This document shows, piece by piece, positions 1 to 64,000 of a stretch of 64,000 nucleotides of DNA. The position numbers and the translations under genes were made by a program. Positions within the stretch are counted from its first letter, which is position 1. The number at the start of each line of letters is the position of its first letter. The stretch spans positions 4,712,001 through 4,776,000 of the forward strand of contig NC_087472.1 in the NCBI RefSeq assembly GCF_036321535.1. The letters run 5' to 3'. Source of the DNA: Camelus dromedarius. Its lineage: Eukaryota. The notes under the pieces are model-generated. The model saw nothing but the letters and a program-made list of their open reading frames with translations, did not search any database and was not told the origin of the DNA.

Positions 1-175
1 AATTTCTAGGTGACAGCGTAGGTCCATCAATTCTGACACATGGACGACTCTGGTGGGTTGCTGATAAGGAGGCAGGCTACGTAGGTGTGGGGGCGGGAAG
101 TAAATGGGAAATCTCTGTACCTTCTCTTTGTTGTTCTGTGCACCTAAAGGTGCTATAAAAATAAAGACTTTAAAA
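1..175 (+). mobile_element. L1MC-type LINE-1 3' end (partial; continues off the window start)
   Basis: Resembles the L1MC1/2 3' terminus (gggaaatctctgtaccttc...aaaataaagact). Same element is seen more completely at 33740-34590. Confidence 0.7.
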
Positions 176-1999
176 TAACACACGGTATGAACAACGCTAG
201 GTGAACAACAAAACGTGAGGACACCCGAGGGGAAGACTGCTGACTGGGGAGCTGACTCGTCCGTTGCGGGGTGGGGGTGGGGGGCAGCAGGGAGTGGGGG
301 AGGGGCTGTGGGCCGCACAGACGCAGAGGGCAGGACAGGTAGGAGAGAAGATCTCCCGCTTCTGAGCGGTTTCGTGCCTACAGCTGGGGCAGGGCCCCGG
401 ACACACATGCCTCAGCCCTGGGGCTCTACCAGGACAGCAAGAAAGATGGGTCAGTTGAGGCATTTCCCTCCTGAGTCTCTGCTAATACCCACCTGACATC
501 AAACCTGCGTGAGGACTGGCCTGTGCAAAACACATCACTTAAACAGAACGTAAGGGAGAGACGGACAATAAGGTGGCGGTACCAGAGCACCTCACACGTG
601 GTTATAGCAGGCACACTTTTGCGCCTTGGGTATGTATACCGTCTGCACGTACATACGAGCCCTCGTAAGATATAAACACGCACCCAGATACACGCGCTAG
701 TACGTACACAGGTGGTGCGTGGATGTACGTGTACATAAGCACACACAGCCCGCACACGTGTCATACATACACGCACAGTAGGTGCAGATGAGAAATGTAG
801 TTCTTACTATGCATGAGAATTAACAAGTGAAAGTCACGGCTCTGGAACAGGTACTATTACCTAGTCATCAACGCAAGGGATCCGCAACTCCCCTGCCACT
901 GCTCAGCCTCTTCAGGAAAAGGTAAGTCTTTCGAACAGACCGTCTCCGAAGTCAGGCTGGCTGGCGAGGAGCCCCCGAGGGAAGGTGTGTTGCTCTCTGC
1001 CCCTTCACGGTCACCAGGAGGCAGGTCCCCTCCAGCATCTTTGCTGGGACTGCAGCCTTTGTGTGCCAGGGTGGCTGAGGACCTTCCTGGATGAGGACAA
1101 AGGGGTCCAACCACCCCGCAACAGAGGGACCCTAAGAACGCAAATCGGCCCCGCGCGGGAATCCTGGGGGCCCCCGGACGGGGCTGTCAGGCTGAGCAGT
1201 CCCCGGCCCCCACCTCCTCAGCGAACTCGGGGGGTCAGAGGCTAGGTCTGAGAGACGCAGTCTCAGGAGGGCAGAGGGTGGCTCCCAGATCCTGTCAGGA
1301 GTCCAGGTGAGGACACAGGAGCCTGAGGACCCCAGGGAATCCACCTCCGGCACCCCCACCCGCCCCCGACAGCCCTGGGAGACTCCAGGGCACTGGGTCC
1401 GGATGTCACGTGCACTGATGCCCCACCCTTGCGAGGTGAGAGAGGTGAGCGCCTGGGTGAGGGAGGCCGGCTTCAGGTCTGCACTGGGAAGGAGCCCAGC
1501 GCTGCCAGGAGTCAAGGTAAAACCGTGTGAGGGGACTTGGGGGGCGGGGGCAGGCATCCAGGTCGGTTTTGCGGTCACCCCTGGGAGACCCCAGGCAGGG
1601 TTGCGAGGATCAGATCCCCACCCCCTCATCCCCACTCCCCTCTCGGGGGTCCTGCCTGGGGAGGGTCTGAGTACAATGGGATCAAACTCAGGTGGGCAGA
1701 GGGAGGGGCCCAGGCCCAGCCTGGAGCCCAGGTGGGGAGCAGAGGGAGGGCTGCGGGATCCCCGGGGAATCCATCTCAGCCCCTGGCGTCCACAGTCCTG
1801 GGAAGCCCTGGGCCTGGTGGCCTGATGTGCGTCCACAGACTCCCCTGGGGGTGTCAGGGCAGTGAGGGCCTTGGTGTGAGGGTGTGGGCTCGGGTCAACA
1901 AGGGGGCGTCCCAGGACCCGCCAGGGCTGAAGCTGAGGACGCTGAGGGAGGACAGAAGGAGCCCCACAGATCCCCGCCCCTGCTGTCAGCCCTGGGAGG

Positions 2000-3790
2000 G
2001 CCTGGGTGGGATGAGCACTCGTGGGGTCCTGACTTCCTGACATCCGGGTCTCGGAGGGACTGGGGTCCTGGGATGAGGGGCGGGGCCTCGGGTGGTCCAA
2101 GGGGAGGCCAGTGCTGCCTGAGTGAAAGTGAGGACCCTGAGGGAGAACAGGGGATCCCGCACCCCGGGACAGTGTTGGTCCTTGGAGACCTTAGGGCAGG
2201 GTGACCAGCGGCGGCATTTCCTGACATCCGGGTCTCACAGGGTCTGGGGTCCTGGGATGAGGGGTGGGGCTTCGAGGGTTCCAAGGGGAGGCTACATACC
2301 GCCTGAGTCAAAGTGAGGACCCCGAGGGAGAACGGATGGATCCTGCACCCCGGGACAGTGTTGGACCTTGGAGGCCTTGGGGCAGGGTGACCACCGGTGG
2401 CATTTCCTGACATCCGGGTCTCAGAGGGACTGGGGTCCTGATATGACGGGCGGGGCCTCGGGTTGCCAGAAGGTAGACCACATGCTGCCTGAGTCAAAGT
2501 GAGGACCCTGAGGGAGGAAGGAAGGGCCCCGGAACCCAGAAAACAGACCATCCACAGACAGGGAACCTTACTATCAGCTGCCCGGAGGCCCGAGGGCAGG
2601 ACAGGCCCACGTGTCGTGTCATGACTGCGGCACCCTGGTCTCAGAGAGACCGGGGACTTTGTGTGAGATGGGGGGACCCTCAGATATTCAGAGGAGAGAA
2701 TCCGATGTCCCACTGGGAGTGAAGGTGACGACTGCGAGCGAGCAGTGAGGGACCCTGGACCCTAAAACATAATGAGTCCTGGGAAGCCATAGGTCGGAAT
2801 AACCAGAGGCGGCATTTCCTGACATCCGGGTCTCACAGGGACTGGGGTCCTGGGATGAGGGGCGGGGCCACGGGTGGGCAGAGGGGAGACGACATGCCGC
2901 CTGAGTGACGACGCTGAGGGAGAACTGAGGGGACCCGGGACCCAGAAGATAGGCCACCCCACAGAAAGGCGCCCTTGCTATCAGCTGTCCGGAGGCCCGA
3001 GGGGAGGACAGGCCCACGAGGTTTGTCCTGACTTCCGCATCGGGGTCTCAGAGAGACTGGGGACATAGTGAAAGGGAGGCGGGGATCTCAGGGAGGCGGG
3101 GATCTCAGGTCTGCGGAGGCGAGAATCTCAGGTCCCCCTGGGAGTGAAGGTGACGACTGCGAGCGAGCAGTGAGGGAACCTGGACCCTAAAACATAATGA
3201 GTCCTGGGAAGCCATAGGTCGGAATAACCAGAGGCGGCATTTCCTGACATCCGGGTCTCACAGGGACTGGGGACATAGAGAAAGGGAGGCGGGGGGCTCA
3301 GGTCTGCGGAGGAGAGAATCTCAGGGCCGCCTGGGAGTGAAGGTGACGACCGCGAGTTAGCACTCAGGGACCCTGCACCCCAGAAGAGAGTCAGTCCTGG
3401 GAGGCCATAGGGCGGGAGGACCTCAGGCAGCAGTTCCTGAAATGCGGGTCTCAGAGGGACTGGCGTCCTGGTATGACGGGCGGGGCCTCAGGTGGGCTGA
3501 GAGGGGAATCTCAACTCCTGCCAAGAGTCAAGGTGAGGACCCCGAGGGAGGAGTGAGGGGACCCGAGACCCCAGAACAGGGGGACGCAACCGATCCTGCC
3601 CCTGCTGGCAGCCCTGGGGGGCCCCCAGGCAGGATGAGCACACGTGGTGTGTCCTGACTTCCGCATCCAGGTCTCAGAGAGACCTCGGACTGATTATAAG
3701 GAGGGCCCCTCAGGTGGTTGGAGAGCCGAATCCCAGGTCCCGCTTGGAGTCACGGTGAGGACCCTGAGCTAGCGCGGAGAGGACCTCCCG
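2000..3790 (+). promoter_or_regulatory. Tandem array of ~9 promoter/first-exon cassettes upstream of MAGE G1
   Basis: Cores TTCCTGACATCCGGG or CTGACTTCCGCATC near 2030, 2215, 2400, 2620, 2815, 3030, 3238, 3430 and 3655. Most are followed by GGGGCGGGGC and a gagtcaag|gtgagg-type donor. Confidence 0.75.
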
Positions 3791-4130
3791 TGCTAGAAGA
3801 GTGGGAACCTGCCAGAGCCCAGGCCTCCTGCCACCACGCGGGTCCAGGGCTGTACCACAGTGTAGACCCGAGGTCTCCCCTCCTTTCTCTTCCAGGGGCT
3901 CCAGACACCGGGAGGTGAAGGCCTAGGTCTGAGACACGTGTCCTCGGGTCACAGAGCACAGGAGGCCGGCAGTGCCGGGTGAGGTGTGGGCCCTGAGTGT
4001 GTACCCGGGGGCTCCCGGAACAGACGGGAACCCACAAGGCCAACGTCCACTCCACACACCCCCTGTCGCCCCCAGAACCTCGGGCTGGTGCCGGCAGCAC
4101 CCTGAGGAGTTGCCTCACTTCCCCCGTCAG

Positions 4131-4199
4131 GTTCACAGACGACCGTCCACCAGGAGGAGAGCCCCTGTGAGGCCGAGGGCACCCCTGAAGAGGAGACCT
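4131..4199 (+). other. 69-nt non-coding exon of MAGE G1, followed by a 74-nt intron (4200-4273)
   Basis: cccgtcag|gttcac...gagacct|gtaagt, next acceptor ctccccag|gccc. This is the typical MAGEA penultimate exon layout. Confidence 0.8.
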
Positions 4200-4351
4200 G
4201 TAAGTCGCCTTTGTCAGAGCCCCTCAGGGTGGGTTTCTCAGCCCAGCCTGCTGACACACCCTCTCTCCCCCAGGCCCTTGGGTCTCCATTTGTCACCCCT
4301 TCCCTCGCTCCTCTCGGCTGCCCGACACCACTCATCGTGCCCCCCGTTGAG

Positions 4352-5152
4352 ATGAGTGAGCTCCGCAAGGCTGCGGAAGACCTTCAGGACCCCAGAGACT
4401 CCCGGGGCCTCATGGATGTTCAGCAGATGGAGGCTGAGCAGGAGGGGGGCGCATCCCCCTGGTCCTCCTCCTCCTCAGTCTCCTCTTCCTACTCTGCCTG
4501 TGCCGTGTCCCTGCTCCATGATGCACAGCCTTCGATGGTGACTGACCTGGTGGGCTTCCTGCTCCTCAAGTATCACAGGAAGCAGCCGACCACCAGGGCA
4601 GAAATGCTGAGTATCTTCCTCAGAGAATACCAGCACCATTTCCCTGCGGTCTTCAGCCAGGCCTCTGAGTACATGCAGCTGGTCTTTGGGGTGGATGTGA
4701 AGGAGGTGGATCCCGGGGGCCACTGGTATGTCCTGGTCCCCACCCTGGGCCTCACCTGTGATGGGATGCTGGGCGATGGGCAGAGCATGCCCAAGAACGG
4801 CCTCCTGGTGATGCTCCTTTGCATGATCCACCTGGAGGGAGAGCGCCTCCCTGAGGAGGAGGTGTGGGGAGCACTGAGCAAGCTGGGGCTGCGTGCTGGG
4901 AGGGAGCACTTCATCTACGGGGAGCCCAGGGAGCTCATCACCAAAGCGTGGGTGCAGGAGGGGTACCTGGAGTACCGGCAGGTGGCCGACAGCGATCCCG
5001 CTCGCTTCGAGTTCCTGTGGGGCCCCCGGGCCCACGCGGAGATCAGCAAGTTGCAAGTCCTGGAGCATGTACACAGGGCCAGTAGACGGGGTCCCAGTTC
5101 CTTCCCATCCCTGTCAGATGAGGCTGCTAGCGATGAGGAAGAGGAGGCCTGA
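4352..5152 (+). CDS. MAGE-A-like protein G1 (266 aa, short N-terminal region)
   Basis: MAGE homology domain motifs (DLVGFLLLKY, LVFGVDVKEVDP, MPKNGLL, YGEPRELIT, YLEYRQV, EFLWGPRAHAE). First real ATG is at 4352; the ORF-track start at 4211 is an intronic TTG. Confidence 0.93.
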   Translation: MSELRKAAEDLQDPRDSRGLMDVQQMEAEQEGGASPWSSSSSVSSSYSACAVSLLHDAQPSMVTDLVGFLLLKYHRKQPTTRAEMLSIFLREYQHHFPAVFSQASEYMQLVFGVDVKEVDPGGHWYVLVPTLGLTCDGMLGDGQSMPKNGLLVMLLCMIHLEGERLPEEEVWGALSKLGLRAGREHFIYGEPRELITKAWVQEGYLEYRQVADSDPARFEFLWGPRAHAEISKLQVLEHVHRASRRGPSSFPSLSDEAASDEEEEA

Positions 5153-5630
5153 GCCAGACTTGCAGCCGGGCTCCTCCAGGCCCCTGTCCACCAGCAGCTT
5201 CTCCTGCCGGGCAGGAAGGGAGTCCATCCTTCACTCTGTGTTTGCAGAGCGAGCGGTCAGCCTTGGAAGGAGTGAGGGCCCGGGCCAGCTCGGGGGGCAC
5301 GGCGTACAGCATCTCTGGGCTCCTCCCGTCCTTTATGGTGACGTGGAAATTGATCTTTGTTTCCTGTAGGTGTTTTTCAGTGCTGTTCCTGTTAATAGAA
5401 GATTTAATAAGCTTCAGTATCTAACTTTGTGAATGACATTGATCACAACGTGTGTGTGCTTATCCAGTTCAAACACAACAGTTTTCCTCTTCTGTAAAGG
5501 AGACTGAAATCTGTCTCTCTTTTTTTTTTTTTCCTGTCATCCTGGATGACATAATATGGAATTGCAATTAGAATTGTTTGGGAAATGTGAGAGTAATTAG
5601 CAATAATATAGATGAGGGAAGATTTAGAAC

Positions 5631-5636
5631 AATAAA
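5631..5636 (+). terminator. Candidate poly(A) signal AATAAA for G1 (G4 copy at 40029-40034)
   Basis: AATAAA in the AT-rich 3'UTR about 480 nt after the stop codon. Confidence 0.55.
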
Positions 5637-6626
5637 AGTAAAAATATTAACTCGCTTCTTATCCCTTCTTGTTTGTCATTTTATACGTGTAATATCCCTA
5701 TGTTTAATTGGATTTCCACGGGTTATTTAAGAAAGTAGGAGAAAATCAGTCTGAATCAATAGGATCCCCGCTCACCGTCTCACTTCATCCGCACACATTC
5801 ACCGAGCCTCTGCTCTTCTCTTTGGGAAGCTGGGGTTGGGGGCGGGGGTCCTTCTGTGGGAGGTGATGGTAATGAAGCTGGGTGGTGGCGGCAGGCAGAC
5901 GTGCAGACGGCACTTTTAGTGGTGAGAGGAACGTGTCAGGTGGGAGGTTGCTGTGAGCAGTCCCTCTGGGATCGTGGATACATCTCCTGGGCGAGAGGGG
6001 AAGATGCACTTTGTTCAGGGATGCTTAGAGACCTGGTTATCCTGCCTGAGCTGCTAGGACACTCAGAATGCTCCGAATGCAGGGAGGAGTGGCGTTTGAT
6101 GTGGCTCCCAGTGTACTCCGTCCTGGCGTATATAGTTGAAGAGCTTTGGTAACCGCCCCAAACGCGGGGTAGGATTTACTGGGGTGTGTTCTTGGAAACG
6201 GTCTGCTGGACACTTACACTGATGGCTCAGCTCCCCTCGATGGTCAGACTCCAAAGCCATAGGTGCGGAATGGTCCTGGAATTCGCAGGGAGGGAACGCC
6301 CGCCGAGGCTGAATACAAAACAGCTCAGAATCCTCCTTGGAGATGAAAGATGGTTCTTGGTGGGTATTCTAGCCTGATTTGCAAAGAGAAACTAGTTAAC
6401 CGTCCTTCCTCTGTGTCTAGTCTGCTGCCTGCCGCACAGGAAGGTCCTGGCTTTCAGGGTCCCTGATGCCACCTGAGCAGGTGCTCGGGCACTTCCGGTC
6501 CCGTGGAGGGCTGCTGAGTTTCCGAGGCTGAGCCTGTGTCCTGGCTTCAGGGCCAGAGAGCACGTTGCCAGCCCGCCGGCCTTGTGGGCGTTACTGCAGA
6601 GGGCAGGGCAGGAACGTGCTGTGGAG

Positions 6627-6995
6627 TAAGCCAGAAAGAGAAAGAAAAATACCATATGAGGTTGCTCGTATATGGAATCTAAAAAAAGAACATAAATTCA
6701 AAACAGAAACAGACTCATAGACATAGAATACATACTTGTGGTTGCCAAGGGGGCGGGGGGTGGGAAGGGACAGACTGGGATTTCAAAATTTGTAGATCTT
6801 GACAGGCATATATAGCATAGATAAACAAGATTATACTGTATAGCACAGGGAAATATATGCAAGATCTTGTGGCAGCTCACAGCGAAAAAAAAATGTGACA
6901 ATGAATATATGTATGTTCATGTATAACTGAAAAATTGTGCTCTACACTGGAATTTGACACAATATTGTAAAATGACTAGAACTCAATAAAAAATA
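6627..6995 (+). mobile_element. 5'-truncated lineage-specific (camelid-type) LINE-1 3' end
   Basis: taagccagaaagagaaagaaaaatacc...gacatagaatacatacttgtggttgcc...ctcaataaaaaa. Homologous to the minus-strand L1 end at 46480-46900. Confidence 0.9.
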
Positions 6996-6999
6996 TGGA

Positions 7000-7930
7000 A
7001 AAATTCCCAAACAATTAACAAAAGGACAATAAGAATCTACTGATTGATAACCTCTTTAATTGTGCAAGAACTAAATACTCCAATCATAGACATAGACTGG
7101 CTGAATGGCTACAAAAGAAGGCTCATGTATATATGCTGCCTACAAGAGGCTCAACTGAGATCTAAAGACATACATAGATTAAAAGTGAGGGGATTGAAAA
7201 TGTTATTCCATGCAAATGGAAATAAAAACTAAGCCAGGGTAGCAATACTTGTATCAGACAAAACAGAATTTAAAACAAAGACTGTAACAAGACACAAAGA
7301 ATTACAAAGTGATGAAGGGATCCATCCAAAAAGAAGATATAATATTATAAGTATATGTGCACCCAACACAGGAGCACCTAAATACAGAAAGCAAGTATTA
7401 ACAGACATGAAGAGAAAAATCGGCAGTAACACAATAATGGTAGGAGACTGGAACACCCCACTTCTATGAATGAATCGATCATCCAGACAAAAAAATCCAT
7501 GTGGAAACACTGGCCTTAATGACACTTCAGACCTGATGGACTTTATATATCTATGTTATAAATAACTGTATGTGTATTTACACACACACACACACACACA
7601 CACAGACACACACACACACTTCATCCCAAAGCAGCAGAATAGATATTCTTTCAAAGTGTGCATGGAACATTCCCAGGATACATTACAAGCTAGATCACAA
7701 AAAAAGTCTCAGCAAACTTAAGAAGATTGAAATCACATCAAGCAACTTTTCCCATCACAGTTCTTTGAGACTAGAAGTCATATACAAATAAACCCCTGCA
7801 AAACCCACAGACTGGTGGAGGCTAAACAATATGCTATTGAACAGCCAGTGGGTCACTGAAGAAATCAGAGAGGAAATCAAAAATACCTGGAGGTAAATGA
7901 AAATGAAAACACAACCATCCAAAATCTATG
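7000..7930 (+). mobile_element. Older LINE-1 ORF2 endonuclease-region fragment with an internal (CA)n at ~7580-7620
   Basis: Translations ELNTPI..DWLNG...YICCLQE..LRSKDIHRLKVRG and KKIEITSS resemble the L1 ORF2p N-terminus. Confidence 0.85.
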
Positions 7931-8440
7931 GGACTGTAAGAGCAGACGCAGCTTTTGCAAGCATGTTCATAACAATACACTTCTAAGGTAGATGGGTTAA
8001 TGAAGTTGCCATCTGCTGTAACTTGCAGTGTGGAGAGTGAAAGATTTCGAACCTTTGAGTGACTTTTTTCTATTCTCTGATAGACATCTCTGGTGTATAC
8101 TGGGCAAGACATAGATTGTCAGAAATCGTTCGAGTCTGGGGCACTTTTGTCTTACTGAGAAATAATTGACATACCTTACCATCACCCTTCTAAAGTGTAC
8201 AGTTCAGAGCGGCTTTTAGGAACTGCACACATTTTTGTATCCATCACTGCTATCTAATTCCAGAACATTTTCATCATTCCGATTTGACTCTATAAATTTT
8301 ACAAAAATCTTAGAGAACCAAAATCACAAAGATTTTCTCTTATGGTTTCTTCTATAAGCATTCTAGTTTTCATCCATACAGTTAAGCCTATCTTCATTTT
8401 TGAGGTGTGGGTTGAGATCTCTGGTTTTTGTTTCTCAGTG

Positions 8441-8477
<37 letters not shown>

Positions 8478-8629
8478 TACGTACACACACATCTCACACA
8501 CACACACACACACACACATACATGTCCAATTATTCTAGCATAATTGGATTGCTTTGCAACTTTTGTTAGGTCTATTCTGGACTTTCTGTTATGTTCATTT
8601 GGCCCATTTGACTGGCCCTTTGCTAATAA

Positions 8630-8840
8630 CACTAGGGACTGGCCAAGTATGGCTAATAGTCCAAACTCCTTCTGCCACCTATTTCTGTAAGCAAAGTTCA
8701 TATTGGAACACAGCAATGCCTCTTCATTTACACGTTACCTATGCCTGTTTCTGCACTACAACAGCAGAGTTGAATAGTTGCAACAGAAGCTATATGACAC
8801 ACAAAATCTACCAAAACCACATGAAAAGATTGCACCCCCT
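8630..8840 (+). mobile_element. MER58A-like hAT-Charlie DNA transposon
   Basis: aaagttcatattggaacacagc...ctacaacagcagagttgaatagttgcaacaga matches the MER58A core. Confidence 0.8.
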
Positions 8841-9024
8841 GTTATGTAGTAAAGTCTTGACATTAAATTGTGTGGGACCTTTGATACTGATACTCTCTTT
8901 TCATAGTTGTTTAGACTATTCTAGTTCTTTGACTTTACATAAAGACGTTACTCATAATACATTTGGGAATCAGACATTTATATTTAGAAAAAAATCCTGC
9001 TGGAATTTAAAAAATATACTGTGG

Positions 9025-10250
9025 TAAAATTCATACAAAATTAACCCATTTAAAGTGAACACTTCAGTGGCATTTAGTTGTGCAACCAAGACATCTACCC
9101 ATTTCCAAAACATTCCCATCACCCCAAATGGAAAATTCTTGCCCATTAAGCAGCTTCTCCCTGTCCCAAGCCCCTGGCAACTAGTAATCTAACTTCTGTC
9201 TCCATGGATTTCTCTAGTTTCAATATTTCGTACACATGGAATCATACAATATATGACCTTTTGTGTCTGCTTTATTTCACTTGGTATCATGTTTTTGAGG
9301 ATATGACCATATCATAGCATATACCAGACTTCATTCCTTTTTATGGCTGGATATGATTCCACGGTACGTATGTATCTATATACACATACATATACATACA
9401 TACATATAGATAGATATATAGCTATAGCTATAGATATAGATACATGACACAATTTGTTTAATCATTCCTCCACTGATGGACTTTTGGGCTGTTTCCACTT
9501 CTTGGCTCTTGTGAAGAGTTGCAATGAGCATGCGTGTACACGTACTTGTTTGAGTATCTAGTTTCAAGCCTTTTTGGTAGATACCTAAGAATGGAATTAA
9601 GGGGTCATATGTTCATTTCTACGTTTAGCTTTTGAAGAACTACCAAACTGTTTTCTTCCTGCTGGGATTTTCCTTGTGATCGTGATGATTCTATAGAACA
9701 ACGTGAGGATAATTAACATCGTGACAATATTGACTCATGATTCATGAAAACCACACATCTCTCTATTTATCTCTTTCTTGATGACTTTCATCAGTGTTTT
9801 GTGGTGTTCAGCATACATATCTCACACATATTTTGTTGGACTTATACTAAGGATTTCGTTCCACGTTTCTTAGTTCTTAGTTATAAGTGACATTGATCTT
9901 TTTTTCCAATTTTCAATTTTAAGAACAATGATAGTGTACAAAAATATATAATTAATATTTCTGTATTGTTCTCATGTCCAGTGACCTTGCTAAACGCACT
10001 TAGGAATTTTCTAGGCAGATGTTGATGTCATTTTCTAATAGGGACTGTTTTGTTTTTCCTTCTCCTATCTGTTTATCTTTTTTTTTCTTATACCTGCTTC
10101 ATTACATTGGTCTAGACTTCCATGTCTTCTATGCCTCGAAAGAATTTGCTTAAGAATGTACACCCTGGGCTTTTGTAAGTCTTAGAAGGAAGTCATTCAG
10201 GCTTTTACTATTAAGTATGAGGTTAGCTGTAGGATTCGTTGTTTGTGTGT
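9025..10250 (-). mobile_element. Ancient L1MB-type LINE-1 3' end and ORF2 fragments
   Basis: Typical reversed L1MB 3' text (ccatttaaagtg...ggaatcatacaatatatgacc...). Mirrored at ~62850-64000. Confidence 0.7.
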
Positions 10251-10377
10251 TTGTTTTGGTATTTGAATCAAGGCGTGAAAGCTGTATAAACATCCAGGCC
10301 AAAGTCACTCACACAGAAAAAGACCCAAATCAAATGAAAAACATAGTCAACATAGCAGTGAAATAAACAGACAGTCT

Positions 10378-10728
10378 GTCTTAGTCTGTTTGGGCTGCTG
10401 TGACAAATTATCATAGACTGCAGACCTTATAAAAGATAGGAATTTCTTTCTCACCGTCCTCGGGCTGGAAGTCCAAGTTCAGGGTGCCAGCATGGTTGGG
10501 TGAGGTCCCTCTTCAGGGTAATACACTTTTCCTGGTATCTCCCGTGACAGAAAGGGTGAGGGACCTCTCTGAGTCCCTTTGATAAGGCACTAATCCCTTT
10601 CAGGAGGGTTCTTCCTTTGTGAAATTAATACTTCTCAAAGCTCAAAGGTCACACATCCTAGTACGATCACATCAGGCGTTAGAATTTTAGCATATGAATT
10701 CAGAGGGACATAAGACAGACCAGAGCAC
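10378..10728 (-). mobile_element. MLT1A-like MaLR solo LTR
   Basis: tgtcttagtctgtttgggctgct...gcactaatccc...catatgaattc...agagca matches MLT1A0. Confidence 0.85.
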
Positions 10729-10979
10729 AGGCTGTGTTCAAGACGTAAACATTGAACATTATAAAAATACTTCCATGTGTAAATCCCTGTGTTAACAAAT
10801 CCGCAGAGAAAAAAAGTTTTGATCAGGTCAACGGAGACAGAAAAGCCTTTGAAAGATATTCAGCACAAGTTCATGGTAGGAACTTTAGCAAGGTAAGATT
10901 GGAAGGTAAATTTCCTTTCCTACAGTTGGCAGCAAGCATACAGAAATGTGAAATGTTAGAAGCATTCTTGTCATGAACA

Positions 10980-11440
10980 GGTCCTAAAAAGATGTGATCA
11001 CCTCCGATTTCTGAAGCTGCCCTGAAACGGAAAGCCAGAGCTATGGATATCAAAATAAATAAGAAATACATATATTGAAAAGAAAGAATGAATGTTCCTC
11101 GTCACAACATGATGACGTATCTAAGCAGATTCAAAGGAATGGGCCCATGGAAGAGTCAAATGAATATGAGGTTTCAGAGGAATAGTGGATGGAAGATCAC
11201 CACAGCAAAACCAAGAGCCTTGCCATACAAAAGCAATGACTATTTAGAACATGTAACAGAAAAATACCTCAATTTATAACTGCAATAAAAGTTAAATGTT
11301 ACCTAAAAAGAAGCCTAACAAATATGTATACAAGGTCTTGACGGAGGCGTTATACAAGTTTCCTGGTAGATTCAGGCTGAAGAGCTCCCCAAAAGAGCAG
11401 TATGCCATATCCACTGATGGGGAATAAACTATTGTGACCG
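10980..11440 (+). mobile_element. Degenerate L1M ORF2 fragment
   Basis: A-rich sequence with weak L1 ORF2-like text. Confidence 0.5.
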
Positions 11441-11618
11441 TATCAATTCCCCTTTTTCTTTTCTTTCTCTTTCTCTCTTTCTTTTCTTTTTTCTGTCTTT
11501 TTCCCCCCACAGATTTAGTGCTATAAGTTTATCTGCCAAGATGACAGTCAATCTTGAGATTTTGTCTTCCGTTTCCAAAATCAACCCCGGAAAAAATTAC
11601 ACGGGAGAATGAAATTAA

Positions 11619-11692
11619 GTGTGTGTGTGTGTGTGTGTGTGTGTGTCTGTGTGTGTCTGTGTGTGTGTGTGTGTGTGTGTGTCTGTGTGTGT
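11619..11692. repeat. Interrupted (TG)n microsatellite; identical inverted copy at 61409-61482
   Basis: Direct read of the sequence. Confidence 0.95.
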
Positions 11693-12799
11693 TGGATAAA
11701 AGCAGATGGCAGGATGGGTAAGAGGAAAAGTTTAAACTTCTACCCTTGTTTCACTGTGAAAATTGGGAGAGAGCTCAGCATCTCTGGCCACAGAGGCCAG
11801 AAGCCATGGGGAAATATCAGGGCAGTGTGAAGGATGGGATGATTAAGGGCAGCGGAATTTGTGCTAATAACCACCTGAAATCACCTTAGTGGATGAGGCC
11901 TGTCCTTTTCAAAATTGACCATTTAAATAGCAGAGGAAGTCTGGACAAGAAACAAGAGTATGGAGCATCGGAGTGAATCAGGCAGCCTAAGAGTGGCTAT
12001 GCTTTCCGGAAACTTGGTGAGATGTAAAATGTATTTCTGACTCTGAATGAGGCTTCAGAGAATGAAAATCAGTGCTCTGAACTATGAAATGTTAGATAAC
12101 CTCGAAAGAGCAGGACGTCCCCAAGTCCGGCTGCTCAGCCGCTGCCTTTTAGAGGGAAACGTTTCCGCAGTCTGGCTGGCTGGTGCTTCTTCTCTGACCC
12201 TCCGCGGCGGTCAGGGGCGCTGCAGCTCCCCACCCAGCATGGAGTCTAGGACTCAGAGTCATTTTCTGCAAGGGGTGCATCTGAGACACAAGCTCAGAGC
12301 TGACAGGGAGGGAGCCGGCCCAACCAGCATTTCATCAAGGACCCAGGAGCCAAGTTAGGAACTTCAGGAGCGAGTAATGGGGAGGGGCATCTTCCCCAGG
12401 GGGTCCGAGGAATCCAGCCTGGACCTGATTTCAGCCCTGGGAGACCCCGAGGCATGGCGTCTGGATGTGATGTGCCCTGACTTCTGCCTGGGAGGTCTGA
12501 GAAAGGTACGGGCCTGGGTCTGGGAGGAGGCTCCAGACTGGCACAGAGGAAGCCCAGCCCTACAGGGAGTCAAGGTAGGGGCCTGAGGGAGGACGAAGGC
12601 CCCACAGGATCCGTCTCCGCCCTAGGGGATCCTGGCCAGGCTTCTCGGGGGACTAGGAGGAGGAGGGCCTGGTTCTCAGGGAAGGCAATTCAAGTGGGCA
12701 GAGGGAGGGCCCAGGGCCTGATAGGACCCAAGGTGAGCATGCAGATGGAGAAATGAGGGCGTGGGGTGGGGTGACCCAGAGAAACCTGCCCTGCTGAAA

Positions 12800-15400
12800 G
12801 CCCTAGGAGGCACATGGCAGCGAGCCCTGACTTCCGCATCCGGGTCTCAGAGGGAGGGGGGACTTAATTTAGAGAGGGGGACCTCAAGGGGGCAGAGCGG
12901 AGACTCGCAAGTCCTGCCAGGAGTCAAGGTGAGCACTCTGAGGGAGGACTGCGGTGACCCTGGACCCCAGAACAGAGTCTGTCCTGGGAGGCCATAGGGT
13001 GGAATGACCACAGGCACATTTCCTGACGTCCGGGCTCTCAGAGGCACTGGGGACCTGGTATGAGGGGCGGGGCCTCAGGTGGGCAGAGGAGAGACTACAA
13101 GCCACCGGAGTCAAAGTGAGGACCCCGAGGGAGGACGGAGAGGACCCAGAACCCCCGAAAAGAGGCCATCCCACAGAAAGGAGCCCCTGCTCTCAGCCAT
13201 CCAGAGTCCCGAGGGCAGGACAGGCCCACGTGGTGTGTCCTGACTGCGGCACCCTGGTCTCAGAGAGACCGGGGACTTAGTGTAAGTTCGGGGAGGGGGG
13301 GGCTCAGAGAGGGAGAATCCCAGTTTCCGCCTGGCGTCAAGGTGAGGACCCAGAGGGAGGACTGCGGTGACCCTGGACCCCAGAACAGAGTCGGTCCCGG
13401 GAGGTCGTAGAGCGGGATCACCTCGGGCAGCGTTTCCTCACATCCGGGTCCGCGTCTCAGAGCGAGCGGGGACCTGGTATGAGGGGCGGGGCCTCGGGTG
13501 CGCTGAGGGCAGAAACCCAGTTCCTGGCGGGAGTCACAATGAGGAACCTCAGGGAGGACTGCCGAGACCCTGGACACCGGAAGAGAGGGGACCCCACGAT
13601 TTCTACCTCGGCAGGCCCCGGGTGGACGAGCACATGGCAGCGTGCCGGGACTTCCGCATCCGGGCCTCGGAGGGACTGGGGCGCTGGTATGGGGGGCGAA
13701 GCCTCAGGTCGGGAATGCGGAGCTGAGGGCCTGTCAGGACAGTAAGCAAGGACTGTGAGGGAGGACTGCGGGACCCTGGACCCCAGAACAGAGTCGGTCC
13801 TGGAAGGTCATAGGGCGGGATCACCCCAGGCCGCATTTCCTGACATCAGGGTCTCGGAGAGACTGGGGTCCTGGTTTGAGGGGCGGGGCCTCAGGTGGGC
13901 CGAGGTGAGAATCCCAGTTCCTGCCGGGCATCAAAGTGGGGACCCGGAGGGAGGACTGAGGGGACCCTGGACCCCACAACGGAGTCTGTCCTGGGAGGCA
14001 GTAGGGTGGAATGACCACAGTCGCATTTCCCTGAACATCCCGTACTCAGAGAGACTGGGGACCTGTATGAGGGGCGGGGCCTCAAGTGGGCTGAGCGGGG
14101 AATCCCGGTTCCTGGCGGGAGTCACAGTGAGGACCCTGAGGGAGGACCGAGGCCCAGGACTCCAGAAGAGAGGGGACCCCAAGATATCTACCCCATCAGT
14201 CAGCCCTTGGAGGCCCCGGGCGGACGAGCACATGGCAGCGTGCCCTGACTTCCACAACTGGGCCTCAGAGGGACTGGGGACTGGGGACTGGGGCGCTGGT
14301 ACGAGGAGCGAAGCCTCAGGTCGGAAATGCGAAGCTGAGGACCTGTCAGGACAGAACGCGAGGACTGTGAGGGAGGACTGCGGTAACCTTGGACCCTAGA
14401 ACAGAGTCGGTCCTGGGACGTCATAGGTCGGGATCACCTTTGGCAGCATTTCTTGACATCCAGGCTTCAGAGAAACTGGACCAGATTTCAGGGGCGGGGC
14501 CTCAGGTGAGCTGAGGGGGGAATCCCAGTTCCTGCCGAGAGTCAAGGTGAGGACGCGGAGGGAGGACTCAGGGGACCCTGGATCCCAGAAAAGAGTCAGT
14601 CCTGGGAGGTCATAGGGCAGGATGACCACAGGTGACATTTCCTGACATCCCAGTCTCTTAGAGAGTAGGGTCCTGGTATGAGGGGCGGGGCCTGCAGTGG
14701 GCAGAGGGGAGACTACATGCCGCCTGACTCAAATTGAGGTCCCTGAGGGAAGAGGGAGGGGACCCAAGACCCCAGAAAAGAGGCCATTCCACATAAATGT
14801 GCCCCTGCTGTCAGCCGTCTTGAGGGCCCAGGGCGGGATGAGCCCAATCGGAGTGTCCTGACTTCCGCAACTCGGTCAGAGAGACTCGGGACATAGTGTA
14901 AGGGGGGGTGGGGGAGGTCCTAGGTCTGTGGAAAAGAGAATCTGAGGTGCCAGTGGGAGTGAAGGAGACGACCGCGAGGGAGCACTGAGGGACCCTGGAC
15001 CCCAGAACAGAGTCAGTCCTGGGAGGCCATAGGGCGGGATGACCTCAGGCAGCAGTTCCTGAAATGCGGGTCACAGAGGGACTGGCGTCCTGGTATGACG
15101 GGCGGGGCCTCAGGTGGGCTGAGAGGGGAATCCCAGGTCCTGCCAGGAGTCAAGGTGAGGACCCGAGGGAGGAGTAAGGGGACCCGAGACCCCAGAACAG
15201 AGGGGATGCAACTGATCCTGCCCCTGCTGTCAGCCCTGGGAGGCCCCCAGGCAGGATGAACACACATGGTGTGTCCTGACTTACGCATCCAGGGCTGAGA
15301 GAGGCCGGGGACTTGCTATAAGGAGCGGCCCTCAGGTCCTTGGAGAGCAGAATCCCAGGTCCCGCTTGGAGTCCCGGTGAGGACCCTGAGCTAGCGCGGA
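12800..15400 (+). promoter_or_regulatory. Tandem array of ~13 promoter/first-exon cassettes upstream of MAGE G2
   Basis: Cores near 12830, 13017, 13240, 13430, 13648, 13835, 14025, 14248, 14447, 14636, 14857, 15053 and 15277. GC boxes and donors such as 13116, 14127 and 15155; several donors are mutated. Confidence 0.75.
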
Positions 15401-15751
15401 GAGGACCTCCCGTGCTAGAAGAGTGGGAACCTGCCAGAGCCCAGGCCTCCTGCCACCACGCGGGTCCAGGGCTGTGCCACCGTGTAGACCCGAGGTCTCC
15501 CCTCCTTTCTCTCCCAGTGGCTCCAGACACCGGGAGGTGAAGGCCTAGGTCTGAGACACGTGTCCTCGGGTCACAGAGCACAGGAGGCCGGCAGTGCCGG
15601 GTGAGGTGTGGGCCCTGAGTGTGTACCCGGGGGCTCCCGGAACAGAGGGGACCCTACAAGGCCAACATCCACTTCACACACCCCCTGTCGCCCCCAGAAC
15701 CTCAGGCTATGCCGGCTGCACCCTGAGGAGTTGCCTCACTTCCCCCGTCAG

Positions 15752-15820
15752 GTTCACAGGCAACCGTCCACCAGGAGGAGAGCCCCTGTGAGGCCGAGGG
15801 CACCCCTGAAGAGGAGACCA
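15752..15820 (+). other. 69-nt non-coding exon of MAGE G2 (intron 15821-15894)
   Basis: cccgtcag|gttcac...gagacca|gtaagt, next acceptor ttccccag|gcccgt. Confidence 0.8.
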
Positions 15821-15955
15821 GTAAGTCGCCTTTGTCAGAGCCCCTCAGGGTGGGTTTCTCAGCCCGAGCCACCGGCATTCCCTTTCTTCCCCAGGCCCGT
15901 GGGTCCCCATCTGTCATCCCTGCCTCCACTCCTGTCGGCGCGGACACCAGTCGTC

Positions 15956-16939
15956 ATGACTGGGGTTCAGATGAGTGACCTCCACCAGACTGAAGCCGAC
16001 TTTCAGGACCCAAGAGAGGCTGAGGATGTGGTGGTTGCGCAGCAGATTGGGGCTGAGGAGGTGGCGGATGCATCCCCCATGTCTCCCTCCTCCTCCTCCT
16101 CCGTCCTGTTCCTGGACACCCTGGAGGAGGTGGATGATTCTGGGACACCCAGTGCCCCGCAGAGCCCACGGGGTGTCTGCTCCTTCCCCACTGCTGACGA
16201 TGCCGCCCCTCCATGGAGCCAGTCGGAAGACAGCACCTCCAGCAGCCAAGATGAGGAGAGGCCCAGCACCGGCCAGGACCCCGCAGATGCCGAGTCCTCA
16301 CACCCAGACCCACTCCATTTGAAGGTGGCTGAACTGGTGAGCTTCCTGCTCCTCAAGTACCGCTCAAAGGAGCCGACCACAAAGGAAGACATGCTGAATG
16401 CGGTCCTCAGAGATGACCAGGACCACTTCCCTGCGGTCTTGAACCAAGCCTCTGAGTGTGTGCAGCTGGCCTTTGGGGTGGATGTGAAGGAGGTGGACCC
16501 CAGGGAGCACTCGTATGTCCTGGTCCCCACCCTGGGCCTCACCTGTGACGGGATGCTGGGCGATGGGCAGAGCATGCCCAAGAACGGCCTCCTGGTGATG
16601 CTCCTGGGTGTGATCCTCCTGGAGGGAGAGTGCGCCACTGAGGAGAAGATGTGGGAAGCACTGAGTGTCATGGGGGTGTATCCCGGGAGGGAGCACTGCA
16701 TCAACGGGGAGCCCAGGGAGCTCGTCACCAACGTGTGGGTGCGGGAGGGGTACGTGGAGTACCGGCAGGTGCCCAACAGCGATCCCCCTCTCTACGAGCT
16801 CCTGTGGGGGCCACGGGCCCACGCGGAGACCAGCAAGCTGCAAGTCCTGGAACATTTCCTCAGGATCAATAGAAGGGGTCCCAGTTCTTTCCCGTCCCTG
16901 TCTGAAGAGCGAGTGAGTGATGAGGAAGAGGGGGCCTGA
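15956..16939 (+). CDS. MAGE-A-like protein G2 (327 aa, full MAGE_N region plus MAGE homology domain)
   Basis: gtcATGa at the canonical position 61 nt into the last exon. Has LKVAELVSFLLLKY...ELLWGPRAHAETSK. Confidence 0.95.
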   Translation: MTGVQMSDLHQTEADFQDPREAEDVVVAQQIGAEEVADASPMSPSSSSSVLFLDTLEEVDDSGTPSAPQSPRGVCSFPTADDAAPPWSQSEDSTSSSQDEERPSTGQDPADAESSHPDPLHLKVAELVSFLLLKYRSKEPTTKEDMLNAVLRDDQDHFPAVLNQASECVQLAFGVDVKEVDPREHSYVLVPTLGLTCDGMLGDGQSMPKNGLLVMLLGVILLEGECATEEKMWEALSVMGVYPGREHCINGEPRELVTNVWVREGYVEYRQVPNSDPPLYELLWGPRAHAETSKLQVLEHFLRINRRGPSSFPSLSEERVSDEEEGA

Positions 16940-17452
16940 GCCAGACTTGCAGCCGGGCTCCTTCCAGGCCCCTGTCCGGCAGCTTCTCCTGTCGGGCCGG
17001 AAGTGAGTCCATCCTTCACTGTGTGTTTGGAGAGCGAGCAGGCAGCCTCCTAAGGGGTGACAGCCCGGGCCAGTTGGGGGTACACGGTGCACAGCATCTC
17101 TGGGCTCCTCCCGTCCCTTATGATGACATGGAAATTGATCTTTGTTTCCTGTAGGAATTTTTCAGTGGTGTTCCTTGTATCAGAAGATTTAATAAGCTTC
17201 ACTATCTAACTTTGTCAATGACATTAATCACAATGTCTGTATCCTTATCGAGTTCAAACACAAGAGATTTGCTCTTTTGTAAAACAAGTTATAAATCTCC
17301 CATCTTATTGTGTCATCCTGAACAAGATAACATGGAATTAGAATTTGGGGGAGCAATGAGAAGAAAATGTCTCCCTCCCTGGGCCTCGCCCCAAGTGCCC
17401 TGAAGAGGGACGTCGGTTCCTCGGAAATGCTCAGCCAGCGCGACCCAGTTGA

Positions 17453-17803
<351 letters not shown>

Positions 17804-19071
17804 GCAGCGTGGGCTCTTGAGAGGAGGTGACCGAGAGACCAAGCTAAACCGTGGCACGGTCAGCTCGCCGTCACGCCCTGGACGTGCCCCCCTGGTTCGC
17901 TCTGAATCGGCGCCGCCCTGGAGGGCGCTCCCCACTCTGTGCTGTTCCCGGAAACAGATGTGTCCACCGGGACGCGGGGACGGGGGAGCGGGACCCCTGC
18001 AGGGAGATGCCTCCCTGGGCTCGGTGACAGAGTCTCAAGGACTTTGGACCTCTAGGACAAGGGGAAGCGGCCTTGCAGGCCGCTGCTCATTCTGGCCCTG
18101 CTGATTCTGGATTGTGTAGAGAAATGTGTTTTGAGAGAGCTGGTGAGTGTTCTCCCCGCCTTTGTTCTGGTCAAAACCCCTAGAGGGTCTGAAGAGCATC
18201 CAGGAGACGATGTGGGACGGCTGGAGCGGGCGCTGAGTGCTTGCCAGGGAGTCACCAGCCAGCGACGGCCTGACTCCCGGGCAAGAGGACGTCGGACTCA
18301 GAAAGAGCACCGTCTGCCTCGCAGATGACTCTCGCCCTGTTGTAAAGTGTCCCTTGGCTCACGGAGCCGGTGTGTTAGACGTGCCGCACGGCCGCTTCAC
18401 GTCCCAAGAAAGGGTCCTAACTACAGCCCTGATGGAAGTGAGCAGTGCTGGTGTTCGCTGGGTGGGAGATCTTTTATACATTTGTGGGGGGGGGTGGGGT
18501 TGGTCACTTGAGAGTAGGGTTTCCAGTGGTTGCTACCTTCGAGGGTGACGGGCCTCCCCCCAGGCGTTTGACTGCAACCCCCCGTCTCTTCGGAGCCAGG
18601 CTGCAGTGCTCTCAGCCCTTGGTGGAGGGGGTGGCCCTACTTTTCGGCGGGCCTCCGTGGGGGGCCCCTGGATCGTGAGCTGGAGACGCTGAGCTGCTGA
18701 TCAGAAACTTCTGGCATCCTTGCGGGACCCAGGAGGAAGACCCTCCTGCTCCGCGATGCATGAGTAATGGGGGGGAGACACCCCCGAGGTCAGAAGCCAG
18801 GCTGTCTGTCCCCTGACGGGCAGGCCCGGCCCAGCGGACCAGACCTTCCTGGGCTCGCCTCAGTGCTCGCTCCCCACCTCCTTGGGCGGGTGTCCGAGAT
18901 GCCACAGCTTCAGATGCAAGAGGCCGATGGGGACCAAAGCCTGCCCCCGGCCGGGGTCTCCAGCCTCCGCGGGCTTATCTGGTGAGAGGTGTGCGGAATC
19001 GAACGCGAGAAAGAACACGGACCCGCGGGTCTCGCAGATTGTTTATTTAGTCCCGGGGAGTTTTGCTTTTC

Positions 19072-19080
19072 TTTATTAAA
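19072..19080. terminator. Overlapping poly(A) signals: AATAAA on - (19072-19077) and ATTAAA on + (19075-19080); second minus-strand AATAAA at 19042-19047
   Basis: Sequence ctttattaaa lies between the convergent EOLA-type 3'UTR and the HSFX 3'UTR. Confidence 0.6.
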
Positions 19081-19210
19081 GCCCAAAATGTTCATGGTTA
19101 CAGGACGGTGCTCTTCGTGTGTCTCTAGTGGTCTGTGAGCTCAGCGCTTTGGGTTGTTCTGGAACTGTTCGCAGAGAGCACACTTGTAATCTGAAGAGCC
19201 CTCGGGCTCT

Positions 19211-19735
19211 TCATCGGCCTCGGGCCTCCTGGTTGGGGGCCATGAGCAGAAGGGCCGCGAGCAGCATGCAGTAACCCGTGTTGCACGTGGACACCACCGA
19301 GCTGGGATCGGGGCAAACGGGGGGGCTTCTGGGCAGCTCCCCTGCACCGTCCCTTCCGGCAGTAGCCGGGGGCACTAGCGTGACATTCCTGGAGGTGCCC
19401 TCCCCACTCGGGCCGCCCTGCTCGCTGGAGGGACGCTGCACTACCACCAACCTGGCCACCCGGCCGGCAGACAAGACGCCAGGGAGCACGAAGGCCCGGA
19501 TGCCGCTGGGCACCTGAGCACGGGGGGCTTCCCTCTGGGTCTTCCTGTCGGCATCATTGGTGGAGTCATTCTGATGGAAAAATTGGGTGCATCTCATAGG
19601 TGGGACGGCTTGCTTCTTTCTCTTTGGGGTGGTTGTGCTGGAAGCGGGCCGAGCAGTTGCTCTCGGGTCACCTTTTCTCCGCATGTTCTCGATCAGCAGG
19701 GGCTTCTCTCTCTGAAAGTTGCAGTTGTGGTAGAT
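19211..19735 (-). CDS. HSFX3: HSFX3/HSFX4-like, exon 2 (174 aa to the first stop; likely frameshifted near 19225-19240)
   Basis: Acceptor tcctttcag|ATC, phase 0. IYHNCNFQREKPLLIENMRRK completes the HSF DNA-binding domain. EGTSRNVTL and CYxxLLAALLxMAPN resemble HSFX3/4. Confidence 0.85.
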   Translation of the reverse strand: MYHNCNFQREKPLLIENMRRKGDPRATARPASSTTTPKRKKQAVPPMRCTQFFHQNDSTNDADRKTQREAPRAQVPSGIRAFVLPGVLSAGRVARLVVVQRPSSEQGGPSGEGTSRNVTLVPPATAGRDGAGELPRSPPVCPDPSSVVSTCNTGYCMLLAALLLMAPNQEARGR

Positions 19736-20151
19736 CTGAAAGGACAAGAATCATTCTCGTCATTTCGGGGGAAATATTCACTCCTCCCCGCCCACCTCCA
19801 TCATAAAGGTCTTGTTTGACTGTGGAGAAAAGGTCTTTTTAAATTCCTGGCAAGTTTTGTTTCGCCCTGGAGTGTGCGCTCACTAAAGCTACGTGGTGCC
19901 TGGGCTGAGGTGTCACTCTAGCTCCCTGACGTGAAGTGGCCCCTGGGTCTTCGGTCACACCCGCAGGGCATCTCTAAGGGGCGAGCCTTCCATGACACGC
20001 CGGACTGCCTCAGCCTTCATTCAGTACTGGCTCACAGGAAAAAAGTCCCCCTCGGGAATGAACCCCGCCCAGCACATCACTCATCCGCTCAGGACTAGGA
20101 AGCCGTTCCAGGAACAGAGAACTCGGGAGACGGAAGGGCTGTCTACGTTAC

Positions 20152-20646
20152 CATCAGCCTTTTCTTCCCCGGAGAGCGACCCAGAGTGCCGGGCAGGTGT
20201 ATTTTCCTGAACCCATAGAGGTTCAGTTGGCGGATGAAGCTCTTCAAGCTGTCTGTTTCAAAGATCCTGTCTGCGCCGCGCCGGCGAAGAACCTCCCGCT
20301 GGAAAAGGTCTTCCTCGATGATCAGCATGTCTCCCTTGTCGTTCCAGCGCACGGACGTGAAGGCCTCGTCCTCCACTATCATCCAGAGCTTTCTCGGGAA
20401 GGAGAGCCCAAGAACACCATGGGTTCCGTCCACGTTGGCGGGACCCGGGTTTGGGTCCTGTGGTGGCTGGTTGTCTTGGGAGCCTGGATCTTGGCTCTCG
20501 GCCTGGTCGCCGGGCCTCTCCAAAATCTCCCTCGAATCCACCTTTGGATCCGGGGATGAACCCGATGGGGCCCCCGCTGGGGGCTCTCCATCAGCTGCGG
20601 GGGCCGCCGTGGCCGTATATTCCTCGTCGGGGCTCTGACTCGCCAT
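20152..20646 (-). CDS. HSFX3: HSFX3/HSFX4-like, exon 1 (165 aa); spliced total 339 aa
   Basis: MASQSPDEEY...LSFPRKLWMIVEDEAFTSVRWNDKGD...FQREVL...SLKSFIRQLNLYGFRK is an HSF DBD with an HSFX3/4-type N-terminus. Donor ATG|gtaacg. HSFX3 versus HSFX4 cannot be resolved. Confidence 0.92.
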
Positions 20647-20813
20647 GCAGCTAGTCTAGACCAGGCACACGCTCTCCCTGAGACCAGATCACTGAGCTCT
20701 CAGGGCAGAAGTGCCTTCAATCTGAGCAGGGACGCCCAGTAAATAGTGTCCGCAGAATTCTAGAATCTCGGTAGCAGGGCAACCAGCGACTTTGGTCATC
20801 GTCCTCTTTATGT

Positions 20814-20893
20814 GTCACGTGAGGTCACAGAGTTGGTCTGGACAGGGAGCCCTGGCCGAGGGGAGGGGAGGGGAGGGGAGGGGAGGCGAGGGG
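20814..20893 (-). promoter_or_regulatory. Candidate HSFX promoter: overlapping E-box GTCACGTG and CRE-like TGACCTCA (20814-20827), plus a (GGGGA)n G-quadruplex-type run (20860-20893)
   Basis: Motifs read directly, 170-250 nt upstream of the HSFX ATG. Confidence 0.4.
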
Positions 20894-23800
20894 TACAGAG
20901 CCCCCAGCTTCTCTGTTTTCTAAAAGTGTAGGAAGGTATGTTCAAGTTCCCGGGAGAAGGCTCCCATCTGCTGCCAGGCACCTTTTTCCCAGGGGCCAGG
21001 CCCTGAGTGGGCGGACAGACATGATCCTGTTTCCATCCCCAAAGGTTGGGGAGGCCTGTTGCCAGCCTCCGATTTGTTCAAGGGCCAGGCCCTGGCTGGC
21101 CCTGGCTTGGCTACCACCAAGGCGGCAGGGGTGAGATGGGCCCCGGGCGACTGCACCTCCCGGAAGTGGTGGTCCGAGTGGGCTGGTTGGCCCGGGCTGG
21201 CTGGCAGCGCCCCCTCCCCCCACCCCGCCACCAGCTCCTGCCTTGGTCTCTTCCAGCTGTTCCTGCTGGCTGGTCGGTCCAGCTCTGATGGGCCGTAAGG
21301 AAGTGTTCCGTTCTCCTGCCCCTGGGTCGAGCTGTCCCCAGAGTGGGGCTGTGTGTGGGAGCGTGTGGGGGCACTCCCCACGTCCCACTTCAGTGTCACC
21401 AAAGCACCTGGCACATAGGGTTCCCCCCGTACCGCGTGAGTGGATGGCCGCATCCTCCCCTGTGCTTTGGAGCCTCCTTTTGAGCTCCGCTGTCCGCAGC
21501 CCCACCCCTCTCCAGAGCACATGGGATCCTCTTTAGTGTCCATTTCTTGCCATAGAAACTCCTCGTGGCCCGAGAGCACTCACTTTCAGAACACCGGCCT
21601 TAGTCCGCGTCAGAGCACCTCCCTCAGACCTCGGATTCAGCCTCCCCTGAGGCTGCTCTAAGGCCCTCTTCCCTCTGTCACTGGGGGGGGGGGTTAGGCT
21701 CCTGCCCTGCCAGATTGCTGGCCTTCCGCTTCCAACTCGGCTCTGCCCTGCTTCTTCCCCTTTGCAGTCCTTGATCTGGGGGTTCAGCATGTATTCTGAT
21801 CTGTTGAGAGCAAGCATTTCCCTGGTCTGCTCCCAGGCCTGCCCTGCTGGCCTTCCCCGAGCCAGCCCCACCCCCAGCCCTGGGTCCCCGTCCCGCCGTC
21901 ACCTCGGTGGCAGGTACACTGAATAATTTTGCCTGCTCTGGGTGCGGTACTTTTCAAGGGGCCTACTCTACAGACTCACTCCCAAGGACAATTCCTACTT
22001 GTTGAGCTAGACGTGACCAACGGAAAGCCCGTCCACGTGTGACTGAAAATAGATGAGGCTCTGGGTGTGGGATGGGACAAATCCCGCCCGAGAGCCGTCT
22101 TCACCACGGATGGCAGGACAGACAGGACAGTGGTCTGGGGGGACACGTGTTCTGTAGCCGCTGTGGTGGCTGTTCTTCCTAGTCACTGCACAGGGAGAGA
22201 CAATGGGACCTGGAAAGGCCCGTCTGCCAGGCTCCTAGGTCCTCATCCCAGCTCTGCCGCTAAGGAGAGGCGTCTGTCCTCTCTGAGGGCCACTCCCTGT
22301 TCCAGAAGGGGAGGGCAAGGGGTTCGAAAGAGATTCTCCCAAGGGGCCCTCGAGTCTGAGGACTGTCAGCCTTCGTGGAGCTCCTAGGCCGAGACTAGAG
22401 CTTGGGCTCAGGTCTTTGTGCCTCTAAACAGGTTTACAGAGCACTTGTTCGGGTCACTCCCTCCTGCAGGGACGTGTCCTTAGAGTTCGAACTTCAGTGG
22501 AGGCCATGGGGGCGTCTCAGAAGGGGGCCCAAAGGCTGGGACATCGGTGGGCCGATCCCAGCCCTGTGGCCTCGCCTGCCGCCCGCTCCTTCCAGCCCTC
22601 CCTCACACCCTGGGTCTGGTGGGCCTGCCCCCTCACAGGTCTGCCTCCCTCCCTCCCACGCACCCCTGCCCCCCCCCGGGGGGGGCCGGCTGGGCCGTGG
22701 CTACGTGTAGCGCCCCAGGGGTCGCTCTCAGCCATGGCTCAGGACACTTGTTACTCGATACCAGCCCTCACGACGTCCAAGGCCTGCCTTTCCCAGCCTG
22801 GCCCGCCGGCCGCTGCACCTGCCTTAGCCCCTGGTGTCCGCCAGCCCAGAGGACCACCCAAGCGCTCTCCGTCACCATCCATGGGCCCTGGGCCAGACCC
22901 GCACCCAGTCCCCAGCTGCTCTGGGACCCGCCAAGAACTCCCCTGTCTGGGCGTGTCCTCAAGCTGCCTCGTCGGGTGGCGATGCCCGTCTCTATCCAGA
23001 GGCCGCTCTGCATGTTGGGGCCCGGCTTCAAGGCCGGCCCGGCTTCCAGGCCACCTCGGCAGTCAGGGCTTCCTCCAGTCCCAGGCTCCCTCCCAAGGCT
23101 CCCACAGCCCGCCTTGCATGTCCAGTCCCAAGATGGGGTGCTCCTGTCTCCCTGAGACCTTGGGTGTATCTGCCTCCCCCTCCAGACCAGGAAAGAGGTC
23201 CCTGAGGACAGCAGACTAGGATGTGAACGGGGTCCCCAGCCTATCTTGGAACGAACAAATTTGTATGTCCCCCAGGAGCTGGCTTTAGTGTCCTTGAAAG
23301 CAGCTGTGCACGGTCACTGCGACAGCTCGAGCAGGTGGGAGGGCGCCTGCATTCCCTTGGCGGTGCTGAGCGCTCTGCGGTGCAGCGCCGTGGACTCTTC
23401 CCGTCTGACCCGGGGCAGGTGGCAGGGAAGGCCCGGCCCGGGCCGGGGAAGGTGGAGTCGTGGGCCTAGGATCCGCCCGACGGAGAAGTAGAGCCGGCCT
23501 GTGGTCCACTGCGGACGCCCGAGCCCACGGCCTCAGCCCAGACTGGGGGCCTTGTGTCTGCCCGGAAGCCACCTGCACCCCGCAGGGACAGCAGCAAAGG
23601 GGAGTCTTCCTTGTCCAGTGATGACTCATTTCGTAGTTGTCCAAGGCCAAGGAGACCCGGGAAAGCCATCCTTAGAAGCTCAAATGGCACAGGGGCCGTC
23701 GGGTGCAATGCACTTTCCAAAGGAGCCCCAGGCAAGCTCTGTTACAGCCGCTCCCCTCCCCCACTGGGGACGGGGAGACGGTGTCAGGATGTTCCCTAGT

Positions 23801-23934
23801 GTTACCTTTTCTCCAGCTTCTGAAAAGTCTACGTTAGGGATGTTATCCCATAAGAAATGTGGCCTTCAAGACGCAGTCAACCACAATCCCAATCCCAGTC
23901 TCAAGCCCAGTCTCGCGCTCTGGCTCTCGCTCTG

Positions 23935-23998
23935 TCCCTGTGTCTGTCTCCGTGACTGTCTCTCTGTCTCTGTCTCTGTCTGTCTCCGTCTCTCTGTG

Positions 23999-24036
<38 letters not shown>

Positions 24037-24045
24037 TCTCTCTCC
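23935..24045. repeat. (TC)n/(TCTG)n microsatellite
   Basis: Direct read of the sequence. Confidence 0.9.
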
Positions 24046-24439
24046 ACACCCCCACCCCCCGTGATGACCAAGTCAGCAGGTCAGGTTCGAGTTGGCCAGG
24101 AGGGCCCCGAGGAAGGAGGAGACCAGGGCAGGGTGCTGTCGTGTGGGATAAGGGCTGGGACTGGACAGCAGTGCCACCACCTGGCAGGGTCAGCTCTCAA
24201 GAAACCGCAGACAGTCCTCACCCTGGCTTTGATTGTCACAGTCACCTTCCTTTCTTGGTCCAGCTTTTACTACCTGGGCCTCAGGATCCTACTTTCTGTC
24301 ACCCGACAGACTCCATGAGGACACTGAGGAGACAAGTGGACTCTGGGTCAGGAGGCGGGCCGCAGGCTGCGATGGGTGGGCGCAGCGTGGGCTCTAGATG
24401 AATTCAGACCAGGGGTCTCGGCCCCAGCCCGTCACTTAC

Positions 24440-24620
24440 TAGCACGTGATCCTGGGAAGGTTCCCGAGCCCCACGACCCCAGGGTCTTCATCTGTGCAGT
24501 GGGCGGGTGTGAGGAGGCCCGGCCCGCAGGACTGCAGGGGTGCGTGCGATGTGCGCCAAGCACCTCGCGCGGGGCGCGCTGCCTGTTGGAACCGCGATGA
24601 TTGGCAGTTGCTTCTGATTT
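24440..24620 (-). promoter_or_regulatory. CpG-rich promoter-like segment with a CCAAT box (24600-24604) and a downstream GTAAGT donor (24439)
   Basis: Dense CpG, ATTGG on +, acttac on +. Confidence 0.35.
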
Positions 24621-25383
24621 TCTTTGGCCCCAGACCCTTCCACTCCCTCCTCTGGGACTTGGCTGGTTGGTTTGTTATCCAGGTCATGTTAGAGAACACG
24701 CAGCTCAGTAGGATGTGGAAGAGCTAATCAGCCAAAAAGCATGCCTCGTAAATGAAACTAAGTAAATTCTCCCGATTAGAGGCTAGGTTACACTGAGGGG
24801 TGGGGGAGCGTTCCCAGCTGGACTCAACACCGAGCTCCTAGGAAGGGAGTCAAGGAACAACCTTTGCCCCCTCCCAGCCGCCCTTCCATCCGAACTGTGG
24901 CTTCTGAAACCCAAAACACGCCTTCTTCAAGTCTGGCCGCCGCCACCACCCAGCTTCATTACCGTCACCTCCCACAGAAGGAAGCCCAGCTTCCCAAAGC
25001 CCCCACCTGCCCTGGCTCTGCGCACTTGCACTTGGGTGCTCTCTCCCGGACCCCCTCCGCCTCACCGCTTCTTTCCCTTGTTCTGTGGGACTTCAGGGAC
25101 ATGTCACCATCTTCCTGATGTGACTGGGCTCCTAGCCTGTCCTTCTAGGTGTGGGGTGTGTCTTGCTTTTCCTAGTGTCCCCACTAACACAGAGCCCTCC
25201 GGAGAGCAGAGGCTCGGTGAGTGTGTGCGGATGAAGTGAGACGGTGAGCGGGGATCCTATTTGATTCAGACTGATTTTCTCCTACTTTCTTAAATAACCC
25301 GTGGAAATCCAATTAAACATAGGGATATTACACGTATAAAATGACAAACAAGAAGGGATAAGAAGCGAGTTAATATTTTTACT

Positions 25384-25389
25384 TTTATT
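25384..25389 (-). terminator. Candidate poly(A) signal AATAAA for G3
   Basis: Homologous to the G1 signal at 5631. Confidence 0.55.
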
Positions 25390-25864
25390 GTTCTAAATCT
25401 TCCCTCATCTATATTATTGCTAATTACTCTCACATTTCCCGAACAATTCTAATTGCAATTCCATATTATGTCATCCAGGATGACAGGGAAAAAAAAAAAA
25501 AAAGAGAGATTTCAGTCTCCTTTACAGAAGAGGAAAACTGTTGTGTTTGAACTGGATAAGCACACACACGTTGTGATCAATGTCATTCACAAAGTTAGAT
25601 ACTGAAGCTTATTAAATCTTCTATTAATAGGAACAGCACTGAAAAACACCTACAGGAAACAAAGATCAATTTCCACGTCACCATAAAGGACGGGAGGAGC
25701 CCAGAGATGCTGTACGCCGTGCCCCCCGAGCTGGCCCGGGCCCTCACTCCTTCCAAGGCTGACCGCTCGCTCTGCAAACACAGAGTGAAGGATGGACTCC
25801 CTTCCTGCCCGGCAGGAGAAGCTGCTGGACAGGGGCCTGGAAGGAGCGCGGCTGCAAGTCTGGC

Positions 25865-26698
25865 TCAGGCCCCCTCTTCCTCATTGCTCACGGCCTCCTC
25901 AGACAGGGACGGGAAGGAAATGGGACCCTTACTGTTGAGTCTAAACAAATGCTCCAGGACTTGCAACTTGCTGGTCTCCGCGTGGGCCCGGGGCCCCCAC
26001 AGGAACTCGTGGCGAGCGGGATCGCTGTCGGCCACCTGCCGGTACTCCAGGTACCCCTCCTGCACCCACGCTTTGGTGATGAGCTCCCTGGGCTCCCCAT
26101 AGATGAAGTGCTCCCTCCCAGGATACACCCCCATGACACCGAGTGCTCCCCACACCTCCTCCTCAGGCGCCCCCTCTCCCCCCAGGACGATGACACCCAG
26201 AAGTATCACCAGGAGGCCGTTCTTGGGCATGCTCCGCTCATCACCCTGCATCCCATCACAGGTGAGGCCCAGGGTGGGGACCAGGATGTACAAGTGCTCC
26301 TTGGGGTCCACCTCCTTCACATCCACCCCAAAGACCAGCTGCATGCACTCAGAGGCCTGGCTGAAGACCACAGGGAAGTGGTGCTGGTATGCTCTGAGGA
26401 TACTCAGCATTTCTGCCCTGGTGGTCGGCTGCTTCCTGCGATACTTGAGGAGCAGGAAGCTCACCAGGTCAGCCATCATTGAAAGCTCTGCCCCTTGGCG
26501 CAGGGACTCGGCACCGGCAGAGTAGGAAGAGGAGACGGAGGAGGAGGAGGAGGAGGAGGAGGACGAGGAGGACCGGGGGGATGCGGCCCCCTCCTGCTCA
26601 GCCTCCAGCTGCTGCACATCCACCAGGCCCTGGGCGTCTCTTGGGTCCTGAAGGTCTTCCACAGCCTGGCGGAGCTCACTCATCTGAACCAGGGACAT
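25865..26698 (-). CDS. MAGE-A-like protein G3 (277 aa, short N-terminal region, Ser12 tract)
   Basis: attATG start, full MAGE homology domain motifs, intact frame. Acceptor ctcccacaag| at 26761. Confidence 0.94.
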   Translation of the reverse strand: MSLVQMSELRQAVEDLQDPRDAQGLVDVQQLEAEQEGAASPRSSSSSSSSSSSSVSSSYSAGAESLRQGAELSMMADLVSFLLLKYRRKQPTTRAEMLSILRAYQHHFPVVFSQASECMQLVFGVDVKEVDPKEHLYILVPTLGLTCDGMQGDERSMPKNGLLVILLGVIVLGGEGAPEEEVWGALGVMGVYPGREHFIYGEPRELITKAWVQEGYLEYRQVADSDPARHEFLWGPRAHAETSKLQVLEHLFRLNSKGPISFPSLSEEAVSNEEEGA

Positions 26699-27020
26699 AA
26701 TGACAGGTGTTGGCAGCTGACAGGAGTCTGGGCCGGGGTGACAGGTGGGGACCCAGTGGCCTTGTGGGAGGACAAGCTTATCGACCTTCCCAGGGTTTCT
26801 AGGGCTGAACGAGGTTTCCTTTGGTGTCCCATCTTTGTTGTGGGCGTGCGGGTCCCCTCACCCTTCCCTCGGGCCCTCACCTTGACTCCTGGGAGGACCC
26901 GGGACTCTTCTCTCTGTTGCCAAGGCGTGGTTCCTTCAGATGATCTGACCCGTCCTCTCACACCAAGGTCCTCACCTCCCTGAAAGGCGGGAGAGAAAGG
27001 AGAGGAGGCCCCTTTCCTGC

Positions 27021-27930
27021 TGTGATTCAGGACAAGGATACCTCTGGTCATTGACTTTGGTTTCTGGGCACAGTTCCTTGTTCACAGCTCCCAAAGCCCT
27101 TGGGATGTCCTCAGTGTTGAGAGTGATGAATGTGCTTTTTTTGTTTTTTATGTGAATGAGATGTGTTTGCAAAGCACCTAAAATGGGGCTGGTTGCCAGA
27201 AGAGCCAATCATGTGATTAAAAGTTTGGATCTTTTGGCCCCTCCCCAGCACCACCAGGGAGGGGAGAAAGGCTGGAGATTTGAGTTCAATTGCCAATGGC
27301 CAATGATTTAACCAATCGTGCTTATGTAATGAAGCCTCCGTCAAACCCCAAAAGGATGGGTTTGGAGAGCTTCTGGGTTGGCGAGCAGGTAGAGAGCTGG
27401 GGCAAGTGGCGCTGTCTGAGAGAGCGGGGAAGTCGGCCCCGCTCCCGCACACCTTGGCCCTAGCACCTCTTCCATCTGGCTCTTCGTGACTCATGCCCTT
27501 TATGTTCAGCTGGTGATCTAGGAAGTGGTATGTTTGTCAGAGACCTGTGAGCCACTCTAGCAAATCAACCAAACCTGAGGAGGAGGGCGTGGCAACCTCT
27601 GAAGGTCTTTCAGAAGGACAGGTCTTTCAGAAGGACACGTAACAGCCTCGACTTGTCACCAGCGTTGGAAACCCAAGGAGGAGGGAGTTGGAATCCCCAA
27701 CCTACAGCTGGCCATTTAGCAGCACAGGCAAGAACCTTGCCTTGCGGTGGGCTTCTGAAGTGGTGGGGGGAGGGCAGTCTTGGAGGACTGAGCCTGAACC
27801 AGAGGGTCGGATGCCATCTCTGGCTAGACAGTGTCAGAACGCAGTTGAATTCCTGAACACTCTGCTGCTGTCTGAGAACTGTCGTTGGTCTGGGGAACCT
27901 CTCCCCTACGTGGAAATTGGTCCCAGGATC
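27021..27930 (+). mobile_element. MER21C-like ERVL-class LTR in the 5' region of G3 (antisense to the gene)
   Basis: tgtgat...ggggctggttgccaga...ccaatggccaatgatttaa..caatc..gc.tatgtaatgaa...tctagcaaat...cctgaggag...gactgagcc...gtgtcagaa. Confidence 0.85.
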
Positions 27931-29149
27931 CATTTACACAACATCCACCCCCAGCTCCCCCCGAAAAACCCAGAAGCACTGGCAGCGGGGATCGGCCCCT
28001 CTGCCCTGGGCGGAGGTGCCCTCAGTGCCTGGAGGCCATGCATCTTGACTCCCGCCAGGGCCTGCTCTTCCCCCCTGCCCCCACCTGGGATGATGAGTTG
28101 ACATCTGCCCTTCAGACCCAGACCTCAACTCCCTGAAGACTCCCACCTTCCCACCCAGGATGGAAGTGAGCACGGCACTTAGGGCCACCACTGACTGTTC
28201 CTTCCAGGGCTGGGAACAGGGGTCAGCTGGAGCCGGTGGGGTCCTTCCTCTCCTGAGATGGCGGGGTACATTTGGTCCTCATGAAGAGTCCTTGCCTTGA
28301 CACGTGGGATATCCTAGGACTCCTCCCTCTGCTGGCCTGATGTTTCCCCTCAGACCAAGGTCCTCACACCCTGAGATACCCCACCCCCAACCACGTGACG
28401 GAAGTGATGGCAGGCCCCATCCGGCCAGACCTGACCGGGGACTCCTAGGGCTGAAACAGCTCAAGCCGGACACTGTAAGTTCCCATCTCTTTTGGGGTGA
28501 GGGTCTCCTCACGCCCTGCATCCACCCAAAGGGTCCTTCTCCTGAGTCCTGGCACATCCTGTGAGTCCTTCTGCTGCTGACCGGTTGTGGCTCCTTCTGC
28601 CAACCTCAGAACTAGGTCTGAATTCCCTGAGAGCCTGGGGCAGAGGTGAGGGGGCAGCACCACTGGCCACTCCTGCCCAGGGACTTCAGGGATGACAGGG
28701 GGCAGGGCCGGATTCTGTGGGCTCACTCTCTACTCTCAGTATCAAGATATTCACATTTACTCCCAGCAAGTCCTGGAACCCTCCCCTCAGCTAACATGAG
28801 GTTGTCCCCTGCAGGCCGACACCACCATCGCACTGAGTTTGAGGATAAAGTGGGGAGGTGATGCCTCCTGACTCACACCCGGGCCTCCCAGGAAGGAGCA
28901 GAGGAGCAAGTTTCTGTTGAGGCCCCCTCTACCTGGGGAGGGGGTCTGCCCAGTCCTACTGGGGGTTCCGGGGAGACCACCCTCTGCACATCTGAGCCAC
29001 ACTCCTCAGACCAGGGACTTCACCTCCCAAGGACCTCTGAGTTAAGAGGTCAGAAAGCATCTCACCTGGTCGCCCTGCTCTGGGGCCTCCAAGACCCAGC
29101 ACAAGGGCAAAGGCTCCCTCACGGTCCTCACATTGCCTCCTGGTAATTT

Positions 29150-30900
29150 AGGATTCTGTCCTCTGCCCATCTGACGCCCCGCCCCCTCATACCAGGATCC
29201 CTGTCCCCTCTGAGACCGCGATGTCAGGAAATGCTGCCTTTGGCCATCCTGCCCTATAGCCCCCCATGGCCGACTCTGTTCCGGGGTGCAGGGTCTCTTA
29301 GTCCTCCCTCAGGGTCCTCACCTTGACTACCGGGGGGACCGGACCGGGGATACCCTCCTCTGCATACCTGAGGTCCCCCTCCTTATATTAAGGCCCCAGT
29401 CTCTCTGAGACCCGGATGGGGAAGTCGAGACACCAACGTGTGCTCATCTCGCCCTGGGGCCTCCCAGGGAGAAAAGCAGGGGCAGGATCGGTTCGGCGGG
29501 TCCCCACTGATCTGGGGTCTCTGGTCCCCTCAGTCCTCCCTCAGGATCCTCACCGTGGCGCCAGGCAGGAACGGGGATTCCCACCTCAGCCCATCTGAGG
29601 CCCCGCCCCTCAAACCTGGTCCCCAGTCCCTCTGAGACGCGGATGTCAGGAAATGTGCCTGTGGTCATGCCACCCTATGATCTCCCAGGACCGACTCTGT
29701 ACTGGGGTCCAGGGTCCCGCAGTCCTCCCTCACAGTCCTTGCTTACTGTCCTGACAGGCCCTCAGCCCCGCGTTTCCCAACCTGAGGCTTCGCTCCCCAC
29801 ACCAGCGCCCCAGTCCCTCCGAGGCCCGGACGCGGAAGTCCCGGCACGCTGCCATGGGCTCGTCCGGCCTGAGGCCTCCGAGGGCTGCCTGCCGGGGTAC
29901 ATATCTTGGGGTCCCCTCGATTCTGGAGTCCAGGGTGTCCCCAGTCCTCCCTCAGGGCCCTCGCCTTGACGCCCGGCAGGAACCGGGATTCTCTCCTCAG
30001 CGCACCCGAGGCCCCGCCCCTCAAACCAGGACCCCAGTCCCTCTGAGACCCGGATGTCAGGAAATGCTGCCTGAGGTGATGCCGCCCCATGACCTCCTGG
30101 GACCCACTGTGTTCTGGGGTCTCTGGCCCCCTCAGTCCTCCCCCAGGGTCCTCACCTTGACGCCCGGCAGGAACTGGGATTCTCTCCTCAGCCCACCCGA
30201 GGCCCCGCCCCTCAAACCAGGACCCCAGTCCCTCCGAGACCCGGATGTCAGGAAATGCTGCCTGAGGTGATGCCGCCCTATCACGTCCCAGGACCGACTG
30301 TGTTTTCGGGTCCAGGGTCCCTCACTGCTGGCTCGCGGTCGTCACCTTCACTCCCAGTGGGACCTGGGATTCTCTCCTCTGCAGATCTGAGGGTTCCCCC
30401 CCCCATCACACACTAAGTGCCAGGTCTCTCTGAGACCAGGATGCCGCGGTCATGACACGACACGTGGGCCTGTCCTGCCCTCGGGCCTCCGGACAGCAGC
30501 TAGCAAGGGCCCCTTTGTGTTGGATGACCACTTTTCCGAGTTCGGGGTCCCCTCAGTTCTCCCTCAGGGTCGTCACTTAGGCGTCATGTCGTCTAGCCTC
30601 TGGCCACCCGAGGACCCACCCCTCATCCCAGGACCCCAGTCCCTCAGAGACCCGGATGTCAGGAAATGCCGCCAGTGGTCACCTTGCCCTATGGTCTCCA
30701 AGGTGCAACGCTGTCCCGGGTGCAGGATCCCTCCGTTCTCCCTCGGGGTCCTCACCTTGACTCAGGCGGCATGTGGTCTCCCCTCTGGCCACCCGAGGCC
30801 CCGCCCCTCATCACAGGACCTCAGTCCCTCCGAGACCCGGATGTCAGGAAGTCAGGACCCCACGAGTGCTCATCCCACCCAGGCCCTCCCAGGGCTGACA
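29150..30900 (-). promoter_or_regulatory. Tandem array of ~9 promoter/first-exon cassettes upstream of MAGE G3
   Basis: Reverse-complement cores (ggatgtcaggaaatg / ggatgcggaagtc) near 29220, 29415, 29641, 29830, 30052, 30241, 30440, 30652 and 30838, with cctcaccttgac donors. Confidence 0.72.
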
Positions 30901-32160
30901 GCAGGGGCGGGGATCTGTGGGGCCCCTTCGGTCCTCCCTCAGCGTCCTCAGCTTGAGCCCCGGCAGGTCCTGGGACGCCCCCTTGTTGACCCGAGCCCAC
31001 ACCCTCACACCAAGGCCCTTACTGCCCTGAGACCCCCAGGGGAGCCTCTGGACTCACATCAGGCCACCAGGCCCAGGGCTTCCCAGGACTGTGGACGCCA
31101 GGGGCCGAGATGGATTCCATGGGTTCCCTCAGCCCTCCCTCTGCTCCTCACCTGGGCTCCCGGCTGGGCCTGGGTGCCTCCCTCTGCCCACCTGAGCTTG
31201 GTCCCCTTGGACTCGGACCCTCCAGAGCCAGGACACCAGAGAGGGAAGCGGGGATGAGGGGGTGGGGATCTGATCCTTGCAACCCTGCCTTGGGTCTCCC
31301 AGGGGTGACCGCAGAACCGACCTGGATGCCTGCAAACCGAGTCCCCACACACGGTTCTACCTTGACTCCTGGCAACGCTGGGCTCCTTCCCTCTGCAAAC
31401 CTGAAGCCGGCCTCCCTCACCCAGGCCCTCACCTCTCTCACCTCCCAAGGGTGGGGCATCAGTGCCCGTCACATCTGGACCCTGAGCCCAGGGGTTTCCG
31501 AGGGCTGTCGGGGGGGGCCGGAGGTGGATTCCCTGCGGGCCTCAGTCTCCTGTGTCCTCACCTTGACTCCTGACAGGAGCTGGATTCGCCCTCTGCCCTC
31601 CTGAGACTGCGTCTCTCAGACCTAGCCTCTGACTCCCCGAGTTCGCTGAGGAAGTGGGGGCCGGGGACTGCTCAGCCTGACAGCCCCGTCCGGGGGCCCC
31701 CAGGATTCCCGCACGGGGCCGATTTGCATTCTTTGGGTCCCTGTGTTGTCGGGTGGTTGGACCCCTCTGTCCTTACCCTGGAGGGCCCTCACCCACCCTC
31801 GCACACAAAGGCTGCAGTCCCAGCAAAGATGCTGGAGGGGACCTGCCTCCTGGTGACCGTGAAGGGGCAGAGAGCAACACAGCTTCCCTCGGCGACTCGC
31901 TGACAACCAGCCTGACCTCGGGGACGGTCTGTTCGAAAGACTTACCTTTTCCTGAAGAGGCTGAGCAGTGGCAGGGGAGCTGCGGATCCCTTGCGTTGAT
32001 GACTAGATAATAGTACCTGTTTCAGAGCCGTGATTTTCAGTTGTCACTTCTCATGCATGGTAAGAACTACATTTTTCATCTGCACCTACTGTACGTGTAT
32101 GTGTATCACATGTCTAGACTGTATGTGCTTATGTACACGTACATCCACGCACCACACACA
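30250..32160 (-). repeat. Older inverted homology to the G4 upstream region (~35122-37030) and the G1 upstream region (~710-2615)
   Basis: Paired ORFs have coordinate sums 67282 (G4) and 32867 (G1), with many substitutions. Confidence 0.88.
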
Positions 32161-33739
32161 TGGACCAAACATGCCACGTGTGCCGCATGTGGAAACCTGG
32201 GCCGTCCCCAGACACAGGTGCCTGCCCAGGGCCCTGAGGCGCGGATCCCCGCCCCCTTGCGGGAGCCCTGAGAGCCCACCGGACCCAAGGGCACCATGCT
32301 TTGAACTACAGGCCTGCCGCCTGCCTGACACCCCATCTGCCCAGGGCAGTGAGCCTGCAGGAGAACGTGGGCCCCCCAGTCAGCTGGGAGAGAAGCCGAG
32401 CAGAGTGGGCAGGAGGAAGTGGGAGCAGGGCCCCAGCCCGAACAGAAGAGCAGACTTCAGAGGGCCGAGCCTTTACCCCCACCTCCAGGAGCCTTCTCCA
32501 TCCTCACACCCTCTCTCCTAGACCCAGACCCGCCTCCTGGGGCCCCGTCTCCATTTCAGGATGGATGGTGATCCCGCGGGGCTGGGACAGGCCACGTGGG
32601 CAGAATCCGGTGTCAGGCTCTCCTGAGCACCGATGCCTGGCTTCCCTGTGTTCTCAGCTACGTGGCATGAGGCACCAGGTGGTAGGACAGCGTGCAGGAC
32701 AGCCGGGGCCCCCGTGAGTGTTGGCGAGTCGGCTCAGACCAGTGGGGCACAGGGCTTTCGACCCACACAAAGCTCAGACTGAATGTGTGTCCTGCGGCCG
32801 CTAAGCTGAGCCAGTCATGGAAACCGTCTGTGCCTCGATTTCTGCCCGTCAAATGGGCATAGTAGTCGTACCCGTTGAAAGCACCGGTGCGAGTTTATAC
32901 ACGATGTGACCTGTCTCTACAATGTCTGGGCCAAGGACGTGGACAGTAGATGCAGCTGTTGTCACTGTGCGTGTACGATGTGCCTTCCCCACACTGTGGG
33001 GCTTCTGAACCAGTGTGTACCTCCCGGTCCACTGACTCAGGTGGGTTTCCTCTTCTCACCGGCACTCTGTTATTGGGAATGGGACCCCTCGCGTGCCAGA
33101 AGTGCTTAGACATGACATAGCTTGTTCTAGACCCAGCATGGGTGACGCTCAGGGGCCCTGGACCAGCGCAGGGGAATGGACTGTGCTGAGGGGCTTGGCC
33201 CTGGGGAGGAGGCATCAGGACCTCTGCACGTGCTCCGTCCTGATCCACACAGCCCACCACAGAGCTCTGTGAGCGAGGGTGTTCTGGGACTCTCTGAGTG
33301 TGAGGGAAAGTTTCTGCCGTGGGCCTTTCCCCTGGCCCCCCGAGGAAACGTTTCCTCACCCAGAGCCACATTCCAAGTTCTCCCGGTCACAGCTCGGACT
33401 TGGAGGATGTGCCCGCCACGTGGTTGCTTCAGCAGCGTTTACGCTCACACACGGTCTCTGAAGGTGGGAACCAATCTGAGTTACCTAGAGCCATCCTAAA
33501 GTTCTTTTCCTCTGAACTTTCCAGTTTCCTCTTCTGCTTTTCCTCCTAGAAAGAGGAATAGGAATGATGTCCAGAGGACAAAATCTTGCGCACACACAGT
33601 GTGACTGAAGCTGCCTCCTGATGCTTTGGGCAGGATTCTCCAAATCTTTAGCTTGACTGTGCCTTTCCCAGCTTGATACCTAGTGATCAACAGGTGTGAG
33701 GAGTCACTTGATGATCACACACACACACACACACACATC

Positions 33740-34590
33740 GTAACTAGACACGTATTGCAATTGGGAAAATCTGGTACAGTGACAACACCAAATGCTGGGG
33801 AGGATTTGGAGCAGCAGGAACTCCCATTCATTGCTGGTGGGAATACAAGATGGTACAGTTACATTGGAACAGCTTGGCAGGATCTTATAAAAGTAAACAA
33901 ACTCTTACTGTATGATCCAGAAACCATATGGGTATTTACCCAAAGAAGTTGAAAACTTGTGTCCGCCCAGAAACCTACACGTGGATGTTTATAGCAGCTT
34001 TACTTAGAATTGCCAAACTATAGATGCAAACAAGAGGTCCTTAAGTCGGTGAATAAATACACTTTGGTATGTGCAGGAAATGGAGTATCACCCAGTGCAA
34101 AAAAGAAATGAGTTATCAAGCAAGGAATAGACATGAAGAACCTTCGATGCAATTACAAACTGAGTGATTCTGAAAAGGCAACATACGGTATTATTTCAAC
34201 TATGTGACATTCTGTGAAGGCAAAATGATGGAGACGCTAAGAAGATGAGTGTCTGCAGGCGCTGTGGGGAGAGGAATGAATAGGCGCTGTACAGCAGAGG
34301 GTGGTTAGTGACGTGAAATAGTCTGCATGATACCCCAGTGATGAGGGCATGTCATACACGTTTGCCCAAACCCAGGGAAGGTGCAGCACCAAGAGTGAAC
34401 CCCAAGGGAAACTCTAATTTCTAGGTGACAGCGTAGGTCCATCAATTCTGACACATGGACGACTCTGGTGGGTTGCTGATAAGGAGGCAGGCTACGTAGG
34501 TGTGGGGGCGGGAAGTAAATGGGAAATCTCTGTACCTTCTCTTTGTTGTTCTGTGCACCTAAAGGTGCTATAAAAATAAAGACTTTAAAA
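33740..34590 (+). mobile_element. L1MC-type LINE-1 3' end
   Basis: gacaacaccaaatgctgg...caccaagagtgaaccc...gggaaatctctgtacc...aaaataaagact. Confidence 0.8.
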
Positions 34591-36414
34591 TAACACACGG
34601 TATGAACAACGCTAGGTGAACAACAAAACGTGAGGACACCCGAGGGGAAGACTGCTGACTGGGGAGCTGACTCGTCCGTTGCGGGGTGGGGGTGGGGGGC
34701 AGCAGGGAGTGGGGGAGGGGCTGTGGGCCGCACAGACGCAGAGGGCAGGACAGGTAGGAGAGAAGATCTCCCGCTTCTGAGCGGTTTCGTGCCTACAGCT
34801 GGGGCAGGGCCCCGGACACACATGCCTCAGCCCTGGGGCTCTACCAGGACAGCAAGAAAGATGGGTCAGTTGAGGCATTTCCCTCCTGAGTCTCTGCTAA
34901 TACCCACCTGACATCAAACCTGCGTGAGGACTGGCCTGTGCAAAACACATCACTTAAACAGAACGTAAGGGAGAGACGGACAATAAGGTGGCGGTACCAG
35001 AGCACCTCACACGTGGTTATAGCAGGCACACTTTTGCGCCTTGGGTATGTATACCGTCTGCACGTACATACGAGCCCTCGTAAGATATAAACACGCACCC
35101 AGATACACGCGCTAGTACGTACACGGGTGGTGCGTGGATGTACGTGTACATAAGCACACACAGCCCGCACACGTGTCATACATACACGCACAGTAGGTGC
35201 AGATGAGAAATGTAGTTCTTACTATGCATGAGAATTAACAAGTGAAAGTCACGGCTCTGGAACAGGTACTATTACCTAGTCATCAACGCAAGGGATCCGC
35301 AACTCCCCTGCCACTGCTCAGCCTCTTCAGGAAAAGGTAAGTCTTTCGAACAGACCGTCTCCGAAGTCAGGCTGGCTGGCGAGGAGCCCCCGAGGGAAGG
35401 TGTGTTGCTCTCTGCCCCTTCACGGTCACCAGGAGGCAGGTCCCCTCCAGCATCTTTGCTGGGACTGCAGCCTTTGTGTGCCAGGGTGGCTGAGGACCTT
35501 CCTGGATGAGGACAAAGGGGTCCAACCACCCCGCAACAGAGGGACCCTAAGAACGCAAATCGGCCCCGCGCGGGAATCCTGGGGGCCCCCGGACGGGGCT
35601 GTCAGGCTGAGCAGTCCCCGGCCCCCACCTCCTCAGGGAACTCGGGGGGTCAGAGGCTAGGTCTGAGAGACGCAGTCTCAGGAGGGCAGAGGGTGGCTCC
35701 CAGATCCTGTCAGGAGTCCAGGTGAGGACACAGGAGCCTGAGGACCCCAGGGAATCCACCTCCGGCACCCCCACCCGCCCCCGACAGCCCTGGGAGACTC
35801 CAGGGCACTGGGTCCGGATGTCACGTGCACTGATGCCCCACCCTTGCGAGGTGAGAGAGGTGAGCGCCTGGGTGAGGGAGGCCGGCTTCAGGTCTGCACT
35901 GGGAAGGAGCCCAGCGCTGCCAGGAGTCAAGGTAAAACCGTGTGAGGGGACTTGGGGGGCGGGGGCAGGCATCCAGGTCGGTTTTGCGGTCACCCCTGGG
36001 AGACCCCAGGCAGGGTTGCGAGGATCAGATCCCCACCCCCTCATCCCCACTCCCCTCTCGGGGGTCCTGCCTGGGGAGGGTCTGAGTACAATGGGATCAA
36101 ACTCAGGTGGGCAGAGGGAGGGGCCCAGGCCCAGCCTGGAGCCCAGGTGGGGAGCAGAGGGAGGGCTGCGGGATCCCCGGGGAATCCATCTCAGCCCCTG
36201 GCGTCCACAGTCCTGGGAAGCCCTGGGCCTGGTGGCCTGATGTGCGTCCACAGACTCCCCTGGGGGTGTCAGGGCAGTGAGGGCCTTGGTGTGAGGGTGT
36301 GGGCTCGGGTCAACAAGGGGGCGTCCCAGGACCCGCCAGGGCTGAAGCTGAGGACGCTGAGGGAGGACAGAAGGAGCCCCACAGATCCCCGCCCCTGCTG
36401 TCAGCCCTGGGAGG

Positions 36415-38190
36415 GCCTGGGTGGGATGAGCACTCGTGGGGTCCTGACTTCCTGACATCCGGGTCTCGGAGGGACTGGGGTCCTGGGATGAGGGGCGGGG
36501 CCTCGGGTGGTCCAAGGGGAGGCCAGTGCTGCCTGAGTGAAAGTGAGGACCCTGAGGGAGAACAGGGGATCCCGCACCCCGGGACAGTGTTGGTCCTTGG
36601 AGACCTTAGGGCAGGGTGACCAGCGGCGGCATTTCCTGACATCCGGGTCTCACAGGGTCTGGGGTCCTGGGATGAGGGGTGGGGCTTCGAGGGTTCCAAG
36701 GGGAGGCTACATACCGCCTGAGTCAAAGTGAGGACCCCGAGGGAGAACGGATGGATCCTGCACCCCGGGACAGTGTTGGACCTTGGAGGCCTTGGGGCAG
36801 GGTGACCACCGGTGGCATTTCCTGACATCCGGGTCTCAGAGGGACTGGGGTCCTGATATGACGGGCGGGGCCTCGGGTTGCCAGAAGGTAGACCACATGC
36901 TGCCTGAGTCAAAGTGAGGACCCTGAGGGAGGAAGGAAGGGCCCCGGAACCCAGAAAACAGACCATCCACAGACAGGGAACCTTACTATCAGCTGCCCGG
37001 AGGCCCGAGGGCAGGACAGGCCCACGTGTCGTGTCATGACTGCGGCACCCTGGTCTCAGAGAGACCGGGGACTTTGTGTGAGATGGGGGGACCCTCAGAT
37101 ATTCAGAGGAGAGAATCCGATGTCCCACTGGGAGTGAAGGTGACGACTGCGAGCGAGCAGTGAGGGACCCTGGACCCTAAAACATAATGAGTCCTGGGAA
37201 GCCATAGGTCGGAATAACCAGAGGCGGCATTTCCTGACATCCGGGTCTCACAGGGACTGGGGTCCTGGGATGAGGGGCGGGGCCACGGGTGGGCAGAGGG
37301 GAGACGACATGCCGCCTGAGTGACGACGCTGAGGGAGAACTGAGGGGACCCGGGACCCAGAAGATAGGCCACCCCACAGAAAGGCGCCCTTGCTATCAGC
37401 TGTCCGGAGGCCCGAGGGGAGGACAGGCCCACGAGGTTTGTCCTGACTTCCGCATCGGGGTCTCAGAGAGACTGGGGACATAGTGAAAGGGAGGCGGGGA
37501 TCTCAGGTCTGCGGAGGCGAGAATCTCAGGTCCCCCTGGGAGTGAAGGTGACGACTGCGAGCGAGCAGTGAGGGACCCTGGACCCTAAAACATAATGAGT
37601 CCTGGGAAGCCATAGGTCGGAATAACCAGAGGCGGCATTTCCTGACATCCGGGTCTCACAGGGACTGGGGACATAGAGAAAGGGAGGCGGGGGGCTCAGG
37701 TCTGCGGAGGAGAGAATCTCAGGGCCGCCTGGGAGTGAAGGTGACGACCGCGAGTTAGCACTCAGGGACCCTGCACCCCAGAAGAGAGTCAGTCCTGGGA
37801 GGCCATAGGGCGGGAGGACCTCAGGCAGCAGTTCCTGAAATGCGGGTCTCAGAGGGACTGGCGTCCTGGTATGACGGGCGGGGCCTCAGGTGGGCTGAGA
37901 GGGGAATCTCAACTCCTGCCAAGAGTCAAGGTGAGGACCCCGAGGGAGGAGTGAGGGGACCCGAGACCCCAGAACAGGGGGACGCAACCGATCCTGCCCC
38001 TGCTGGCAGCCCTGGGAGGCCCCCAGGCAGGATGAGCACACGTGGTGTGTCCTGACTTCCGCATCCAGGTCTCAGAGAGACCTCGGACTGATTATAAGGA
38101 GGGCCCCTCAGGTGGTTGGAGAGCCGAATCCCAGGTCCCGCTTGGAGTCACGGTGAGGACCCTGAGCTAGCGCGGAGAGGACCTCCCGTG
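36415..38190 (+). promoter_or_regulatory. Array of ~9 promoter/first-exon cassettes upstream of G4
   Basis: Duplicate of the G1 array. Confidence 0.75.
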
Positions 38191-38749
38191 CTAGAAGAGT
38201 GGGAACCTGCCAGAGTCCAGGCCTCCTGCCACCACGCGGGTCCAGGGCTGTACCACAGTGTAGACCCGAGGTCTCCCCTCCTTTCTCTTCCAGGGGCTCC
38301 AGACACCGGGAGGTGAAGGCCTAGGTCTGAGACACGTGTCCTCGGGTCACAGAGCACAGGAGGCCGGCAGTGCCGGGTGAGGTGTGGGCCCTGAGTGTGT
38401 ACCCGGGGGCTCCCGGAACAGACGGGAACCCACAAGGCCAACGTCCACTCCACACACCCCCTGTCGCCCCCAGAACCTCGGGCTGGTGCCGGCAGCACCC
38501 TGAGGAGTTGCCTCACTTCCCCCGTCAGGTTCACAGACGACCGTCCACCAGGAGGAGAGCCCCTGTGAGGCCGAGGGCACCCCTGAAGAGGAGACCTGTA
38601 AGTCGCCTTTGTCAGAGCCCCTCAGGGTGGGTTTCTCAGCCCAGCCTGCTGACACACCCTCTCTCCCCCAGGCCCTTGGGTCTCCATTTGTCACCCCTTC
38701 CCTCGCTCCTCTCGGCTGCCCGACACCACTCATCGTGCCCCCCGTTGAG

Positions 38750-39550
38750 ATGAGTGAGCTCCGCAAGGCTGCGGAAGACCTTCAGGACCCCAGAGACTCG
38801 CGGGGCCTCATGGATGTTCAGCAGATGGAGGCTGAGCAGGAGGGGGGCGCATCCCCCTGGTCCTCCTCCTCCTCAGTCTCCTCTTCCTACTCTGCCTGTG
38901 CCGTGTCCCTGCTCCATGATGCACAGCCTTCGATGGTGACTGACCTGGTGGGCTTCCTGCTCCTCAAGTATCACAGGAAGCAGCCGACCACCAGGGCAGA
39001 AATGCTGAGTATCTTCCTCAGAGAATACCAGCACCATTTCCCTGCGGTCTTCAGCCAGGCCTCTGAGTACATGCAGCTGGTCTTTGGGGTGGATGTGAAG
39101 GAGGTGGATCCCGGGGGCCACTGGTATGTCCTGGTCCCCACCCTGGGCCTCACCTGTGATGGGATGCTGGGCGATGGGCAGAGCATGCCCAAGAACGGCC
39201 TCCTGGTGATGCTCCTTTGCATGATCCACCTGGAGGGAGAGCGCCTCCCTGAGGAGGAGGTGTGGGGAGCACTGAGCAAGCTGGGGCTGCGTGCTGGGAG
39301 GGAGCACTTCATCTACGGGGAGCCCAGGGAGCTCATCACCAAAGCGTGGGTGCAGGAGGGGTACCTGGAGTACCGGCAGGTGGCCGACAGCGATCCCGCT
39401 CGCTTCGAGTTCCTGTGGGGCCCCCGGGCCCACGCGGAGATCAGCAAGTTGCAAGTCCTGGAGCATGTACACAGGGCCAGTAGACGGGGTCCCAGTTCCT
39501 TCCCATCCCTGTCAGATGAGGCTGCTAGCGATGAGGAAGAGGAGGCCTGA
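38750..39550 (+). CDS. MAGE-A-like protein G4 (266 aa, identical translation to G1); 69-nt exon at 38529-38597
   Basis: Same protein as G1. One synonymous difference seen (TCC/TCG). Confidence 0.93.
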   Translation: MSELRKAAEDLQDPRDSRGLMDVQQMEAEQEGGASPWSSSSSVSSSYSACAVSLLHDAQPSMVTDLVGFLLLKYHRKQPTTRAEMLSIFLREYQHHFPAVFSQASEYMQLVFGVDVKEVDPGGHWYVLVPTLGLTCDGMLGDGQSMPKNGLLVMLLCMIHLEGERLPEEEVWGALSKLGLRAGREHFIYGEPRELITKAWVQEGYLEYRQVADSDPARFEFLWGPRAHAEISKLQVLEHVHRASRRGPSSFPSLSDEAASDEEEEA

Positions 39551-42500
39551 GCCAGACTTGCAGCCGTGCTCCTCCAGGCCCCTGTCCACCAGCAGCTTCT
39601 CCTGCCGGGCAGGAAGGGAGTCCATCCCTCACTCTGTGTTTGCAGAGCGAGCGGTCAGCCTTGGAAGGAGTGAGGGCCCGGGCCAGCTCGGGGGGCACGG
39701 CGTACAGCATCTCTGGGCTCCTCCCGTCCTTTATGGTGACGTGGAAATTGATCTTTGTTTCCTGTAGGTGTTTTTCAGTGCTGTTCCTGTTAATAGAAGA
39801 TTTAATAAGCTTCAGTATCTAACTTTGTGAATGACATTGATCACAACGTGTGTGTGCTTATCCAGTTCAAACACAACAGTTTTCCTCTTCTGTAAAGGAG
39901 ACTGAAATCTGTCTCTCTTTTTTTTTTTTTCCTGTCATCCTGGATGACATAATATGGAATTGCAATTAGAATTGTTTGGGAAATGTGAGAGTAATTAGCA
40001 ATAATATAGATGAGGGAAGATTTAGAACAATAAAAGTAAAAATATTAACTCGCTTCTTATCCCTTCTTGTTTGTCATTTTATACGTGTAATATCCCTATG
40101 TTTAATTGGATTTCCACGGGTTATTTAAGAAAGTAGGAGAAAATCAGTCTGAATCAATAGGATCCCCGCTCACCGTCTCACTTCATCCGCACACATTCAC
40201 CGAGCCTCTGCTCTTCTCTTTGGGAAGCTGGGGTTGGGGGCGGGGGTCCTTCTGTGGGAGGTGATGGTAATGAAGCTGGGTGGTGGCGGCAGGCAGACGT
40301 GCAGACGGCACTTTTAGTGGTGAGAGGAACGTGTCAGGTGGGAGGTTGCTGTGAGCAGTCCCTCTGGGATCGTGGATACATCTCCTGGGCGAGAGGGGAA
40401 GATGCACTTTGTTCAGGGATGCTTAGAGACCTGGTTATCCTGCCTGAGCTGCTAGGACACTCAGAATGCTCCGAATGCAGGGAGGAGTGGCGTTTGATGT
40501 GGCTCCCAGTGTACTCCGTCCTGGCGTATATAGTTGAAGAGCTTTGGTAACCGCCCCAAACGCGGGGTAGGATTTACTGGGGTGTGTTCTTGGAAACGGT
40601 CTGCTGGACACTTACACTGATGGCTCAGCTCCCCTCGATGGTCAGACTCCAAAGCCATAGGTGCAGAATGGTCCTGGAATTCGCAGGGAGGGAACGCCCG
40701 CCGAGGCTGAATACAAAACAGCTCAGAATCCTCCTTGGAGATGAAAGATGGTTCTTGGTGGGTATTCTAGCCTGATTTGTAAAGAGAAACTAGTTAACCA
40801 TCCTTCCTCTGTGTCTAGTCTGCTGCCTGCCGCACAGGAAGGTCCTGGCTTTCAGGGTCCCTGATGCCACCTGAGCAGGTGCTCGGGCACTTCCGGTCCC
40901 GTGGAGGGCTGCTGAGTTTCCGAGGCTGAGCCTGTGTCCTGGCTTCAGGGCCAGAGAGCACGTTGCCAGCCCGCCGGCCTTGTGGGCGTTACTGCAGAGG
41001 GCAGGGCAGGATCGTGCTGTGGAGCGATCGGGGTGAACCCTCCCTGCGGACAGGTACTAGGTCCTGCGAGAGCACATGGAATGTTGTATTTGAAAGGACG
41101 TGTCAGAGGCAAGTGATTAGAGAACGTTGGAGGATTTCGAGGCACATGTGGCTTCTCAGAAGCTCCTCCAGCGGATGAAGGGAACTGCTTTCATCCCCAA
41201 TTACACTAGCTGCTTTTCGTCGAGCACCTAGTACCCAGCGCTGTTCCGGAGAGACCTTGAGTGTGGCCCATGTCTTGTCTTCCTCTCCTTCCTGGACGCT
41301 GAGTGGAGGGAATATGAGATTCTTCGTGTAAACCTACAAATATTTTGTAGTAAAAAGGTGTTAAAGATCACTTTAGTAAATCCGAAGACGGAAAATAAAG
41401 TCCGTTTAAGAATCAATAGCACATTGGCCGGCAAAAAGATACCACGTGCCCTGGCTGCTGGGTTATGTGGAAAGGTATTTGGGGTCCAGGCGGTCCTTAC
41501 TCCAGGGGCTGAGCTCCCAAAGAAGCAGGAAATGCTCCTGAGAGACTGTTTGATGCAACCTCGGACCAGGCAAAGTCCCTTCAGGGCCAAGGGGAGGAGC
41601 CAGACAGCTCCTCCCAGTGGCACAGTCGCAAGGTGTGTGTGTCTCCTTGGACTGCTGTCTTCCTAGAGCCTTCCAGGACAGCTGTGATGTAGAGATGGGG
41701 GAGGAGGGAGGAGCATTTTGGACTGTGGGCACTGCAGAAGCTGTCTTGGGGGTGGTACGGCAGAGGGACCAGGGAGGGGCCAAGACCCCTGGGAGCAGGA
41801 GGCAGGGACACAGCACAGGAGTCTGTAGCTGAGCTGAAAGGCAAGAACTGCACGAGGACGGTGCACTCCTCTCCCCACTGCCCTCCTCCCGGGATCCACC
41901 CCTCTCTCCCTGTTCCCTTACCCACGGGGCAGGTCAGGCCTGGCCAGGAGGAGGGGATTGACGCGGATGGGGGTCCGGTGCCTGATCTGCTGGGGATGGT
42001 GAGAAGAACCTGGATCCAGGAAGCTGTGTGAGGCAGCAGCCCCAATGGCTCTGTAGAGATTGGAGTGCCCTGTGCCTGGGGTTCAACCCAGGGCTTCCCT
42101 GACCCCTGTGGTATATAGCACCTTGGCCCCACCCTCTCGAACTTGGCCTCACTCTGCCCAGCTTGGGGTTTTATCCTTCCTGTCCATTTACCGACAAGCG
42201 CTCAGCCCACGATGGGACCCAGTGGTGAAGGTTGTCTGCAGTCATCTGTAAGTGAAAGTCCCCGGATAGGAATCTTCTTTCACAATCACAAATGATTCAG
42301 GTAAGTTGACAGGAGTTGATGTAGCCTGTTGGTGTCCCAGTGGCTGGTTAATAAGAACCCTTCGCTATGTGAGTAAGTGACAAAATGCTACAATTATCAA
42401 TCATTCTTCAGATGATTCCCCATGTGATTCCCAAACTTTGATGAAACTGGTCACCTTGGCTGGGTAACGATGAGAGTTCCTTTCTGAGATTTTTCCTGAA

Positions 42501-42899
42501 AAGTGGTGCAGGGTTGACCCTTCAGCCACCCATCAAGCCAGCTAGGCCTTAGTGTCCTCAAACAGGCAGTTGGAGCAAACAAAAGGCGGGAGCAGATGGC
42601 AGGAATGGTCACCAGGGTGCCCCCCAGACCCCAGACATCCTTGGACTCAGACGAGGATGGAATGAGCTGCCTTCATCCCTTGGAGCATTTTATGCCTGTG
42701 CAGGTCACAGGCACTTCCTCACTGAGCCTTGAAGTCACCCAGCTGTTTTGACTGCAGGGTGCAGTGCCTGTGCGTGACCACACGGACTTACTGTGGGATG
42801 CGGAAACTTTGTTCTCCTCATACTAACGGTACCTGCTTACCAGTACTGTCCCATTTATTCACGGGGTCGAGGAGATGATCTCATTTGCTAAAGCAAGAG

Positions 42900-45800
42900 A
42901 CAGGATACAGTTGCCTTGAGATTCTGGCTTTTGATAGAGTTCCATTCATACACCTGGGGAACATCACTCCTGGAATTTCTGACAGATGGCAGCGATTGCC
43001 CCTGTCCACGTCTTACGCCTCCGATAGCTGAGTTTCCGTGTCTGACTTGCGCTTGACTCTTTCGTTCGCTTCTGCTGCCATTTCAGAGCCCAGTGGTCTT
43101 AGTAATTTTTGGAAAACAGACATCCCCTGGTACCCCTGCAGAGACAAGCCTAATCAAAGCAGCAGTGTCAGGCCTCTTTATCCTCCCCTTTGATCCCATG
43201 ACTAGTCTTTCAAAGGAGCTGACCCTGGGGAGGCAGGCCCCTTCGACAGAGGGCCATTCTGGAGAAGCTCTTCACTGTGGGTCATCATCCACCATCACCC
43301 GTAGCAGCTGGGCGAACGAGTGCCTTAGTCATGACGAGGAGATCTGGGCGGTAGCACCCCATCCGTTGTAATCCGTCCCTGGCAACACTCATCTGGCAAG
43401 TTCACCTCATTTGAGGATGGCTCCTTGAGGATTCTGGTTGGTCTCTTCCTAAAGAATCATAGACGACAAGGATCGTGGACAAATAATGGGCCCTCTGTGG
43501 CAGCAGGCTGCTAAGCCACAACTGCTGGTCACTCTCTTCTGCCTCCTGTCCATTCTAGAGTCCCCGTAGTCTCGGCCAGGACCTCTGCTGTCTTCGGTGG
43601 CCCTTACTTGGTGAGGTAATGCAGACTTCTGTCCCTGAGGGCTCTGAGCCCCTGGTCCGATGCCCTTCTCAGGCTGTTGCTCTTGCACTTGAGCATTTAC
43701 AGAGAAAGTAAGCAGGGACACCAAGACACATTCAAGTGCGCCACCTGGGCATTCGGCATGTCACTCTCTGTTCCCGTTGTGCCCGAGTAACCCTGCCCCC
43801 TCCTTGTGATCAGGGTCAACTATCCCCGGCAGGATGGCGACTCCTCTGTGCGCCTGCTGGTCCCCAAGTAGGAGGAGCCCAGTGTGCCCTGGGAGGACCC
43901 ATGGCTTCTAGGTCAATAGGATTCTTATCTTGCCTCCTGGTGGAAACATTCTCACTTTTTGAACAATATGTCTAGCCAGCACTGACCAGTATCCACATGA
44001 GGCTGAGTATGAGTACTGAAATGTGCCTAGTGTGTCCGATGGCCTAAACGTTTAACTTAAGATAATACAGTGAAATGTACATAGGTACATGTGGCTAAAG
44101 GCTAGACAGCACAGGAGTGGACCTACAGAACCTAAACTTGGGGGACACGAAGCACAGATTCCCATGAAGGTCACAGGGAGTGATGGCAAGTGGGGGCACT
44201 CAACCCTCTGGTTCATGGATCATGTATTTGATCTCTTGCTGGGAAATGATGATGATATATTTAGAGTGTGTCCAGTAACCTGGAGGATGACACCCCATCC
44301 TCCGGGGCTGTCGTCTCCCACTTGGCACCTCGTTTGTGCTTGGAAGAGGCCATTTCACTGCTCCAGAAGACCAGCAGCTTCTGGAAGGTGCGGGCTGAGG
44401 TAGCAGCTTTGGATCTCATGGCCTCCCTCTGAGCACCTCGTTCGCTGTAAGAGAGTCTCTTGGTCCCAGGTGGTCAAAGGAGACATCCTGTTAGTCAATT
44501 GGGCATTCTGTGAGCCCTCAGTTAGTAGCACCAGACAAGGCACTACAAGTAGGAAAGTCAAAGCCATACCTAGAATGTGTATAAATTTCAGTAAACTTGA
44601 ACTTCTCCCCCTTCAAGGATGGAAGTGAGATGTTGTCAACAAGTAGCCATATTGGCTCATTGGTCTACTTGAGCAGTGGTGCAACACTGGAGATTAGGCA
44701 TTAGCGTCTGTACTGGCAGGGTCAACATGTGGCAGCAGCAGTAGCTAATCTGCCTTGGGTGGGTGGGTATGCTGTTGAACGCATACCTAGCATCTGCCCC
44801 CGCCACCATGGCTACTCCGTGTATCAGAACATTGTGCAGCAACGATGTGGCCACTTACAGAGGCTGGCTGCTGTCAATTAGTCAGGCCATTCTGTCTTCT
44901 TCACCGTTTAGTGCCTCCACTGTGGTGGATGCTTCTGTGAGCATTAAGGTGTCATATACATATCTTCACGTCCAGTGCCCCTTGCAATAAGTCCGTTGAT
45001 ATAGCCCTTCTCCGAACCTACTTGTTGCAATCTCCAAATAGTTCTCATTCTAGGTCCCTGACCAACTGGCCAATCCCTTTCCCGTCGTCTTTAAGTCCAT
45101 GTATATTCTTAGCTTGGGCCACTTCTTTTATCCATACAACGTGGATCACTAGATGCACCATGTGAGGCTCTGCCCACTGGGAGAATGCTTCTGCTCACCA
45201 CTGCCTTTCAAGGTCACTCTTGATTAAGGCAGTATTGCAGCAGGAGTCCATTTTCACCTTGTACCTGAAATTCAAGCAACCCGCTGATCAACTATGCTCA
45301 GCATTTCTACCCCTCCTGTAGCTGGTCATGAAAGAAGTTCCTGGTCCGTTAAGCTACAGGAATGAGCTGAGGGGCAGGTGCTGGTGCAACATCTACAGGT
45401 GCTGTTGGGTCTAGGTCACCTTCTTGTAATCCATGGCCCTGCTTGTGTCTGGTCCCAGACACACCACTTCCATTTGATGGTGGATGACTGTTGCAATCAC
45501 CTCACTTTGTGGTTCTGGCAGAACCGACCTCATGAGGACCGATGGCTGCATGTCAGATGCCGAGGCTGTTCTGATCTGTTCTAGCAAAGATAACAAATCT
45601 GGTAAAGCAGTAGCCATTGAGTATGCGGTAGTCTGTAGTCCTCCTTTAGCATCCATCCGGTTTCAGTAGGGTCCAGACTGCTGAGGAGGTATGATGGGGA
45701 CCACCAGCCCTGCATCCTGTTGGTCTTAAGGGTGTCATTAATATTTGGCATCTCCCCAGATGAAATCTTGGTTTCTGTTTACTCTCATGGTCAAGGTACC

Positions 45801-46468
45801 AGGAGTACACTCAGCCTTCCCCACTCTAATAGCTCTTATAATAACGGCCCCAGACCCAGGCGGGACTTGTGCCCATCATCAAGCCAGTCCATTTTAATTA
45901 CACATTTGGAGACTGCAGGCACAAGTGCTCTGGGTCAGACCTAGGGCAAAACGCCACATACTCCTGGTCTACACATGCTTCCACTCTACCAGGGGGCCTT
46001 GATGAAGCTAAAGGTACAGAGTATCAGGGCCAAAGCACATCCTGTTTCCAGGAGTTCTCACAGCGTTTCGATATTGCCTCTTTCCCCAGTGTTCGGTTGC
46101 CAAGGTGAATGGACGTAGGTCTCTTTGTGCGATAGACTTGGGGAACCATTACTATAGAAATTTGCCACGATGTTTTGGGGTCTTTCCTCAGAGGGGCCCC
46201 TCCTACCCTTCAGTCAATGGATTCTGCCTCTGACAGTTGGCTCAGGTCTGGAAACCAGGGAGGAGATCTCGACTTTGGTTGGAGCAGTTTACCCCAGCCT
46301 CTTGCTGACACACCCTTGATTTCTTTTGTTTATACAAGTTAAGCAACATACTTGTTGGCTGTCCATCTGTCTTGACAATAAAAATACTGTGTCCTGTTGA
46401 CAATCTCTATACCTCTCTGCAGGTCAGAGCCCCAGATGCTGTCAACTTTGTTGCTTATCACAATCATT
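42900..46468 (-). mobile_element. Degenerate ERVL-class endogenous retrovirus internal region (gag/pol/integrase); continues at 50153-50440
   Basis: Minus-strand remnants: ALPDLLSLLEQI (RT start, ~45560), QWAEPHMVHLVIH...GLASWSGT (RNase H, ~45050-45190), LPSLKGEKFKFTEIYTHSRYGFDFP (integrase, ~44550-44630). Boundaries approximate; no LTR recognised. Confidence 0.8.
43965..44115. mobile_element. MER3-like hAT-Charlie fragment inside the ERVL
   Basis: ccacatgaggctgagtatgagtactgaaatgtgcctag...acatgtggcta...gacagcac. Confidence 0.6.
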
Positions 46469-46479
46469 GTGACCACTTT

Positions 46480-49400
46480 TTGTTTGAACATTTTTTTATT
46501 GAGTTACAGTCATTTTACAATGTTGTGTCAATTTCCAGTGTAGATGGCAATTTTTCAGTTATACATGAACATACATATATTCATTGTCACATTCTTTTTC
46601 ACTGTGAGCTAACACAAGATCTTGTATATATTCCCCTGTGCTGTACAGTACAATCTTGTTTATCTATTCTGCATATGCCTGTCAGTATCTACAGATTTCG
46701 AACTCCCAGTCTGTCCCTTCTCACCCCCCTCCCGCTTGGCAACCACAAGTTTGTATTCTATGTCTATGAGTCTGTTTATGTTTTGTATTTATGTTCATTT
46801 TTGTTTGTTTTAGATTCCACATATGAGCGACCTCATATGGTATTTTTCTTTCTCTTTCCGGCTTACTTCACTTCAAATGACATCCTCCAGGGACATCCAT
46901 GTTGCTGCAAATGGCGTTATGTTGTCGGTTTTTATGGCTGAATAGTATTCCATTGTATAATATACCACCATTTCTTTATCCAGTCATCTGTCGATGGACA
47001 TTTAGGCTGTTTCCGTGTCTTGGCTACTGTAAATCGTGCTGCTATGAACATTGAGGTGCAGGAGTGTTTTTGAAGTAGGGTTCCTTCTGGATATTTCCCA
47101 GGAGCAGGATTACTGGGTCATAGGGTAAGTGTATTGCTATTCTTTTGGTGGAAACTCTATACTGTTTTCCGCGGTGGNNNNNNNNNNNNNNNNNNNNNNN
47201 NNNNNNNNNNNNNNNNNNNNNNNNNNNNNNNNNNNNNNNNNNNNNNNNNNNNNNNNNNNNNNNNNNNNNNNNNNNNNNNNNNNNNNNNNNNNNNNNNNNN
47301 NNNNNNNNNNNNNNNNNNNNNNNNNNNNNNNNNNNNNNNNNNNNNNNNNNNNNNNNNNNNNNNNNNNNNNNNNNNNNNNNNTTCCTTGGAGAATTGCTTG
47401 TTTAGGTCTTCTGCCCATGTTTGGATTGGGTTGTTTGTGTCTTTCTTATTAAGTCGTATGAGCTGCTTATATATTCTGGAGATCAAGCCTTTGTTGGTTT
47501 CATTGTTTGCAAACATTTTCTCGCATTTCGTAGGTTGTCATTTTGTTTTGCTTATGGTTTCCTTTGCCGTGCAGAAGCATGTAAGTTTCATTAGGTCCCA
47601 TTGGTTTATTCTTGCTTTTATTTCTATTGCTTGGGTAGACTGCCCTAGGAGCACATTTCTGAAATATATGTCAGATAATGTTTTGCCTATGTTTTCTTCT
47701 AGGAAGTTTATTGTATCTTGTCTTATGTTTAAGTCCTTGATCCATTTTGAGCTTATTTTTGTGTATGGTGTAAGGGAGTGTTCTAGCTTCATTGATTTAC
47801 GTGCTCCTGTCCAGTTTTCCCAAAACTATTTGCTGAAGAGACTGTCTTTATTCCGTTGCATATTCTTGCCTCCTTTCTCGAAGATGAGTTAACCAAAAGT
47901 TTGTGGGTTCATTTCTGGGCTCTATGTTCTGTTCCATTGGTCTATATGTGTGTTTTTGTACTAATACCATGCTGTCTTGATGACTGTAGCTCTGTAGTAT
48001 TGTCTGAAGTCCGGGAGAGTTATTCCTCCAGCCTCTTTCTTTCTCTTCAGTAATGCTTTGGCAATTCTAGGTCTTTTGTGGTTCCATATAAATTTTATTA
48101 TGATTTTTTCTAGTTCTGTGAAANNNNNNNNNNNNNNNNNNNNNNNNNNNNNNNNNNNNNNNNNNNNNNNNNNNNNNNNNNNNNNNNNNNNNNNNNNNNN
48201 NNNNNNNNNNNNNNNNNNNNNNNNNNNNNNNNNNNNNNNNNNNNNNNNNNNNNNNNNTTCCTTAATCAGTGTTTTACAGTTCTCCTTGTATAAGTCTTTC
48301 ACCTCCTTGGTTAGATTTATTCCAAGGTATTTTTTTACTTTGGGTGCTATTTTAAAGGGGATTGTTTCTTTATTTTCTTTTCCTGTTGATTCATCGTTAG
48401 CATAAAGAAATGCAACTGATTTTTGAACTTCAATCTTGTAACCTGCTACCTTGCTGAAGTCTTCGCTCAGCTCTAGTAGTTTTTGTGTGGACCTTTTAGG
48501 GTTTTCTGTATATAGAATCATGTCATGTGCATCGAGTGACACTTTTACCTCGTCTTTTCCAATTTGGATCCCTCTTATTTCTCTCTCTTGCCTGATTGCT
48601 ATGGCTAAGACTTCCAAGACTACGTTGAATAGGACTGGTGATAGTTGGCAGCCTTGTCTTGTCCCAGATTTTAGTGGGAAGCTTTTGAGTTTTTCACCGT
48701 TGAGTACTATGCTGGCTGTAGTTTTGTCATATATAGCTTTTACTATGTTGAGATATGTTCCCTGTATACCCACTTTGGTGANNNNNNNNNNNNNNNNNNN
48801 NNNNNNNNNNNNNNNNNNNNNNNNNNNNNNNNNNNNNNNNNNNNNNNNNNNNNNNNNNNNNNNNNNNNNNNNNNNNNNNNNNNNNNNNNNNNNNNNNNNN
48901 NNNNNNNNNNNNNNNNNNNNNNNNNNNNNNNNNNNNNNNNCCTGGTCATGATGTATAATCTGTTTTATGTGCTGTTGGATTCTATTTGCTAAGAATGTGG
49001 TAAGGATTTTTGCATCTTTCTTCATCAGGGATATTGGTCTGTAATTCTCTTTTTTGCTAGTGTCTTTGCCTGGTTTTGGTATCAGGGTGATGGTGGTTTC
49101 ATAGAATGAATTTGGGAGTATTTCCTCCTTTTCAATCTTCTGGAAGACTTTGAGAAGGACTGGTATGAGTTCTTCTTTGTATGTTTGATAAAATTCCCTG
49201 GTGAAGCCGTGTGGTCGTGGACTTTTATTTGTAGGGAGGTTTTTTTATTTGCTAAATTGGTTTCATTTCTAGTGATCGGTTTGTTCAAGTGGTCGGTTTC
49301 TTCTTGGTTCAGTCGTGGTGGACTGTATGTTTCCAGTAACTTGTCCATCTCCTCTAGGTTATCCATTTTGGTTCCATATAGTTTTTCATAATATTCTCAT

Positions 49401-50141
49401 ATGATATTCTGTATTTCTATGTTATTTGTTGTAATTTCTCCATTTTCCTTTCTTATTTTGCTTATTTGTGCTCTCTTTTTTTTCTTCTTTGTGAGTTTGG
49501 CCAGAGGTTTGTCGATCTTATTTACTTTTTCAAAAAACCAGCTTATGGTTTGATTGATTTTTTTCTATTGTTTTTTTAGTCTCTATTTTGTTTCTTTCCT
49601 CCCTGATCTTTCTTATTTCCTTCCTTCTGCTGCCTTTTGGGGGTTTTTTTGCTCTTCTTTTTCTAATTCTTTTAGTTGGTGGGTTAGATTGTTTATTTGA
49701 GATTGTGCTTCTTTTTTGAGGAAAGCCTGTATCGCTATAAACTTCCCTTGTAACACTGCCTTTGCTGCATCCCATAAATTTTGTGTGATTGTGTTTTCAT
49801 TTTCATTCGTCTCAAGGTATTTTTTAATTTCAACTTTGATTTCATCATTGACCCATTGGTTTTTTAATAGCATGCTGTTTAATCTCCATCTTCCAAACAG
49901 AAAATAAATGAGGCAACAGAGAAATTAAATGATACAATATAAAAATTAGATTTGGTGGATATTTTGAGAGCATTACACCCCCCAAAAATAGAATATACAT
50001 TCTTTTCAAGTGCACATGGAACATTTTCTAGGTTTGCTTATGTACTTGGACACAAAAGAAGCCTCAACAATTTTAAGAAGATAGAAATTATCTCAAGCAT
50101 CTTTACTGACCACAATGCCATGAAACTTGAAATCAACTACA
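46480..50141 (-). mobile_element. Lineage-specific LINE-1, 5'-truncated with a 5' inversion (~49890-50141 on +), flanked by an 11-bp TSD GTGACCACTTT
   Basis: ORF2 RT-region translation ([38 protein letters not shown]), camelid-type 3' end, TSD at 46469-46479 and 50142-50152. Confidence 0.93.
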
Positions 50142-50499
50142 GTGACCACTTTCTTTTGAAATTTAAGACGCACCTCCTGAACTGAAGGGCCACATGATCA
50201 AAAACTTCTACTTCTTTTTTTTTTTAATGACATTGCAAGAAATGGGGACTCTGAAGTCAGCACCTGCACATCACTAACACCAGAATGCACTGACCACAGG
50301 TGCTGCTGTGGGCACCACCCTCCTGTGTCTTCCCACGATCTGAACCAGGGGAGTATGAATACATTGGATTCAGGCACTACTCGTGAGCACACAGGAGGCA
50401 GCTCCAGGAATTCTACAAAATCACCTGGTCATGATTTTCAGAGGTTAGAGATGCCATATCAGGCGAGTGTGAGTGCAACTGGTGAAGTTTAAATTGTTA

Positions 50500-51600
50500 C
50501 CGTTAACACAATTCCTAAGGAAAAGGGAGAACTGATTATCATTTGTAGTCAATATGATCTTGTGTATAGAAAATTCTAGTGAACACCCCCCCCAAAGAAA
50601 AACCTATAGAAACTATTAAACGAGTTCATCAAGGATGTAGAACACAAGATCAATGTTTCAGAAAATGAATTGCATTTCCATGTACTAGCAGTGTATAATC
50701 CCAAGGTGAAATTCTGAAAACCAGTCCTTTCACAATAGCATCAAAGAAGAGATATTTGGAAGAAGACAATAAATCACATGAATTATTCACTAAATACTAC
50801 AAAACATTGCTGAAAGGAGTTTTTCACAACAACAACAAAAACAACCTAAAAGAGAGAGATGAACTCTGCTCATGAGTCAGGAGATGCAATGTTGTTAAAT
50901 GCCAGGTTGCTCCAAATCGATGTATGGATTCTACACCGTCCCTATCCAAATTCCAGCAGAGTTTTGTGTAGAAATTGATGAGCTGATGTGAAATTCATCT
51001 TATGATGCAAAATGCCCAGCATAGCCACAAAATGTTTGAAAAAAAAGCTAGAGGACTTCCTTGCACTTGGTGATATCAAAACCTAAAGTAATGATATAGG
51101 AACCATGACAATACAATTGTGTTGTAAGGTTAGGCGTATAGACCAACAGAACAGAATGGAGGTTTCCTAGATAAACTCATTTACCTGTGGTTAATGGATT
51201 TTTAAAAGGTGCTTATATGGTAAATACACAGGGATAGGATCATCGTTTCAACAATTGGTGCTGGGAAAAGTCGGTATCCACCTGCAAGAATGTAAATTTA
51301 TAGCATTTCCTCAGATCACACTCAAAAATTCTTCAAGTACAGCTGAAATCTTCAACCCCATTACCGCCTGCAAGGGTGGTTTCTGCATCTGCGCTTCTGC
51401 TCTGTAAGCTGCCATTGTCTCTATCTGCCTGTCTGTCTCTTCCACTTGGGGGAGCAGTGGTTTTGCCTGCCACCTCCATTCTCTCATGGATCTGAGAAGA
51501 GTCACTGATTTTCAATGTGCTCACCTGTTTTCTCTCTGTGAGGATGGGTTGTGCTGACTTCCAAGCTCCTCACATGCCTGACCAGAAACCACAAGTCTCC
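50500..51600. mobile_element. Ancient L1M fragments (ORF2 on + at ~50500-51300; 5'-end-like piece on - at ~51310-51600)
   Basis: Degenerate L1 text; gacttccaagctc..acatg...ccagaaacc motif. Confidence 0.6.
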
Positions 51601-53674
51601 AGTAAATGTTTGGTTCTTGAAAGGTGGTATTAAGACCCCTTGTATGCCAGCAGGAGTGATCAGGTCGAGAGCAAGGGTTAAATGATGCAAGAAAAAAAGG
51701 GGCAGAATTTAAAGAGAAAAGTGCTTGGGAAAGAGTGGGCTTCTGGTCTTAAATAGGTGCCTGGAAGTTTGTAACCCTTTAAGGGATCGGGGCAGAGAAT
51801 GCAGGCATCTGGGTGGGGTCATGAGAAGAGGGAGAAAACAGGTGGCAACGTGACCAGGTACAGAAGTAGACCCACACACATATGCAGGCACGGACAACCG
51901 CTCATCAGTAACACGACAAAACTCCGAGGTGAAAACGTAATCTTATCAACAATTAGGTCTGGAACAACCGGATAGCCACGTGCCAGAAATAAAGCTTAAT
52001 CTGTACCTTGCTCCATATAACAAATAACACAAAATGGATGGTAGAAGTCCATGTCAAAAGTAAAAGTGTGATGCTTCCTGGAGAACACCTCGGAGACGAT
52101 CCTTGTCACCTTTGGTGAGTGTGGTAAGTTTGAAGATATCGAGGTTGATCAAGGAAGAGCCCGGGCCAGGAGAGGCAGGAACACACAAGCATCGTGGAGC
52201 AGCACTTGGATGCGGTTGCCTGAGAGGAGAGTCCCTCCCAGGAAGGACCTTCGAGAGGCAGAGGCACCAGGCCACCTCCCAGAAGGGGCATAACGCCAGG
52301 GACCTCCCAGGAGAGAAGGGGAATCGGACGGGGGCTTCACACATCTGGAAGGTGCTGCTCGGCAGCAAGGTGGCAGTCTCTGGGCTAGAGAGCTCCAGGG
52401 GGCGCTGGCAGTCACAGACCTTTACCGCTGCAGGGTTTGTCTTCTGGAGGGTTAGTGACGGTGGGACGGCGGGTGCCGTTTGCGGCGCCTGCGAAGTGGG
52501 GAGGTTCTAAGTAGCTGCGTAGCACAGGACTGGATTTCAACTTTCAAAGAAATGTCTTCCTCGACCTCCCATTGTCCTTGTGTTTCGTGGCTCACTCCAG
52601 AACTTAGTAAAATTCTTTGCAGAACTGTCCAGGTGTTGGGCTCCAAATGCTACCTTCGTCAGCTCCCATCAGACAACTCCCCCCACAGCTGCATGGGAGC
52701 AGCTCCTCTCAAGGTCACCAGTTACCTACATTTTCACCAACTAACAGTAAATTCTCACCGGCACTCAGCAGAGCTGACCACGTGCTCCCAGAGACTGTTC
52801 CACACTTGCATTTCCTTCACTCTCACTGACTCTTCCTTCCCAGCTCCTTTCCCTGAAGACCTAGCCAAATGGCTCCAAGTGGCTCACAGCCTCGAACTTG
52901 GTCTTGGTCGCCGTCTCTCTCACCTGGTGATCATGTCCAGTCCCGTGGCTTCACATGCCATCTGTCCCCTGGGAACTCTCAGTTTCTACCAATAGCGAAC
53001 TCTTTCCTGAGTTCCAGACTCCTCTATACATCCTCTGGGTTGCCTAGCAAATTCACAGACAGAGCTCGGGTTAATTAGAGCTCTTTCCGTCCTCCCGCCC
53101 CTCCCCAGTCTGGTTCCACTTGCATCTTCGGAACGTCCATCCATGGAAACTCTGGTTTCCAGGTGTTCGAGCCCAAATTGCCATAGTCTTTCTGGGCCAC
53201 CTGCTTTCCCTCGCATTCAGCATCCAAACAGTCAGTGAGGCCTGGATGGCTCTCACTCCAATTGCTTCAGGACCGCAAAGGAGGCAGGGATCACTGGGAA
53301 GCATCGTGGAGACTGCTCCTCTAGGCAGGGACTCTGTTGTTCACGGCTGCTTTGCTGGTGCCAAGCACAGTGCCTGGAACACAGAAGAGTAGCCCTTAGT
53401 GCCTGCTGACCTCCTGATGGTTCACATCTCCTAGGAGCCTTCTGTTCTGAAGAATAGAGGTTGTGAAACACCAGCTGAAACATGTTCGTCTCCACTGCTT
53501 GGAACAGAGTTCTTCAGAACAAGTCTTCTTTTTTGTTCCAAAGGGTATTCGTACAACCTTGCACAGTGTCTGGCATGTGGTAGGTGCTCAGTACAGGAAG
53601 AGATGCATAAAGGAATAATGAATCCTTGACTGAGTGATTATACACATGGAACCAAATCTATGGGTACAACAGAA

Positions 53675-54480
53675 TCATTTTTAAGGCTTTATTGACATAC
53701 CATTTAAATACCATAAAATTTTCCCATTTAAAGTGGTCAGTTAAATATGGGTATTAAATGTCCTGAGTTGTACAGCCATCATCAAAGGCAAAGGTTCGAA
53801 AATGTCCGCCACCTTCGTAAGATCCCTCGTGCCACCTGTAGGTAAACCCTGCTCTCGCCCTCCACCGCAGGCAAACGCTGCTCCACTGTCTGTCTCTAAG
53901 GGTGTGATTGTCTCCGAGCTTGTTATGAACGGGCTCCTGTCTCACGGCTTACTGGGCCCATCCTGGTTAGCACATGCAGCGGGGGTTGTTTTGGCTTCCT
54001 TGTATTCACTTTATCTTCGAATACTATGTCATTACATCGCACGGACTGATCACATGTTGCTTATTCACTCACCAGTTGAGGGACATTTGGGTTGCTTCCC
54101 TTTGCAGTTACCCTGACTATCGTCCTAGTCACAGTCACGTGGCAGTCTTAAGACGAGCACGTATTTCCTTTTTCCTCAGGTAGTGGAATTGCTGGTCATA
54201 GGGTAATTTTATGGTGAAAACTTTCAGTATTGGACTGTCTTTATTTTTGAGTTGCAGAGGGCTTTTTTGGTTTGTTCTGTTTCATTGGCTAATCTGGAAA
54301 TGAGTCCCTCATCAGGGTCAGGGACATGATTTGCATATATTTTCTCCTCGACTGTGGTTTTCATTTTCTTAGTTGTGCCTTTTACTATGAAAAAGTATTT
54401 ATTAATTTTTTTTCATTCAGGGATGGTGGTTTTGGTGTCTTACTTAAGAATTCTTTACTAAATCCAAGGTTGTGAAGATT
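53675..54480 (-). mobile_element. L1MB-type LINE-1 3' fragment
   Basis: ccatttaaag...tcaccagttgagggacatttgggttg...ggaattgctggtcatagggtaa. Confidence 0.65.
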
Positions 54481-56310
54481 TTTTCCTATGACGGATCCCT
54501 TCCCGTGGGCCAGCACAGACCCCAGGACTGGCCGCACACCCCCCTGTGGGCGAGCACCAGCCGGGACTCCCTGGGCTCCGCCCCGCCCCCCTACCAGCAG
54601 GTCAACAGCAACACCGGAAGCCCTAGAGCCCTGAAGCCAGCACCCCAGGGACCCAGCTGCCTACTGGGCGGCCCGCACCTGCAGGAAGCAGAGATGGATG
54701 GAGGGGCCCACGGGGGAAGACCAGGCAAGGGCACCTGGGCAACGTCAGCTCTCAAGGACCCGGGGACTCGGGCAGGAGGACCCTAGATTCATAAAGCCCA
54801 CAGACAGTCCCCAAATTCTGTCTGATGTGCCTTGTCACTTTCTGTCGTTAAGCCTGCTTTTGTATTTTGGAAATAGAGTCCTGCCGTTTGTTCCTTTAGC
54901 ACATCATGAAGTCGTGAGAATAGAAATGAATGAAGTCACGGAAGTTTGGTCTCAGCTAGAAAGAGGGGAACAGGGCAGCGTGGACACATTCAGAGCAGCC
55001 TGATCTTTACTAAAAGGCTCTACAATCGTGGGACCAGTACCAAGCACCACGTAGGGTTGTACATCTGTAACATGGGTTTCACAACCTGCACTTTGTGACG
55101 CTGTTGGAATGGAGGCCATGTAGTAAAACACCTGGCTCAATGCCTGGTGTGTATTGGATCTTTAGTGGCTGGTACATATTTCTAGTATTATTTTCACCCC
55201 AGACCCTACCACTCCCTCTCTGGAAATGATTTTGCTCCCATGACATCTCTGAGAACTTCTAACTCAGTAGGAAACAGAAAGGAAATTCAGCCGAATGGCC
55301 ACTCTACATATTTCCCTCCTGGAGGATACATTATACAATTTGGCTGTGTGTGAGCTGAGGTCTTCCCCGGCTGGGAGTAACGAGCTCAAAGCTCCAGAAT
55401 TTCAGTTAAAAACCAGCTCCTTCCCTGTTTTGCAGCTTCTCTTCCATCCAAACCATTATTTTCACTCATTTCATCCCCACAAAAATCTAGATCTTGCTTA
55501 AAATTGGCTAAATGGCACTCAAGGTAACAAAGATTTTCTCAGCTCAGTGGAATCGATCCTGGCTTTCTGAGACCGGGAAGAAGACTTCCTGCCCAGTGGG
55601 TTCTGGGCCTCACTTCAGGGAAGTTTCACTCTGGTCCTAAGGAAACCCTTGGGAGATGATGGATTATAAAACACCTAGCTCGTAAGTGCATTCGAGTGCA
55701 ATGTGACAGGACCCGAGAATGACTTCCTTCTTTCCCCAAGAGGAGCGCTCTCTTTGCTTTCTTCAGGATCCAGAAGGATCCTCTCAGTGCCTCATGTCCG
55801 ATTGTCCTCTCAGCCTTAACACATACTCTTTGATTCTAGCCGCCGCCACGCCGCCACCACCCAGCTACTTTACCAACACCTCCCACAGAAGGACCCCCAG
55901 CTTCCCAAGGCCCCCAACTGCCCAGGCTCCTGGCACCTATACTTGAGTGCTCATTCCCAGACTCCCACCGCCTCACCCCATTTTTACTTGCTCTATGGGA
56001 CTTAAGGGACATCTCACCATCTTCCTGATGTGACTGCGGCTCCGAGACTATCATTGTAGGTGTGGGGCGTCCTGCTTTTCCTAGTGTCCCCACTACTAAC
56101 ACAGGGTCCACCAGAGAGCAGAGGCTCAGTGAATGTCTGTGGAATAAATAAGATGGGGAGCAGGGATCCTACTGATTCAGATTGATTTTCTCCACGTTCT
56201 TCAATAGCCCATGCAAATCCAACTCAACATGGATATCTTAGTTTTACAGAATGACAGACACAATGGGATAAGAAGCTAGAAATTGATGGGGAATGCTTAA
56301 CCCCATCAAA

Positions 56311-56316
56311 TTTATT
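56311..56316 (-). terminator. Candidate poly(A) signal AATAAA for G5 (absent from twin G2)
   Basis: tttatt on + lies 4 nt beyond the end of the inverted-repeat homology. Confidence 0.5.
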
Positions 56317-56750
56317 CTTACATTTTCTTCTCATTGCTCCCCCAAATTCTAATTCCATGTTATCTTGTTCAGGATGACACAATAAGATGGGAGATTTACA
56401 ACTTGTTTTACAAAACAGCAAAACTCTTGTGTTTGAACTGGATAAGGATACAGACATTGTGATTAATGTCATTGACAAAGTTAGATAGTGAAGCTTATTA
56501 AATCTTCTGATACAAGGAACACCACTGAAAAATTTCTACAGGAAACAAAGATCAATTTCCATGTCATCATAAGGGATGGGAGGAGCCCAGAGATGCTGTA
56601 CACCGTGTCCCCCCAACTGGCCCAGGCTGTCACCCCTTAGGAGGCTGCCTGCTCGCTCTCCAAACACACAGTGAAGGATGGACTCACTTCCGGCCCGACA
56701 GGAGAAGCTGCCGGCCAGGGACCTGGACGGAGACCGGCTGCAAGTCTGGC

Positions 56751-57758
56751 TCAGGGCCACTCTTCCTCATCACTCAACACCTCTTCAGACAGGGACAGGA
56801 AGGAACTGAGATTCCTTGTATTGACCCTGAGCAAATGCTCCAGGACTTGCAGCTTGCTGGTCTCCGCGTGGGCCCGGGGCCCCCACAGGAGCTCGTAGCG
56901 AGGGGGATCGCTGTTGGGCACCTGCAGGTACTCCACGTACTCCTCCCGCACCCACACGTTGGTGACGAGCTCCCTGGGCTCCCCGTAGATGCAGTGCTCC
57001 CTCCCGGGATACACCCCCATGACACTCAGTGCTTCCCACATCTTCTCCTCAGTGGCGCACTCTCCCTCCAGGAGGATCACACCCAGGAGCATCACCAGGA
57101 GGCCGTTCTTGGGCATGCTCTGCCCATCGCCCAGCATCCCGTCACAGGTGAGGCCCAGGGTGGGGACCAGGACATACAAGTGCTCCCTGGGGTCCACCTC
57201 CTTCACATCCACCCCAAAGACCAGCTGCAGACACTCAGAGGCTTGACTCAAGATCACAGGGAAGTGGTCCTGGTCATCTCTGAGGACCGCATTCAGCATG
57301 TCTTCCTTTGTGGTCGGCTCCTTTGAGCGGTACTTGAGGAGCAGGAAGCTCACCAGATCAGCCACCTTCAAATGGAGTGGGTCTGGGTGTGAGGACTCGG
57401 CATCTGCGGGGTCCTGGCTGGTGCTGGGCCTCTCCTCATCTTGGCTGCTGGAGGTGTCATCTTCCGACTGGCTCCATGGAGGGGCGTCGTCGTCAGCAGC
57501 GGGGAAGAAGCAGACACACCGAGGGCTCTGCGGGGCACTGGGTGTCCCAGAATCATCTACCTCCTCCAGGGTGTCCAGGAACAGGACGGAGGAGGAGGGG
57601 GAGGGGGAGGAGGAGGAAGAGGATGAGGGAGACATGGGGGATGCATCCGCCACCTCCTCAGCCCCAATCTCCTGCGCAACCACCACATCCTCAGCCTCTC
57701 TTGGGTCCTGAAAGTCAGCTTCAGTCTGGTGGAGGTCACTCATCTGAACCCCAGGCAT
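56751..57758 (-). CDS. MAGE-A-like protein G5 (335 aa); 69-nt exon at 57894-57962
   Basis: gtcATG at 57758, intact MAGE_N region plus MAGE homology domain. Paralogue of G2. Confidence 0.95.
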   Translation of the reverse strand: MPGVQMSDLHQTEADFQDPREAEDVVVAQEIGAEEVADASPMSPSSSSSSSPSPSSSVLFLDTLEEVDDSGTPSAPQSPRCVCFFPAADDDAPPWSQSEDDTSSSQDEERPSTSQDPADAESSHPDPLHLKVADLVSFLLLKYRSKEPTTKEDMLNAVLRDDQDHFPVILSQASECLQLVFGVDVKEVDPREHLYVLVPTLGLTCDGMLGDGQSMPKNGLLVMLLGVILLEGECATEEKMWEALSVMGVYPGREHCIYGEPRELVTNVWVREEYVEYLQVPNSDPPRYELLWGPRAHAETSKLQVLEHLLRVNTRNLSSFLSLSEEVLSDEEEWP

Positions 57759-58313
57759 GACGACTGGTGTCCGCGCCGACAGGAGTGGAGGCAGGGATGA
57801 CAGATGGGGACCCACAGGCCTGGGGAAGAAAGGGAATGCCACTGGCTCGGGCTGAGAAACCCACCCTGAGGGGCTCTGACAAAGGCGACTTACTGGTCTC
57901 CTCTTCAGGGATGCCCTCGGCCTTACAGGGGCTCTCCTCCTGGTGGACGGTTGCCTGTGAACCTGACGGGGGAAGTGAGGCAACTCCTCAGGGTGCAGCC
58001 GGCACAGCCTGAGGTTCTGGGGGCGACAGGGGGTGTGTGGAGTGGATGTTGGCCTTGTAGGGTCCCCTCTGTTCCGGGAGCCCCCGGGTACACACTCAGG
58101 GCCCACACCTCAACCGGCACTGCCGGCCTCCTGTGCTCTGTGACCCGAGGACACGTGTCTCAGACCTAGGCCTTCACCTCCCGGTGTCTGGAGCCCCTGG
58201 AAGAGAAAGGAGGGGAGACCTCGGGTCTACACTGTGGTACAGCCCTGGACCCGCGTGCTGGCAGGAGGCCTGGGCTCTGGCAGGTTCCCACTCTTCTAGC
58301 ACGGGAGGTCCTC

Positions 58314-60301
58314 TCCGCGCTAGCTCAGGGTCCTCACCGTGACTCCAAGCGGGACCTGGGATTCGGCTCTCCAACCACCTGAGGGGCCCTCCTTATAATC
58401 AGTCCGAGGTCTCTCTGAGACCTGGATGCGGAAGTCAGGACACACCACGTGTGCTCATCCTGCCTGGGGGCCTCCCAGGGCTGACAGCAGGGGCAGGATC
58501 AGTTGCATCCCCTCTGTTCTGGGGTCTCGGGTCCCCTTACTCCTCCCTCGGGTCCTCACCTTGACTCCTGGCAGGACCTGGGATTCCCCTCTCAGCCCAC
58601 CTGAGGCCCCGCCCGTCATACCAGGACGCCAGTCCCTCTGTGACCCGCATTTCAGGAACTGCTGCCTGAGGTCATCCCGCCCTATGGCCTCCCAGGACTG
58701 ACTCTGTTCTGGGGTCCAGGGTCCCTCAGTGCTCCCTCGCGGTCGTCTCCTTCACTCCCACTGGCACCTCAGATTCTCTTTTCCACAGACCTAGGACCTC
58801 CCCCACCCCCCCTTACACTATGTCCCGAGTCTCTCTGACCGAGTTGCGGAAGTCAGGACACTCCGATTGGGCTCATCCCGCCCTGGGCCCTCAAGACGGC
58901 TGACAGCAGGGGCACATTTATGTGGAATGGCCTCTTTTCTGGGGTCTTGGGTCCCCTCCCTCTTCCCTCAGGGACCTCAATTTGAGTCAGGCGGCATGTA
59001 GTCTCCCCTCTGCCCACTGCAGGCCCCGCCCCTCATACCAGGACCCTACTCTCTAAGAGACTGGGATGTCAGGAAATGTCACCTGTGGTCATCCTGCCCT
59101 ATGACCTCCCAGGACTGACTCTTTTCTGGGGTCCAGGGTCCCCTGAGTCCTCCCTCCGCGTCCTCACCTTGACTCTCGGCAGGAACTGGGATTCCCCCCT
59201 CAGCTCACCTGAGGCCCCGCCCCTGAAATCTGGTCCAGTTTCTCTGAAGCCTGGATGTCAAGAAATGCTGCCAAAGGTGATCCCGCCCTATGACCTTCCA
59301 GGACCGACTCTGTTCTGGGGTCCAGGGTCCCGCAGTCCTCCCTCACAGTCCTTGCTTACTGTCCTGACAGGCCCTCAGCTCCGCATTCCCGACCTGAGGC
59401 TTCGCCCCCCATACCAGCGCCCCAGTCCCTCCGAGGCCCGGATGCGGAAGTCCCGGCACGCTGCCATGTGCTCGTCCACCCGGGGCCTGCCGAGGTAGAA
59501 ATCGTGGGGTCCCCTCTCTTCCGGTGTCCAGGGTCTCGGCAGTCCTCCCTGAGGTTCCTCATTGTGACTCCCGCCAGGAACTGGGTTTCTGCCCTCAGCG
59601 CACCCGAGGCCCCGCCCCTCATACCAGGTCCCCGCTCGCTCTGAGACGCGGACCCGGATGTGAGGAAACGCTGCCCGAGGTGATCCCGCTCTACGACCTC
59701 CCGGGACCGACTCTGTTCTGGGGTCCAGGGTCACCGCAGTCCTCCCTCTGGGTCCTCACCTTGACGCCAGGCGGAAACTGGGATTCTCCCTCTCTGAGCC
59801 CCCCCCTCCCCGAACTTACACTAAGTCCCCGGTCTCTCTGAGACCAGGGTGCCGCAGTCAGGACACACCACGTGGGCCTGTCCTGCCCTCGGGACTCTGG
59901 ATGGCTGAGAGCAGGGGCTCCTTTCTGTGGGATGGCCTCTTTTCGGGGGTTCTGGGTCCTCTCCGTCCTCCCTCGGGGTCCTCACTTTGACTCCGGTGGC
60001 TTGTAGTCTCTCCTCTGCCCACCTGAGGCCCCGCCCCTCATACCAGGTCCCCAGTGCCTCTGAGAGCCCGGACGTCAGGAAATGTGCCTGTGGTCATTCC
60101 ACCCTATGGCCTCCCAGGACAGACTCTGTTCTGGGGTCCAGGGTCACCGCAGTCCTCCCTCAGAGTGCTCACCTTGACTCCTGGCAGGACTTGCGAGTCT
60201 CCGCTCTGCCCCCTTGAGGTCCCCCTCTCTAAATTAAGTCCCCCCTCCCTCTGAGACCCGGATGCGGAAGTCAGGGCTCGCTGCCATGTGCCTCCTAGGG
60301 C
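58314..60301 (-). promoter_or_regulatory. Array of ~10 promoter/first-exon cassettes upstream of G5
   Basis: Inverted copy of the G2 array lacking three units. Confidence 0.75.
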
Positions 60302-62372
60302 TTTCAGCAGGGCAGGTTTCTCTGGGTCACCCCACCCCACGCCCTCATTTCTCCATCTGCATGCTCACCTTGGGTCCTATCAGGCCCTGGGCCCTCCCTC
60401 TGCCCACTTGAATTGCCTTCCCTGAGAACCAGGCCCTCCTCCTCCTAGTCCCCCGAGAAGCCTGGCCAGGATCCCCTAGGGCGGAGACGGATCCTGTGGG
60501 GCCTTCGTCCTCCCTCAGGCCCCTACCTTGACTCCCTGTAGGGCTGGGCTTCCTCTGTGCCAGTCTGGAGCCTCCTCCCAGACCCAGGCCCGTACCTTTC
60601 TCAGACCTCCCAGGCAGAAGTCAGGGCACATCACATCCAGACGCCATGCCTCGGGGTCTCCCAGGGCTGAAATCAGGTCCAGGCTGGATTCCTCGGACCC
60701 CCTGGGGAAGATGCCCCTCCCCATTACTCGCTCCTGAAGTTCCTAACTTGGCTCCTGGGTCCTTGATGAAATGCTGGTTGGGCCGGCTCCCTCCCTGTCA
60801 GCTCTGAGCTTGTGTCTCAGATGCACCCCTTGCAGAAAATGACTCTGAGTCCTAGACTCCATGCTGGGTGGGGAGCTGCAGCGCCCCTGACCGCCGCGGA
60901 GGGTCAGAGAAGAAGCACCAGCCAGCCAGACTGCGGAAACGTTTCCCTCTAAAAGGCAGCGGCTGAGCAGCCGGACTTGGGGACGTCCTGCTCTTTCGAG
61001 GTTATCTAACATTTCATAGTTCAGAGCACTGATTTTCATTCTCTGAAGCCTCATTCAGAGTCAGAAATACATTTTACATCTCACCAAGTTTCCGGAAAGC
61101 ATAGCCACTCTTAGGCTGCCTGATTCACTCCGATGCTCCATACTCTTGTTTCTTGTCCAGACTTCCTCTGCTATTTAAATGGTCAATTTTGAAAAGGACA
61201 GGCCTCATCCACTAAGGTGATTTCAGGTGGTTATTAGCACAAATTCCGCTGCCCTTAATCATCCCATCCTTCACACTGCCCTGATATTTCCCCATGGCTT
61301 CTGGCCTCTGTGGCCAGAGATGCTGAGCTCTCTCCCAATTTTCACAGTGAAACAAGGGTAGAAGTTTAAACTTTTCCTCTTACCCATCCTGCCATCTGCT
61401 TTTATCCAACACACACAGACACACACACACACACACACACACAGACACACACAGACACACACACACACACACACACACACACTTAATTTCATTCTCCCGT
61501 GTAATTTTTTCCGGGGTTGATTTTGGAAACGGAAGACAAAATCTCAAGATTGACTGTCATCTTGGCAGATAAACTTATAGCACTAAATCTGTGGGGGGAA
61601 AAAGACAGAAAAAAGAAAAGAAAGAGAGAAAGAGAAAGAAAAGAAAAAGGGGAATTGATACGGTCACAATAGTTTATTCCCCATCAGTGGATATGGCATA
61701 CTGCTCTTTTGGGGAGCTCTTCAGCCTGAATCTACCAGGAAACTTGTATAACGCCTCCGTCAAGACCTTGTATACATATTTGTTAGGCTTCTTTTTAGGT
61801 AACATTTAACTTTTATTGCAGTTATAAATTGAGGTATTTTTCTGTTACATGTTCTAAATAGTCATTGCTTTTGTATGGCAAGGCTCTTGGTTTTGCTGTG
61901 GTGATCTTCCATCCACTATTCCTCTGAAACCTCATATTCATTTGACTCTTCCATGGGCCCATTCCTTTGAATCTGCTTAGATACGTCATCATGTTGTGAC
62001 GAGGAACATTCATTCTTTCTTTTCAATATATGTATTTCTTATTTATTTTGATATCCATAGCTCTGGCTTTCCGTTTCAGGGCAGCTTCAGAAATCGGAGG
62101 TGATCACATCTTTTTAGGACCTGTTCATGACAAGAATGCTTCTAACATTTCACATTTCTGTATGCTTGCTGCCAACTGTAGGAAAGGAAATTTACCTTCC
62201 AATCTTACCTTGCTAAAGTTCCTACCATGAACTTGTGCTGAATATCTTTCAAAGGCTTTTCTGTCTCCGTTGACCTGATCAAAACTTTTTTTCTCTGCGG
62301 ATTTGTTAACACAGGGATTTACACATGGAAGTATTTTTATAATGTTCAATGTTTACGTCTTGAACACAGCCT

Positions 62373-62723
62373 GTGCTCTGGTCTGTCTTATGTCCCTCTG
62401 AATTCATATGCTAAAATTCTAACGCCTGATGTGATCGTACTAGGATGTGTGACCTTTGAGCTTTGAGAAGTATTAATTTCACAAAGGAAGAACCCTCCTG
62501 AAAGGGATTAGTGCCTTATCAAAGGGACTCAGAGAGGTCCCTCACCCTTTCTGTCACGGGAGATACCAGGAAAAGTGTATTACCCTGAAGAGGGACCTCA
62601 CCCAACCATGCTGGCACCCTGAACTTGGACTTCCAGCCCGAGGACGGTGAGAAAGAAATTCCTATCTTTTATAAGGTCTGCAGTCTATGATAATTTGTCA
62701 CAGCAGCCCAAACAGACTAAGAC
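62373..62723 (+). mobile_element. MLT1A-like LTR (inverted duplicate of 10378-10728)
   Basis: Reverse complement of the left copy. Confidence 0.85.
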
Positions 62724-62849
62724 AGACTGTCTGTTTATTTCACTGCTATGTTGACTATGTTTTTCATTTGATTTGGGTCTTTTTCTGTGTGAGTGACTTT
62801 GGCCTGGATGTTTATACAGCTTTCACGCCTTGATTCAAATACCAAAACA

Positions 62850-63692
62850 AACACACAAACAACGAATCCTACAGCTAACCTCATACTTAATAGTAAAAGC
62901 CTGAATGACTTCCTTCTAAGACTTACAAAAGCCCAGGGTGTACATTCTTAAGCAAATTCTTTCGAGGCATAGAAGACATGGAAGTCTAGACCAATGTAAT
63001 GAAGCAGGTATAAGAAAAAAAAAGATAAACAGATAGGAGAAGGAAAAACAAAACAGTCCCTATTAGAAAATGACATCAACATCTGCCTAGAAAATTCCTA
63101 AGTGCGTTTAGCAAGGTCACTGGACATGAGAACAATACAGAAATATTAATTATATATTTTTGTACACTATCATTGTTCTTAAAATTGAAAATTGGAAAAA
63201 AAGATCAATGTCACTTATAACTAAGAACTAAGAAACGTGGAACGAAATCCTTAGTATAAGTCCAACAAAATATGTGTGAGATATGTATGCTGAACACCAC
63301 AAAACACTGATGAAAGTCATCAAGAAAGAGATAAATAGAGAGATGTGTGGTTTTCATGAATCATGAGTCAATATTGTCACGATGTTAATTATCCTCACGT
63401 TGTTCTATAGAATCATCACGATCACAAGGAAAATCCCAGCAGGAAGAAAACAGTTTGGTAGTTCTTCAAAAGCTAAACGTAGAAATGAACATATGACCCC
63501 TTAATTCCATTCTTAGGTATCTACCAAAAAGGCTTGAAACTAGATACTCAAACAAGTACGTGTACACGCATGCTCATTGCAACTCTTCACAAGAGCCAAG
63601 AAGTGGAAACAGCCCAAAAGTCCATCAGTGGAGGAATGATTAAACAAATTGTGTCATGTATCTATATCTATAGCTATAGCTATATATCTATC

Positions 63693-63724
<32 letters not shown>

Positions 63725-64000
63725 TGTATATGTATGTGTATATAGATACATACGTACCGTGGAATCATATCCAGCCATAAAAAGGAATGAAGTCTGGTAT
63801 ATGCTATGATATGGTCATATCCTCAAAAACATGATACCAAGTGAAATAAAGCAGACACAAAAGGTCATATATTGTATGATTCCATGTGTACGAAATATTG
63901 AAACTAGAGAAATCCATGGAGACAGAAGTTAGATTACTAGTTGCCAGGGGCTTGGGACAGGGAGAAGCTGCTTAATGGGCAAGAATTTTCCATTTGGGGT
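62850..64000 (+). mobile_element. L1MB-type fragments (inverted duplicate of 9121-10250) with a (TATG)n about 20 bp longer than the left copy
   Basis: Reverse complement of the left copy. Confidence 0.7.

What the first reader, a model, noticed from the sequence alone, without database searches (positions are those of the whole stretch)
12800..15400. Higher-order arrays of ~200-bp promoter/first-exon cassettes drive every MAGE gene (about 50 cassettes in the window)
Seen: each unit has an Ets-like core, often containing a CpG, usually a GGGGCGGGGC box, and a donor like gagtcaag|gtgagg. Two unit types alternate; G2 reads B-A-B-A-B-A-A-B-A-A-B-A-B. Some donors are dead (gagtcacaatgagg, gactcaaattgagg, gagtgaaggagacg). 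Established: human MAGEA promoters use methylation-sensitive Ets sites, and MAGEA4 has several duplicated alternative first exons. Inference: here the module behaves like a satellite with dimer and trimer repeats, a promoter accordion in which unit number, methylation and donor integrity set expression. This is the best candidate for an undescribed system in the window.
Basis: partly seen in the sequence, partly recalled or inferred. Interest (0 to 1): 0.75.

Follow-up and report, generated by a model that had tools for sequence, protein, structure and literature searches.

The report
Tandem MAGE promoter/first-exon cassette arrays
Each of the five camel MAGE-A genes in this window has 9-13 old, head-to-tail copies of a ~190/225-base promoter-plus-short-first-exon module in front of it, an arrangement like the one already described for human MAGEA4, not a new kind of system.

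Summary
Profile searches find 50 well-kept units (9+13+9+9+10) and about 22 decayed relics. They form five arrays, each just upstream of one of the window's five MAGE-A reading frames and in the same orientation. The G2 order B-A-B-A-B-A-A-B-A-A-B-A-B and the three quoted dead donors are exact.

Only about 31 units are independent, because G4 copies G1 and the G5 array copies G2 minus 613 bases. In type A units the GC box and the Ets-like core depart from consensus 3-4 times less often than the rest of the unit. The exon body varies most. The exact GGGGCGGGGC box occurs only in type A. Half of the type B units carry a TATA-like box instead.

Units group across arrays, not within them, so the arrays predate the gene duplications and are not homogenised like a satellite.

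RNA contigs from reproductive-tissue runs show two different array donors joined to a previously unnoted exon (15518-15600), which then joins 15752. One of these donors lies inside unit 9, after at least 450 bases of read-through. Start sites, methylation and any copy-number effect remain untested.

Verdict: a new member of the known MAGEA4-type alternative-promoter arrangement. A first-reader note (s1-184559) reports a similar cassette repeat elsewhere in this genome.

The parts
12763..15387 (+). G2 array: 13 well-kept units. Starts are 12763 B, 12941 A, 13128 B, 13354 A, 13551 B, 13758 A, 13948 A, 14140 B, 14370 A, 14559 A, 14746 B, 14977 A, 15166 B.
   Evidence: nhmmer with type A and type B profiles, 125-190 bits each; alignment
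12410..12739 (+). Two degenerate relic units at the distal edge of the G2 array
   Evidence: 36.6 and 10.5 bits; donor-like remnant visible at about 12568
14490..14507 (+). GC box of unit 9, directly followed by an internal donor (exon end 14505, GT at 14506-14507). This is the donor seen spliced to exon 2a in RNA.
   Evidence: Joint 14506>15519 in X3, and the same loose end in X2 and X6; donor score 11.2, the highest of all GC-box-adjacent sites
15166..15387 (+). Proximal cassette (unit 13, type B-gamma): TATAAGG at 15317-15323, donor with exon end 15376. Its Ets core is mutated (TTAC in place of TTCC).
   Evidence: a paralogous proximal-type donor joined to exon 2a in X2 (20-base side only)
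15518..15600 (+). The acceptor AG is at 15516-15517 and the donor GT at 15601-15602.
   Evidence: Joints into 15519 and from 15597/8 to 15749/50, and depth 150-200 in three RNA runs; 100% conserved in G1, G4 and G5
15752..15820 (+).
   Evidence: Joint from exon 2a in X2 and X6. The 3' end and the next acceptor (exon 3 from 15895) are read from the sequence only.
15956..16939 (+). G2 MAGE-A reading frame (327 aa)
   Evidence: Pfam MAGE_N and MAGE; closest solved relatives are MAGE-A11, A4 and A3
13816..14428 (+). 613-base block (part of unit 6, units 7 and 8, part of unit 9 = A-A-B) that is absent from the otherwise identical G5 arm; flanked by the 10-base microhomology CGGGATCACC
1945..3765 (+). 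G1 array, 9 units (A A A B A B A A B), with 4 relics upstream (1093-1942)
29121..30939 (-). G3 array, 9 units (A A B A A B A B A in gene orientation). Relics lie on both sides (30941-31773 and 28044-29107). G3 has no exon 2a or 2b homologue.
36360..38163 (+). G4 array, 9 units; a 99.6% copy of the G1 array
58327..60338 (-). G5 array, 10 units (B A B A B A A B A B). It is identical to the G2 array except for the 613-base block and a proximal cassette of G1 type.

Best explanation
These are old tandem duplications of the MAGE-A core promoter together with its short non-coding first exon and splice donor. Each unit runs, in order: start of the intron; a pair of Ets-like sites, usually with a CpG; about 25 bases of spacer; a GC box (type A) or a TATA-like box (half of type B); about 40 bases of exon; and a donor. 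The arrays were already in place before the five genes duplicated and have been inherited unit by unit. Several units probably remain able to bind Ets- and Sp1-type factors and to start transcription in germ cells. Transcripts that start upstream read through downstream units until they meet a usable donor, which can be the canonical one or a second donor just after the next GC box. They then splice to a shared exon 2a (15518-15600), then to 15752, then to the coding exon, so every isoform encodes the same protein.

Shown here: the anatomy, the motif conservation, the age of the arrays, and two array donors joined to exon 2a.

Inferred: which units fire, silencing by methylation, and any effect of unit number on output.
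For: The arrays sit upstream of, and in the same orientation as, all five MAGE-A frames. In the 19 type A units the two most conserved 12-mers are the GC box and TTCCTGACATCC (0.956 against a mean of 0.838), and the exon body is the least conserved (0.62). Departures from consensus are 5.3% in the GC box and 4.4% in the Ets block against 17% elsewhere (Fisher p 1e-6 and 2e-8), and the same holds in each of the three independent arrays. Distal units are as intact as proximal ones. Strongly supported tree branches join units of different arrays (A1u9+A2u13, A1u8+A2u12, A1u1+A3u1, A1u4+A3u3, A2u5+A3u6). RNA contigs from reproductive-system runs (X2 and X3 of one study, plus X6 of another, whose tissue is not given) join 14505 and a proximal-type donor to exon 2a, and exon 2a to 15752, at canonical GT-AG sites once paralogue differences are allowed for. 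Published background: methylation of CpGs in the MAGE-A1 promoter blocks Ets-1 and Sp1 binding (PMC4230356); 'Alternative promoters of gene MAGE4a' (citation seen).
Against: No transcription start was mapped. Contig ends fall at repeats and say nothing about starts. Array depth is only 2-16, against 130-500 on the exons, and much of it is unspliced, so it could be pre-mRNA or contaminating DNA. The spliced contigs do not match any copy in this window exactly: their exon 2a is 5 bases shorter, so they come from another copy, individual or species. The donor heptamer is no better conserved than average (12% against 16%, p 0.23), and 7 of 31 canonical donors are dead or weak. The conservation statistics treat related units as independent.
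Confidence: 0.65

Rival explanations
1. Only the proximal one or two cassettes are the working promoter. The upstream units are decaying relics of old duplications, and the RNA signal over them is background read-through with occasional cryptic splicing.
For: Array depth is 10-50 times lower than exon depth. Seven of 31 donors are dead or weak. Decayed relics at the array edges show that units do erode. The segment from the proximal cassette to exon 2b is 97-100% conserved among G1, G2 and G5, better than anything upstream.
Against: The GC box and Ets block are kept 3-4 times better than the flanking columns, in distal units too and in all three independent arrays, even though they contain mutable CpGs. 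G2's own proximal cassette has a mutated Ets core. In G3 the well-kept units are the distal ones and the decayed ones are proximal. A donor about 1 kb upstream is spliced to exon 2a in three libraries from two studies.
Confidence: 0.2
2. The arrays work mainly as a cluster of transcription-factor binding sites, that is an enhancer or a platform for methylation or CTCFL sensing, that boosts one promoter. They do not work as separate first exons.
For: Constraint falls on the factor-binding motifs, not on the donor or the exon body.
Against: Donors are still present at the homologous position in 24 of 31 units. Spliced products from within the array exist. The human precedent is alternative promoters.
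Confidence: 0.1
3. It is a satellite-like, copy-number-tuned 'promoter accordion' in which unit number is actively turned over and sets expression.
For: Otherwise identical palindrome arms differ by one in-register A-A-B block. B units are never adjacent in the well-kept arrays. TRF finds a 408-base A-B dimer period in the G4 array, at positions that correspond to the G1 array.
Against: There is no homogenisation. Units are 15-30% diverged and cluster across arrays. No lag gives higher identity. Only one copy-number event is seen, and it could be an assembly error in a repeat.
Confidence: 0.05

Closest known systems
Human MAGEA4 (MAGE4a) alternative promoters and first exons (De Plaen et al., Genomics 1997;40:305)
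   Same: Several duplicated promoter-plus-non-coding-first-exon modules lie in tandem upstream of a type I MAGE-A gene. All splice to common downstream exons and leave the protein unchanged. They carry Ets and Sp1 type motifs.
   Different: Details of the human case (eight first exons over a few kb) come from my memory; the paper could not be read here. The camel arrays have 9-13 units abutting head to tail, sit on all five paralogues, have two or more unit lineages with GC-box or TATA-like cores, and show read-through to an internal donor. Sequence homology to the human units was not tested.
Human MAGE-A1 promoter (two Ets sites overlapping an Sp1 site, silenced by CpG methylation; PMC4230356)
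   Same: Paired Ets-like cores with a CpG, plus a GC box, in a CpG-intermediate region (observed/expected CpG ratio 0.40-0.46).
   Different: The human promoter is a single copy. Factor binding and methylation were not tested here.
Drosophila hydra, a testis gene with nine tandem alternative first exons (PMC1904467)
   Same: Recurrent tandem duplication of exon 1 in a fast-evolving testis-expressed gene, with at least four copies used as starts.
   Different: It is an unrelated gene in an unrelated lineage; its duplications are young and associated with the DINE-1 transposon. It is an analogy only.
Higher-order satellite or VNTR arrays
   Same: Head-to-tail units, a patterned A/B order, and one in-register copy-number difference.
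   Different: No homogenisation within an array, no multimer period with higher identity, and units older than the gene duplications.

Membership tests
MAGE-A tandem alternative promoter/first-exon modules (MAGEA4 type) | Lies directly 5' of a type I MAGE-A gene, in the same orientation | tested here: met
   Five of five genes
MAGE-A tandem alternative promoter/first-exon modules (MAGEA4 type) | Each unit carries promoter motifs (Ets-like sites, Sp1/GC box or another core element) | tested here: met
   TTCC in 26 of 31 units; a loose GC box in 18 of 19 type A units; a TATA-like box in 6 of 12 type B units. These motifs are the most conserved columns. This is motif presence only, not binding.
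MAGE-A tandem alternative promoter/first-exon modules (MAGEA4 type) | Each unit ends in a splice donor after a short non-coding exon | tested here: met
   24 of 31 units have a canonical donor scoring 5 or more; 7 are dead or weak. No protein family is found in array reading frames.
MAGE-A tandem alternative promoter/first-exon modules (MAGEA4 type) | Several units are used as transcription starts and spliced to a common exon | tested here: inconclusive
   Two different array donors are joined to exon 2a in RNA contigs. No starts were mapped, and the contigs come from a near-identical copy, not exactly this one.
MAGE-A tandem alternative promoter/first-exon modules (MAGEA4 type) | Sequence homology of the units to those of human or other mammalian MAGE-A genes | not tested
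   No mammalian genome collection is on hand, and no human sequence was fetched or compared.
MAGE-A tandem alternative promoter/first-exon modules (MAGEA4 type) | Germline-restricted expression gated by methylation | not testable with these tools
   The only hint is that the best-labelled RNA runs holding the mRNA are 'reproductive system' libraries.
Satellite or higher-order repeat | Multimer copies are more alike than neighbouring monomers of the same type | tested here: not met
   A-to-A identity is about 70-85% at all lags. Only units 5 and 8 (87%) hint at one old trimer copy. No long self-alignments exist inside the arrays.
Satellite or higher-order repeat | Concerted evolution: units cluster by array | tested here: not met
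   The tree needs 13 label changes against a shuffled mean of 14.8. Strongly supported branches join units from different arrays.
CpG-island promoter | Observed/expected CpG ratio above 0.6 | tested here: not met
   The ratio is 0.40-0.46 at 62-64% G+C over the arrays, which is intermediate CpG density.

The most novel reading that the evidence does not exclude
The arrays are a selectively maintained bank of promoters, with GC-box and TATA-like cores interleaved. Many units would fire in germ cells once demethylated. Read-through plus secondary donors would rescue units whose own donor has died. In-register exchange between A units would change unit number between gene copies and so tune output. 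That would make it a heritable, copy-number-adjustable promoter.
Probability: 0.15. Interest if true: 0.6.

Novelty: new member of a known kind. Interest (0 to 1): 0.4.

Why it matters
MAGE-A genes are the textbook cancer-testis genes, and their silencing depends on promoter methylation. A non-primate species in which every paralogue keeps 9-13 promoter modules, with the factor-binding sites under visible constraint for a long time, suggests that multiplicity of promoters is a conserved and selected feature of this family, not a peculiarity of human MAGEA4. It also gives a natural series (10 against 13 units on otherwise identical palindrome arms) for testing whether promoter copy number matters. 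The practical gain for annotation is an extra 5' exon (15518-15600) and the warning that first exons here can be long read-through exons that end at non-canonical donors.

Tried and rejected
- **Transcription starts from contig ends.** Rejected. Contigs of three runs break at the same repeat-bounded places (for example 14055/14065 and 13363), so they reflect assembly-graph branching.
- **Assigning the spliced contigs to a copy in the window.** The 26-base exon 2a variant of the transcripts has no match with up to 3 mismatches. The transcripts combine a G2-type array junction with a G5/G1-type base at 15518, so they come from another copy, individual or camelid.
- **The 'goes back 575' joint in X2.** It is a different unit arrangement or an assembly path through repeats, not a splice.
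- **Zero depth at 15842-16324.** Not interpreted, because the tool filters human-like records.
- **Higher-order repeat test by lag.** No signal.
- **Rfam over 12000-16000.** No match.
- **Pfam on four long reading frames inside arrays.** No match.
- **Literature.** The MAGE4a paper and one further look-up by a PMC number I recalled for a MAGE promoter-methylation paper are not held. Four searches for open descriptions of MAGE tandem first exons found nothing beyond the citation.
- **Not attempted.** No comparison with other mammals or with human sequence. The masked N runs (47178-47381, 48124-48257, 48782-48940) were left untouched. The donor matrix is an approximation from memory and serves for ranking only.

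Full report
**What is there**

The window is a camel X-linked MAGE cluster; the species comes from earlier scan notes. It holds exactly five MAGE reading frames with Pfam MAGE_N and MAGE domains:
- G1, 4211-5152 (+)
- G2, 15956-16939 (+)
- G3, 26698-25865 (-)
- G4, 38609-39550 (+)
- G5, 58106-56751 (-)

The G2 protein is closest to solved MAGE-A11, A4 and A3.

A search with one unit found 54 matches. Profile HMMs of the two unit types found 72. Fifty are well-kept units: 9 in front of G1, 13 for G2, 9 for G3, 9 for G4 and 10 for G5. About 22 are degenerate relics, mostly at the distal edges; in G3 some also lie between the array and the gene. Every array is directly upstream of a MAGE gene and in the same orientation.

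**How many units are independent**

- 1-6626 and 34416-41024 are a 99.6% direct duplicate, so G1 and G4 are near-copies.
- 9121-15259 is 100% identical to the inverted arm 64000-58455, apart from a 20-base and a 613-base indel. From 15260 onward identity drops to 92-98%.
- That leaves about 31 independent units.
- The 613 bases (13816-14428) run from mid unit 6 to mid unit 9, an A-A-B length. They are flanked by a 10-base microhomology, so this is an in-register exchange or slippage, or an assembly error in a repeat.

**Anatomy of a unit**

Type A units (about 188 bases) carry CATTTCCTGACATCCGG and TATGAGGGGCGGGGCC. Type B units (about 205-246 bases) have an extra insert of about 32 bases, a double core GACTTCCGCATCCGG, and in half the cases TATAAGG or a similar box where A has the GC box.

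Counts over the 31 independent units:

| Feature | Units |
|---|---|
| TTCC core | 26 of 31 |
| CpG in the Ets block | 28 of 31 |
| Exact GGGGCGGGGC box | 13 of 31 (all type A) |
| Canonical donor scoring 5 or more | 24 of 31 |

- The dead donors are in A2 units 4, 8, 10 and 11. A3 unit 5 has GC in place of GT. A1 unit 5 and A3 unit 2 are weak.
- The B-beta units (A2 unit 5 and A3 unit 6) keep a shifted GTAAGC donor.
- Many A units have a second donor-like site right after the GC box (CAG|GTGGGC). It is strongest in unit 9 (CAG|GTGAGC).
- 'B' is at least three lineages: alpha (units 3 and 11), beta (units 5 and 8) and gamma (the proximal unit 13). Beta nests among the A units in the tree.
- Array reading frames have no protein family and the region has no Rfam match.
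- The observed/expected CpG ratio is 0.40-0.46, which is intermediate and not a CpG island.

**Signs of constraint**

In the 19 type A units the two most conserved 12-mers are exactly the GC box and the Ets-like core (0.956 against a mean of 0.838). The presumed exon body is the least conserved (0.62).

Departures from consensus in type A units:

| Block | Departures | Rest of unit | Fisher p |
|---|---|---|---|
| GC box | 5.3% | 17% | 1e-6 |
| Ets block | 4.4% | 17% | 2e-8 |
| Donor heptamer | 12% | 16% | 0.23 |

- The low rate in the combined GC-box and Ets columns repeats in each of the three independent arrays.
- The donor is not better kept than average.
- The cells are not phylogenetically independent, so the p values are indicative only.
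- Distal units are as intact as proximal ones. G2's own proximal unit has a mutated Ets core.

**Age and mode of evolution**

Same-type units within an array are 70-85% identical at every lag. Their best matches are usually in other arrays:
- A1u8 with A2u12, 94%
- A1u1 with A3u1, 93%
- A1u9 with A2u13, 90%
- A2u5 with A3u6, 89%

A maximum-likelihood tree gives these pairs 99-100% support and shows no clustering by array. The arrays therefore existed before the genes duplicated and are not homogenised. This is not satellite behaviour. The A/B patterning (B units are never adjacent) fits old duplications of A-B and A-A-B blocks.

**Transcripts**

One reads call was allowed. All four runs laid are assembled contigs. 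X2 and X3 come from 'reproductive system' RNA libraries of one study. X6 comes from a second study whose tissue is not given. X1 comes from a third study and may be DNA.
- A contig contiguous over about 14055-14505 (end of unit 7, unit 8, two-thirds of unit 9) is joined to 15518/9. X3 shows this as a joint, and X2 and X6 show the same loose end.
- A proximal-type donor (…AGTCAAG) is joined to the same place in X2, but with only 20 bases on that side.
- 15597/8 is joined to 15749/50 in X2 and X6.
- Once paralogue differences seen in G5 and G1 (G at 15518) are allowed for, the joints at 14505 and out of exon 2a are canonical GT-AG, and the 20-base proximal-type joint fits GT-AG too.

It is conserved 100% in G1, G4 and G5 and is absent from G3. 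Array donors splice to it, not to 15752.

The donor used in unit 9 lies upstream of that unit's own expected start, so the transcript began further upstream. A likely start is unit 8, whose own donor is dead, or an earlier unit.

Limits of the RNA evidence:
- Depth is 130-500 on the exons and 2-16 on the array.
- Contigs cannot show starts.
- The transcripts' exon 2a is 5 bases shorter than any copy in the window, so they come from a near-identical copy, another animal or another camelid.
- I did not build a joined mRNA model.

**Comparison with what is known**

- Methylation-sensitive Ets and Sp1 sites are established for human MAGE-A1 (PMC4230356).
- 'Alternative promoters of gene MAGE4a' (De Plaen 1997) is cited. 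From memory, it describes eight duplicated promoter/first-exon modules; I could not read it.
- Drosophila hydra is an independent analogue (PMC1904467).
- MAGE-A palindromes with near-identical arms and a diverged coding stretch are known in humans (PMC3112145).
- A first-reader note in this scan reports a similar 186-base cassette repeat 2.5 Mb away in the same genome (s1-184559; not checked here).

**Verdict**

The most likely reading (0.65) is an inherited bank of alternative promoter/first-exon modules of the MAGEA4 kind, with read-through and secondary donors. The satellite or 'accordion' reading is not supported by the sequence. Copy-number and methylation effects are untested. It is a new member of a known kind; interest 0.4.

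Noticed in passing
window 9121-15259 vs 64000-58455, then 15260-17370 vs 58454-56320: The palindrome arms are 100% identical up to a point inside the proximal cassette. Beyond it identity falls to 92-98%, and the two MAGE proteins are only 89.5% identical. From that point on, G5's proximal cassette through exon 2a is of G1 type, which looks like a gene-conversion mosaic. The pattern resembles the diverged 5' coding stretch of human MAGE-A3/A6 on otherwise identical arms (PMC3112145).
   Followed up: partly
window about 58113 (G5 equivalent of 15601): In G5 the exon 2a donor GT reads TT. A donor shifted by one base (G|GTTGAG) remains possible.
   Followed up: no
window 26698-29120 (-): G3 has no homologue of exon 2a or 2b. 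Five decayed cassettes (28044-29107) and a partial A unit (26871-26981) lie between its well-kept array and the coding exon, so its 5' structure must differ from that of the other four genes.
   Followed up: partly
window 4320-4340 and 38718-38738: At the position of the G2 start codon, G1 and G4 read GTG rather than ATG, and their MAGE_N match is weak (E 5e-4). Their true start and coding status are unclear.
   Followed up: no
RNA contigs laid on 15519-15545: All spliced contigs carry an exon 2a that is 5 bases shorter (…CCGGGAAGGCC…) than every copy in the window. The expressed copy is therefore outside the window or from another animal or species.
   Followed up: partly
window 47178-47381, 48124-48257, 48782-48940: Three masked N runs lie in an AT-rich stretch between G4 and G5.
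   Followed up: no
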